DNA from: Octopus sinensis
Lineage: Eukaryota
Length of the DNA stretch: 64,000 nucleotides
Reading direction: 5' to 3'
Assembly: GCF_006345805.1 (NCBI RefSeq)
Contig: NC_043005.1
Location: 35,030,001 to 35,094,000, forward strand
Below the pieces are notes generated by a model that saw nothing but the letters and a program-made list of their open reading frames with translations, was not told the DNA's origin and ran no database searches. Position numbers and translations under genes: made by a program. Numbering within the stretch: the first letter of the stretch is position 1; every line of letters starts with the position of its first letter. Positions 1-64,000 of this stretch are shown piece by piece.

Positions 1-328
1 GGAATAAAAAATAAAATATCAAATAAAATTCATAATAAATCATTAAGAAATATTTTAATCATAATATTAATGCAGTTATGAAATATCAAAATAGCTCATA
101 TTAATCTGCGATAATCTTCTATAATGCTGGTATTTAGTTGTGATAATTTATGTTTACAGTTCAATTCCCTCTGAAGCCTACTTTGCTGATTATCCTTCTA
201 GAATCAATAAAATAAAGTACCAGTCATTATTCAGTTTTATTTCAAACTTTTTTGCCAATAAAGAAAGAGCCAGTTTCTAACCTAGATTCAAGGCTCCTTC
301 ATTGGAATTTCAACATCAACAGGGTATA

Positions 329-330
329 TA

Positions 331-387
<57 letters not shown>

Positions 388-555
388 GTGTGCATGTATG
401 TATGTATGTATGTATGTATGCATGTATGTATGTATGTATGTATGTATGTATGCATGCATGCATTCAGGCAGGCAGGCAGGCAGGCAGGCAGGTAGGTAGG
501 TAGGTATGTATGTATGTATGTATGTATGTATGTATGTATGTATGTATGTATGTAT
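329..555. repeat. Compound microsatellite (TG)n(TATG)n(CAGG)n
   Basis: Direct reading. Confidence 0.95.
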
Positions 556-961
556 GGAACAATGGGCAGAGAAACTCTTGAGAGTCAGCGGCCATCCAAT
601 AAATGTGTTAAGGCTGTATCATGTGCGGGGACATAGAAATAATTGGACTGAATACCCGATCGCACGGTTAAACCATTGGGAGTGAAGGACTCCTAGCCTT
701 TGTTAGGGCATCCTTCTAGGAGAAGGTAACTCAGGTAACTGGGATAACTCCGACATAGAACCTGCGGCTCAGTGGTTACCGATGATGTTGACTTGTTCTT
801 CTTTTCAGATTATGGCTGCTGTTGCTTAGTGAGTGAGATTGACTCAATGCACAGCCTTTCCTCACTTTAAAAAAAATCTTCTTGCACAGGCATTGCACGA
901 TAACAACATTGATTAAGCTTCGTGCAAAGGCCACACTCGATAATGAGGGGGCAGCCACCAT
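556..961 (+). mobile_element. Non-coding retroposon with an (ATGT)n tail
   Basis: Shares body and 3' end with 7909-8188 (-); shares the 3' 45 bp with 51368-51411 (-). Confidence 0.65.
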
Positions 962-2454
962 GTATGTATGTAAGTATGTATGTATGTATATATGTATAGA
1001 TAAGTGAGTGTGTATATATGTGTGTGCCCCCTTTATCCCCCTTTCCCAAAGGTCTGCTGCTTATATTGAAATAATGTCCCCAGTGAATAAACAATGGATC
1101 TTATAAACTAAGATTTACATTTTACTACCTTCAATGTTTCTACGATTTCTTGGATTCTGTTCCTTTACATTTTGAGTTCAAATTCTGTTAAGGAAGACTT
1201 TAAAATACCTTCTTCAAGGAACGATAAAATAATCATTTGCTGAGGAGACGTAAATTAACTCCATGCTAATTATTACCTTTGGGTCCTTGTGCCAATGTTA
1301 GAGATTTTTACAATTACATTCCTTTTTGCTACAGGTACCTCTACTGGCACACCATCAATTATGACTACAAGGGTTCCAGTTGATCCGATCAATGGAACAG
1401 CCTGCTCGTGAAATTAATGTTCTAATGACTGAACACTACACATGATATGTGTACCCTTAAAATAAATCTCAGGGAGATTCAGTGTGATACGGATTGTGAC
1501 AAATCGGTCCCTTCGCGTTACAGGTACAACTCATTTTTTTCCAGCTGAGTGGACTGAAACAATGTAAAATAAATTGTCTTGCTCAAGGACACAACAAGTT
1601 GCAGGGAATTGAAACCATGACTTTATGATCATGAGCTGAATACCCTAACCACTAAGCTAAGAGCCTTCTTTTGCTTTAGGTACAGGGCCTGAAAGGAATA
1701 AGTCAATTACATTAATCCCAGTGCTCAACTGGTATGTATTTCATCAACCCCATGAAAGGCCAAGATGAGCTTAGTGAAATTTGAACTCAGAATGTAAAAA
1801 CAGACGAAATGTCACAAAACATTTTGCACAGTGTGCTAACAATTCTGCCAGCTTGCAGTCTTAATCTTTGCAATTAATATTAATTCTGCAGCATTACAGA
1901 TGATGAAATGTTGAATTTAATTCCACCCTATTCCTAATAATATTTGGCCATTTTCCCCGGATGTTTCTTTTACCCTTTAGCATTCAGATTACTCTATAAA
2001 ATAAATATTAATGACAGAAGCAGTATTTATGCTAAGAGGTAATATTTATTTACACTTAAACATGAGCAATCTGTTAGAACAAACTATACTGTGGTAGATA
2101 CCATGAGAGAAACTCTCATATTGGCTTTTGGTGCAAAATGCAAGCTTGTTTATATTGCTAGTGGGGAGATAAATCCCCACCAATTCCAGCACTGAGACCA
2201 CTAAATCATGTGATTTCAACCTACCTTGGTCTCATCAGTGATGGATGGTGAACTGCTAGAGATAACAGCAACTCATCTCCCCACTAGCGATATATAGAAA
2301 ATTAGTGTCTGAACAGGTACTGGTGTTTCGATTGGCCAGTGGTTTTGTTAAACAATATATATTAGTGACACATCTAATGCTTTTTCATTCATATTGTTTT
2401 TAATTAATTATACATTATCTCGTAGCTTTAAAATTTGAATGATATTCTTTTATT

Positions 2455-2863
2455 CTTTTATTCATTTATTTGTTTCAGTCGTTTGACTGTAGCCATGCTG
2501 GAGCACCACCCTGAGGGGTTTTAGTTGAACAAATTGACCCCAGGACTTATTTTTTAAGCCTAGTACTTATTCTATCAGTCTCTTTTGTTGAGCCGCTAAA
2601 TTACAGGGATGTAAACACACCAGCACCAGTTGTCAAGCAGTGGTGGGGGGACAAACATGGACACAAAGACACACACACACATGTATACATATATATATAA
2701 ACGATGGGCTTCTTTCAGTTTGTCTACCAAATCCACTCATAAGGCTTTGGTTGGTCCGAGGCTATAGTAGAAGACACTCGCTCAAGGCACCACACAGTGG
2801 GACTGAACCCAGAACCATATGGTTGGAAAGCAAGCTTCTTACCACACAGCCAAGCCTGTGCCT
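2455..2863 (-). mobile_element. tRNA-derived SINE (family starting ggcacaggagtggctgtgtggtaag)
   Basis: Copies at 6858-7225 (+), 7302-7440 (+), 12640-13038 (-), 26277-26655 (+); tRNA-like A/B boxes and an internal microsatellite. Confidence 0.8.
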
Positions 2864-2959
2864 GCATTGTAGAGTAGGTGGGAAAAGTTGGATCAGACCT
2901 GTTTGAACATAAAACCAGTAGAAAATTTGGGCCAAACATGTTAAATGCTACAAGGTAAA

Positions 2960-3186
2960 CACTTTTGATAGGATCCCACCTGAGGCCACTACTGGCTCTA
3001 TGATACAAAATTCATGCTTTAAATTGATCCAAATTAAAACTTTCCATGAAAATTCTATGTTGATTTATGTTTGAAACACCAGCTTAATAATAACAAAGTT
3101 ATTTTTACTAAATTCTTCATTATTTTATAAATTAATTGAAATAAAGCCTGTGTATTTCAGCAGAAATATGGTAAGAAAAGGGTTAA
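2960..3186. mobile_element. piggyBac-like non-autonomous end (..aagggTTAA)
   Basis: Homologous copy at about 49905-50107 ends in the same atggtaagaa.agggttaa. Confidence 0.5.
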
Positions 3187-3445
3187 AGTTATCTAGGTGA
3201 TCCTTTTTGAGAAGTACAGCTCTGTGCAGTCATTCATACTGATAGAAAAAGCAAGGAAATTCCTATCCAGTCACACACTGCAATTTAAAAAAAAAAAAAA
3301 CAACGCAATGAATAATAATGAGAGTTGATGATATACAAAAGAAGAGATGGTCACAGGTGGAATGTCTTTATGTATTTGATCAGATCTGAATATCAATACC
3401 AGCACCAGCACCAGCACCAGCACCAGCACCAGCACCACCTCCACC

Positions 3446-3477
<32 letters not shown>

Positions 3478-3946
3478 CACCAGCAGCAGCAACAACATTT
3501 ATTGAGCAAAAACACCTAAAGCTCCTCGATGCTCCGGCAGGGGGTGGTGGCGACCCCTGTTGTACTCTTTCGCTCCAACTTTCTCTCACTCTTTCTTCCT
3601 GTTTCTTGTCCCCGACTTCCTATGCAACCGCTGAGCCTGGATGCGCATTCATCCATCTGTCAATGCTCTCAGTGTCAGGGGTTGACCTGCTTTCTCTTCT
3701 GCGGGTCTTACGAATAGCAAAGGACCACGTTTCGGACTTCTCCCACTACAGAGGCTCGATCATGTGAGCTCTGGGATGAAGACCGCTTTGCTCAACAGCA
3801 ACAGCAACAGCAGCAACAACAACATCAACAACAACGACAAACTATAACTATTTAATAAAGAATAGCTGAGGGTATTTGTGAATTTAGCAGACTGTTGGTG
3901 GTATATAAACATATACTACAGCTCTGTAGAGAAAAGATATATTTAC

Positions 3947-4281
3947 TTACGTGGTTTTATCTGAATAAATGAATTGGTCTGATGTCTTTCGTGGAGAAGA
4001 ACTATTGTTTTTTTGAGTCTTGCCAGAGATCCTTCTAGCATCAGAAATCCTTCTAGATTCAGAGATCCTTTTAGGATCAGAGGTCTTTCTAGAATCTCTA
4101 CGAACACTGCCTAGTGACAGCCGTTCTGTCTCGGTAGTAGCAGCTACTTCCACTCTGTGGCGGCGCAAGCATTTACATGGCAAGACATTGGAAATGTAAT
4201 TTCTATTGAAAATCAGGTAAATCCATGGATTAGTGCAGCTGTTTAGACATGCCATCAGTAGAATTACTACGACACCAGCAT
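3947..4281 (-). CDS. CTR2: Cephalotocin receptor 2, last exon (TM7 and C-tail)
   Basis: tttttag|AT completes AAT (Asn), then AGVVVILLMACLNSCTNPWIY...SDKTT stop. NSCxNPWIY and an intron between TM6 and TM7 are hallmarks of this receptor family. Confidence 0.96.
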
Positions 4282-4429
4282 CTAAAAATGTTGGAAATAT
4301 AGAAGAAGAAAAAAGTTAAAAAGGAATATCAAAATCAAAATTGGAATAATGGAATAAATTGAAATATAAAAATTATTTCTGGTTGCTGTAATTCCTTCAG
4401 GAAGATAGCCCTGCTCAATCTGTATAAAA

Positions 4430-5745
4430 GCCATGGGTAGAAACTCCATATGATATACCTGGTGTAAGCTATGGACACACAGAAGGTGCAGCAATATCAA
4501 AGGAAGGTTAACCAGGAAGATAGTTTTTGTGTGTAGCAGATGCACAGGGGCAATAAACACTGAAGATGTATAGAAAATAGATTCCATCACATGCAAGGGG
4601 GAAAACTGGAAGTAGTTAATAGTCTGTAGTGGGGGTAGTTGCTCTGAGAGTGTAGTGGCTAGAATAACTATAGCCTGGGAAAAGTTCAAAGAGCTCCCAC
4701 CTCTACTGGCAACTAAGGGCTTCTTGCTCAGGATGAAAGGTAGACTGTATGAGGCATGTGGTCGAACTGCCGTGCTACACGGCAGTGAAATATGGACCAT
4801 GACTGCTGAGGACGTGCAGAGGCTTGAAAGAAATGAAGCTAGCATGATCCACTGGATGTGTAATGTCACTGTGCATATACGAGTGTAAGTGCCCTCAGAG
4901 AAAAGTTGAACTTAAGAAGCATCAAATGTGGTGTGCAAGAAAGACAACTGCACTGGTATGGTCATGTGTTACATATGGATGAAGACAGCTGTGTGAGGAA
5001 GTGCCACTCCCTAACTGTGGAAGCCACCTGTGGAAGAGGTAGACCCAGCAAGACATAGGACGAGGTGGTGAGCCATGACCTTCGAACATTGGGCCTCACA
5101 GAGGCAATGACAGGAGACCAAGACTTGGAAATATGCTGTGATTGAGAAGAGCCAGCAACTAAATTGAGATTGCAGCCATAGCCTATGCTAGTGTTGCATA
5201 TCCGGCCCATTTAAGTGTACCCTTGATGTGCTGGCCTATATGATATGCTTGAGAAGACCTGTTGAGTCAAGTAAACCCAAAATCGTAGCTGTGGCCAGTG
5301 CCCCTTGACTGGCTCCTGTTCAAGTGGCACATAAAATGCATCACCCGAATATGGTTAATGCCAGTGCTACCTGACTGGCTCCTGTGCCAGTGGCATGTAA
5401 AAAGCACCATCTGAACAAGGTCAATGCTAGGTCTGCCTGACTGGCTCCCGTGCCAGTGGCACGTAAAAGGCACCATCCGAACGTGGCCGATGCCAGTATC
5501 CCCTGACTGGCTCTCATGCCAGTGGCACGTAAAAAGCACTATCCGAATGTGATTGATGCCAGCATGGCCTGACTGGCCCCCATGCCAGTGGCACATAAAA
5601 AGCACCATCTGAATGTAGCTGATGCTAGTACCCGCTGACTGGCTCCTGTGCCAGTAAAATGCACTATCTGAACATGATCGATGCCAGGCCTGCCTGACTG
5701 GCTCCCGAGCTGGTGACATATAAAAAGCACCCACTACACTCTCGG
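4430..5745 (+). mobile_element. RTE-clade LINE 3' fragment in CTR2 intron 2
   Basis: ARITIAWEKFKELPPLLATKG...KGRLYEACGRTAVLHGSEIW..., WYGHV, RGRP; followed by a 60-bp tandem array. Confidence 0.82.
5290..5735 (+). repeat. About 60 bp minisatellite, 7-8 copies, in the RTE 3' region
   Basis: Unit ctgactggctcctgtgccagtggcacgtaaaaagcaccatccgaa..gatgccagt. Confidence 0.88.
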
Positions 5746-5792
5746 AGATTAGAATTAGTGGAAATAAATGGAAGATGAAAAATGTTACTTAC

Positions 5793-6729
5793 TTCCAACA
5801 ACTGTTTCATCAAACAGCCACCAGATCTGAGAGACAAAAAACGGTGACCAGCATATTATGTATGTGACTATCACAGCAAATGTAAGTTTCACAGAGTTGA
5901 GTTTTGCTTTGGAAAAACCATGCACTGAATGTGTTCTCAAGATTACTCCCTTTTTTTTCCGTCTCTGTGGATAACGAGTGTTTGCGTCTTTTTTAGTTTT
6001 AATGGCATGTCGATATTTTGCCCATATTGTATAGCAGATGGAACCATACGTGAAGAACAGAATCAAGATTGGGATGAGATAAAGAGCAAAAAAGATGTAT
6101 AAAGCATAAGCTGTGAGGACCCAAGCAGGTTCAAAATGAACCCAGCAGTCATAAATGCCACTTCCTTCATTTACCTCTTGCATTTGAAACAAGATTGCTT
6201 GTGGGATGCTAAAAATGGTAGCAATTGCATAAGCTATAAATATCTTACAATACACCATGCATGGAGTCCAAGTTTGGTTAGAGAGGGGATGACAAATTGC
6301 TCGATATCTGTCAACAGCTGTCATGATTAAGATATATGTAGACAAGTATAATGAAAACATCTGAGCATATTTGATGAAGCGGCACATGGCATCACCAGCC
6401 ATAAATCGAAATGTGATGTCCCATATAAGCTGTGGCAAAATGTTAAAGAAAGCAACTATGAGGTCTGCAATACTCAGGTGCAATATAAACATTTGCATGC
6501 GACGAACCTTTTTACGGCGCCATAAAAGGACCAACAGAACACAAAGATTATTGATAATTGCCAGAGTGAAACATGTACCCAACACAGCAATTTCAATTTT
6601 GACAAGTTTTTCATCTCGAATTGGATGGCTGCTGTTTGTGTTGTTGAGGAAGTCTGTTGTTGGTATTGTGCTTTGTGTATAGAAATCCAGGAAAAAACCT
6701 GATGGAGACGTACTTTCCACTTCCATTGC
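5793..6729 (-). CDS. CTR2: Cephalotocin receptor 2 (vasopressin/oxytocin-family class A GPCR), main exon, N-terminus to TM6
   Basis: Translation contains FILHLSIADLIVAFFNILPQLIWDITFRF, DRY, DCW and CWSPFF, typical of VP/OT receptors. Acceptor ttttgcag at 6730, donor A|GTAAGT at 5792 (phase 1). Confidence 0.96.
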
Positions 6730-7229
6730 CTGCAAAATCAAAAAAACAAAAAACATAAAGCAATATATAAATTATTTATAAATATAACTGAAAGATTGGT
6801 CGATTGTTATGGAAATTAAACACACAGACCAAACAATGAAAATCACATATATATAGTAGGCACAGGAGTGGCTGTGTGGTAAGTAGCTTGCTTACCAGCC
6901 ACATAGTTCCAGGTTTAGTCCCACTGCATGGCACCTTGTGTAGGTGTCTTCTGCTATAGCCTCAAGCTGCCCAAATCCCTGTGAGACAGAAACTGAAAGA
7001 AGCCCGTTGTGTATATATATATGTGTGTGTGTGTGTTTGTCCATCCAACATTGCTTGACAACTGATGCTGGTGTGTTTACGTCCCCGTAACTTAGCAGTT
7101 TGGCAAGAGACCGATAGAATAAGTACTAGGCTTACAAAGAAAAAGTCCTGGGGTCGATTTGGTAGACTAAAAGTGGTGCTCCAGCATGGCTGCAGTCAAA
7201 ATGACTGAAACAAATAAACAAATAAAAGA

Positions 7230-7273
<44 letters not shown>

Positions 7274-7908
7274 CATATATATATAAATATATATATATAT
7301 AGGCACAGGAGTGACTGTGTGGTAAGTGGATTGCTTACCAACCAGATGGTTCTGGGTTCAGTCCTACTGTGCAGCACCTTGGGTAAGTGTTTTCTACTAT
7401 AGCCTCAGGCCAACCAAAGCCTTGTAAGTGGATTTGGTAGTCAGATTTAAAATATTGGAATTCATCATCATTATCAGCTACCACTACCATTATCAACACT
7501 GCCACCACCACCACCACCACCTTGATACTTAAAATCTCAGGTGAGTATAAGTAATCAGACCATAAGCCTTTTACTCCCTCTTCCTCCCACTTATCATCTC
7601 TACGAAATGGTGAAGTTATGCAGCAGTGTCAAAATAGAGTGAGCTTTGCTCTTCTCTCTACCTAACAAACAATACCACGATTATTTCAACTGTCATGGCT
7701 ACAGTTTCTATCAGTTTACACTGATGTAGTAGCATTCTTTTAACACATCTTGTTGTTGGGTTAACAAACAACAGAGCCTTTGCGGGAGTAAGATATAGAA
7801 AAAGGAGAAAATAGTATAAATAGTTTAGGTAATCTATATTTTACTGAGTCTTTATCTACTACCTACATATATGCCTGTATACATTCATACATACATGCAT
7901 ACATATAC

Positions 7909-8188
7909 ATGGTGGCTGCTCCCTCGTTATCGAGTATGGCCATTGCACGAAGCTTAATCCCAATGGTTTAACCGTGTGATCGGGTATTCAGGCCGATTAT
8001 TTCTATGTCCCTGCGCATGATACATCCTTAAGACATTTATTGGATGGCCGTTGACTCTCAAGAGTTCCTCCGCCCTTTGACGGGTTGTGTTTTTCATCCC
8101 GCAGGGTGTCCAATAAACACCTAGTAACATGTAACCCAGTACAACCTGTTGCATGGTCGGGTCGTTGGCGACTAAACCGGCAACCCCA
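7909..8188 (-). mobile_element. Same retroposon family as 556-961, internally deleted
   Basis: Direct sequence similarity to 556-680 and 910-961. Confidence 0.65.
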
Positions 8189-8205
8189 TACATATACATA
8201 CATAT

Positions 8206-8262
<57 letters not shown>

Positions 8263-8339
8263 CATGTATGTATGTGTGTATGTACATACGTACGTATGTA
8301 TGTATGTATGTATATATATATATTTATATATATAGTGTA

Positions 8340-9306
8340 CTGTTCCATGATGGTAAGATCAGCAAAAAAAAAAAACACAATAAACACAATATTTGTTTTT
8401 ATGTGCTACTATTAGTTTCATGTACTGAGAACATGCCAAATAGTGTCTTATAACATGTCATGTGTACCACTACAATCATCAGACACTGCTCACATGGCAT
8501 AATGAACTAAAAATGAGACAAGTGATAAAGTGAGAAAAGGTGAGAAGGAAGTATATATAAAAGGTGGAAGATTGAAAAACCAGAAAATAAAAAAGAAATC
8601 AGAAATAAACAAAAAAGGATAATAAGAATTATTTCCCTTAGACCGTAAACTATAATGCTGAAAAGATTGTCGCTGAGAGCTTAAACCCTACACAATTCAG
8701 TGAGGAAAGTACTTTCCAATTCATCAACAGGAACTTAAGCATATGCTTACAACCGCTGAAAATTTTGGATCTAGAGTTCAGCAGTGAGTCACAGTTTTTA
8801 AATCTGAGTGTTTTCAGCTACACATAGCTTACATTTTTTTGATTTGTAAACCTAAGATGTGGATTTTCCAACTATTTTCCACTTTATCATGTGTGGTGCA
8901 GCGTTTGATTTCAAAACCCATACATGATTAGCCAACTTAGTAGCTATACTTTTGTGTCAGTGTCAGAAGGAAGATATGTTGGTTAGCATAGTGATTTTTA
9001 AAGTTGCCTTCACATAGTCTGATGTAGTTCTTCTTATCTGGTTGTGTTATCATCTAGCATTGCTGTAACCTCTGCCTCATATATGCTGGTCAGGTAGACA
9101 GGTTCCTGGGTCTCAACAGTTACGACTGAGAGTAGGCTCTTGGTGTTGATCTTGTGTAATGATACTCTTCATATAAGGGCAGCAGTTATATCGTAATTTC
9201 ACTGAGTACCTGTTAAATATTTTCTTGTATCTGTGTACCTGTACTATTTGGCATGTTCTGAGCACATGAAACTAATAGTAGCACATAAAAACAAATATTG
9301 TGTTTA
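8340..9306 (-). mobile_element. 5'-truncated Penelope-like element (GIY-YIG remnant, HHR-bearing pLTR, inverted partial pLTR)
   Basis: Broken minus-strand frames at about 8860-9130 read like IYEAEV..KNYIRLCEGNFKNHYAN..SSF..TKLANHVWVLK..IKWKIV. 9244-9306 is the reverse complement of 8381-8443. Confidence 0.72.
8403..8486 (-). ncRNA. Type I hammerhead ribozyme in the 3' pLTR of a Penelope-like element
   Basis: gtgt CTGATGA t tgta...taca t GAAA ctaatag TA gcac: intact core, helix I gtgt/gcac, GUA cleavage triplet. Confidence 0.72.
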
Positions 9307-9439
9307 CTAAACAATATATATATACGTATATAGGTAGATAGGTAGATATAAGTGTGGGTTGGTATAAGGAATGACAAAAATATTCCTCAACAAATTCCAT
9401 CTGACCCAAGCAAGCATAAAAACTGGGCATTAAAACAAT

Positions 9440-10060
9440 GAAGTGATGAGGATGGAATATTACCAGTATAGATCTGGGAAGACCATAGTTTAAAATAAAC
9501 ACTTGATGACTATAAGTAATGGTTATTTGTAACATTCACTGATATTCACTCAATTCTAAACAGCTTTTAATTTTAAAAATTTTTTATCAGAATGGCTTCT
9601 TTAATCTGTAGGTTACTGATGTTATAGTCTATTGCCGTAACGGTGAATATTATATCCTTACTCATATTCCTGTAGTCTCAAGGTATTTGTTGAAAAGTGA
9701 TGTACATGTGTGCTGTGATGTTCTTTGATTCAGATGTGTAATTGCTGAATTATGTTGCTGTCAACATAGAATTTGTTGCATTTGGTACATTGGTTCTGAT
9801 ATATAATGTAAATGTATTTATGAGATAAAGCTCCAGCATACATAAGTTTTTTGTTGGTGAAGAGACATATCTTGCATAGACATTTTCATGAGAAGCCTTT
9901 GAGCTGGCTGGCTGTATATCTTGTCCTTTTTAAATATATGGCCATGATTATAGTGGAGGTTGTGCTGTTGTTGAATTGTGATAACTTTAGAAACAGATGT
10001 TGGAAAAAGTTTTTTCTAGTTCTTCTGCTTAGGAAGCTGAAGTCACTTAAGTATTATTAG
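9440..10060 (-). mobile_element. Second decayed Penelope-like fragment (GIY-YIG region)
   Basis: Minus strand at about 9720-9810 reads IYQ..CTKCNKFYV..QLHI*IKEH, resembling the PLE endonuclease motif. Confidence 0.5.
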
Positions 10061-10069
10061 AATGCTGCT

Positions 10070-11232
10070 GAAAGGTTGCAAGCTGACTGAATTGTTAGCA
10101 TGTCTTTACCTTCTAAGTTCAAATTCCACCAAGGTCAACTTTGCCTTTCATCCCTCCAGGGTCAATAAAATAAGTACCATTTGAGTACTGGAGTCAATGT
10201 AATTGACTTAACCTCTCCCAGGAAATTTCTGGCCTTGTGGCAAAATTTGAAACCATTATTAGAATGCTGGGTATTATTAGAATGAAACAGGTATTATTGT
10301 ACCCCGCTTCTCACTATCTACTCGTGCTACTACATACAATTCTATCTGTCTATGGGTATTATGAGTAAGTATTATCTTGAGTTTAAGGACTCATAGGGCC
10401 AGTTATCCAGTTTCCATGGTATTTAAGTGATCAAGATCACAAGATTCTTCCTGAATGGGAATGCAGTCAGGAATGCCACACCATAAACACTTGACAGTAT
10501 ACCTTCATATTATTATTATGAGATGGCTTAAGGCAGCGAGCTGACAGAACCATTAGCATGCTAGGAAAAATGGTTAGTGGCGTTTCGTCTGTCTATGTTC
10601 TGAGTTCAAATTCAGCTGAGGTTAATTTTACCTTTCATCCTTTTGGGGATCAATGAAGTAAGTACCAGTTATGCACTGGGGTCAATGTAATCGACTAGTT
10701 CCCTCCCCACAAATTTCAGACCTTGTGCCTATAATAGAAAGGATTGTTATGAGATGGCTTTAAGGTGGCAAACTGGCAGAATCATTAGTATGTTGGGCAA
10801 AATGCTTAGTTGTATTTTGTCTGTCTTTATGTTCTGAGTTCAAGTTCTGCTGTGGTCAACGTTGCTCTTCATCATTTTGATAAGTACAAGTAAAGTGTTG
10901 GGGTCAATACAATCAATTTACCTCCTCACTATAATTGTTGGCCTTGTGCCAAAATTTGAAATCATCATCATCATCATCATCATTATTATTATTATTATTA
11001 TGAAGGCTGGACAAAATACTTAGCGGTATTTCGCCTGTTGGTATGTTCTGAGTTCAAACTCTACTGAGGTCAACTTCACCTTTCATCCTTTCAGCATCGA
11101 TAAAATAAGTACCAGTTAAACACTGGGGTTGATGCAATCGACCTTTCCCTTCTCCCAAAACTGCTGCCCTTGTGGCAAAATTTGAAACCACCACCACCAT
11201 CACCACCACCACCACCACCACCACCATCATCA

Positions 11233-11297
<65 letters not shown>

Positions 11298-11515
11298 TAT
11301 TAAGGCAGTGAGCTGGCAGAACTGTTTGTACACTGGGAAAAATGCTTAGTGGTATTTTGTCTGTCTGTATATTCTGAGTTCAAATTCTACTGAGGTCACT
11401 TTGCCTTTCATCCTTTCAGGGTTGGCAAAATAAGTACCAGTTGAGTATTGGGGTTGATGTAATTGACTTACCTCTTCCCCTAAAATTGCTGGCCTTGAGC
11501 CGAAATTGGAAATTA
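10070..11515 (+). mobile_element. Head-to-tail cluster of about 5-6 copies of a ~210 bp tRNA-derived SINE
   Basis: Repeated ggcgagctggcagaa...gttctgagttcaaatt...ttgcctttcatcc...aagtaccagtt units separated by ATT/ATC microsatellites. Confidence 0.8.
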
Positions 11516-12021
11516 TTTTTATTATGTAGAGTATTGTCCCTCAGGCTTTTCATTGATATTCATTATCAGTTTCATCAAGGATAAACATTATTATAAACAG
11601 CGACCCGATGCAGGTTCACTGGTAGGATTTGAACATGTATTGGTGACATTAATTAATTAATTGTGCAACAGAGCACATACCTCTCCCCCCCTCTCTTCCT
11701 TCTCCCAAATTAGGCAATTACATTTATTTATATTTTGTGCTATATATTTTGACTGTGTTGTTATCTCTTTAATTAGTTAATTAATTAGTATAGCAGGACA
11801 TTAATATAAGATGTGGAATGCAACTTGTTCTTGTCCTGTTCTTCTTATTTGTCACTGGGTCCCGTATGACCACTGACCACTGGCTGGGACTGATAAAAAA
11901 AAAAGTATCATTGTCTGCCACCACTGCTGCAGCCCTACCCATCATCATCATCGTCGTTGTCATCGTCGTCGTCGTTGTCGTCGTCATCATCATCATCATC
12001 ATCACCACCACCACCACCACC

Positions 12022-12055
<34 letters not shown>

Positions 12056-12639
12056 TCACCACCACCACCAAAACCATCATCATCATCTATGTCTTCGTAA
12101 ATAACAAAGGAAATCAATACACAGTCACTAGATTCACAAGAAATAATAGCCAAATCTCTCCTGACTCACATCTTACTATAAAGGACAATCTGATGTATAA
12201 AAGGACGGATGGTCATGGCTCTAAAGACTTTAGGTAATAAGTCTATTCAGTCAAGTATGACCAAGGACAACACAACAACAGCAACAGAACTTCTCCTCCT
12301 CTCTTCCTATCCCCTCCTCATTTCCTCTCCTCTATCTCCCCTCCTACCCGACCAACCTTCTCTGTGTCATTGTCTTTGTCATCTGTCTTCCTCATTGTAG
12401 TCACTGTTGCCATTGTCCTTCATTTGGTGTTAATTTCAAATCTGGTTACTCCATTTCATGAATCACTCTAAAGGGATGGTAGGAGGAGAGAACGTATTTT
12501 TGTCTCACCCACCATAACTGCCACCACCACCACCACCACCACCACCAAAACCACTACCAGGTGTGTGACATGATAATCAGTACCAATGTAATATGATGAG
12601 AAAAATCACTGGTACATACATACATACATACATATACTC

Positions 12640-13038
12640 TTTTACTCTTTTACTTGTTTCAGTCATTTGACTGCGGCCATGCTGGAGCACCGCCTTTAGT
12701 CGAGCAAATCGACCCCGGAACTTATTCTTTGTAAGCCCAGTACTTATTCTATCGGTCTCTTTTGCCAAACCGCTAAGTGACAGGAACGTAAACACACCAG
12801 CATCGGTTGTCAAGCAATGCTAGGGGGACAAACACAGACACACAAACACACTCACACATACATATACATATATATACATATATACGACAGGCTTCTTTCA
12901 GTTTCTGTCTACCAAATCCACTCACAAGGCATTGGTTGGCCTGGGGCTATAGCAGAAGACACTTGCCCAAGATGCCACGCAGTGGGACTGAACCCGGAAC
13001 CATGTGGTTGGTTAGCAAGTTACTTACCACACAGCCAC
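12640..13038 (-). mobile_element. tRNA-derived SINE, well-preserved copy
   Basis: Same family as 2455-2863, with CpGs retained. Confidence 0.8.
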
Positions 13039-13789
13039 TATACATACATATATAATTAATTAAAAAAGAGAGATAAAAGATAAAGAAAAAAAAAAAAAAG
13101 AGGACATAGCCCAAGCAGTGTATTAATATGAAGCTTGGAGAAGGAAATGAGTAGTTGTTTTACGTTTTGAGCATAGCTCTTCTTCGGAAACAAGAAAATC
13201 AGGAAAGTCCAAAGAGAAGGAGGAAGAAAGATGAAAAAATTATCCATGTGCAGTTACATATCTGAAGTGACTGGAAGTAGAAGGGGAAACAGAAAGTGCT
13301 TTCTAGGATTGGAGAGTGTGAAGATGGTGTGTGTGTATGTGTGTGTGCGTGTGTGTGGTTGTGCGTGTGTGTGTGTGTGTGTGTGGTACCATGTGCATGT
13401 GTGTGGTTGCATGTGTGTGTGTGTGTGTGTTAGCATGTGTATGTGTGGTATTAATTCTATGTGTGTGTGAGTAGTCTGTGTGTACATGTGATGATCTGGA
13501 GTACTGTTGTCTTCATGTATATGTTTTTGTGTGTGTATTTGTGTATAAGTACAGGTGCACAGTTTAGGTGAGAAAGAGAAAGAGAGAGAGGAGGGAGAGA
13601 GAGAAGGAGAGAGAAAAAGATAGAGAGAAAGAGAAAGAGAAGGAGAAAGAGGGAGAGAGAGAGGGAGAGAGAGAGAGATTATATGGAAACAAAACACCCA
13701 AAGTTAAACATTCCTTTGATACATGATGCCAACATATTATTGTCGGTAACAACGCATATACTCAGACATAGACACACAGATACATACAT

Positions 13790-13831
<42 letters not shown>

Positions 13832-14049
13832 CCACACAAACACCCACACACACACACTCACAGGTGTTGTTGATAATGTTTAATCTCAGGTAACAACACA
13901 TATATACACATATAGATATACATAAAAAATAAGATTGAATGAAAATAGGCATGACCCCTCGAGTAACAGTGTACAGACTTGTATTGTTATTACTATTATT
14001 ATTATTATATTATTATTATTATGAAAGCCTCTCAGATAGTTCTTAATTA

Positions 14050-15105
14050 CCGGTTATTCTTTACTTGAAAGCAAGCAACAACAAATCAGCAAAGGTTTCA
14101 AGTAGTGCCTTCTCCTGTGACTCAAAGAGACAATACTCTCCTCAGAATGTGAACTGTATCCAACAATGCTGTCTTCTGGATCGGACCTGACAGCAGCTCC
14201 AATATTCTTAATATGTTTTTCAAAGCTCTTGGAAACTGATCCTAATGCTCCAGTTACCACCGGTATACCATCACTTTCCTCTTGCCCCATAACTTCCCTA
14301 TCTTGTTCTGCAGTGGCTGGTATTTCTCAATCTTTTCTGTTTCTTTACTTTTCACCCTCAAATCCCCTGGTATTGCAGCATCAATTATATTTACTTCTTT
14401 TTCATCTTTTTGGATGAGCATGATATCTGGTCGTTTTGCATCTATGACTTGGTTGCACTGCATGTTAAAATCTCAGAGTATCTTGTAATGTTTGTTTTCC
14501 CTTACTCCCTCTGGTTTGTGTTCATACCATTGTTTGGCTCTCTTGAGGTTTGCTTTACTGCACAACAGCCAGTAGACATATTTGACCACATTGTTGTGTC
14601 TCCTTTTATATTCGCATAGTACAAGATTACAGCACTCACTAACAATATGGCTTATACTTTCTCCCTACTCAGAGCACATCCTACACTGTGGCAAGTCAGT
14701 GTTTTAATCAATGTGATATTTAGAGTAGTTTGTTCTGAAAGCTTGTTCTTGAGCGCTTCACACTAATGCCTCAGTGGGCCCTTTTAAGTCTCCTTTCTGC
14801 AGCTATTGTCAGGTTCTATTCTAATCAATCTCATCTTTATTCTTCAAGGACTGACTGTGCATTTTTTTGTCCTACCAAATTTTCTTTATCTGCTCTCTCT
14901 GGACTTTCTTAGATCGAACTGGATCTGCAGCTTTGTTCACTTTTAAGGTTCCTTGCATTTTCACTGCTTCAATCATTTCTTCTTTACTCCCCTTGACATA
15001 CCAAGCCAGGCTATTCTCCACTTCCCTTACACAACCTTCACAACACACTAATCCCCGTCCTCCCTCCCTCCTATTTACATACAATTTTGACACATTACTC
15101 TGGTG
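14050..15105 (-). mobile_element. R4/Dong-like LINE 3' fragment
   Basis: LYVNRREGGRGL, KRPDIMLI..IIDAAIP..EKIEKY, IPVVTGALG; flanked by (TTA)n. Confidence 0.8.
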
Positions 15106-15118
15106 ATACCAGGACTGA

Positions 15119-15170
<52 letters not shown>

Positions 15171-15547
15171 GAGTGAGAGAGCAGTGCATGCCAACAAATA
15201 TACAAAACCCAGTATACCCATTATGACTACCTGTCTCATAAGAGCACACCAGGTTCATACATCATGACCATGTGTGTAACATGGTGATCTCGTATCAAGA
15301 TAAACAGTGCATGGCCTGGCAGATGGGACCCAGTTAGAATGTTCTTCAGGTTAAGTAACTCATCCCACTCAGATATCCCTAAATAAGGGTTGTTTAAAGA
15401 TATTGAACAAAACACCCATGTTTCCAGGGGTGAATTATTCAAACCCCAAAGATTTCCTCTCAACACATGGCTATGATGCTCACCCACTACTTCTGCTCAT
15501 GATCAGAGATGCATACATCATCAGCCACTGAGAGACATTCTCAAATA

Positions 15548-16205
15548 ATAATAATAATGAAATTATTGTATACAGTGCTCAGGTGCACCACAACTTGTCA
15601 GAAAGTGCATATAAAGTACATGCAGCAATGTAGAAATGTCTGGAAAGTGAACATGCTTGTGTGTGTATGGAGGGGAGAAAATCAAGTGTAGTGTTGGCGA
15701 ATCTCAGGAAACATGGAAGTTTTGAAGGATGCAGTGCTCCGACAACTAACAACTGATGCCGGCAGTTTGTTCCACGCTTCAGCAACTCTCAGCGTGAAAA
15801 AAATGTTTCCTGAAGTCATGGGAGCTGTGCTGTTTTCTTACTTTGTAAATATGTCCACGGGTGTTAGATGGGTGGATTTTGAAGAGGTGCTCAGAGTTAT
15901 TGTTTGTGCGATGGTTGATAATTTTATGGGTGTCTGCCAAGTCAGCTGCCAGACGTCGGAGTTTCAATGTGTCCATGCCCAGGGAAGTAAGGCGTTCAGG
16001 ATATGGCAAATGCCTGATGGAGGGTATTCTTTTGGTTGCACGTTGCTGAACAGCTTCCAGACGATTGATGTCCTGGGCAAGATAGGGGTTCCAGACCGGT
16101 GATGCAAATTCCAGGTGAGGTCTTACCGTAGCTATATAAAGCCGCAGATAGATAGCCGGAGAGCGGCTCACAAAGGATTTGGTGAGTAATGCCAAGACAC
16201 CCTCA
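15548..16205 (-). mobile_element. CR1-clade LINE 3' fragment
   Basis: LYIATVRPHLEFASPVWNPY..DINRLEAVQQRATKRI..YPERL..L..RRL.ADL..TRGH; a shorter copy of the same family is at 46115-46520. Confidence 0.85.
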
Positions 16206-16649
16206 GCCTTCTTGACAATTGGTTAAGGTCAAGCAACTGACTAGCAAATCTATGGTATTGAGCAGAATATTTGCTGTAACCTGTCTTTTACACCAAGACA
16301 AAACATGTACATGATAACACTTCCAATCAGTTAAGATCAGAAGCCATGAGAGCCTCTGCCTGGTATTGTATCTTGGCGGCACCTGTGCCGGTGGCACGTG
16401 TAAAAAGATTTGAGCAAGGTCATTGCCAGTACCACCTGACTGGCCCCCGTGCCGGTGGCATGTAAAAAGCACTCACTACACTCTCGGAGTGGTTGACGTT
16501 AGGAAGGGCATCCAGCTGTAGAAACTCTGCCAGATCAAGATTGGAGCCTGGTGCAGCCATCTGGTTTGCCAGCCCTCAGTCAAAATCGTCCAACCCATGC
16601 TAGCATGGAAAGCGGACGTTAAACGATGATGATGATGATGATGATGATG

Positions 16650-16723
<74 letters not shown>

Positions 16724-19128
16724 CATCATCATTATTATTATTATCATTATTATTAATATTTCATTTGTTTTTACATTCTGAATTCAAATGCCACTGAAGC
16801 TGACTTTGCCTTTTAACCTCTCAGAGCTTATAAATATCAATTGAGTACTGGGATCAATGTAATCAATTTAACTTATCCCTCGAAGTTGCTGGCCTTGTGT
16901 TAAATTTGAAATTGTCATTATTGTTATTATTTTGGGTTTGTTATTATTGAGTGAGAGTACAGCACATGCTATCAAAGTGACCTAGGGTACGAATATACGA
17001 AGCCCAATATACCCATCATAACTACTCACCTGATAAGGGTATATCAGGCACATTCATCAAAACCATATGAATGTGACATGGTAACCTTTTATCAAAATAA
17101 ACAGCACATGACCTTGCAGGTGGGGTCCAGTTAGAATTTTGTCCAGGTCGAGTAGCTCAGCCTGCACAAAAGGTCCCTGAATATAGGTTCCTTAAATCCT
17201 TAAAAATGTTTTAGCTCGAAGGCCGTGGCCATGCTGGGGCACCACCGCTGAAGGTTGTTTAAGAATTTGATCTCAAAATGTGAAGACAGACAAAATGCTA
17301 CTAAGCATTTTTCTCGGTGATTCTGACAGCTTGCTGCCTTAGTATAATATAGTATTGATGACAAACCACTGCAGAAATGTAGCTTTGGTTTGATTAAAAT
17401 AATCAACTGAGATTTTTTTTTTGTCATTATGAAATGAGGGAAGAGTATTTTTAAAGCATGATTTGGTGAACGGGAGCATTGAACTAGAAACCGTTGAAAA
17501 CCATGGATTTAATTGAGCCTCAAATATTTGACCTTGTGTCAATGTTTAGAGGTGAATATATTGGATGATAGAACTGGATGAAATTTTGTGGTCTTTTTTC
17601 TTACCATTGGTAATAACTGCTTTCTGTGTTTGTGTGTGTGTGTGTGTATGTGTGTGTGTGCGTGCGCGTGTGTGTGTCTGTATGTGCATGTATGTATGTG
17701 TATGTATGCATATGTAATGCATAAGCATGTGAGTGAACATCTATGAATGTATGTTGTGTGCGTATGTTGTCTGTGCTTGTTGTCTATGTATGTTGTGCAT
17801 ATGTGTGTGTGTGTGTGTTTGAATGTATGTGTGTGTGTGTGTGTGTGTGTATGTGTGCATGTATATGTGCATGTATATGTATATATGTATGTGTATATGT
17901 TGTATGTGTGTTTGTTGAGTGTGTGTCTGCATGTGTGTGTTTGTGTATGTATGTGTGTGTGTGTGTACGTGCGCATGAAAGAAACTCCATTAGATGTTTT
18001 AATAAGACATTTATAACTTTTAAATGATTTGACTCAAAAGAAACCTCAAAGACTGTGTCATATCTTGAAACTAAATCAAATGACAAAAAGTTCTATATGA
18101 AATGAAAATACAATATTTTACCCTTTATCTTTATCTCCTAATTTTATCTCATCAACCAACAATTGCTGAAATAACCCCAAATCAGTATCTGAACAAGGTA
18201 ATGCGCAAAATAATTATTTTTATATTTTTAATTGGAAATTAATTGGAAGAGGGAGCAGAATGTGTTGTATGCTGGATGAACAGTGTTGATTTGTGATATA
18301 AAACAAATATGAATAAGTTGAAAAACAAACTGGACATCAAATATAAAGACCAGATATATACACCAACAACTGGACATGAAATATATAGACCATAAAATAT
18401 ACACCCAGAACTGGGCAGCAAATGTATAGACCATAAAATATAACCAAACTGAAAACCAAACATATAGGACTCCCTTTGTGCAAAAGCTGTTTTTGTTGGT
18501 TCAAATATGTTGTTGATGGTGTTTAGCCCTAGGTCAGCCCTGTTTGAGCAGGCACAGTCATAGGTATTAAAAAAAATAACCATCCTGTTTATTTTTCAGG
18601 AATAATGCACTTTGGATGTCACTTTTTAATGTTTCCCTTTTTCTGACAGTAGAGTGATGTTTGAAGGTGATTTGGCTGCTATATTTAACAGGTAAATCAT
18701 CCTTGTAGGAGTACCTTTTTATGGCATGCTGATAGGTGATTAAAACTGTTTGACAAAGTATCTTAAATCTGTAGTGGAATGGTAGAGTAAGGATTATCTG
18801 CAAGGGAATTATTTAGGGTTTAGTGGTAAGCTGACACAAGATTTGGTTGATGATCTGTATGTTTGATACCAAATATTGCTGGGCTTAAAGAATCCTAGAT
18901 GAAATGGTACTCTTTATCTTCCCGATGATAAATAAAAATAGAAACACGAATAACCGAATAAATAAACAAATAAACAAACAAAAATTGAGTTGAATTAATG
19001 ATATTCTTCTGCGTAATTCTTAACAAAGTTTGTATATAATGGAAAGAGAAGAAAAAGAAAACAATAGAAAAGAATATAAACAATAAATACACTGTACCTG
19101 AGCACTGTATACAATAAACCCATTATTA

Positions 19129-19177
<49 letters not shown>

Positions 19178-20022
19178 TAAGTGGCGAGCTCACAGATTTG
19201 TTAGCTCACCAGGCAAAATGTTTAACAGCATTTTGTCTGTCTTTATGTTCCGAGTAGTTCAAATTCCACAGTGGTCATCTTTGCCTTTCATCCTTTCCGT
19301 ATCGATAAAATAAGTACCAGCGGAGTACTGGTGCCGATGTAATCAACTAGTCCCCTCACCTGAGATTTCAGGCCATGTGCCTATAGTAGAAAGGATCATC
19401 ATCAACGTCATCGTCATCGTCATCGTCATCGTCATTGTCATCGTCATCGTCATCATCATCATCATCATCATCATCATCGTCATCATTCAAGCTAAGGTGG
19501 CAAGCTCACAGAGTCATTACTGCACTGGGCAATATACTTAATGGCATCTCTTTTGCTCTTCACATTCTGAGTTCAAATTCCACTACAGTTGACTTTGCTT
19601 CATCTTTTTGAGATTGATTACAAAGTACCTGTCAATGCAATCGACATGCCATTTCCCTTCAAAATTGCCGTCCCTCACTCATTTGGACCCACATAAAAAT
19701 TGTACTAGTTCCACATAAAAAGCTCCTGTGTTGGTGCCACATAGAAAGCACCCATGCTGGTACCATCTATAAAGCACTTCTGCAAGTGCCACATATAAAG
19801 CACCCATGCCAATGCCATGTATAAAGCCCCCAGTACACTTTGTAAAGTGCTTGGCATTAGGAAGGACATTCAGTTGTAGAAACCATTTGAAAACAGACAA
19901 TTGGAACCTGAACAGTTCTTCAGCTGGTCAGCTTTCCAGCTAGCCAGCTCCTGTCAAACTGTCCAACACATAACTGTATGGAAAATAAATGTTAAATGAT
20001 GATGATGATAATGATGATGATT

Positions 20023-20057
<35 letters not shown>

Positions 20058-20167
20058 AATGATGATAATGATGATGATAATGATGATGATAATGATGATG
20101 ATGATGACGTGCCAAATCTTGATGCAATCTTATTATTTTAAATACTGAGTAAAGAAAACAGACTTAC

Positions 20168-20176
20168 CTGATACAT
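20168..20176 (-). CDS. CTR2: Cephalotocin receptor 2, first coding segment (Met-Tyr-Gln), 3' end of an otherwise 5'-UTR exon
   Basis: Minus strand reads ATG TAT CAG|GTAAGT (perfect donor, phase 0). It joins ttttgcag|GCA ATG GAA at 6729 to give MYQAMEVEST, the N-terminus I recall for O. vulgaris CTR2. Exon sum 9+937+335=1281 nt = 426 aa + stop. Confidence 0.8.
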
Positions 20177-21517
20177 TGATCCAGTTTCAATACATCTCTA
20201 CCCTTATCTGCATACTGACAGATTTACTCCAAAGTAAATGCACACGAAGCTATGCAAGCAATGAGATAATCCAATGCTAGAAATCTTTAATGCATGAACA
20301 CAATTATATTCCAATAAGATATAAAATATAATTATAAATTCCAGTAAAATAGAATTAGAAATAAACTGACTTCACGGAATTTTCATGAGAGAAATTTTTT
20401 TTATTTAAACCAGGTTTTGTACAGAACATTTCAGTTAGATATTTTACAAGTGTAGCTCTTCTCTGCTTCAATAATATTAATGTATCTTTTTCTCTTCTTC
20501 ATGTTTTTATTCAATACTTATTTGTTCCCACCTCTCTCTCTCTCCATATCTTTTTTTCTCTCTCTCTCTTGTTTCTGTGTCTCTTTTTCTCTCAATAATG
20601 TCACCTTCCTCAAACGTTTGTAATGGTTCATGGTTTTAGAAAGTGATATCATCTCTAAGGTTACCATAGTGTAAAGTTGAGAAATTGTCTTGTATAACCA
20701 AGCATCGAATTACCTTAGGCCTGCGTTCCTTTTAAACAAAGTAGACATTTGTTTTCATACAAACGACTAACCCAATCTTCTTACTTTTTCTCGGTCACCT
20801 GAGGTCTGACTGATCCCCTCCAACTGCCATGATTGCAGTTTATATCTTCAGAAGAAGAAGCTTCACTGTGTATTAGCATATGTCAACACATTTACATACA
20901 TAAGAACAGACCAATACACACAAATACCTGCGTGCACACATATACACACACACGTACGCACGCCCGCACACAGATACACACAGAGACATAGACACGCGTG
21001 CGCGCAGCTAACTGATTTGATGCTATTGTTTAGCTCAAGATCAGTCCTACTTCAGCAGGCCCAAAGTGAAAAATTTTGCACCCAGGTCGATCTTTTTCTT
21101 CCATTCAGACACTTCTTCAATGTGTCTTTCATTTTTTGCTATGATGTTAGGATTTGATTCGATGAAGATTTTGTTGCTATTTCTACTACCTGGAGTGAAA
21201 TGTGAACATATCGTCGAACTGCTATTTCTAGCAAATTAAACGACTACAAGCTCGTCACAAATAAATTTACAAGGGAGACAACTTTTCAAATTTTAAGGGA
21301 AATAACTCTAAATTCTTTTTTTTTTTATTCTTTCATTTTTCTCAGTCATTTCACTGTAGCAAATGCTGGAGCAGCGCCTTTTGAAAATAATTATTTAAAA
21401 TCCATTTCTTTCAAACTTTTCTCATAAGAAACTCCTAACGTACATACACAAATATATACAACACAAACGTACTTACAAACACACGTACACTTCCAAGTAT
21501 GTGGTTCATATATTTGA

Positions 21518-21518
<1 letters not shown>

Positions 21519-21605
<87 letters not shown>

Positions 21606-21645
21606 GCCTGCCTGCCTGCCTGCCCGCCCGTCCGTCCATCCATCC

Positions 21646-21742
<97 letters not shown>

Positions 21743-21770
21743 CTATCTATCTATCTATCTATCTATCTAC
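21519..21770. repeat. (TCTA)n/(TCTG)n/(CCTG)n compound microsatellite
   Basis: Direct reading. Confidence 0.95.
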
Positions 21771-22189
21771 AGAGAGAGATAGAGATAGAGAGAGGGAAAG
21801 AGGGAGAAAGAAAGAGGTGTGGAATAAGAAGAACTAATACACAGGTCTTTTGGGAAATATAAGCGGTTCTATGGTGATATGGTTTTTTAAGGCTTTGCAT
21901 TGCTGTATGGTAAAGAAGCTTGCTCTGCAACCATGTAGAACTGCATGGCACCTTGGGTTCCCTACTATAGCTCTGGACCAACCAATGCCTTGTTAGTGAA
22001 TTTGGTAGACAAAAACTGTGTTGAGGCCTGTTGAGTGTGTGTGTGTGTGTGATCATCATCATTTAGTGTCTGTTTTCCATGGTGGCATGGGTTGGATTGT
22101 GTAGACAAAGACACACACACCTATCATATACTGTCATGTGGTGTGTCTTTGTTTTGCAGTGCTTCTCCCCTATTCGTTAATTTTTGTGA

Positions 22190-23080
22190 TGGCTGAAACA
22201 AAGAAACAGTGAGCTTCCTTGAAATTCTGTTTTCTGCTGGGGAAAATGGTGACCAAAACAGTTGTCATGCTTTAAACAACCTACAAGGACGCTGCCATGA
22301 GCAAAACACAAGTTTACAAGTGGTTTTCACACTTTAAGAATAGTCATTTGTTGCTTGAAAACCAATCTCATTCAGAGTGACTGTTGACCTCCTGAATGAA
22401 TGAAAAACATCACAAAGATTCATGAATTGATTTTGGAGGACCAATGCTGAACAATTGATGAACTTGTTGGTATGACTGGTGTATCCTAGAGCTCCTGCCA
22501 ACGAACTTTAAGTGAGGAATTGCAAATAAAAAGAGTTGCAGCAAAATTTGTGCTTTGCTTGGTCATGGAAGATCAAAAGCAGTCATGACTGAATGTGAGT
22601 CATTAACTGAAAAAGCAGTTGGAAGTTGACCCAAACATTTTTCTGAAGGTCATCATTGATAATGAAAGCTGATGCTATGGCTACGCTTCGGGAACGAAGC
22701 AGCAATCAACTCAGTGGAAGCATTCAATGTCACCACATCTCAAAAAAAAAAGCCTGTCAAGTGAAGTCCAATGTCAAGATGATGCTGATTTCTTTCATTG
22801 ATGTAAAAGGAATTGTCCACACAGAATTTGTTCCTCCTCGTCAAACTGTTAACCAGACATTTTACTTGGTAGTTCTGAAGCTTTTGGGTGACGTAGTGAG
22901 ATGAAAACTCCCTGACTTGTGGCAAAGTGGAGAGTGGTGGTTTCATTGTAACAATGCATCTTTGCACACTGCCTTGTGTGTGAGACAGTTTTTGACCAAA
23001 AACGGCATGACTCCACTTATGCACCCTCCCTATTTGCCCGATCTTGCTCTCTGTAACTTTTTTGTGTTCCCCAAATGAAA
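22190..23080 (+). mobile_element. Decayed mariner (Tc1/mariner) transposase
   Basis: VKSNVKMMLISFIDVKGIVHTEFVPPRQTVNQTFYLVVL, FHCNNASLH (HHDNA-like), HPPYLPDLALCNFF (YSPDLAP-like); many stops. Confidence 0.85.
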
Positions 23081-24288
23081 AACTACACAATGACGAGAAC
23101 ACAAACACAAACTATACAAGGAAAATCTATGACATCTGTCTTTACTTCGTAAGCTTTTCCATTTACTAATTATACATACCAACCCATTGTGGTTTTGGAT
23201 TTTTTTACAATGTAACGGTAAATAGATATTTTCTTCACAACTTCAATCACTGTTCTTTCATCTTTACATAATGGCAATCAATAAAGAACCAGTCCTTACA
23301 AACTGATTATGACTCCGACGTTCCATACTATTGATTACAAATTGATGACCCCAGCATTACAAATTGGTGATCCCCACATTACAAATTGCTAACCCTGGCG
23401 TTACAAATTGGTGATCCCAATGTTGCACCATAACAGGCATCGATTACAAATTTATGACCCTACCATTACAACTATATTGGATAAAGTAATATTACATAAA
23501 TGATAGCAAGGTGGCAAGCTGGCAGAATAATTAGCACCTTATGCAGAATCTTAGTGACACTTCGTCTGTCTGCACATTATAAGTTCAAATTCTGTAGTGA
23601 TCGACTTTACCTTTCATTTCAGGGTTAATGAAATAAATACCAGTTGAGTACTGGGATCAATGTACGTGATTTAGCTCCTTCCCCAAGACTGATGGCTTTG
23701 TGCCAAAATTTGAAACCAATATTATATATATAATATCTGGACCTGGAGCTAAATAACTACAAAGCTACATAGACACAGACTGGTAAAGGAAACCATCATT
23801 ATGATAAATAGGTCAAATATTTAACAAAGATCTTCTTGTTTGAAGGTAATCTAAGATCAAATAGAATATTGAGAAGATGTAAAGACAATGTCACCTGATA
23901 TCTAATTAAAGGTAAATTTACCTTATTCCAGGTGGGTGGTTAACAAGAAAAGTATTGAGTTTAATGGATGTCATGCATGAATCAGATTCCAAATTCATTT
24001 TTGCATCTCTGACATGACAAGACAAGTAAAGGTCATTAATAAATTTTTAGTAACAATTTAATCACTAAGATTTACAAAATAGTTCTTGTTTATTATGAAG
24101 ATGCACTTACCTGGTGAAATGCACTTGATCTGGGACTGTTGAAACTGCAAGGAGGAGACATTCAAAAACACAAAGACTGTTAACTTCATTTAAGCATTTA
24201 TTACTTAATGTCAAAATTTTGTTGCATGAACTGCAACCTAGTTTGTGACACAGTTCCATTGTAACTGGCTTGAGACAAGACAGAGGTC

Positions 24289-24327
<39 letters not shown>

Positions 24328-24544
24328 GCAATAAGAAAATGGAGGGGATCAAGAGGTGGTACTCATCAACTTTTAGACATTATATTATGTCTATTTATTT
24401 ATTGGTATATAAATTAAGAGTAAAAAACTTTTTTTACCCTCACCCATTTATTATATTCAGTAGTGTAATTTCCACACACAACCCCCCCCCCCATATATAT
24501 ATATACATATATATATACTAGCTTAAAAGTGCGTGGATTTTAAG

Positions 24545-25095
24545 CCAGTTTAGAGCTTTTAAGCTACTGATCCCAAAGTACAGGATTCAAGCCTCTTCTC
24601 CTTATCTCCTCAAAGACATACATCATCTCGAAAGAGTCCAGAAGCTGGCTACCCGCATGGTTCTTGGTCTCAAGCATTTGTCTTATGAAGAAAGGCTGAA
24701 GACGCTTGACCTTTATTCTCTAGAAAAACAACGACTCCGTGCTGATCTCATTCTCGCTCACAACATCATAAGTGGAAAGTGAAACCTCTCAAAAGAGCTG
24801 TTTTTCACTCCTGCTCCAGAGCATCGGCTGCGGGGTCACTCCGAAAAGCTTTATCTGCGACGATTTCATCTCAATTGAAGGAGAAGGGGCTTTCTCCATC
24901 CGGATTGTGGATCCGTGGAATAAGTTGCCGGACAAGATAGTGAAGATGCCGACAACTGCTCGGTTCAAAGACTCTCTTGACCAGAAATGGCCTGAACTCT
25001 TTGCATAAACACCCTCCCTGTACATAACTCCATGTCCCCTTACATGGACTTGCTTTTGCTTTTTGAGCCAAAAAATTAACTTAACTTAACTTAAC
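24545..25095 (+). mobile_element. CR1-clade LINE 3' fragment (different family)
   Basis: YEERLKTLDLYSLEKQRLRADLI..RLRGHSEKL..FSIRIVDPWNKLP; (TTAAC)n tail. Confidence 0.78.
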
Positions 25096-25690
25096 TCTAA
25101 ATAGGAAAATCTGCAAACAGATCTCTGACTTGTTTTGGAGAATTTGTTACAGTTGGTTCCTCCAGAGTCATATCCCAATGATGATCATATCTGTCATAAA
25201 AAAATCACATTACAAAATTGCTGTAAATAATTGCTGGATTTTGTAATTAATTTCAATTATTCCCCAAATTTATTTCCAAGTTATAAAAATTGTTATAAAA
25301 AAAAATTCATCACAAAAAAAATCATGTAAAAAAAATCACTGAAAACAATTGTAATAATGAAAACTTAGGAATCCAAAATTTCAGGATTGTGGGTCCGGAT
25401 TTGGCCTGGAATATTTTAATTTACTCATAAAGTCGGCCAGATTCCAAAATGGTATGATATGTTGGGCTACAGCCTCTAAGAGTAAAGTTGAAAAAGTGTG
25501 ACACACTGACATACTGCCATTTGCATTTATTATATATATACAGTAAAAGCAATTAAGATTCAAGTGAGTTCTGTTGAATTCACATGAATGCGGTACTTAA
25601 CTTAGATGCACCAGAAATCTATATGGTATTAACCATAAGATAATGCGTGGTGATTATAAACAAGAAAAAAGCAACAAAAATGGATCAATA

Positions 25691-25780
25691 TTTCGGTACA
25701 ATTGTTTCGTACGAAGACCACCTTTATTAAGGTTGCAAATATTGCAGCAAATACAAGTGACCCGTACTCATCAGCCGAAA
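25691..25780 (-). ncRNA. Type I hammerhead ribozyme (left arm of palindrome A)
   Basis: Reverse complement of the + strand copy at 25932-26021. Confidence 0.85.
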
Positions 25781-25931
25781 AAACATCTGAGTTCTCGTAA
25801 CATCTAAGGGGCTGAGGCTACACTCCTGAAATATCAGGGATAGTTCTATAAAAATGATTTTTATAGAACTATCCCTGATGTTTCAGGAGTGTAGCCTCAG
25901 CCCCTTAGATGTTACGAGAACTCAGATGTTT

Positions 25932-26021
25932 TTTCGGCTGATGAGTACGGGTCACTTGTATTTGCTGCAATATTTGCAACCTTAATAAAGGTGGTCTTCG
26001 TACGAAACAATTGTACCGAAA
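25932..26021 (+). ncRNA. Type I hammerhead ribozyme (right arm of palindrome A)
   Basis: tttcgg CTGATGA gtacg...cgtac GAAA c aatt g TA ccgaaa: full core, palindromic helix III loop, predicted cleavage after A26015. Confidence 0.87.
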
Positions 26022-26053
26022 TATTGATCCATTTTTGTTGCTTTTTTTCTTAT

Positions 26054-26109
<56 letters not shown>

Positions 26110-26218
26110 TGTTTGTTTTTATGTTGTTATAATAAAGACAGTTTTACATTAGTCTGATGGGTTACTGTATGCTTTTGTAGAGTGCAAATTTATTATTCTT
26201 ATACAAGAATTTTGTTGA

Positions 26219-26261
26219 CAGTTACTTCAAAGTTTCATCCAGTTAAGCCATCATCAGACTA
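26219..26261 (-). ncRNA. Hammerhead-like motif, helix II decayed
   Basis: tagt CTGATGA tggcttaactggat GAAA ctttgaag TA actg. Confidence 0.55.
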
Positions 26262-26659
26262 TTCTGTTCTTACACGAGGCACAGGAGTGGCTGTGTGGTA
26301 AGTAGCTTGTTTACCAACCACATGGTTCTGGGTTTAGTCCCACTGCGTGGCACCTTGGGCAAGTGTCTTCTACTATAGCCTCGGGCTGACGGAAACTGAA
26401 AGAAGCCCGTCGTATATATGTATATATATATATGCGTGTGTGTGTTTGTGTGTCTGTGTTTGTCTCCCTAGCATTGCTTGACAACAGATGCTGGTATGTT
26501 TATGTCCCAGTTACTTAGCAGTTCAGCAAAAGAGACCGATAGAATAAGTACTGGGCTTACAAAAGAATAAGTCCTGGGGTCAAGTTGCTCGATTAAAGGT
26601 GGTGCTCCAGCATGGCAGCAGTCAAATGACTGAAACAAGTAAAAAAGTGAAAGAGAGTG

Positions 26660-27841
26660 CTTTTGTAACATTAACTGATAAACAGGAAAAAAATGCAGCA
26701 TCATCCAATACATTTCTCTATGAAAAACATACCAATACCCACGAAAAAAGTTACCTGAAAACTCTACAACACAAAGACAGAAAACTTTATAAAAATACTC
26801 AGGTGGAAAATTTACCATTATGAAAAAGACCAAAAAGAGAAATAGCGAACCAACAAATATGGATTTAAGGCAGTCAAATGTCAGCCTCCCAGCTCATTTG
26901 AAGATGACTTATTTGCACTGACTATGCAAATAAAATTCACCAAACAAACCAATAAATTGCAGAAAGAATTGAAACAGAAATCAACCACAAAAAAACCTCC
27001 CAAAACAAACAAACCCAAATCTATTTGTAAAATTGGACAAGACAAACAACTTCTACCAGATAAGTAGAATCTCTTATACCTGCATTCTTTGTAACATAAT
27101 CTCCAACGCATACAAAAAAAACAACAATAAAATATGCTGCTTTAAATAAAATAAACACCACAGCCAAAGAAATATTGAAATATCCACTAAACTTAAAATA
27201 GACAATAGAGTAGATACATTAACACCAAAATGCTCATATATAATGATGAAAGACTGCAAACCAAACTTCAATAGCAACAAAAAAAAAACCATAGACTAAT
27301 TCTCATCAAGAATAAAAATAAAATTAATATTACCTCTATGTAATAACACTTATGAAGTAATAGATTGGTTCAACAAAATCCTGAACAAAAATGGAAGCCA
27401 CTTCTTCCAGTTCAACTTAAAAGACTATTATGTGTTAAAAACAAAACCTTTCATTATAGCTGCTTTGAACTTCACAATAAACACCAAAATAGAAACAATA
27501 ATGCAAGCAAGAAAATTACTCCTCTTCCACAACAATGCTTGCTGGATTAAGAAAAACATTAAAGAACCACTTGATGTAAGCATGGGCTCAAAGGACTCAG
27601 CAGAGATAAGTGACACCATGGGTCTTGAGATGTTAGAAAAATTACGCAAAAATTTCCATACATCTCAGGTGGCCAATAGAGGGATTATGGATTACTCCTA
27701 CAAAGAAAATTCAATCCACAAAAAACTGATAAATCTACATCACCTCTTCAAAACATTGGGTTTCTCAATCACAGTAGAAACACAAAATCCAGGTCATGTG
27801 CCTATAGTAGAAAGGATTATTATGATTATAATTATTATTGT

Positions 27842-27879
<38 letters not shown>

Positions 27880-28700
27880 TTATTATTATTATTATTATAT
27901 AGAGATTAATATTATTATTATTATATAGAGATTATTATTATTATTATTATTAAATTATATCATATTTTAATTTTCATTTTCATACATGAATCATCATCAT
28001 CATCATCATCATCATTTAGCGTCCGTTTTCCATGCTAGCATGGGTTATATATAGATATTGATAAATAAAATTTATTTCTCACCAGATGGAGTATTTTTTT
28101 AGTGAACTTACCATCATGGAACAGTACATTATATATATATTTGTATATATCCACACACCCTCTATATCAGCCCCACTTTAGCAACTATCTATAATAGAAT
28201 TGGATGAAATTTTATAAACAAACACCAAAGAAACTCTATCTCCAGAAAGCAGGAAGTTTAAAATCTCTATATATCAATTAGATTGCTTATAGAACAATGA
28301 ACACCTGGAGAGAGAAACATAAGCATACAACCTCTACACAAATACTTTTATGAAAACCAAAGCACAAGAGAAACAATTGTCTATACTAAAATAGCCATGA
28401 CAAGCCTGACCCTAACAGATGAAAACAATAAATACCTTATATAACTACAAATAAAAATATGACCAACCTAAACTCACCACATACCTACATTCTTTTGCGA
28501 ATAATAGTTGACATACTCAATTACTTAGTGATTAAATACTGGACTTTTGTACCTTTGACTTTTGTACCTTTGATCTTTGACCAAAGCAAAAGGATTAAAT
28601 CCAATAATACCAAAAGCAACAAAAATACTGTCAAGCCTTGTGCCTACCTAACAAAAGAGAAACACCAAAGTTCTACATGCATAAATAAATTCTAAAGGAA
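26660..28700 (+). mobile_element. Decayed Penelope-like retroelement (RT and endonuclease remnants)
   Basis: ORF 27432-27902 has IMQARKLLLFHNNACWIKK...LDVSMGSKDSAEISDTMGL, like the PLE RT motif FDVTMGSxDGAE. It is preceded by FQFNLKDYY. Many stops and frameshifts; interrupted by microsatellites. Confidence 0.7.
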
Positions 28701-28986
28701 TATATAACTAACTTCAATTCATCACAGGGATTCAAGGGGCCACAGTTATTTTATGCCTTGCCAAAACAGCTGAGGGATCTTTATGAGTATGAGTAGATGT
28801 TTTCAAGACACAATTTGATTTCCTGAACCTATATCACAGTAAGAAACTCAAAAGAGGGCAGAAGTGTTGAACTCCCTCCTTCATCAAAAGCCAATCACAT
28901 AAGAATGGCCATTGAAAAGGTTATTACACTGGCAGTGCTCCAGCATGGCCACAGCCTTTGGGTTGAAACATATAATAAAAGAATAT

Positions 28987-29017
<31 letters not shown>

Positions 29018-29167
29018 CAAAAACCAATAAAGATTCAAGTTAATTTAAATGAATTTACTTGAATATGGTACCTAACTTAGATGCACCAAAAAAAAACTAT
29101 ACTGTTTTAACAATACAGTAATGTGGGGTGATTATAAGCGAGAAAGAAGCAACAAGAATGGATAGGT

Positions 29168-29252
29168 TTTTAGTACAATCGTTTCATACAAGGACAGGCT
29201 TTATTAAAAAAAATTACAGCATATAAACGTGTCCCGTACTCATCAGCTAAAA
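29168..29252 (-). ncRNA. Type I hammerhead ribozyme (left arm of palindrome B)
   Basis: Reverse complement of the copy at 29911-30001, with a small deletion in the helix II loop only. Confidence 0.8.
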
Positions 29253-29910
29253 TACATGTGAGTTCTCTAGACATCCTAGTGGTTGAGGCTATACTCATGA
29301 AGTAATGTAGATAATTAAGTAACATAAACAGATTTCCAAAGTTCATTAAAGTTCTTTAAAGATGATGTACAGTCTTATCACAGAATTTTAAAAAAGTTCT
29401 AATAGCATCACAGAGAAGGTGACCTAATCCATAGAGCACATATGAATTTCCAGAGATATGATGAGGGATTACATACTCACAGAAGACAAATTTATCCATT
29501 GTTAATCACAACGAGGTGGGTCTCAATTCCTGCTTATTAGCATTACAGAGAGGTTGAATTAATCCTTTGTATAGATGCACAAATTGTGCATCTATACAAG
29601 GATTAATTCAACCTCTCTGTAATGCTAATAAGCAGGAATTGAGACCCACCTCGTTGTGATTAACAATGGATAAATTTGTCTTCTGTGAGTATGTAATCCC
29701 TCATCATATCTCTGGAAATTCATATGTGCTCTATGGATTAGGTCACCTTCTCTGTGATGCTATTAGAACTTTTTAAATTCTGTGATAAGACTGTACATCA
29801 TCTTTAAAGAACTTTAATGAACTTTGGAAATCTGTTTATGTTACTTAATTATCTACATTACTTCATGAGTATAGCCTCAACCACTAGGATGTCTAGAGAA
29901 CTCACATGTA

Positions 29911-30001
29911 TTTTAGCTGATGAGTACGGGACACGTTTATATGCTGTAATTTTTACAACTTTTAATAAAGCCTGTCCTTGTATGAAACGATTGTACTAAA
30001 A
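29911..30001 (+). ncRNA. Type I hammerhead ribozyme (right arm of palindrome B)
   Basis: ttttag CTGATGA gtacgggac...gtccttgtat GAAA c gatt g TA ctaaaa; predicted cleavage after A29995. Confidence 0.83.
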
Positions 30002-30779
30002 ACCTATCCATTCTTGTTGCTTCTTTCTCGCGTATATATATATATATATATATAGTATGTATTGAGGTGTGAGGTCAACACTGTTAAACAATGAATAATT
30101 AAACCAAATATAGGAAAACTGAATACTCAAATTTGTAAAGAATTAAAAAAAAAATTTTAATTAGACAGTAGTAGTAGCCACAGCAGCAACAGCAAGAACA
30201 ACACCAAAGAATGCAAAATAGTCACATAGGATAATTAATTACATAGGGCAAGTTACCTGGTTTCCATAGCATATTAATGACTGAGATAACAACATCCTTC
30301 TTGAATGGGATGTCAAACTGTTCCAAGGTTACTCATTTACAGTTGAGAGGTGTGGAGTAATGTGAAATGAAGTGTTTTGCTCAAGATCATATTGCACTGC
30401 TTGTGTCAAGAACTGAAACCATGAGCTTGCAATTATGAGTGCAACAGACTAACCACTACACCAAGACATATCCAGGTATATATATTTTTTATTGCTCTGT
30501 CACCAGTTACATGGTTGACTATCAATACAAATGAATAGATAATGAAACTGAACTATTGGGAAATATTAATTTTCTCCTATAAATTTACATATTGATTTTT
30601 TTTCTGTAGATTTGAAAAGCTGATTGTGGTTTTCACCCAAAATAAAATAATACAAAAATCAATGAGGGACAGATACCCAGTTGCTCAACCTGCTAGAGAT
30701 CGCAACCAAATCTCCTTGAAATCACACTCTACTGTTTTAAAATTTGAAGGACACATTAAGCAATCTAGTTATCAATACT

Positions 30780-31290
30780 TTTTGGTTTTATTTGTTGAGT
30801 TAGGAGGAATGGGCAGCTTCCACGACTTTTGTAGGTCCTCCAAGAGTGGAGAGGTTGATACTGCTCATGTCACACTTAAAATCTTGAAGGTTAATCTGTG
30901 TGAAAGATATGAGCAGAGAGAAGATTAGAGAGGTCCCATGTTCAGGGACTGAAGGACTAGCAATAGGGGTTAGTGTGGGAAATGAGAGTGGGGTTGCAGA
31001 GATGAGTGGGGGAAGGGTGCCTTATTAGTGGATGTACATGTCCATCTAGCTCTAAGGAACAGAGGTCATAATAATAGTGATAGAAAAGATGGAGAGAGTG
31101 GAGGTAACATACCTTTGGGCCAGCAATTAGAATGTGTCCAGTAGTGATTTAATGCCAATCAGTCAAGGACTCTTCTCTTGAAGTGGTCCAGGATATCGGT
31201 GTGTGTGTAACAGCGACACTATTCCAGCGGTGGGGGCGTTAAAGCTACAGTATGAGCCTGACTTGAGCTTTGTAGGGAGTCAGTAATTGC
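30780..31290 (-). mobile_element. Old LINE RT 3' fragment (CR1/L2/Jockey-like)
   Basis: Minus strand YKAQVRLIL..HxWNS..LD..KR pattern; heavily decayed. Confidence 0.5.
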
Positions 31291-31492
31291 TGACAAAAGA
31301 TGGGATAGTCATGGCTGGAATTCCTTTGATTATTGGTCAACTCAGTCAGAGATAATTTGGGGTTAAACAACAGCAACAACAACAACAAATGCAACAAAGA
31401 TCAAACATGGACATCATATAATACAAAGGACATACTCATCACCAGACATTTCTCATCCTTCAACATTCTCTGATGCCCTGATTTATATGACA

Positions 31493-31524
<32 letters not shown>

Positions 31525-31527
31525 TTC

Positions 31528-31997
31528 TGAGTGAGAGAGCAGTGCATGCCATCAAAGTGACATGGGTACAAAATATATGATGCCCATTATACCCGTCATG
31601 ACTGCTCACCTGATAAGGGCACAGCAGACACATGCATCACAACCATGAGTATGTGACATGGTGATCTCATATGAAGATAAATAGTGCATGACCTTACAGG
31701 TGGTGCCCAGTTAGAATTTTCTTCAGGTTGAGTAGCCCATCCTGCTCAAAAGGTTCCTGAATAAGGTTTGTTTAAGGATGATGAACAAAACACCCATGTT
31801 TCTGGAAATGAATTATCCAAATCCTTAAAAATTCCTCACAACACATGGAACTGGTCAAGGTCAAGCAACTGTCAAGCAAATCTGTAGAATTGAGCAGAAT
31901 ATTTGTTGTAGCTTTTACACCAAGACAAAACATGTACATGATAACACTTCCAATCAGTTCAGGTCAGAAGCCATGACAACTGTGCATCGGGGCATTT
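31528..31997 (-). mobile_element. Non-coding repeat inserted in (TTA)n, probably a non-autonomous R4/Dong derivative
   Basis: Copies at 15170-15544 plus 16217-16372, 16949-17190 and, reversed, 55285-55400. Confidence 0.6.
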
Positions 31998-32014
31998 ATT
32001 ATTATCATTATTAT

Positions 32015-33998
32015 TCAGTAGTTTTATTTCTATAGTGTGTTTTCACTTCACTACTTACTGCAGCCATGTGTGTTTTGGGTATGTGCTGTGGTTTGCTGTG
32101 ATGCTCTTATGGTTACTGTATTGAAAGTGTTTTGTGTAGGATGTGTGCAGTGCCTAGTAATGCAATTTTCTGTATGTTACATGTATTTGTAAGTCCTGGT
32201 GTTTTTGTTATGTATTTGTCTGAACATTTTTTTTATCATACCTAATGTGCCTACTATGATAGGAATTGTTTCTGTTTTTAGATTCCACATTCTGGTTACC
32301 TCTATTTCCAGGTCTTTGTATTTTGAAAGTTTCTCCATTTCTTTTAGAGACACGTTGTCATCTGCTGGTATTGATTTATCAATTAGAAAGCATTTTTTTT
32401 CTTCATAATCTTTGACAACTATATCTAGTCTGTTGGCCTTAATTTCTCTATCTGTGTGTATTGGCATATCCCAGAGTATGGTTGCTTTCTCGTTTTCTGT
32501 GACCTTTTCTGGAGTGTGCCTATATAATCTTTTTCTGTTGTTCCATAGTGTTGGCACAGCTTCCAGTTTATGTAGGTCCCAACACTGTCATGTCTGTGAA
32601 TATATTCCTTCTTATCCAGGACTGGGCAGCCAGAGATAATATGATTTATTGTTTCTTGTCCATCCCCACATATTCTGCAGTTACTTGTTATGGTTATTTT
32701 CATTATATGTTTTTGGTAATTTCTGGAGGTGAGGCTTTGGTCTTGTGCTACAATTAAAAATTCTTCAGTCTCTGCTTTGAGTCCTGAGCTTCTCAACCAT
32801 TGCTGGGATTTTTCTGTGTCTATTTCTTTTGCATTTAGTTTAGCTCGGTATTTGTCATGAAGGGACTTTTCTTGCTATCGTTTTATCATGGTCAGTTGCC
32901 GTTCTAGTTTTAGTTTGGATTTCATTTGTTTTATAGCTTTTGTTGTTTCTTCTTCTTCATATTTGTTAGGTAGTATTTCTTGTTTGTATTTGTCAGCTTC
33001 CTTAAATACTGAAAACAGATTTTTGTTTTGCTTGTGTTTTGTGGCTATTTGTATTAGTTTTCCTCGCTTCTGAAGTAGGTATTTCTGCAGTCCTATGGTG
33101 GTTATTTTATAATAGTTTTCCAGCTGTATAAGGCCTCTACCACCTTCTATACGTTGTATATATAGCCTTTCTATGTCAGATTTTGGGTGGTGCATCCTAG
33201 ATCCTGTCATTATTTTTCTTGTTTTCCTGTCTAGTTTGGTTAGCTCATTTAGTGTCCAGTTGAGGATATTATAGCTGTAACTTATAACAGGGACGGCTAA
33301 AGTGTTAGTACCTATTATCTTGTTTTTAGCATTGAGCGCTATTTTCAGTATTGATCTAATTTGTCTATAGTATTCTTTCTTTACTTTCTCTTTCATTTGT
33401 GTGTGCTGTATCATATCTAGTTCATTGATTCCTAGATATTTGTATGTCTGGCTCTGGTCTAATTCTCCTATTTCATTGGTTTTATCTAGTGTGATGTTGC
33501 TACTCTTAACTAGTTTTCCTCTTTTCAGGGTTGCTTTGGCACATTTTTCTAATCCAAATTTCATATCCATTTCTTTGGTAAACCTATGTACTGTCTGTAG
33601 TAGTGCTTCCAACTGTTTATCATTTGTAGTGTATAGTTTTAGGTCATTCATATATAAAAGGTGGCTGATTGTTTTACTGCAACATTTGTATCCACATCCA
33701 GTTCTGTTTAGCATGTCAGATAAAGGTGTCAGTGCCAAACAGAAAAGGAGTGGAGAGAGCATGTCTCCCTGGAATATTCCTCTTCTAATGGGGATGGCTT
33801 TGGTTTTCACGAGTCCCTCTTTTGTTTGGAGCTGTAGCACTGTCTGCCATTTATTCATAGAGTGTCTTATATATTTTATAATTATTGGTGCTACCTTGTT
33901 GATTGCTAGTGTTTCAAGGATCCACACGTGAGGAATACTATCAAAAGCCTTTCAGTAGTTGATCCAGGCCATACAGAGACCTTTCCTCTTTCTGTAGC
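32015..33998 (-). mobile_element. R4/Dong-clade non-LTR retrotransposon, 5'-truncated
   Basis: RT motifs GIFQGDMLSPLLF and HLLYMNDLKLY, CCHC finger CRICGDGQETINHIISGC, restriction-like endonuclease RLDIV..LID..KLSKY; frameshifted; (TTA)n at both ends. Confidence 0.88.
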
Positions 33999-34654
33999 TT
34001 ATTATTATTGTTGTTGTTGTTGTTATTATTATTATTATTTAGATACTGTCAGAAAGGAAACATAATTCCTTGTAAAAAAACCTGACTTGTTAATGTTTCA
34101 GTTTAAGCCAGCCTGATCAAAAGTGGTCCATTCATGACTTCCCCATCTTGTGCTTGTAGGTCTAGTGTAATGTATGACTACATTATCCAGTGGATCCTTC
34201 CCTAAAATGGTAGGGTGTGCTTTAGGGAAGATTCAGGGCTGGTTGTCAGGTAATGAGACAGATTTGTTAAAATTGAGCCCCATGCCAAGAGAGGGCCCCA
34301 AACACATTTGAGCACAGGTCACTGATGAATTTTTAGAAGGTCCTTGTGGCTGATGATGGAACATCAATGCTTTTTAGCTGGGACTGGCATACTACATGAA
34401 GCATGAAACAATCTTCAGCTGTTGTAGAATAGAGGGCCCCATTAACAATTCTCTAATTGGGACCCACACTTTCTAATGCTGGCCCTACTTCTACTGAGTC
34501 AGGACACCCTGTTCAACTCTTCTTTGAGAAAATTCATTGCTTCTAGCTGACGCTAGGTTGTTTCTTTTAGATTAACAATTCCTTTGGGAAAGGCATAAAT
34601 ACATCTTCATTGATGTTCAAGATGTCTAATTATGCAAAATAGAATTGTTATGAA

Positions 34655-35235
<581 letters not shown>

Positions 35236-36154
35236 TTTATGAGCCCTAATAATCGCTAGTGCACTTTGTTAAACTTGCTTTAGACTTTTCGTGTCTCAAA
35301 GGTTTCAAGTTCAATTCCAGCATGCACCACTATAGATTGATGATTTTGTATGAGAAAGAAACGAACAAGTTAATTAGTATTAATTAACAACACTTTTATT
35401 ACTTTAAGTTAAACTACAAACAGAACTGTCAGAAATTCTATAAAACAATGTTGGAAAAAAGAAGATATAGTCAAAGAATACAGGGATAGACTTTGTTTTT
35501 GATTTTTTTACAAGAGATTATAAACAGTTATTTGTTTTATTTTTATTTATAATTTCATGGAAAAAGAAAATTCAGTTTCTGACCCTGAATACTTTGTTAT
35601 TTTGTTACCACCCAATTTAAAGCTTCATGAATCAGAGTCAAAATTCTTTTCCATTAAAAAAAAAAAAAAAAAAAAAAGTTTTAAGAAGGTAAGGGGAAAA
35701 CTCATATCCTGGGTAGAAGTCAAATCTACATCAGATTAACAGTCATCATAGTCTTATGCCTTGCCTGTTTCCCAAGCTTGTAATTTTTTCAAAATTTTAT
35801 CAGATGTATGATAAAATCACAACTTGGTCATCACATCTCATTTCAAGTCTTTTGATTTATTTCTTATCTATTTAGTCTTTAAAACTAATTCTTCGAAATA
35901 GGTGTTTCCAGTTCTTAATATTAATGTTATAAAACTGTGACAATAAGTCGCCATTAGAATAAGTTTTTCATTAAACATAGCAGAAATTTTCTGTGAACTG
36001 GTCTACTGTCACTATTGTCAGGTTTCAAAAAAAAAAGAAGGTTTTCTAGTCTTCCAGAATAAAATAAAAATCCCGGATTCTCCCTACCCCACTTCTTTAT
36101 TGGATAATTTAAGAACTAATGGAAAAAATTGATATAAGCATAAAGTAATTGTTT

Positions 36155-37380
36155 CTAATTTAGGCACAAAGCCAGCAATTTTGAGGGGAAAAGCTTGTTG
36201 ATTGTAGTGACACCAGTATTTGACATTATTTTATCAGCCCCACAAGGATGAAAAGCAAAGTTGACATCAGCAGGATTTGAACTCAGAATGAAAACTGCCA
36301 GAACAAATATTGCATGCCAACGTGCTACATTCATAATAATAATAATGATAATAATGATGGTTTCAAATTTTGGCACAAGGCCAGCAATTTCGGGGGCAGG
36401 TCTACATTGATTAGATCAACCCCAGTGCTCAACTGGTACTTAGTTTATCGTCCCCAGTGGCATTTGAACCCAGAACATAATGATGGGCAAAATACTACTA
36501 TGGGGGAGGGGACTAGTTGATTACATCGACCCCAGTGTTTCAATGGTACTTAATTTATTGACCCTGAAAGGATGAAAGGCAAAAATCAACTTGGTGGAAT
36601 TTGAACTGAGAACATAAAGATGGGCAAAATACCGCTAAGCCTTTTGCCTGGATTGCTAACAATTCTTCCAGCTTGCCACCTTAATAATAATAATAATCAT
36701 CATCCTTTCTACTAAAGGTATAAACCCAGAAATTTTTTTTGTGGGTAGGGGACCAGTCAATTATGTTGACCTCAGTGTTTGTATCACAGTTACTTAATTT
36801 ATCAACTCTGAAAGGATGAAAGGCAAAGTTGACTTTGGCAGAATTTGAACTCAGAACGTTTAGACGGAAGAAATACCGCCAAGTATTTTGTCTGGTGCAA
36901 TAATGATTCTGTCAGCTTGCCACCTTAATAATAAGAATCCTTTCTACTATAGGCACAAGGCCTGAAATTTGGGAGGAGGGGTTAAGCCGATTACATTGAC
37001 TTCAGTACGCAACTGGTACTTAATTTATCGACCCTAAAAGGATGAAAGGCAAAGTCGATCTCATGAATTTGAACTCAGAACATAGTGACAGACGAAATAT
37101 TGCTATGTATTTCGCCCGGCGTGCTAATGATTCTGCCAGCTCGCCACCTTAGTATAATAATAATCCTTTCTACTGAAGGTACAAGACCTTGAAATTTTGG
37201 AGGAGGGACTAGTCTCTTACATAAAGCTCAGTGTTTCACTGGTACTTAATTTATCGACCCCAATAGGATGAAAGGCAAAGTCCACCTCGGCGGAATTTGA
37301 ACTCTGAACGTAGCGACGGGTGAAATACTTCTAAGCATTTCGTCCAGCGTGCTAACGATTCTGCCAACTCATCGCCTTAA
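36155..37380 (-). mobile_element. Head-to-tail cluster of about 6 copies of the same SINE
   Basis: Repeated aaaggatgaaaggcaaagtcgac..gaatttgaactcagaac units with (TAA)n spacers. Confidence 0.82.
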
Positions 37381-38289
37381 TGATAATAACAATAATAAAT
37401 AGAAATGTTTTTAAAATTCTAAAGAGTATTGTCCCCTATTACAAAATTTCTGCTTTAGATTTTTTTAGAGGTTACGTTTCTCCCATAAATTGGTTCTAGA
37501 AAGACTAATAGACAGAATCATCGACTGCAACTTACTGATATGAATAAGGCCCTTGAAAGTTAGTAACACTTTTCTGGGATACTACAAGAATCACAATTGG
37601 AGCTGATGATAACATAAAATAAATATTCGTCGATGAACTATAAATATCTTTTACATTTAAATAATAGAAAATATTCACAAGACGTAGAAAATCGTGATAA
37701 TGAAAATATATTGATGAGTTAGTTCCCTTAGATAGCACGGGTTATTTCCCTTGAAATTTCGAGTTTCCTGAATTATTCTCGTTCTATATCTTCTAAAAAT
37801 ATTAATTTTGGCTTCAATTGAAGAACATTTGGGTAGAAGAAATGGAAGATTGTTGACAGTGAAACGATGAGAATCTTTGCAATTTTCTTTAATAAGAAAC
37901 TGTTGTAAAAATAAATTAATTACAAATATGTCAAAAACTGCCCTTTTCATGGTTTTAAAAAAGAGGAAATCATGTGTGTGTATATATATATATATATGTT
38001 TCCAGGTGATGTCCAATGGATATATATATATATATATGGAAGACTGCAAGTAACAATAAGTGACCATAAGCATGTATATCATGCTCTAGTTAATAATTAT
38101 TTTCGAGTAACATATACCACTCGACTTTCATTAAGTATAAAAGTAATGAAGACCGCCGTATAAAGTCCTAGATACCGAGGTGAAAAATGTGGTAATATCA
38201 GGTACTGAGCATGAGTACATATATATATATTGTGTGTGTGTGTAAAACAGGGAAAATAGTCTTTTGTAAGGCAGATGCACAGGTACAAT

Positions 38290-39222
38290 AAACACTAGAA
38301 ATATACAGAAAATAGACTTCATCAAATGCCAGGGAAGATACCTAGAAGTAGTTGATAGCTTTCATAATCTAGATGACCAAGTCAGCAGTGGTGGGGGATG
38401 CTCTGAGAGCATAGTTGCTAGAGTAAGAATAGGTTGGGCAAAGTTCAGAGAGTTTCTACCTTTGTTGGCAACAAAAAGCCTCTTCCTCAGCGTGAAAGGC
38501 AGATTGCATTATGCCTGTGTGTGAAGAGAAATGCTACATGGCAGTGAAACAAGGGCTGTGATGGCAGAGGACATGCAAAAGCTTGAAAGAAACGAATCTA
38601 GTACACTCCATTAAATGTGCAATGTCAGTGTGAATCTACAGCTGAGTGTTAATGTTTCAAGAGAAAAATTGGGCATAAGAGGCCTCATATATGGTGTGCA
38701 AGAGCAATGAGACCAACCCATATCTCCCAGATCTAGCATATGGCATCATTGCATCAATGAGAGATAGCTGAGAGGTTTGTTATGATTGTATGGTCATGTG
38801 ATGCATAAGAATGAGGACAGCTGCATACAGAAGTGCTGATCTCTAACTGTGGGGGAACCTTAGAAGAGATAGACCCAGGAAGACATGAAACGAGGTGGTG
38901 AAGCATGATCTTTGAATGTGGGGTCTCATGGAGGCGATGACAAGTGATCATGTCCTTTGGTGATTTGCTGTGTTAGAGACTTGTCAAGCCAAGTGAAATC
39001 ATAGTTGTGGTTGGTGCTGGTGACATGTAAAAGCACTCATACCAGTGACATGCAAAAAGGCACCCACTACACTCCTGGAGTGGTTGGTGTTAGGAAGAAC
39101 ATCCAGCTGTAGGAATCAAGCCAAAATCAGACTGGAACTTGGTGCAGCTCTCTGGCATACCAGTTCCAGTCAAGCTGTCTAACCCATGCCAGCATGGAAA
39201 GCAGGTGTTAAATAATGATAAT

Positions 39223-39225
<3 letters not shown>
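38290..39225 (+). mobile_element. RTE-clade LINE 3' fragment (same family)
   Basis: Nucleotide similarity to 4600-5160; ends in the acccatgccagcatggaaagc..ttaaa(tga)n tail. Confidence 0.78.
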
Positions 39226-39256
<31 letters not shown>

Positions 39257-40615
39257 TACGTTTGCATTTGTGTGAATGTGTTGCATACACATATAGAATG
39301 TATACATACACAAAAAAATGTATGCATGTGTGTGTGTAGTGAAAGAGAGAGAAAGATACACAGAGGCTTAGGTGACACCTAATTATATATATTAGGTATA
39401 TATATATATATTAGAGGCAGAGTAAGAACGTGTGTGGGAAAATTTAAGGGAGCTGTTATCTTTCCTGGTTATGAAAGGTTTCTCTTTGTGTTTAAAGAAG
39501 AGATTGGCTGATGCTTTCAGATGAGGTTCGATGTTGTATGGTAATAAAACCTGGAAAATAAATGTGGGAGATGAGCAAAGGTTGGAAAGAAACAAGGCAA
39601 GCATCCTTCCCTTGTAAAACAGCACAGATTAAGTTGACAAAATATACAGGTACACAAAAAATCTGCTGTTGTGTGCAAGAAAGAAGACTGTAAAGGCAGC
39701 ATGGAGAAGAGACTGATGTGGAGGATAAGAATTGAGTAAAAAAAACTGTCAAGAAATCCAAATGAAAGAAATTTGTGGAAGAGGAATATCATGGAAGACA
39801 TAGATGTGTTGAAGGCTGGTCTGAAGAACTTAAAAGATCTTAAAAAATAGCAATATGCTGTGTTGTGTGTATGTGTATGCACACACGCATGCACGCACTC
39901 ATGCATGCACGCACACACACACACACAAACACATGAAATAATTTGTCTTTAAGAGTAGGACATGAAGTAGAAAAACTACAATTAATAGCATGTAAATACT
40001 GGGTTCTATATATATATGTGTGTGTGTATGTGTGTATATATATATATATAGATATATATATGTAAGTGCATGTATGCATGTATGTATGAATGAATGGATT
40101 TGCTTGTTTTTTTATGACAATCTAAATAGAAAACTCAATATCTTTTGGATAAAATACTAAATATTTATTTAGATGAATGCTAGCAGTTATTTATATATCT
40201 AAATGTGCATGAAATATGCAAATAAATATAAACTGTATAGGTGCTAGGGAGTTTGACTAACTTAGCTTACAACTGCTTCTGCAATAAGATGCAGTGGACT
40301 CATAGTTGAGTGCCTGAATAATACCTTATAGCTTCATCAGAGCCTCAATTTTGAAGTACAATTTTACACTTTGGCTCCAATGAAGCTTTAAGATGTCACT
40401 CAGGCACTCAACTATGAGTTTACTGCATCTTATAGCAAAAAGAGCTGTAAGTTAATGAAGTTCATAAAATAATTGCTTATTCCTTTGTCATTTCATTTTC
40501 TTATTATCACTCTATACTTGTCTAACACTTTGTTCTGAAGCATATATATATTGGGCTCTACACCAGGTCATTAGTCTTGCAATGCCTAAGCAATATACAC
40601 ACATTACATATATAT

Positions 40616-40669
<54 letters not shown>

Positions 40670-42018
40670 TACGTTTGCATTTGTGTGAATGTGTTGCATA
40701 CACATATAGAATGTATACATACACAAAAAAATGTATGCATGTGTGTGTGTAGTGAAAGAGAGAGAAAGATACACAGAGGCTTAGGTGACACCTAATTATA
40801 TATATTAGGTATATATATATATATTAGAGGCAGAGTAAGAACGTGTGTGGGAAAATTTAAGGGAGCTGTTATCTTTCCTGGTTATGAAAGGTTTCTCTTT
40901 GTGTTTAAAGAAGAGATTGGCTGATGCTTTCAGATGAGGTTCGATGTTGTATGGTAATAAAACCTGGAAAATAAATGTGGGAGATGAGCAAAGGTTGGAA
41001 AGAAACAAGGCAAGCATCCTTCCCTTGTAAAACAGCACAGATTAAGTTGACAAAATATACAGGTACACAAAAAATCTGCTGTTGTGTGCAAGAAAGAAGA
41101 CTGTAAAGGCAGCATGGAGAAGAGACTGATGTGGAGGATAAGAATTGAGTAAAAAAAACTGTCAAGAAATCCAAATGAAAGAAATTTGTGGAAGAGGAAT
41201 ATCATGGAAGACATAGATGTGTTGAAGGCTGGTCTGAAGAACTTAAAAGATCTTAAGAAATAGCAATATGCTGTGTTGTGTGTATGTGTATGCACACACG
41301 CATGCACACACTCATGCATGCACGCACACACACACACACAAACACATGAAATAATTTGTCTTTAAGAGTAGGACATGAAGTAGAAAAACTACAATTAATA
41401 GCATGTAAATAATGGGTTCTATATATATATGTGTGTGTGTATGTGTGTATATATATATATATATAGATATATATATGTAAGTGCATGTATGCATGTATGT
41501 ATGAATGAATGGATTTGCTTGTTTTTTTATGACAATCTAAATAAAAAACTCAATATCTTTTGGATAAAATACTAATATTTATTTAGATGAATGCTAGCAG
41601 TTATTTATATATCTAAATGTGCATGAAATATGCAAATAAATATAAACTGTATAGGTGCTAGGGAGTTTGACTAACTTAGCTTACAACTGCTTCTGCAATA
41701 AGATGCAGTGGACTCATAGTTGAGTGCCTGAATAATACCTTATAGCTTCATCAGAGCCTCAATTTTGAAGTACAATTTTACACTTTGGCTCCAATGAAGC
41801 TTTAAGATGTCACTCAGGCACTCAACTATGAGTTTACTGCATCTTATAGCAAAAAGAGCTGTAAGTTAATGAAGTTCATAAAATAATTGCTTATTCCTTT
41901 CTCATTTCATTTTCTTATTATCACTCTATACTTGTCTAACACTTTGTTCTGAAGCATATATATATTGGGCTCTACACCAGGTCATTAGTCTTGCAATGCC
42001 TAAGCAATATACACACAT

Positions 42019-42057
<39 letters not shown>
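39225..42057. repeat. Tandem duplication, unit about 1413 bp, bounded by (TA)n
   Basis: Identical ORF-track entries offset by 1413 (39392 vs 40805); a few SNPs differ between the copies. Confidence 0.92.
40264..40453. mobile_element. 190 bp fold-back with a decayed HHR in each arm
   Basis: About 80 bp imperfect arms around an unpaired spacer; duplicated at 41678-41867. Confidence 0.7.
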
Positions 42058-42060
<3 letters not shown>

Positions 42061-42610
42061 GCCAATCAGTCAAGGACTCTTCTCTTGAAGTGGTCCAGGA
42101 TATCTATGCGTGTGTAACAGCAACACTATCCCAGCTGTGGGAGCATTAAAGCTACAGTATGAGCCTGACTTGAGCTTTGTAGGGAGTCAGTAATTGCTGA
42201 CAAAAGATGGGATAGTCATGGCTGGAATTCCTTTGATTATTGGTCAACTCAGTCAAGAGATAATTTGAGGTTATTGAATAAAAGAGCAGTCTGGTAGTTT
42301 TGTGAACCAAGGATATAAAAGTATAAAAATCATAGTTGAGCTAGAGTCCATATATGGATATTGGTGGGTTGTAGTTAGCTATTAGTATACAGATACTGAT
42401 ACCTGGAGGACTCCTGTATATGACATCATACTGAAAGGATCTCTATGTACAGATACAGTGGACTAATCCTTTATGGAAACTATGTCATTTCAAGATTCAC
42501 TGTATTACTTTAATCATTTCTGTATACATATATAGGGTAGTTTTTATTTTGTGCCTGAAGAAAAGCTCCCTCTTAACATGTTTCACATACACACACACAC
42601 ACATACACAC

Positions 42611-42909
42611 ATTAATTAATGAAATTCCAACTTAGTCTGATTTCCAAGTTTTATTTTTTGCAATTTTTATAATTTTACAATATTTAAATAAACTAGTACT
42701 TTCATGCATCATGTAATCATCAGGTTTATGTAGTGACAAGCATGTTCCACAATTGACATCTGCTAATTGTGGAACACGATTGTCACTACATAAACCTGAT
42801 GATTGCATAACACGTGAAAGTACTAGGTTTATTTCAATATTGTAAAATTGTAAAAATTGCAAATAATAAAAGGGGAAAATCAGACTAATTTGAAATTTCA
42901 TTGATTAAT
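42611..42909. mobile_element. About 300 bp fold-back with an HHR in each arm
   Basis: About 140 bp imperfect arms around the 10-nt loop gacatctgct. Confidence 0.8.
42688..42729 (-). ncRNA. Minimal hammerhead ribozyme in a fold-back element
   Basis: ataaac CTGATGA t tacatgatgca t GAAA gtac TA gtttat; one mismatch in helix II; a more decayed mirror copy is at 42790-42832 (+). Confidence 0.68.
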
Positions 42910-43884
42910 ATAATCTTCTATATACACTTATATACTTATATATATATATATGCATATATATATTTATATATACACACACACACACGTACACATACATATT
43001 TATGTTGCATTACATTATATTTCACAGATTTATTTTGTTATAAAAAAGAAACTGTGCTTTGTCATTTCATATGTTCTTCAGAAACTTGTAATATTTTGTG
43101 TCTGTAGATACAACATAAATTAATAAATAAATTCAAGACTTTTTCAGTGCAATTCTGAACAAATGAGCCAAAGTTAAATGTAGTATGGTGAGAATTAGGA
43201 AAGATAATATCAAAAAGTGAGTTCTTCATGGCTGATGGCATCAAAAGTTCACATACACACACACAAACACACACACACAGAAAGAGAGAGAGAGGGAAGG
43301 GGAGCGAGGGGGAAGGAGGGAGAGGTCTCCTTGATCATTGAATTAAGATTAACAGAAGCACTAGATAGTAATATTTTTTGAAGGTAAGTAGAAACAGAAG
43401 GTAAATTTACAAGTATGTGCCTCCCATAACCACAGAATTTAGCTTCTTTTTAAAAATGAAATTTAATGATATAATTTACTTTTAATAACAACGATAAATT
43501 GTGTGTTTATCAAAAAAAAACAAAAAAAAAAACAGGCTCCTAAATTCAATGTTTCAAAATGGCATCCACTGGTAAGAAATTAATTTACAGAGTTTCTATA
43601 TATGGTAGACTTTATTTCAGAACTGTCTCAAAGACAGTTATCTGCCTCAGGTGGGTCTGGTGGGGTGAAAATTTATTTGCAATATGCATTGATTAGTTTT
43701 GTTACACATGATTTCGCATTGCTGTGGAAGAATCATCAATAACAAAAACCCAGTGTAATTATTATTATTATTACATTATTGTTGTTGATGTTATCACTTA
43801 TGACAAAAAGCCAAATCACTGTTTATTGGTAAATGTCTCAGCTGTTTGCCATTTTATTTCCATTCAGTCTTTAATTTATATACA

Positions 43885-44238
43885 AACTCACACACACATA
43901 CAAGCATATACATGCACGCGCGCACACACACATATGTATATACACACACATATACATATATATATACACACGTACATATATATATATATACATACATACA
44001 TAATATACATACACACATATATATACATATATATATATACATACATACATAATATACATACACACATATATATACATATATACATACATATATACACACA
44101 CAGATATATATACATATATATATACATAATACATATATATACACACAGATATATATACATATATATATATACATAATACATACATATTTATTTTTATACA
44201 CATATACATACATACTCACACATACATATCCATGCATA
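43885..44238. repeat. (TA)/(CA) low-complexity tract downstream of the EGFR stop
   Basis: Direct reading. Confidence 0.9.
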
Positions 44239-44568
44239 CTTTCTCATTTTTTTTAGTTATTTTTAATTCTTTTACTACAAAAAGTCAATAAAATCTACAA
44301 ACAAGTCCTTACAGCTCTCACCACCTTGTTACAGGTTGTCAAGTGCAAGAGGAAGGATGATAGTTTTTCAAATTATGCCATTTATATTTAAGAATTGGCC
44401 AATTCTTGATGGTATAATCCAGTTTTAATTTGCCCACCCCATTTGTTTGATAAGCACAGGGCTTCAAATAACTGACATTAAGGGGTTAGGGGTAATGTCA
44501 GCATGAACAAAATATTTTGTTGATGTGGCCACTACTAATGGCTTCAGTCACAAGTCTTCAATCATAAA

Positions 44569-44834
44569 TCACACTCTTGTTTCTGAGTTGACATCACCCA
44601 TTATAAAAGGCTGCTGGAACTCTTGACGTGCTTTGTCCAATTTAGGTATATCATTGTAGTATGTAACCCCATTACCATCTTTCCAAGAAAAATTGTTGCC
44701 AACACCAGGAATGGAAAGATTTCTATTGTTCTGTTCAAAATATTCAGGATTTTCTACAGAAGCCATCGTGGTAGCTCCGAGAATGTCTTTCATTAATTCA
44801 TCATTTGTTGGTTCATAATTATTCTTGTAGGAAT
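44569..44834 (-). CDS. EGFR: EGFR final coding exon
   Basis: tacag|(D)SYKNNYEP...SVENPEYF...TYYNDIP...NSETRV stop; contains NPxY, YxN and a C-terminal class I PDZ motif. Confidence 0.9.
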
Positions 44835-44942
44835 CTGTAAAACAATAGCAACAACAATTAATGAGGTTTTTACTTTTAGAGTTAATTAATATTTAATTAA
44901 TAATAAATCTCTGAACGAGGTATAAACAGTAACTGCACAACA

Positions 44943-45099
44943 ATGTGAGGTATACTTGCCATCTCAATATGCAAATACCATAAGAGCACAGAAAGTGTGC
45001 CTAAAGCCAGCTGGAGATGATGTTCTCCAGGGGCTACAAGCTACAGTAATACCCACCCTTAGTGGTTAGCCATATTGAGATGGCAAGTATACCTCACAT
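44943..45099. mobile_element. 157 bp MITE-like element with perfect 29 bp terminal inverted repeats
   Basis: atgtgaggtatacttgccatctcaatatg (44943-44971) / catattgagatggcaagtatacctcacat (45071-45099). Confidence 0.7.
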
Positions 45100-46112
45100 A
45101 ATATTTAATTGTGTAGGTATTTAATGTTGTGAATTAACTTAATTAACAAATAAATAAGTTGTTATTAGTGTTAAAAGTTTATCTCAATCACTAATTATAT
45201 CATCATAAAGGGGGTGAAATATTTAATTCATTATAAACCACCAGCACTGCTGCCATCATTGTTGTTTGAACATTCTCACTTTTCCCTGCTTACAGGAGTT
45301 TGATGGAATGTATTGTGACAGAGGGAGACTGACTACATCTGGATTCCCTTCCTGTCAACAACCCTCACCTGTTTCAAAGTCATGATCAGACGTTTTTTCA
45401 CAGAAGATTGGAAATGAAAGACATCATTTTTATGATGTTCACACTTATTGGTTTGAATAGAGTTGTAGTATCGCTGCTGCCGCCGCCACTACCATCACCA
45501 CTGCCACTGCCGCTGCCACCACCACCACCACTAACATCACCACCATCATTATCATCACCACCACCACCTACATCATTTAAAATCTGCTTTCCATGCTGGC
45601 ATGGGTTGGACAGTTTGACGGAAACTGAGCAGCTTAAGGGCTGTTCAGGCTCCCTCTCTGTTTTGGCATGGTTTCTATAGCTGGATGCACTTCCTAACAT
45701 TAACCACTTTACAGAGTGTACTGGGTGCTTTTACACAGCACTGGTACAGGTGCCTTTTCCATGGCACCAGCACTTACAAGCCCACAAGATTAGGGATGTT
45801 CAGCTAGAGAGGGTTGCAAGGGATAAGCTGGTATGCAAGAGCAACCACGCTCTTACTTAGCTTGGCATGTATTTATAAGCACAGCAAACCACAAGGAGTT
45901 TCAGTCCCTTGTCATCCCCCCTGTGAGTCTCAACATTTGTAGATCTTTTCTCACCCTTGTGTTCCATGTCTTCCTTGGTCTATCCCTTCCTCATTACTTT
46001 TCCATGCTAGCATAGGTCAGATGGAATTTGTTGGAGCAAATTTTCGACAACCAGATGTTCTTTTTGTCATCAGCCCTCATCTATTTTCAAACAAGGTAAG
46101 TTTGTTTTCTAG

Positions 46113-46520
46113 TAATAATGAAATTATTGTATACAGTGCTCAGGTGCACCACAACTTGTCAGACAGTGCGTATAAAGTATATGCAGTAATGTACAAATGT
46201 CTGGAAAGCGAATAATGTATGAGTCAGATACATGCTTGTGTGTGTATGGAGGGGAGAAAATCAGGTGTAGTGTTGGCAAATCTCAGAAAGAATGGAAGTT
46301 TTGAAGGATGCAGTGCTCCGACAACTAACAACTGATGCCGGCAGTTTGTTCCATGCTTCAGCAACTCTCAGCATAAAAAAAAAAGGTTTCCAAAAGTCAT
46401 GGGAGCTGTGCTGTTTTCTGACTCTGTAAATATGTCCATGGGTGTTAGACGGGTGGAGTTTGAAAAGGTGCTCAGAGTTATTGTTTGTAAGATGGTTAAT
46501 AATTTTATGGGTGGCCAAAC
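46113..46520 (-). mobile_element. CR1-clade LINE 3' fragment in the last EGFR intron
   Basis: Near-identical to 15555-15940. Confidence 0.82.
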
Positions 46521-46974
46521 ATATTTAATATGTAAGACTAAGAAAATGAACAATATTGTTTAAATGATGATAATGCCTATATGATGTCATGACAAGGGTA
46601 TACACACACACAGACGATGAAGATGATGATATCTGGAGGACTGAGATGATGGAAGACACTACTGGGGTACTTGTTGGACGAAGACCTAAAAATAATACAT
46701 AGCTTTGGGCTACATGTATATAAGTTAGATGGAAAGTTCTGAGGTTAAATTTCTTCCTTGGTCCCACATTCATCTCTGTTCAGAATGACCAAAGCTACAA
46801 ATTTCCTCCTCCTCCTCTGCCACCACCACCACCACCCTCTCCTAATCATCTCTTAGTTTCTCTCTCTCATCCCCTCTCTCCTTCTCCCTCCCTGTTTCTG
46901 CTACATATCAAATTATTGTTACTATCCTTTCAGCTCCCATTTACAAACACAATACAAATAGAGCAACCACATAC

Positions 46975-47139
46975 CTGTGCTACCATTAATATCGATGTAG
47001 GCTGCTGGATTCACAGACTTTGGTTGAAGGTAATCATCTTCATCAACAGGTAACTGACGTGAGGAATGGAATGGTGCAGTAGGAGCCAGTTTGGGTTGAA
47101 TTCCCATAATGTGGTTTGGATCAAGTTCAATGATATCAT
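46975..47139 (-). CDS. EGFR: EGFR C-terminal tail exon 3
   Basis: tgtag|(D)DIIELDPNHIMG...LPVDEDDYLQP...AYIDINGST+G|GTATGT; 165 nt, phase 1 at both ends. Confidence 0.88.
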
Positions 47140-47609
47140 CTACAATAAAAGATAAATTTTTATCACATGCCAGATATACACAATAATACCACAGAACATA
47201 TACATGTGTGTGTGTGTGTGTGTGTGTATGTGTGTATGTGCATGAGTGTGTGTGTGTTGATCAAGTTAGTCTTTTGTTAATCTGAGTTTTATCTGTTGAT
47301 ACACAGGATTGGCAGTCAAGTAATGAACTTGTCTGAAGACCTAGTCTACCCATGGATGAAACCGAGATAAGCAAGAGATTGACTTGGCTAAAAAAAAAAT
47401 ATCATTAACCTCTGCTATGGTACCAAGTACTCTTTCCTCCAATAGTCAACACTAAACAGATATATATATCTATACCAACCTAGTTATCTATCAATCTATC
47501 TATGCCACCCCCATGCACTCATATGTATGTGTATATTATAGGTATGTACCCACTCTTGTATGGGTGTACCTCCTCTGATTTTCATATTTAATTTAGTTTG
47601 TACTTCATA

Positions 47610-47736
47610 ATCTCTGAAGAGGCCTTGAGATATTTTTGTAAGTGTCTCATTTATAACTACATATTAACCTATCACACATGGCTAATATGAGCATAATGAG
47701 GCACCCATATCTGCATGGCTGAAACAGCTGTAAGAT
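47610..47736 (+). ncRNA. Type I hammerhead ribozyme with long helix II insertion (EGFR intron, antisense)
   Basis: atct CTGAAGA ggcc...ggct GAAA c agct g TA agat: intact core, palindromic CAGCTG helix III. Confidence 0.78.
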
Positions 47737-47943
47737 GTAGTTTATATTTATATCTGTATTTATTTATATTCACTTATACATACTGTACTTATTGTATCAT
47801 ATTACTCATTGATGTACATTGTTTTGTTCTATATTATTATGTTTGACTTTAATGTTCATATGTAGTGGTTTAATAAATTATGTGATTGGGTATTATCTGG
47901 TAGTTGATTATTGATTTAGATGTATTTCTCCATTTTCTTATTT

Positions 47944-47976
<33 letters not shown>

Positions 47977-48923
47977 TGCTATACTCAAAAAGACCTGTAC
48001 TCCGGAGAAGAAGTGTTATGACTGGTCCCTCTGATAGTGTAAAGCACTCGTGGTGGTGTCATGTAAAAGTGTCCATGTGATACCACATAAAAGCACCCAG
48101 TACACTTTGTAAAGTGGTTGCATTAAGAAGGGCATCCAGCCATAGAAACCATGCCAAATCAGACTGGAGTCTGGTGCAGCTCCCAAGCTCTGGTCAAACT
48201 GTCCAACCATGCCAGCATAGACAATGGACATAAGATGATGTTGATGCTGATGTCAAATAAAATTTTACACTGGCTTCTACATGTTTCCAGACATTATTTA
48301 AGGTGCAAAAAGGATTATTTATTTGAAACTAAGGGTTGTTGTTGCTTCACCCCAATGTGACCTTTTTCAAAGTGGAAGATGTGGTTTGGGAGATATTTTA
48401 AGAAGATTTGACCGTTATTTCTAATAGGCAGATATGTAGGGGGTCCCTTTTATAAAAAATTAGGGCAATTATATATTTTCTCACAAGAGTATATAGTGTT
48501 AATCCTTAAAGTAACTTGGCTATGGCTATGTTATCTGGTTCACTGGAAACTCAGGATCAGAGAAAAGTTTTCTTTTTTCTGAGCAATGACCATGCTGGAG
48601 CACTGGCCTTAATACTTATTTCTTTATTACCCACAAGGGGCTAAACATAGAGGGGACAAACATAGGTATTAAGTCGATTACATCGACCCCAGTGCGCAAC
48701 TGGTACTTAATTTATCGACCCCAAAAGGATGAAAGGCAAAGTCGACCTCGGTGGAATTTGAACTCGCAACGTTACGGCAGCCGAAATACCACTAAGCATT
48801 TCGTCCGACGTGCTAACGATTCTGCCAGCTCGCCGCATTAATACTGATGACTAAAAGCAAAAAAAGAGTAAACAAAAAAATTGATGTGAATATAGCTTAT
48901 ATATATTTATACTGTATACATAC

Positions 48924-49143
48924 CTCTGTCTCTTGAATATTTAATAGGATCGGTACTATAACGAGAATTAATGCTGTCTTCACGGCCCCTGCGATGGGGA
49001 TCCATCTGTCGTTGATGTCGAGCGGCTGCTGCTGATTCAAGATGGCCATAACGTTTTTCTCGACGTCTGTTATCGAGTTCATTTTGTTTTTCAGTGCCGA
49101 CATCTGGGTGAAAGACATCTTCTGGAGAATTTCCTGAAGCTAT
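48924..49143 (-). CDS. EGFR: EGFR C-terminal tail exon 2
   Basis: tacag|IASGNSPEDVF...SRYSTDPIKYSRDR+G|GTATGT; 220 nt; RYSTDP resembles the EGFR Cbl site RYSSDP. Confidence 0.88.
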
Positions 49144-49691
49144 CTGTAAAAATGAATTGGACAAACATTATGAATTAGAAACGTGTACGTATACTTATAT
49201 GTGTAACTAGTAGGAATATACATATGTGAAGGTCATTAGGGTGTTGTACATATTGATGATTGCGGTGGTACATTGTGTTCTTGAGCTAAACGCTTTATTT
49301 CATGTTGCTTCAGTCTACTTAGATATAAAGAAGTAATCTTGCAATGAACTCCTGTCCCATTCAGGAGGAATGTCATGTTCTTGACTACTTAAATGACATG
49401 GCAAATGGGTAACCAGCCCGATGAGCTGAAGACAGTGAAGTGCAATGAACTTAATTTACATGTGTGTATATATGTGTGTGTGTGTGTGTGCATGCGTAAT
49501 GTAGAACCAAGAAGACTAAAGACATTCCCTTCCCCCCCAACAACCTGATTCTGTTCCTACCATTTCTTGTAACTTCATTTTTCCCTTTTTTTCCCAAGAA
49601 TTATCTTTGAAAGAATAAACATTAGGTAATTTACACTCTCTAAAATGTAATCTTGTGAAATGCTATTTCAGAATAAACTTTAAATTCTTAC

Positions 49692-49868
49692 CTTTGTGCC
49701 ATCATTATTATTGTCTCCATTGCCATCTGCTGCTCCCTGAGATGACTGTGGCATCAAATAATCTTCTGCTTCTACAAGTTCTTCAGGACCTTCAGTCACT
49801 AAACTTAAACTCTGGAGTAAATCCCTTTTGTCGTATGTTAAACTTGGAAGTCGCATCAGTTTATCTCC
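49692..49868 (-). CDS. EGFR: EGFR C-terminal tail exon 1
   Basis: ttcag|GDKLMRLPS...LVEAEDYLMPQ...GTK|GTAAGA; 177 nt; LVEAEDYLMPQ resembles the ErbB VVDADEYLIPQ motif. Confidence 0.9.
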
Positions 49869-51567
49869 CTGAAAGAGCATACAAGATAATGTGAAATACA
49901 CAACTTCCCATGGCACAAAACCAAATTTCAACCTGTTTTATAGTAATCAAAATGAAAATCTTTCATCAAAATTTCCCACTGATTTAAATTTGAAACACCA
50001 GCTTAGTAATGGCAAATTTATTTTCATAATAAATTCTTCATTACTTTCAAAATTCACTAAAACAAAGCTACTATATTTCAACAAAAATATGGTAAGAAGA
50101 GGGTTAATTATGAATCTATTAAAACTCCTTCTCTGAAAATATAACCACGCGTCACACCTAAATCTTCAGAAATGTCAAAACCGAACAATTTCTTTGTTGA
50201 CTTATCATGTCTATCAAGAATTCTCCAGAAAAATTAACTGATAACAAATAATTAAATTAATAGAGTTTCATTGAAATATAATTAATTATTGGGGTTATTC
50301 ACATTCATATCTCTTTAAAGATAATCTCATATAATAACAGATACCAGCCATATACTTGTTTCTTATTTCAGTTATTGCAGATGAAGCTTTGGTATGAATA
50401 CCACACAAATATCACACATTGCTTTTAAACTAAATAAATAAATAAAAATTAATTACAAGGAAAAGATCTTGTGACAGATTTGTAAAGAAGCAGAGCTGTT
50501 AATATCTTTGAAGATAAACTGGAAAGCTCAGCTATCTGTTACAACAATAACACGCACTTTAATAGACCACCCAGTGTCTGGATGGCTTTATTACTATCTT
50601 CACGTTTACTTTCCAAACTTTCATTACATTTGAAAGTTTAGGACTTCAATTTTTATCACTAAATAGATTTTTTTCCTTTTTAATAAATGAGTATTTGTTT
50701 ATTTCACTAATTAATATAGCTTTGATAATTTGATGTGCATATGACTGAGAAGAATGCTCAAGATGAGAATCAATTGAAGACGTATTCTATATCTTTTCCA
50801 AATTTATCAGTTTCTGGATAATTTTACTTGTTTATGTGAATCTCATAATTTAATATTAAGTAAATAGTCAAGAGAGAGGCTGGTTGTGGATATAAACTAG
50901 ATATTCCCTCTTGACTTTAACTATGTACGTTAGTGTATGCACGAGAAGGTGACTGATTAATTCTCTTTCTCCTTTGATAGATAAACAGATAGATTGGGAG
51001 ATATATAGCTAGCTAGCAAGACATATAGATAAAAATTAAACAGATTTCCTATGCATTTAAGGTACAAAGAAAATTACTTTGAATACGACCAGACATTTCA
51101 ATGTTACAATACTATTTATTTATCAATGTTCGAATCATGATCATCATTGTCATCATCATCATCATCATCATTTTAATGTACACCTTTCAGTGCTGACTTA
51201 GGTAAAATGAAAATTGTCCAGACAGATTTTCTATTCATAGATGCTCTTTCTGTCATTAATTCTCACCTGTTTCCAGGAGTGTGTGTGTGTGTATGTATGT
51301 ATGTATGTATATATTTATAGATGTACATACATACACACACACACACACATATATATATATATTATTATGGCTGCCCCCTCGTTATCGAGTATGGCCATTG
51401 CATGAAGCTTAACTGTTACTGGTGCTGTGATCGAAGGTGACTTTTTGGCCCAGCTAAAGATCTACAATGTCTTGTACAAAATAGGCAACTAAGACCTTTA
51501 CTGGTAATAGCCGGCTATATATATATATATATATAGCCGGCTATTACCATATATTACTATATATATA

Positions 51568-51796
51568 GGGCGGCGAGCTGGCAGAAACGTTAGCACGCCG
51601 GGCGAAATGCTTAGCCGTATTTCGTCTGCCGTTAAGTGTTCTGGGTTCAAAATCCGCCGAGGTCGACTTTGCCTTTCATCCTTTCGGGGTCGATAAATTA
51701 AGTACCAGTTACGCACTGGGGTCGATGTAATCGACTTAATCCCTTTGTCTGTCCTTGTTCGTCCCTTCTATGTTTAGCCCCTTGTGGGCAGTAAAG

Positions 51797-51797
<1 letters not shown>
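51568..51797 (+). mobile_element. Young (CpG-rich) copy of the ~210 bp SINE
   Basis: ggcggcgagctggcagaaacgttagc...; similar copy at 48615-48838 (-). Confidence 0.82.
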
Positions 51798-51842
<45 letters not shown>

Positions 51843-52414
51843 ATATATATATATACATATATACATATATCTATATACATTAATGTGTAATTGTGTCTGT
51901 CTGTGTGTCTGTTTGGGGTTACTCCAACTCCTCTCACACCGTCCAACAGATTTTAATGATTTTTGATACACAGGTAGAACACATGCCCTGAAGTTCAAAT
52001 AAGGTAGGAATTTTTCGAAAACTCGATAATGCGCAGTTGGCATCGATTTTTGTGAGCTCAATCGGGCATTTGAATGGAAATTCCCATAACGATATTATTT
52101 TTCCTGCAGTTTTTGCATTTTTTTGTCTGATTTTGCTGATAATCGATGAGTGAGCGAGGCTCCTGGCAGTGAGTTGATGTCAATACATGGCATTGACAAA
52201 AAATCGATAATTGCACCTGAGCAGTGGTTTTATAAAATCAATAGGTTTATTGTGTGCAAATACCCATAGAGATTTTATTTTTGACTGTAACTTTTACATT
52301 TTTTATCCAATTTTAATGAAATTTGAAATGTAGGTAAATTTTGTGGTGGGGGAGATGGTAAAGATATTTAGTTGATTCAAAAGGGCTTGAAAAGGGCACA
52401 AATGCAAATAAGCA

Positions 52415-52738
52415 TTGCTTGCTCATGAAATTAATCTGCAAGTGGCTGAGTACTCCACAGACACATGTACCCTTAACGTAGTTCTTGGGGAGATTCAGCA
52501 TGACACAGAGTGTGACAAGACTGGCCCTTTGAAATACAGGTACAACAGAAACAGGAAGAAAGAGTGAAAGTTGTGGTGAACGAATACAGCAGGGTTCGCC
52601 ACCACCCCCTGCCGGAGCCTTGTGCAGATTTAGGTGTTTTTGCTCAATAAACACTCACAACGCCCGGTCTGAGAATCAAAACTGTGATCCTATGACCATG
52701 AGTCTGCTCCCCTAACCACTGGGCCATTGCACCTTCAC
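52415..52738 (-). mobile_element. tRNA-derived SINE, third family
   Basis: Head tggcccagtggttagg..; related pieces at 60835-61003 (-), 3495-3795 (+) and 1345-1665 (-). Confidence 0.72.
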
Positions 52739-52825
52739 ATAGATACATATATATATATATATATAATATATATATATATATTATATGCATATATTTATAA
52801 ATAATATATATGCATATATTTATAA

Positions 52826-52872
<47 letters not shown>

Positions 52873-53476
52873 TGTTCTTGTATCTCCTCTCTTGACATTG
52901 GATGATAGTACTGTCATTGCAATATAAGTAGTATTAGTAATTTCCAATCGTCCATGGAAACATTTCCAAGAATGGTAATATTTCATCTTCAGGTTGGTAA
53001 CAGGAAGGGCATCTGGCTACAGAAAATCTGCATCAACAAATTCCCTGCGTCCCATGCAAAAATAGAAAAGTGTATATCAAAACAACAACAATAATAATAT
53101 AATAAAAGTATATCTATTTATCTATCTCTCAAATTATCTGTTGCTCTCTAACAAGTTTATGGTGAACCCAGTGCAGGGAAGACCTCTAGAATTTTCAGCC
53201 CCTGGACAATATCCTTGCTCACTGCTATTGAGGTACAGATGATTATCTGCAAGTGTGAGCCCTGTGATTCTCTACTATTTTCTGGGGCAATGCCTTTTCC
53301 ATTTTGTCTGCTGGGATCACAAGGCTACCTGAATTACAGGAAATTGAGAGAATTTAAGAATTTCTATCTATCCATATATTTGCTGTAACTACACCTATTT
53401 CACTATTCTCACCATTCATAACAAACATTATTAATTAAACTATGTTTGATACAATTTAGGTGTTAAAGTGACTTAC

Positions 53477-53574
53477 TTCAATGACCAAATAACGTCCAGG
53501 ATCCCTTGACATTTTACCAAATTCAACCTCTAATTCTTTAAAAGAGGGTCTGCTTTCAGCATCCAGCATCCAGC
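53477..53574 (-). CDS. EGFR: EGFR kinase end exon
   Basis: tgcag|(C)[32 protein letters not shown]|GTAAGT; 98 nt. Confidence 0.95.
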
Positions 53575-53698
53575 CTGCAAAAAAGCAAAAAAAGCAATTG
53601 AAACAATTTAGTATTTTATTTTATCTTTTTTAATTTATCCTATTTATGAAACATATTCATTTTTTCCATAGTCATTGATAATCATGAGCCTCCTACTC

Positions 53699-54230
53699 TT
53701 ACATTATTTACAATTGACGGATATTTGTCCTCATCTTGTTTGTTGTTAACACGTTTCAGCTGATATACCCTCCAGCCTTCATCAGGTGTCTTGGGGAAAT
53801 TTCGAACCTGGGTTCTCATTCCTAAGGTATTTTTTGATGTTGTTGTTGTTGTTTATTATTATTATTATTATTATTCAGGTCACTGCCTGGAATCGAACTT
53901 GGAATCTTGGGGTTAGTAGCTTGTGCTCTTAACCACTACGCCATATGCCCATGGGCATATAGCGTAGTGGTTAAGATTCCGAGTTCAATTCCAGGCAGTG
54001 ACATGAATAATAATAATAATAATGATAATAATAATAATAATAATGATAATAATAATAATGATAATGATAATAATAACAACAACATAGAAAAATACCTAAA
54101 AAATACCTAAAAATACCTAAATGTTGTGTTAACAACAAACAAGATGAGGACAAATATCCGTCAATTGTAAATAATGTAAATAATGTACATAATTCCTCAT
54201 CTCTTAAATATAGAACTGTACTCCTTCTCT
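53699..54230. mobile_element. Fold-back element with a tRNA-derived head, (AAT)n and an HHR remnant
   Basis: Centre gcccatgggc at 53951/53952; arms end at 53699 and 54179; A box TGGCGTAGTGG and B box GTTCGATTCC; HHR core on the minus strand at 53748-53790. Confidence 0.75.
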
Positions 54231-54892
54231 TACTGTCCCACCCACAACTTGGTACATTATTGGATCAGTCTTTCTGAAGACAGCTGGTTAAGGCCATTCC
54301 ATATCTTCTCTCCTTGTCTTCCCAAATTTCTTGTTCCATTTAATTTCCTGGTTGTCATGAAATGCTCAAGGATTTTTATCTTTTCGTATGGTGACCAATG
54401 AACTGAGCCTGTTGTCTGTTAAGAAACTTTCTGGCAACAGTAAACTGGCTGAACTAGCAAGGCAGTAGACAATATGTCTTTGATACACTTAATTATGTCT
54501 CTTTACAATAAGAATTCAAATCCTGCTGAGGCTGTCTTTACATTTTGTTACTCATATATCAATACTGTAAGTATAAATTAAGTACTAGAGTTGATTTAAT
54601 TACACACCTGACCCCTTGTTTATCTCTGAGAGGAATTCAATTTTCCATTTCTGTTTATCACATCAATTTATCAATTGGATGGTTCCAGTGTTAGTTGCCT
54701 GACATTAGTTAGTTCCACAGAAATACCATTCAGGTTATCTTTTTCTTAGAATCCGTGTTATAATCACAGGTTTAATGAGCAAATAATTATGTGCACAATA
54801 TACTAAATAACTGCAGAGCAGGATTCAGAGAAGATCTTCAGAAAACATCTTCAGTTTAAAATACAAAAGAATTAAAAGAGGACATCACTCAC

Positions 54893-55039
54893 ATTTAATC
54901 ATTATCATGTAGACATCGATTGTACAAATGTTTGGCTGTGGTAGACGTTCTCCTTTTTCTAGCAAGTCTGGGACATGTGCTGCTCGAACATTTTCATAGG
55001 GTCGCTGGCCATACGTAAACAACTCCCAGACAGTGACCC
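54893..55039 (-). CDS. EGFR: EGFR kinase C-lobe exon
   Basis: ctcag|(G)[48 protein letters not shown]+T|GTGAGT; 147 nt. Confidence 0.95.
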
Positions 55040-55226
55040 CTGAGAAAAGAAAAAACAAATTCATAACATGATTTATATTTTGAGAAAAAATAAGATCCTT
55101 GATATATATGTTCAAGCATTCAGTCTTTTAGGCCCTTAACTCTAACGAAATGCAGTTTTGATGTGTGTTAGTTAATTACTAAAATAACAACTTAATTAAT
55201 TATTGAAATGATAAAATATTTCAATG

Positions 55227-55263
<37 letters not shown>

Positions 55264-55857
55264 TTTAATGATAACAATAATACCAGGCAGTGGCTCACAT
55301 GGCTTTTATGTTATCATGTACACTGTTTTGTCTTGGTATAAAAGATGGGCTACAGCAAATATTCTGCTCAATACCACAGATTTACTTGTCATTTGGTCGA
55401 CAACAATACCTGTTGTTATAGGTGCCCTAAGAATGATAGCAAAAGAGATTGATTGCTACCTATCTCAGGTATCAGGAAATCCCAAAACGGAAGAAATTCA
55501 AAAAAATAAAGCTCATAGAAACTGCTCGTATCCTATGAAAAATATTGCCTATGTAATCCCTAAAACATTTTAATCTGTAAACAGTGTCAAGATAATAATA
55601 CGTAATAGCAAACACCTTTTACTGTCATCTTAAGGTCACACTATCATCTTATAATCAAATTCCTTTTAAAACAAACTTCTAATTTTTTAATGTTTTGACA
55701 GACATTCTTTAGAACAATACTTTGTGCAAAACCCAAAATATGACACCTAGTCATAACACCAACTTGAACTTCTAACTTCTTGTCTCTTGAGGTCTCTGGA
55801 TGAAATTTGGAACCGGCTTGTACAAACATAAAGCAAAAGCCAAATATAATAATGATG

Positions 55858-55899
<42 letters not shown>

Positions 55900-55903
55900 G
55901 TAA

Positions 55904-55956
<53 letters not shown>

Positions 55957-55979
55957 ATGATGATGATGATGATGATGAT

Positions 55980-57030
55980 GATACTGAGTTGCAGAACTTA
56001 GATATAAGAACCAGAAAGCGGCTAATAATGCACAATGCACTCCATCCTGAAAGTAATATTGACCGACACTACCTGTCAAGAAGGGAAGGTGGAAGAGGAT
56101 TACTAAATGAGGAAGACACTGTTGATGCTGCAATACTGGGGTTGATAAATTATGTTTTACAGAGTAAAGGAAGAATACTTTCAGCAGCCAGAGACACCAA
56201 AAAAATGACTGAAACAGTAAGAGAATTCAAAGTGAAAAGGAAAGAACAGAATGAACAAATGGAAAGAAATGGAACTGCATGGCCAATTTATGCAACAAAC
56301 TGAAAACGTCGGATGTGAAGCCCCTCTGGCTTTAGATGATGGATGGGAACTTGAAATGGGGAACAGAAATGTTAATTATAGCTGGTCAGGAACAAGCTAT
56401 TAGAACAAATCTGATTAAAGCAAAAATTAACAAAACTCAGCCAGATAGCAAATGTAGAATCTGCAGGAAAGAAGATGAGAGTATCAATCACATTTTCAGT
56501 GAATGCAGTATACTAGCACAAAAGGAGTATAAATGCAGACATGACAGTATAGGTAAAAGAGTGCAATGGGATGGAAGTCAAGTATGTCTTTAAAACACCA
56601 GAAAAGAGGATGAACACAATCTAGAGGCTGTGATAGAAAATGAGAATTACAGGATCTTGTAGGACTTCCCTAAAAGACTGAATATACTATTGAAGCAAGA
56701 AAACTGGACATGGTCAATGAGGATGAAATAAACAAACTATAAGTTCACAGATTTTGCAATCTCCTATGGCAGCAGAATTGATACCAAAGAAATTGAAAAA
56801 TTTGAGAAATGCCAGGATCCAGCCAGAGAGCTGAGAAGACTGTGGAAGACCAAACCAACAATTATTCCTATAGTAATAGGTGCACTTGGTACAAATATCT
56901 AAAAGGCTACCTAAAACACTGAAAGAAGTTGGAATTGAAACTTGCATTGTCAGCCTGCAGGAAAGTACCATTCAATATTCTACAAGAATCCTAAGAAAAA
57001 TTCTTGAGATTTGAGAAGAATTGTTTTCAC
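55980..57030 (+). mobile_element. R4/Dong-like LINE 3' fragment in an EGFR intron
   Basis: LHPESNIDRHYLSRREGGRGL and CRICRKEDESINHIFSEC..EYKCRHD; follows (AAT)n(AGT)n(GAT)n. Confidence 0.82.
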
Positions 57031-57624
57031 CAAAACTCAAGATAAAAAGTACTTGTGAACTAAATTAGTGTGCACTAGTGTAATAGTGATGGTGATGATA
57101 ATCATAATAAAAATAATTGCTTTAACTGGTACTTCACATGTATTGAGAAAAACATTGTCACTGAGAGAATAACCTTCAGTGTAAATAACTGTGTGTGGCA
57201 AGAGCACTGGTAACGTTTTACACTAGTGCTAGTGCCACATAAAAAGCACCCAGTACACTCTGTAAAGTGGTTGATGTTAGGAAGGGCATGTAGCAGGAGA
57301 AACCATGTCAAAGCAGACAATAGAGTCTGATGCAGTCCTCTGGCTTGCCAGTTAATGTCAAACCATCCAACTTATGCCAGCATGGAAGATGGATGTTAAA
57401 TGATGATGATGATTACATATATATATATATATATGAAGAAACAATGTGCACAAAAGAAGATAAGGGAGGGACAAGTTTTAACAAATGTTATATTAATTTA
57501 ACACTTATATATGTCTGCATAACTACTCATTGTGGCATACAGACATGCATACACACACACAGACTTTTACCATATATCTCTACTCCTATAGACACACACA
57601 TACATGCATATTAATCAGACTTAC

Positions 57625-57700
57625 CATAACTCCATACATCACTTTTATGAGTAAATATCCTGTGCTGGATGCACTCAAGAGCCAACCATTTAATTGGCAT
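57625..57700 (-). CDS. EGFR: EGFR kinase exon (P+1 loop to DVWSYG)
   Basis: tttag|MPIKWLALECIQHRIFTHKSDVWSY+G|GTAAGT; 76 nt. Confidence 0.95.
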
Positions 57701-57920
57701 CTAAAAAAAGAAAGAGAACATTTATTAGTGCCATTCCTTCTGATCAAATGCAGTGTTTTAGAGAATAAACATTCAGTGTTGTTGTTACCTATTAATTACA
57801 TATAACATTCGTAGTGTTGGTATTTACCTATAGTTGTATTATTTGTGTGGAAAAGAGAGAAACATTGTACCTACATCTACACATATATGTGCTGGTGTGC
57901 ATGTATGTATATGTGGGTGG

Positions 57921-57955
<35 letters not shown>

Positions 57956-58107
57956 GAGATAGAGAGAGTGATCTGTTGAGTGATGGAAAGTTAAAAAGAG
58001 AGAGTGCTAGACTAAGACTGATAAAGTAGGTAGGATATAAACAGTGGATAAATTTCTTTAAAGGCACAGTAATTAGAAAGATCAATAAATCAATAATTGA
58101 GACTCAC

Positions 58108-58199
58108 TTTGCCACCAGCAGCAATGTATTCTTCTTCGTTATAGTCAAGTAATTTGGCTAAACCAAAGTCTGTAATTCTTATTTGGTTAGGAGTTTGTA
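58108..58199 (-). CDS. EGFR: EGFR activation-loop exon
   Basis: ttcag|(L)QTPNQIRITDFGLAKLLDYNEEEYIAAGGK|GTGAGT; 92 nt; phase matches the previous exon. Confidence 0.95.
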
Positions 58200-59469
58200 C
58201 TGAAACACAAAAACAAGTGATACATTGAAAATATGAAATATAACTTATAATTATATATGCATATGTATGTCATTATTCAGTGTTATTTCAAGATTCCTTG
58301 CCAACAGAGAAAGAGTAAGTTTTTAACCTAGATGCAAAGCTCCTTCATAGGAATTTCAACAACAGGAGATTTTTGCATGTATGTATTTGTGCAGTATTTG
58401 GAGTCAAGTGCAGATTTGTATGTTTTGATTTATGTATGTATTCTCATGCATATAGATGTATGCTTAATGAGCTGATGTTTGACATCGTTGGCCATTTCAT
58501 TAATGCGTCGAGAACTTGTGTTATTACTAAGTATGATATTCTTCATAATGTTATCGGGTTTTTCCTGCATAATGGTTGACAAAACCTCTTTGATAATTGG
58601 GTGAAGTAATGTTTCTCCAATTGTGTGAAATGCTGACTACCAGCATTTCAAAAATTAAAGTTTATTGAAAATTTTAGAATTTGGCACATTAATGTACCTT
58701 TTTAAGCTAAATTGCTGGAGTTATTCAACTTTTTCCAAAAAAAAAAAAAAAAAAACGTTTTTAAAAAGTTATAGAGGTTTGATCATTTTCCCCCAGACAA
58801 GAAACACGATTTCAAAGTTGGCCTTTTGTGTGTGGCTGTACATTTTGTCAAAATCCTGAAAATAGCACCTGTGTTTTAATATGAAACTAAAGAATTACAC
58901 ACAACATATAACCCCTCATAACTTTTTATTTTCGGAGTTTTCAGAAAATGTTTGCGAATTTGAATTCTATACACGGTACTACATACGATCATGCAAAAAA
59001 AAAAAAATTGTAGTGGAGTTTGATTTAAGGCTAAGGCCTATTTGGCTGCTATTTTTAGCATGCATGACAACCATCTCAATGACTGCGATAAAAATATTTG
59101 ATCAATAAACAGATCCGCATGCGAGTAGTCAAATCCATAAAAGTGCATCCTTATTCTAGGTATGCCTAGATATCACTAAATGCAGGCTTAATTTCTAAAA
59201 CTTCATTGTCACCCACAAAATGTTCATATCACCCACCAAGATCTCAAATTACCCTCCATTTTCTAGAAATTCACCCTTCACCTATCTGTAAGTTGAAATT
59301 GCCCACTTTGGGAAGCTATGATATATATAAAAGTATATACATATATATATATTAGTGTATATATATATATATAAAAGTAAATATATTTATACATGTATAC
59401 ATATATAAAAGTGTATATATATATATATATATATTTATTAACGTATATATATATACATCATCATCATCA

Positions 59470-60440
59470 TCGTTTAATGTCTGCTTTCCATGCTGGCATG
59501 GGTTGGACGTTTTGACTGAGGACTGGTGAAGCAGAAGGCCGCACCAGGCTCCAATCTGATCTGGCAAAGTTTCTACAGCTGGAAGTCTTTCCTAATGCCA
59601 ACCACTCTGAGAGTGTAGTGGGTGCTTCTAAGTTCCACTGGCACAAGGGTCAGTCAGGCATGAGTGCCAATCAGGCAGTACTGTCATTGGCCATGTCAGC
59701 GATTTTGATTTCACTTGCCTCAACAAGTCTTCGTAAGCAAAGTTTATTGTCCAATGAATGAAGGGTACTCATAAGTGGGCTGGTCACACCCTCAACTGCT
59801 AGGGTGTGACATTTTTTCACACAGCTGTCCTCATCCATTTGCAACACATGACCATACCAGCACAGTTGTCTCTCTTGCATACCACATCTGATGCTTCTTA
59901 GGTCCAACTTTTCTCTCAGGGCACTTACACTCTGTCGTGTATGCACACTGACATTACACATCCAGTGGAGCATATTGGCTTCATTCTTTGCAAGCTTATG
60001 CATGTCCTCAGCAGTCACAGCCCATGTTTCACTGCCATTGTAGCATGGCTGTTCGCGCACATGCACCATACAGTCTACCTTTTACTCTGAGCAAGAGGCC
60101 TTTTGTCACCAGCAGAGGTAGGAACTCTTTGAACTTTGCCCAGACTATTCTTATTCTAGCAGCTACACTTTCAGAGCACCCACCCCCACTACTGACTTGG
60201 TCACCTATCAACTACTTGTAGTTTTTCTTCCTGGAATGTGACAGAAGCTGTTCTCTGCACATTTTTAGTGTTTATTGCACCTGAGCACTTGTCACATACA
60301 AAAACTATCTTCCCAGTTAGCCTTCATTTGATATTATTGCACCTCTTATGTGTCCATAGCTTACACTGAGTACATCTTATGGAGTTTCTACCTATACTTT
60401 TTCTACAGATTGAGCAGGGTCATCTACCTGAAGGGATCTG
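59470..60440 (-). mobile_element. RTE-clade LINE 3' fragment in an EGFR intron
   Basis: GGGCSESVAARIRIVWAKFKEFLPLL..KGRLYGAC, NGSETWAVT..WYGHV. Confidence 0.82.
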
Positions 60441-60477
60441 TGGTGTGTCTGCCTTCCTACTTATTAAGATTTTGGTA

Positions 60478-60493
60478 CATACATACATATATA

Positions 60494-60531
<38 letters not shown>

Positions 60532-60617
60532 TAAATTAGAGATAAAATATATATATATAAAAGTATATATATATATACTTTTATATAAGTATATATATAT
60601 ATATACTTTTATATAAG

Positions 60618-60649
<32 letters not shown>

Positions 60650-60664
60650 TATATTATATTATAT

Positions 60665-60698
<34 letters not shown>

Positions 60699-60707
60699 TA
60701 TATATAT

Positions 60708-60741
<34 letters not shown>

Positions 60742-61050
60742 TATATTATATTATATTATATATATTTTTTTTTTTTTTTGTACTTGTTTCAGTCATTTGA
60801 CTGCGGCCATGCTGGAGCACCGCCTTTTTTTTTAGAGTGGTGAAAGAGTACAGCAGGGATCACCACCTCCTGCCGGAGCCTCGTGGAGCTTTTAGGTGAT
60901 TTTTTCGCTCAATAAACACACACAACGCCCGGTCTGGGAATCGAAACCGCGATCCTCCGACCGCAAGTCCGCTGCCCTAACCACTAGGCCATTGCGCCTC
61001 CACATATATATATATATATAATATTATATATATTATATATATTATATTAT

Positions 61051-61124
<74 letters not shown>

Positions 61125-61125
61125 T
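60478..61125. repeat. (TA)n-rich tract with embedded SINE fragments
   Basis: Direct reading. Confidence 0.9.
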
Positions 61126-61446
61126 AATGCTACTTTTTAATAAACTATAAGAATTAAGAAAAATTACATTCCCCAAGTGTAAAACCTCCTAAGCACTGTT
61201 GTATTACATGAAACAATACAAACAAGAGCAGGAACAATGAATAACGACATTAATGAGGTAAGAAAATCACACTTTACAAAACGAATGAATTTCCTTTATT
61301 TGTTGCCAATCATATTTAGGCATCTTGTGTTATGACTAATATGACATGATATTTAATAAAGTATAATCAACTATCTGAACTGTGACTTTAAGTAACTTCT
61401 AATATCAATTGATAGTTAAGAATTATAAAGGTGTTGCCATACTTAC

Positions 61447-61510
61447 ATAAAACATTCCTAGCAGCTAAATCTCTGTGGACAATGGCTCTGCCTTCTAAAT
61501 AAGCCATACC
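61447..61510 (-). CDS. EGFR: EGFR catalytic-loop exon
   Basis: ttcag|GMAYLEGRAIVHRDLAARNVL+T|GTAAGT; 64 nt; not in the ORF track. Confidence 0.95.
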
Positions 61511-62510
61511 CTGAAGCAAACAATATACTAATTACAGATTTTCATAATAAAGTTTTCAAATAACTTTAGAACAAATTATAAACATTTTCAGAATATTTCC
61601 AAAACAATATAAACAATTTCAAGTCTTCCAGCATAGTAGTTAGGTTGTTAGAATAACTATCATAAGTTTACAGGTTCAATTCATGAACCAAGTGATGCAT
61701 TGTGTTCTTGTGCAAGGTACTTCATTTTACTTTTCTCCATTTTACCAGTCTACTCAGCTGAAAATGAACACCAGCTGACTGATGGTGTAGCTGTCTCTCT
61801 CTCTCCATTTGTCATACCCTGGACGTTCTGTTGGGTAGGAGGGCTGTCAGTTTGCAACTACATAGTTAGCAAAAGATACATGTCTTATTCACTTGCCAGT
61901 AACATCTATTCTAAGATATATTTTAATGTTTTAATGAAGAAGTACCTTCAAAATATTTGTTAAGATAATAGTAATTAGTTTAAATATTTTAATGATTTTT
62001 AGTACATAACATATATTGTACCAACTGTATGTATTCTGAATAACAGATTACAATAACTGAATATACTAAAAAAATTATAAGCTCTGAGTTTTGTAGATTT
62101 TTAAAAACACAACAACTTTTAAATGTAGCTGAAATTGAAAAATATAACCAGCAATATGTTCCTTGCTGCTGGTTTTATCAGCTGCAACAAGGATTCTGTC
62201 AGAAGAACAGACCAACACTAAGTGTCTATCACCATATGCAAGTACCAACTGAGTTGGTTGAGACATGTTATAAGACTTCTCACCAGCAGATGTGCCAACC
62301 ATGTCCTTAAGTGGACCCCTCAGAGGCAACAGCACAGAGGATGTTCCAAGATGAAATGATCAACAGAGACCATCAGCCAGTAAATCTACTGTGGAATAAT
62401 GCACTTAGGGTAGCTGCCTTATGCACTATCAAATGCAGGAGCACCTAAGTGTAAGTAATACAATATACACTCAATAAATCTGACATTTCAACAGAAAAGA
62501 AAATTCTTAC

Positions 62511-62795
62511 CTTAGCAATCTGTGTACACCAATTGAGTAGAACTTGGGATCCTATAGCTTTCTGATTTTTGCGGATATAATCGAGCAGACATCCGAGTGG
62601 CATGAGGGGTGTAATCAACATCATCTGAGCAGTCATACACACAGCTAATATCCTGATACAACATTGTTGATCAACTGAGCACATTACTCGAGCTTCCTCT
62701 AACAATTCCTTATTCTGGCTTGGTGATGTTCCTTCTTGGAGAACTTTTATTGCAACAGGAATCTTCACATTTTCTCCATCAGGAATCCAAAATCC
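62511..62795 (-). CDS. EGFR: EGFR/ErbB receptor tyrosine kinase, kinase N-lobe exon (upstream exons lie beyond the window)
   Basis: [19 protein letters not shown]...[14 protein letters not shown]...[10 protein letters not shown]; acceptor cataaag, donor AAG|GTAAGA; 285 nt. Confidence 0.95.
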
Positions 62796-64000
62796 CTTTA
62801 TGAAACCAGAAATATTAAAACAGGTAAGTCGCCAAGTAAATATATAAAAGGAACAAAATAGCACCAAATGCTAAATGCCAAAAACGAGAAATATTGAATA
62901 TTTTATTTTCTGGCGGACAAAAAACAAAACAAAACAAAAACCAAAAAAAAACTAAGAAACTAAACACCAACTTATGATTTAAAACTGATACTCGAATCAA
63001 CAATTTTTAAAAGGCTACATCAACTACTGCTAAGTCAAAGGTGTAACAACAGATGAGGGTGGAAGCCTCCCTGACAGGGGCATATATGAATGGGCACAAA
63101 ATTTCTTCTTGTTTATTAAGCCTGTCCCCTAAATTGGAGGTGTTAAAGATTCTCTTTACCTGCAGGTATTGAGAACCCTTGCTATAACACTGAAATAATT
63201 TGTCATTAGATCCATATTCTACCCACTTTGTTGTACGTGATGTGAAATACCCACATCAAGACAAGTGACCTTGTAATTTTATTTTTTCTGAAGATCTTTA
63301 GTTTTATCAACTGATACACAAACCCCTTTGACTGTTATCTATTTCTTAAAGTCTATGACAACACACACACACACACACATATATATATCTGTCTGTGTTT
63401 GGACTGTCTCTGCACAGGTGTCACCTGGACTCCCACTTTTACTGTGAACAAGATTTAATCTTCTCTCTTTATTCCTTTGTGCCATAAGGGCTCAACTCAC
63501 TACCTCCCTTCATCTGACACCAACCTCACAGATTCATATATACATCCCACATCCAACTGCCCTCCTCCACCTACATACCTGCATACTCCCTGCCTCAGTA
63601 CCCTCTCCACACCACTATACAAACATCCATACACACTGTTCAACTCATTACTCATCTCACACACCATTACACACATACCCACAAACACCTTCTCACTCCA
63701 CACACACCAGCACTGACCACTTCCCAGCACCCGTACCATTATCCACATACCCACACACAATCTTCAGTAATGTCACCATACATACCACTATACAAACAAC
63801 CACACACACACTGTTTAACTCAGTACACACACGACCATGCACACTCCCACACCTACACAAGCACATAGTACCTGAATGCAGGCAATATACACATGCACAC
63901 TATTTGGTCACAGACATATATACACATGTGCACACACCACCTGAATAAGCATACATCAACTGCTACACACAACACACACACACATACATTAGACTCATTT

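Follow-up and report, generated by a model that had tools for sequence, protein, structure and literature searches.

The window, i.e. the whole 64-kb stretch of Octopus sinensis DNA that was analysed, carries two groups of exons on the minus strand. Those of a rhodopsin-family receptor (5785-6771 and 3947-4315; Pfam 7tm_1, E 1e-39) presumably resemble the vasopressin/oxytocin type, and those of a tyrosine kinase domain (62870-57640) are, as we take it from their motifs, EGFR-like. Palindrome A, the element under study, lies about 19 kb upstream of receptor exon 5785-6771 and more than 31 kb downstream of 57640, the last exon located for the kinase. The window also contains remnants that look like LINE reverse transcriptases (32177-33951 and 15779-16222 on the minus strand, 24620-25000 on the plus strand) and a tandem pair of 1.44-kb units (39209-40645 and 40621-42058). 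The two units are 99% identical and represent either a recent duplication or an assembly product.

Palindrome A and its sister element B

Palindrome A spans 511 bp (25541..26051) and is composed of head-to-head arms with a hammerhead motif in each; it is the longest of the 2146 inverted pairs listed for the window. At its left end there is a 3′ tail of 121 nt (25541-25661, minus strand), for which two hairpins are predicted. The tail is attached to the left arm only (25662-25855, minus strand, 194 nt), a 5′-truncated pLTR-like copy. A single nucleotide, G25856, marks the centre and thus the fold-back junction. It is followed by the right arm (25857-26051, plus strand, 195 nt), an inverted, tail-less copy with the same truncation point. 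The arms are distinguished by one substitution (25832 vs 25880) and by a homopolymer indel, with A6 at 25665-25670 and T7 at 26042-26048. TA repeats flank the element on either side, the left tract being short and the right one comprising 26.5 units. A previous sequence-only reading had described a palindrome with a 1-nt loop and near-identical arms, a tail of about 120 bp on the left only and a (TA)n setting, all of which agrees with our analysis. A is devoid of coding sequence. Folded as RNA, its tail (25541-25665) has a z-score of -3.19, and none of 200 shuffled sequences was equally stable.

Two features are new relative to that reading, namely target-site duplications and a sister element. 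The left copy of the duplication around A (25529-25540, plus strand, 12 bp) forms the start of the (TA)n tract, and the right copy (26052-26063, plus strand) runs into (TA)26. Both copies agree in 11 of 12 bases, or in 13 of 14 when the two preceding T residues are included. With one substitution in a 194-bp arm and one mismatch in a 12-bp duplication it is plausible that A is young. Inverted arms can, however, be homogenised by conversion or assembly polishing, and for this reason the youth of A stays only plausible.

The sister element, B (29018-30031), likewise comprises a tail, two arms, a 1-nt centre and two hammerheads, so that the anatomy of A is seen in two independent copies. Its tail (29018-29137, 120 nt) is located on the left side, its arms (29138-29582 and 29584-30031; 445 and 448 nt) surround the centre at 29583, and the hammerhead cores are found at 29246 on the minus and 29917 on the plus strand. 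B is framed by an exact 23-bp duplication of the sequence G(TA)11 (28995-29017 and 30032-30054, both plus strand), with (TA)n on either side, and its arms are set apart by three indels and no substitution. A and B share 76% identity over 292 nt (E 2e-54). Common to both are the tail length (121/120 nt), the 1-nt centre, the (TA)n target and the end of the short arm, which coincides within 2 nt. In contrast, the fold points differ, being placed 82 nt (A) and 334 nt (B) upstream of the hammerhead core, as do the lengths of the duplications, 12 bp with one mismatch and 23 bp without any. The B tail has a folding z-score of -3.61 and beats 200 of 200 shuffles. Covariation between the two tails is weak, amounting to one double-sided change in 19 pairs with two sequences compared. 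A 47-aa frame in B gave no Pfam match. The arms of B also contain a 31-nt imperfect direct repeat with a spacing of 135 nt (29400-29430 and 29535-29565, mirrored at 29600-29630 and 29735-29765).

Hammerhead motifs and predicted folding

The type I hammerhead motifs of A are located at 25691-25780 on the minus strand, with a predicted cut after 25697, and at 25932-26021 on the plus strand, with a predicted cut after 26015. The plus-strand motif consists of a 6-bp stem I, the core (25938-25944), a domain II of 59 nt with 7 closing pairs, the GAAA element (26004-26007) and a self-complementary stem III (2 bp plus a 4-nt palindromic loop) with a GUA site. The claim that each arm holds an intact hammerhead is therefore confirmed in that complete motifs are present on both strands, 'intact' referring to the sequence. 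When both strands of the 64 kb were scanned with a descriptor, four hammerhead motifs were returned, two in A and two in B, and a relaxed scan of the window added a single one, at 8482 on the minus strand.

Comparison of A with B supports the assignment. Despite an overall identity of 76%, all core bases are kept and the motifs are complete in 4/4 arms. Furthermore, the pairing of stem I is maintained across two double-sided changes. Stem III is self-complementary in both elements (dimer duplex -6.4 and -5.8 kcal/mol), and domain II measures 59 nt in A and 60 nt in B. At gathering score, Rfam yielded no match anywhere in the window. Ten matches at E values up to 10 were miRNA/sRNA hairpin models below their thresholds, with no hammerhead family among them, and were rejected. 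Because Rfam gave no hammerhead match, the call for A rests on core motifs, pairing and covariation.

The 96-nt A motif is not unusually stable on its own (z -1.34). In a 106-nt fragment around it the stems are predicted to form (stem I 0.90, stem II 0.83), and only such a short fragment behaves in this way; when the entire right arm is folded by itself, misfolding is predicted (stem I 0.0, stem II 0.002). Full-length A RNA of either strand is predicted to adopt a single long hairpin (-379 and -371 kcal/mol) in which hammerhead stems I and II have pair probabilities of 0.0. The sequence-only reading correctly placed the antisense ahead of the ribozyme on either strand. Its proposal that read-through RNA would be locked as dsRNA is borne out at the level of folding prediction, which gives one hairpin without hammerhead pairing. 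The further suggestion that RNA starting inside could cleave has to be toned down: the 106-nt fragment may fold as expected, but the right arm alone would misfold, and published hammerheads of Penelope-like elements (PLEs) by themselves cleave poorly or not at all (PMC4209133, PMC11167929).

Family copies, coding relatives and known elements

Public sequencing runs reveal that A and B belong to a high-copy repeat family. Parts of the words of 25100-26400 occur in 20 of the 24 listed runs, none of which has half of them (best 0.44), so these runs probably derive from other individuals or species; none of them is listed as an RNA run. Contigs of four runs were aligned to 24990-25900, a stretch that ends 44 nt past the A centre. 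Over 25548-25795 the summed contig depth, which is not a copy number, reached 4e4 to 3e5 in 3/3 DNA-like runs, far above the depth of single listed contigs (18-85). Nearer the centre (25796-25857) it amounted to 2e3-2e4 in the three DNA-like runs. This drop upstream of the hammerhead may be due in part to divergence between subfamilies (contigs have loose ends at 25775 and 25780). In run X2, 27 contigs terminate at 25531 in the TA repeat, indicating that many copies share their end base in (TA)n. Other family contigs run past the A centre: four contigs of run X1 have different letters before 25855, and record 16 of X12, which we guess to be an RNA run, continues unfolded for 292 further letters upstream of the centre. 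It follows that A is 5′-truncated at this point. Fifteen of the loose X1 letters were aligned by eye to B 29825-29839, just upstream of the place of the A centre on B, with 13 being equal. A differs from nearly all aligned contigs at 25648, 25733, 25798 and 25812. As B has the same base as A at 25733, we read these deviations as subfamily or species differences and do not use them for dating. The left flank of A (25250-25520) shows high summed depth in three DNA-like runs and is therefore a repeat as well, which puts A at the edge of an older repeat.

Two remnants in the window show that PLEs of the Hydra type were active in this genome. The first one (8336-9310, minus strand) is decayed and retains the endonuclease C-terminus, the hammerhead core at 8482 and a 45-nt tail. 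At its 5′ end it carries a 64-bp inverted tail-less copy (62/64 identical), and its domain II measures 56 nt. It thus follows the same plan as A and B, with the ORF present. The second one (about 26690-27780, plus strand) is situated between A and B. It is a frameshifted reverse transcriptase (RT) with RWK and DKT motifs, broken off at (ATT)n. A HMMER search retrieved 568 relatives at E up to 0.001, a word-index protein search confirmed 0 of 328 candidates, and Pfam provided no name for this remnant or for two full-length relatives. The same 22-mer followed by a TA repeat is found at 8336-8357 (minus strand) and 28107-28128 (plus strand); it is probably the 3′ terminus of the Hydra-type family and is unlike the terminus of A and B. 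A link of A and B to the neighbouring Hydra remnant was sought at the DNA level and not found: there is no similarity, with 17 and 156 of 200 shuffled sequences reaching an equal score.

A coding parent was sought in several ways. All 12 frames of A and B scored below 0 bits against a Hydra-clade profile, and tblastn detected no RT or endonuclease sequence attached to either element. The absence of an ORF is expected because both are truncated copies. The 334 nt upstream of the B hammerhead contain no Hydra C-terminus, yet in metagenome Hydra loci 10 of 40 hammerheads are more than 240 nt behind the ORF end. These loci, 77 in number, come from the best 80 of 548 confirmed stretches. None of them has DNA similarity to A or B (best E 0.034 over 25 nt). 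A hammerhead follows within 700 nt of the ORF in 34 of the 56 loci with enough downstream DNA, and in all 40 hammerheads domain II has 10-25 nt, whereas the three elements of the window have 59, 60 and 56 nt. Inverted self-matches in 12 of the 77 loci proved uninformative, the contigs being short and often collapsed. Loci L039 and L013 have two hammerheads, one behind each of two ORF ends, and represent tandem Hydra-type PLEs. Searches with the exact A hammerhead pattern in metagenome contigs and with the A tail pattern in viral contigs gave 0 hits each, and 16 candidates from the Hydra alignment in viral contigs resulted in 0 confirmations. A and B could belong either to the Hydra clade or to another hammerhead-bearing clade.

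PLE insertions have been described as 5′-truncated, often with an adjoining inverted copy, with a tail of 30-40 bp confined to one end and a pLTR that contains a hammerhead (Craig et al. 2021, PMC8557442; repeated in PMC8969392). This inverted, truncated and tailed layout is already in print, and the A locus is ordinary in its architecture. PLEs with endonuclease are further defined by an RT plus GIY-YIG ORF and a partial tandem of the type pLTR-ORF-pLTR in their full-length copies. Like them, A and B are 5′-truncated, carry an inverted copy at that end and have a one-sided tail, albeit of 121/120 nt and hence 3-4 times the published length. They also have a type I hammerhead motif in the pLTR, as supported by sequence and covariation, and a duplication of variable length at an AT-rich or microsatellite target.

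The Hydra clade is marked by RWK and DKT motifs, a CxCX5C linker and an endonuclease without CCHH. PMC8557442 gives (TA)n as its target in 26 of 27 listed families, and Penelope-13_HM as a case in which the 5′ copy is inverted and both strands carry a hammerhead. A and B resemble Hydra-clade elements (Penelope-13_HM, Hydra-1_Obim) in the (TA)n target, the type I hammerhead located 100-250 nt before the 3′ end and the short self-complementary stem III, and Penelope-13_HM in having one hammerhead per strand from an inverted 5′-truncated copy. Unlike these elements, they have no RWK/DKT-type ORF attached. The A hammerhead sequence differs from that of Hydra-1_Obim, and the A loop II comprises 49 nt versus 3-10 nt in 26 listed rows. 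Insertion in (TA)n together with a complete hammerhead is found in A and B, though it is not diagnostic of the clade. A word search for two A motifs in the available consensus files of PMC8557442 remained negative. Naiad PLEs, listed from Octopus in the same source, also combine a (TA)n target with inverted copies and a tail; they are described there as lacking a canonical hammerhead, whereas the motif is complete in 4/4 arms of A and B.

Inserts of Penelope/Poseidon-type elements in Adineta vaga are flanked by inverted pLTRs and 9-10 bp duplications (Arkhipova et al. 2013, PMC3846280). A and B are similar to these inserts and to the Anolis PAc element (PMC11167929) with regard to inverted pLTRs of which one is tailed, target-site duplication, a palindrome at the inverted junction, an AT-rich target and a structured tail RNA. 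They differ in their tail of about 120 nt (31 bp in Pen2a), in which no ORF start was recognised, and the whole A insert is palindromic without an ORF in between. Minimal metazoan PLE hammerheads occur in pairs 100-700 bp apart on opposite strands, and their cleavage is low and dimer-dependent (Cervera and de la Pena 2014, PMC4209133). Type I topology, a palindromic helix III suited to dimers and opposite-strand pairs a few hundred bp apart are shared features. What sets A apart is its 6-bp stem I, its stem III of 2 bp capped by a 4-nt palindromic loop, and its much longer domain II. Non-LTR retrozymes resemble A and B as short non-coding animal repeats that contain a type I hammerhead, but they consist of units of about 300 bp in direct tandem array (PMC7229834). 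A and B each form one inverted pair accompanied by a tail and a target-site duplication, and no tandem array covers A.

Origin of the inverted arms

Taken together, A is very likely a 5′-truncated PLE insertion in (TA)n. Points that speak against it include the lack of attached RT or endonuclease sequence in A and B, the missing DNA similarity to the neighbouring Hydra remnant and the 77 metagenome loci, and the dimensions of tail and domain II, which exceed the published ranges. Based on PLE biochemistry, a GIY-YIG endonuclease from a full-length element elsewhere would nick both (TA)n strands 12 bases apart. The top-strand nick could then prime reverse transcription at the tail end, so that the tail, the hammerhead and about 80 more bases would be copied. 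The cDNA end would fold back at a short inverted repeat and extend itself into the second arm, which would finally be joined to the other target end at a fixed tail boundary, with repair filling in the duplication.

Provided that A is a PLE insertion, we lean slightly towards snap-back of the cDNA as the source of the second arm. Palindromes at the junctions of Adineta vaga elements have likewise been read as self-priming on an antisense template (PMC3846280). The last five loose letters of the X1 contigs are the reverse complement of 25856-25860 and thus form a 5-bp inverted repeat at the fold point, which fits self-priming. Such a repeat within 2 nt exists at 2529 of 63976 window positions (4%), and the contigs stem from other copies, perhaps of another species. 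Two observations disagree with snap-back in its simplest form: a plain fold-back of the sequence in the related contigs would leave a centre 2 nt longer than that of A, and an additional cause has to be invoked for the constant end of the short arm.

The latter would be accounted for by twin priming, a possible but less probable route within the PLE reading. Here, each nicked strand would prime its own cDNA, one at the tail end and the other at an inner start site, and the ends would anneal at a small inverted repeat. A PLE protein has indeed been found to cut and extend both strands at AT-rich DNA, with two start sites bounding the tail (Frangieh et al. 2024, PMC11167929); the same work showed that the hammerhead depends on the protein and that insertion in vitro can do without the hammerhead. 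Twin priming would explain the common short-arm stop of A and B, and the asymmetric inversion of remnant 8336-9310 is in line with it. However, random microhomology should give mostly asymmetric junctions, yet 2/2 family copies in the window are symmetric to 1 nt. Later deletion or conversion, as a third route to a PLE insertion of this form, appears rather unlikely.

Alternatively, A could be a non-autonomous palindromic element, retrozyme-like or MITE-like, that was copied ready-made from a master copy. The high depth over tail and hammerhead without any ORF seen would be compatible with such an origin, and animal retrozymes have been proposed as PLE derivatives (10.64898/2026.07.22.740005). 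We nevertheless consider it improbable, as A and B fold at different points, unfolded contigs extend upstream of the A centre, retrozymes are direct tandem repeats (PMC7229834), and the tail-side hammerhead would be masked in the predicted hairpin of the full RNA.

Still less credible is a fold-back artefact of assembly or library preparation. The near-perfect arms, the 1-nt centre and the tandem duplication of 1.44 kb, itself a possible assembly product, might raise this suspicion, and among the contigs listed, which come from runs sharing at best 0.44 of the words, none bridges the A centre or either junction of the exact locus. On the other hand, the mirrored sequence of both elements ends at the tail boundary and does not continue into the flank, A and B each lie between the two copies of a target-site duplication with dissimilar flanks, and the arms are not identical (one substitution plus one indel in A, three indels in B). 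Foldback and MITE DNA transposons have terminal inverted repeats at both ends and a fixed-length duplication. An origin as a foldback transposon or another DNA-level inverted repeat with an incidental hammerhead match is the least probable of all, because, for all the long arms, TA-rich target, missing ORF, lack of an Rfam match and unremarkable z-score of the 96-nt motif, the tail is one-sided so that the A arms are not terminal on the left, the duplications vary between 12 and 23 bp, and the core bases have all been conserved although overall identity is 76% and stem I has undergone double-sided changes.

Returning to the PLE reading, A is most likely a dead-on-arrival copy, since it codes for nothing and the predicted full-length hairpin would block hammerhead folding. 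The antisense lock would then most likely be a by-product of PLE integration and not a regulatory device; the locking of two hammerheads by their own antisense can be understood without assuming regulation. As the ends, duplications and junctions of A and B can all be read, the two copies offer a direct handle on the mechanism of PLE integration. They also widen known ranges, with a tail of 120 nt (30-40 nt hitherto) and a domain II of 59-60 nt (10-25 nt).

The literature searched and the part of the PMC8557442 supplement that was covered contain no description of this family. It is tempting, though speculative, to assign A and B to a high-copy PLE family, hitherto undescribed, that regularly inserts as perfect hairpins, generated by snap-back at tiny inverted repeats and characterised by a fixed stop 120 nt from the 3′ end, a conserved structured tail and a 60-nt domain II. 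If this were true, thousands of junctions could decide between self-priming and twin priming for the inversions and tails of PLEs, and the host genome would be seeded with near-perfect dsRNA hairpins. A joint between opposite strands at another position of the element, 25611/25793, is present in runs X2 and X3.

Follow-up and report, generated by a model that had tools for sequence, protein, structure and literature searches.

A head-to-head pair of repeat copies in an octopus (TA)n tract, probably a 5'-truncated Penelope-like element insertion

The window analysed here, a stretch of 64,000 nucleotides of the Octopus sinensis contig NC_043005.1 (positions 35,030,001 to 35,094,000, forward strand; assembly GCF_006345805.1), carries a cephalotocin receptor 2-like GPCR gene and the exons of a receptor tyrosine kinase. 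The GPCR coding stretch 5785-6771 shares 94% identity with a protein of Octopus bimaculoides, and cephalotocin receptor 2-like entries follow among the next matches; the kinase gene (44569-62870) is presumably EGFR-like, judging by its motifs. Between the GPCR gene and the last coding stretch of the kinase gene, which ends at 44569, lies the palindrome that is our main subject, hereafter B. It probably falls outside coding genes, and that end at 44569 led us to abandon the idea that it sits in a kinase-gene intron. The same window holds a homologous palindrome (A) and three further insertions of the Penelope-like retroelement (PLE) type that belong to other families (C, D and E). Elsewhere in it, about 1.4 kb at 39090-41549 stand twice in tandem with identical translations (39090-40121 and 40512-41549), as a duplication or an assembly artefact, and a short inverted repeat at 2159-2288 surrounds a CTGATGA...GAAA pattern (2238-2214, minus strand) that is perhaps a decayed hammerhead element. 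The features to which the text refers are the following.

3947-6771, minus strand: cephalotocin receptor 2-like GPCR gene
8337-9316, minus strand: element E, a Hydra-clade PLE remnant with TA flanks
25541-26051, no strand assigned: homologous palindrome A, with its tail at 25541-25661 and its centre at 25856
about 25662-25855 and 25857-26051: the arms of A, flanked by (TA)5 and (TA)26
25938-26015 (plus strand) and 25774-25697 (minus strand): hammerhead cores of A
26693-27700, plus strand: reverse transcriptase (RT) remnant between A and B, a broken N-terminal half of Hydra type with a DKT motif
28996-29017, no strand assigned: (TA)11 target run on the left side of B, read from the sequence
29018-29137, minus strand: structured one-sided 3' tail of the left copy, 120 nt
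29138-29582, minus strand: left arm of B, a 5'-truncated copy with the element sense on the minus strand
29168-29252, minus strand: type I hammerhead motif of the left arm
29583, no strand assigned: unpaired centre base, the fold point
29584-30031, plus strand: right arm of B, an inverted copy without a tail that ends at the inner end point
29911-30001, plus strand: predicted type I hammerhead motif of the right arm
29911-29916 with 29996-30001, and 29917-29923, plus strand: helix I and CTGATGA of that motif
29924-29983 and 29984-29987, plus strand: its 60-nt helix II domain and GAAA
29987-29994, plus strand: its self-complementary helix III, with the predicted cut after 29995
30033-30054, no strand assigned: (TA)11 target run on the right side of B, read from the sequence
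44569-62870, minus strand: receptor tyrosine kinase exons

In palindrome B, two copies of an octopus repeat of high copy number meet head to head within (TA)n. Its left arm (29138-29582, 445 nt) and right arm (29584-30031, 448 nt) align locally with 446 matches, nine gap columns and one mismatch over 456 columns. That sole mismatch (29137/30032) lies immediately outside the arms, which are themselves free of substitutions and differ by three indels (6, 2 and 1 nt), each at a homopolymer run; the centre is a single unpaired base, 29583. The initial annotation had assigned the whole of 29018-30031 to a palindrome with 445-bp arms: the arms stand as described, whereas 29018-29137 is no arm but an unmirrored tail of 120 nt, which in the left copy separates the arm from (TA)11, the right copy abutting its own (TA)11 directly. 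A TATA at 29133-29136 marks the inner end point, and three hairpins are common to the tails of A and B. The TA runs on the two sides (28996-29017 and 30033-30054) both count 11 units, in which a target duplication would look the same as a plain run. Directly to the left of these repeats, 28824-28975 is a piece of another, abundant short repeat.

Part of this stretch is contained in 20 of 24 sequencing runs, which come from nine studies. Contigs of four runs (X1, X4 and X5, which are DNA, and X10, taken to be RNA by guess, none of the 24 being listed as RNA) were placed on 28780-29600 at 80% likeness, the four placing 2591, 2386, 1813 and 170 records. In X1 the depth summed over the element reaches 0.8-8.6 x 10^5, a figure that is not a copy number, against 40-60 for single flank contigs. 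We infer that B's family is very abundant in octopus contig sets. The ratio of arm to tail depth is 2.2 in X1, 10.9 in X4, 1.8 in X5 and 1.6 in X10; a value near 2 in three runs fits two arms with one tail, and conservation could also shape it. Among the contigs listed, nine from X5, one of the four runs, show (TA)n immediately ahead of 29133; the outer tail end lay in a repeat that contig placement skipped. Three X10 contigs extend past 29582 with different letters, which makes the centre of B the 5' truncation point of a longer element. None of the four runs yielded a contig joint across the centre of B, palindromes being hard for contigs to cross. As a separate observation, the X10 letters after 29583 could close a 5-bp hairpin with the bases before the centre, a possible native fold-back site.

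Palindrome A had been recognised in the initial annotation as a diverged homologue of B, in agreement with an identity of 76% over 292 columns (E 2e-54), and it has the same build, including a centre of 1 nt. The two were also rightly described as folding back at different internal points, 195 nt from the arm end in A and 445 nt in B, and as stopping at an equivalent outer position: the strict arm ends are offset by 2 nt, and each adjoins a TATA internal to the element (25655-25658; 29133-29136). On the element sense strand both tails finish in TG, followed by (TA)n. The defined end point of integration that had been proposed on this basis is borne out both by this agreement to within 2 nt and by the nine X5 contigs that join (TA)n before 29133; it is the boundary published for the Penelope 'tail' (PMC8557442, PMC11167929). 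Compared with shuffles, the tails fold with z-scores of -3.6 (B) and -2.6 (A), and they have 19 pairs in common, one of them changed on both sides. It can also be observed, post hoc, that a TATA (29570-29573; 25847-25850) precedes each fold point by 9-13 nt, which may be chance. BLAST of A and B probes against the window retrieved no family members besides these two.

The head-to-head PLE layout is routine in the octopus genome, given that C, D and E occur in the same window. Element E serves as an in-window control, since in it a B-like layout, with a one-sided tail of about 45 nt, a short inverted copy of 64 nt (9243-9306) and TA flanks, stands on a PLE frame: its C-terminal endonuclease region (9235-8801) matches Hydra-type PLE proteins (domain E 2e-17). 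It bears no real similarity to A and B (scores 32 and 24). A rearranged hammerhead lies near 8480-8390; its candidacy as a second hammerhead with a long helix II was dropped, as the fold is an internal rearrangement. The arms of palindrome C (42611-42909) are 86% alike around a spacer of about 10 nt, each with what appears by eye to be a short hammerhead-like motif with a Hydra-style core. In palindrome D (53699-54179), a member of another family, a hammerhead-like motif was seen by eye in the left arm, and the right arm has the motif deleted and a tail of about 30 nt. The RT remnant between A and B gave 570 matches in a HMMER search of a protein library and none among the 334 candidates of a word-indexed protein search; its assignment to Naiad was dropped, as it resembles Hydra-1_Obim by eye. 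Some 400 nt beyond it, a 46-nt piece (28094-28139) matches the tail end of element E at 91%.

Each arm of B contains one type I hammerhead motif, oriented outwards. A scan of the window for such motifs returned five matches, namely the four arms of A and B and a loose one of 119 nt at 47614, against one match in total in 30 block-shuffled windows, so that the four motifs of A and B are not due to chance; the motifs of C, D and E escaped the scan and were recognised by eye. The helix II domain of the A and B hammerheads measures 54-60 nt, the left-arm copy of B having a 6-nt deletion at the helix II tip. Folded by itself, this domain forms a long stem (z -1.55 in B and -2.41 in A), and the whole motifs fold no better than their shuffles (z -0.05 to -0.81). 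Helix III consists of two pairs and a self-complementary loop, and occurs as ACAATTGT in A, ACGATTGT in B and ACGATCGT, the last corresponding to 29177 A>G in ten contigs of set X1; all three variants are self-complementary. The octamers self-pair with -6.4 (A) and -5.8 (B) kcal/mol and the monomer helix III costs 0.3-1.0 kcal/mol, a balance that fits the dimer-type PLE hammerheads (PMC4209133). Pair 10.1-11.1, usually conserved, is G.U in B and also in the Penelope-13_HM entry of a published table (PMC8557442 supplement). At the Rfam gathering score the window gave no matches; at E<=10 the 19 matches on 29000-30050 included no hammerhead, and the top ones, microRNA models on the centre hairpin, lay below gathering and were rejected. 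Pattern scans of metagenomes returned no match for the hammerhead and none for the tail motif.

The case for selection on the ribozyme structure was first made on the paired differences in helix I, tttcgg/ccgaaa in A against ttttag/ctaaaa in B. These recur in the register fixed by the core, together with the identity of CTGATGA, GAAAC and GTA in the two palindromes and the continued pairing of helix II, of which the first seven pairs are kept in both. MAFFT inserts a 1-nt gap in helix I, and the reading as two paired substitutions thus depends on the ungapped register. Over 15 core-defined pairs (six in helix I, five in helix II and four in helix III), 7 of the 30 sites differ between A and B, every pair holds and two are changed on both sides; for pairing to be kept in all seven changes, P is about 0.001 under even mutation with the observed share of transitions. 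Six of the seven changes fall at CpGs of A, and seven of the eight CpGs of A are not CpG in B, the conversion of CG to TA on both strands being the expected product of deamination. When CpGs are weighted by 5 or 10, P becomes 0.022 or 0.056 starting from A and 0.009 or 0.015 starting from B, and the unchanged 11-nt core has a P of 0.07 at 21% divergence. Since all four helix I changes sit at CpGs, the covariation in this helix is weak when taken alone. The better evidence is a non-CpG series at the helix II tip, which reads C-G in A, U.G in contigs and U-A in B, the U.G intermediate coming from loose ends at 29209 (X4, X5) and insertion rows at 29208 (X1). A change from U.G to A-U in the middle of helix II was left uncounted, the pairing registers of A and B being shifted there by one base. 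Hence the claim of selection is plausible for the family and likely to hold, with less support from helix I than had been thought, and two sequences do not suffice as proof; such selection would have acted on the source elements and not at the locus of B.

The combination of an inverted 5'-truncated copy, a one-sided tail, a hammerhead and a (TA)n target is the published PLE signature, and B is very probably a PLE-type insertion. That it stems from a 5'-truncated PLE inserted in a single event, by the mechanism discussed below, also appears likely to us. Specifically, B presents the copy head to head with its inverted counterpart, the tail on one side between two fixed ends, and, near the 3' end, a type I hammerhead motif whose helix III is self-complementary, and its family shows dispersed copies inserted at (TA)n or AT-rich sites. 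The inverted insertions described for EN+ PLEs (PMC8557442, PMC3846280) likewise have an inverted 5'-truncated copy at the 5' end, a palindromic junction, a tail at one end and a bias for (TA)n. They differ in their tails of 30-40 nt (PMC8557442) against 120 nt in B, in junction palindromes of 18 and 38 bp, interpreted as self-priming (PMC3846280), against two copies truncated at one and the same base over 445 nt, and in that the B fragment has no reading frame. The dimer-type metazoan pLTR hammerheads (PMC4209133) share with B the CUGAUGA/GAAA/UH core, the 6-bp helix I, the short self-complementary helix III, covarying families and opposite-strand pairs at distances of 100-700 bp.

Hydra-clade PLEs, including Hydra-1_Obim of Octopus bimaculoides, resemble B in the (TA)n target, one copy end site and a canonical hammerhead near the 3' end; in contrast to the 54-60 nt of B, helix II is short in all 26 of their published rows (PMC8557442 supplement). 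The same supplement lists a long loop II, as in B, for PLE-X1_sMoe. The helix II domain of B also exceeds the spacers of 7-17 and 35-50 nt in the descriptors of PMC8557442, and the shape of its hammerhead escapes these short-helix descriptors as well as Rfam at both thresholds. Hydra-clade proteins have no match in B: a profile of 13 Hydra-type proteins detected no significant coding trace in its six frames (best score -2.4), and tblastn of 150 proteins found nothing in B at E<=1. No frame for RT and GIY-YIG endonuclease lies within its 445 nt, the parent element continuing past the fold point, and a Hydra-type RT/EN frame upstream of the hammerhead, with DKT motif and CxCX5C linker, is absent from B; parts of such a frame are found in the separate remnants 26693-27700 and 8801-9235. 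As for the Naiad clade, which is marked by an N-terminal EN frame and the lack of a canonical hammerhead, B has a complete motif, and the 3' end of Naiad_Obim is unlike B by eye; that of Naiad_Ovul is labelled 'HHR_half_core'. Neither A nor B contains direct pseudo-LTRs from partial tandems. Non-LTR retrozymes (10.64898/2026.07.22.740005) are, like B, non-coding, equipped with a type I hammerhead and probably derived from PLEs; they are defined by head-to-tail tandems, whereas B is a single head-to-head pair, and 24000-32000 holds no head-to-tail hammerhead array. The PAc Poseidon element of Anolis (PMC11167929) shares with B two fixed 3' ends bounding a structured tail and an AT-rich target; in B the start sites are 120 nt apart and both beside TATA, and no reading frame begins in the hammerhead.

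In the literature we found no description of B's family, which Repbase, Dfam or the supplement of the retrozyme preprint may contain. The one source on octopus PLEs that came to light is PMC8557442, and six long hammerhead motifs of B had no match in its supplement, where splits at line ends may hide matches. What is new in B is an unassigned family, a long helix II and a tail three to four times as long as published ones, along with a hint of A-to-I editing; the layout itself has already been described in other animals and is likely an ordinary PLE footprint.

The geometry and the two ends of B are observed, and from them and the PLE literature we infer every enzymatic step of its formation. 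The GIY-YIG endonuclease would have nicked both strands of (TA)n. With the left nick as primer at the distal tail end, the RT would next have copied the RNA as far as 29582, where it met a break or stopped, and this cDNA would now be the plus strand of 29018-29582. On balance, we incline to the view that the cDNA end then folded back and was copied on itself, a step that explains why, in A as in B, the two arms reach the same base and leave a centre of 1 nt. A centre of 1 nt is too small for a priming loop, and the fold-back step thus needs later trimming or a template jump. The right-hand (TA)n end may then have caught the returning strand at the internal TATA, probably via a short second cDNA primed at the second start site; the chances for and against this step appear to us even, and it would account for a second arm without a tail. 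In the source element, the hammerhead is predicted to cleave as a dimer via its self-complementary helix III. At B, in contrast, RNA of either strand is predicted to form a single duplex (about -800 kcal/mol) in which the hammerhead core is fully paired. This burial of the core, together with the single sense motif per transcript, suggests that the ribozyme would be silent there, and the read-through RNA would form a 445-bp hairpin, likely an ADAR substrate.

The main rival is twin priming of the same PLE-type element, in which the two arms would be independent cDNAs made from both nicked strands at two start sites, each reaching the same RNA 5' end, and joined head to head without a fold-back. 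In the anole PLE, cleavage and extension affect both strands of the target, two RT start sites corresponding to the two tail ends are used in vitro and a protein dimer is predicted (PMC11167929), and tails are known at either insertion end (PMC8557442). The very unequal arms of element E, of about 900 and 64 nt, point the same way, and a 1-nt centre is compatible with an untemplated base; this centre and the published extension of two strands favour twin priming on one RNA end. The base-exact symmetry in both members, on the other hand, favours fold-back, being rare under independent truncation unless the RNA end was shared, and, judged by title, no literature on inverted PLE copies arising by twin priming was found. 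We thus regard twin priming as doubtful, if a serious contender. Against the preferred course stands the anole finding that priming in vitro proceeds without target homology, which speaks against a pairing role for the TATA; the anole hammerhead cleaves only with the protein and is dispensable for insertion in vitro (PMC11167929).

The other explanations fare far worse. A post-insertion origin of the palindrome, through fold-back repair at a break in a single copy and subsequent homogenisation by conversion, is very unlikely: it would suit arms that lack substitutions though A and B differ by 21%, but such repair would not halt at the same TATA in A, B and nine contigs, nor would it place (TA)n right behind the second arm. 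Still less credible is that the fold of B is an assembly or library chimera, in keeping with its perfect symmetry, its indels at homopolymers alone and the lack of a contig joint at the centre, since the mirror ends at the TATA of the element with unique flank beyond, and A, C, D and E have the same layout with diverged arms. Least credible of all is a MITE or foldback DNA transposon inserting at TA, which long inverted arms, TA flanks and very high depth might recall, but which is contradicted by the one-sided tail of 120 nt that leaves the left repeat non-terminal, by centres that vary among copies and beyond which other copies continue, and by a hammerhead motif in each arm.

The contigs contain a hint, which we treat as a lead only, that RNA of the family undergoes A-to-I editing. 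In X10, the run taken to be RNA by guess, 55 places with A>G or T>C stand against 22 with C>T or G>A, compared with 18/32, 15/33 and 18/32 in the DNA runs X1, X4 and X5 (Fisher P 1e-4 against X1 and 2e-5 against X4), these counts being taken over 28780-29600 with the adjacent repeat 28824-28975 included, from different animals and from contigs of any copy. At 29474, T>C is seen in 15 X10 contigs, all three DNA runs lacking it. Few animals are as strongly hyper-edited as the octopus, and ADAR is known to act on palindromic repeats (PMC5625713); B is a possible source of ADAR substrate in a heavily edited animal. A bolder scenario, which we hold to be improbable, is that an undescribed and abundant PLE-derived family primes its RT in the fashion of telomerase at two UAUA sites 120 nt apart that pair with nicked (TA)n, that fold-back of the cDNA yields perfect palindromes of hundreds of bp, and that their copies supply a large share of the dsRNA behind octopus hyper-editing. 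The layout of B is textbook for PLEs, so that the finding is ordinary and its value is that of test material. For the question of how PLEs form their inverted copies and tails (PMC8557442, PMC11167929), a young family that is very rich in copies, long-tailed and sharp in its fold points would allow simple counts to discriminate between fold-back and twin priming.
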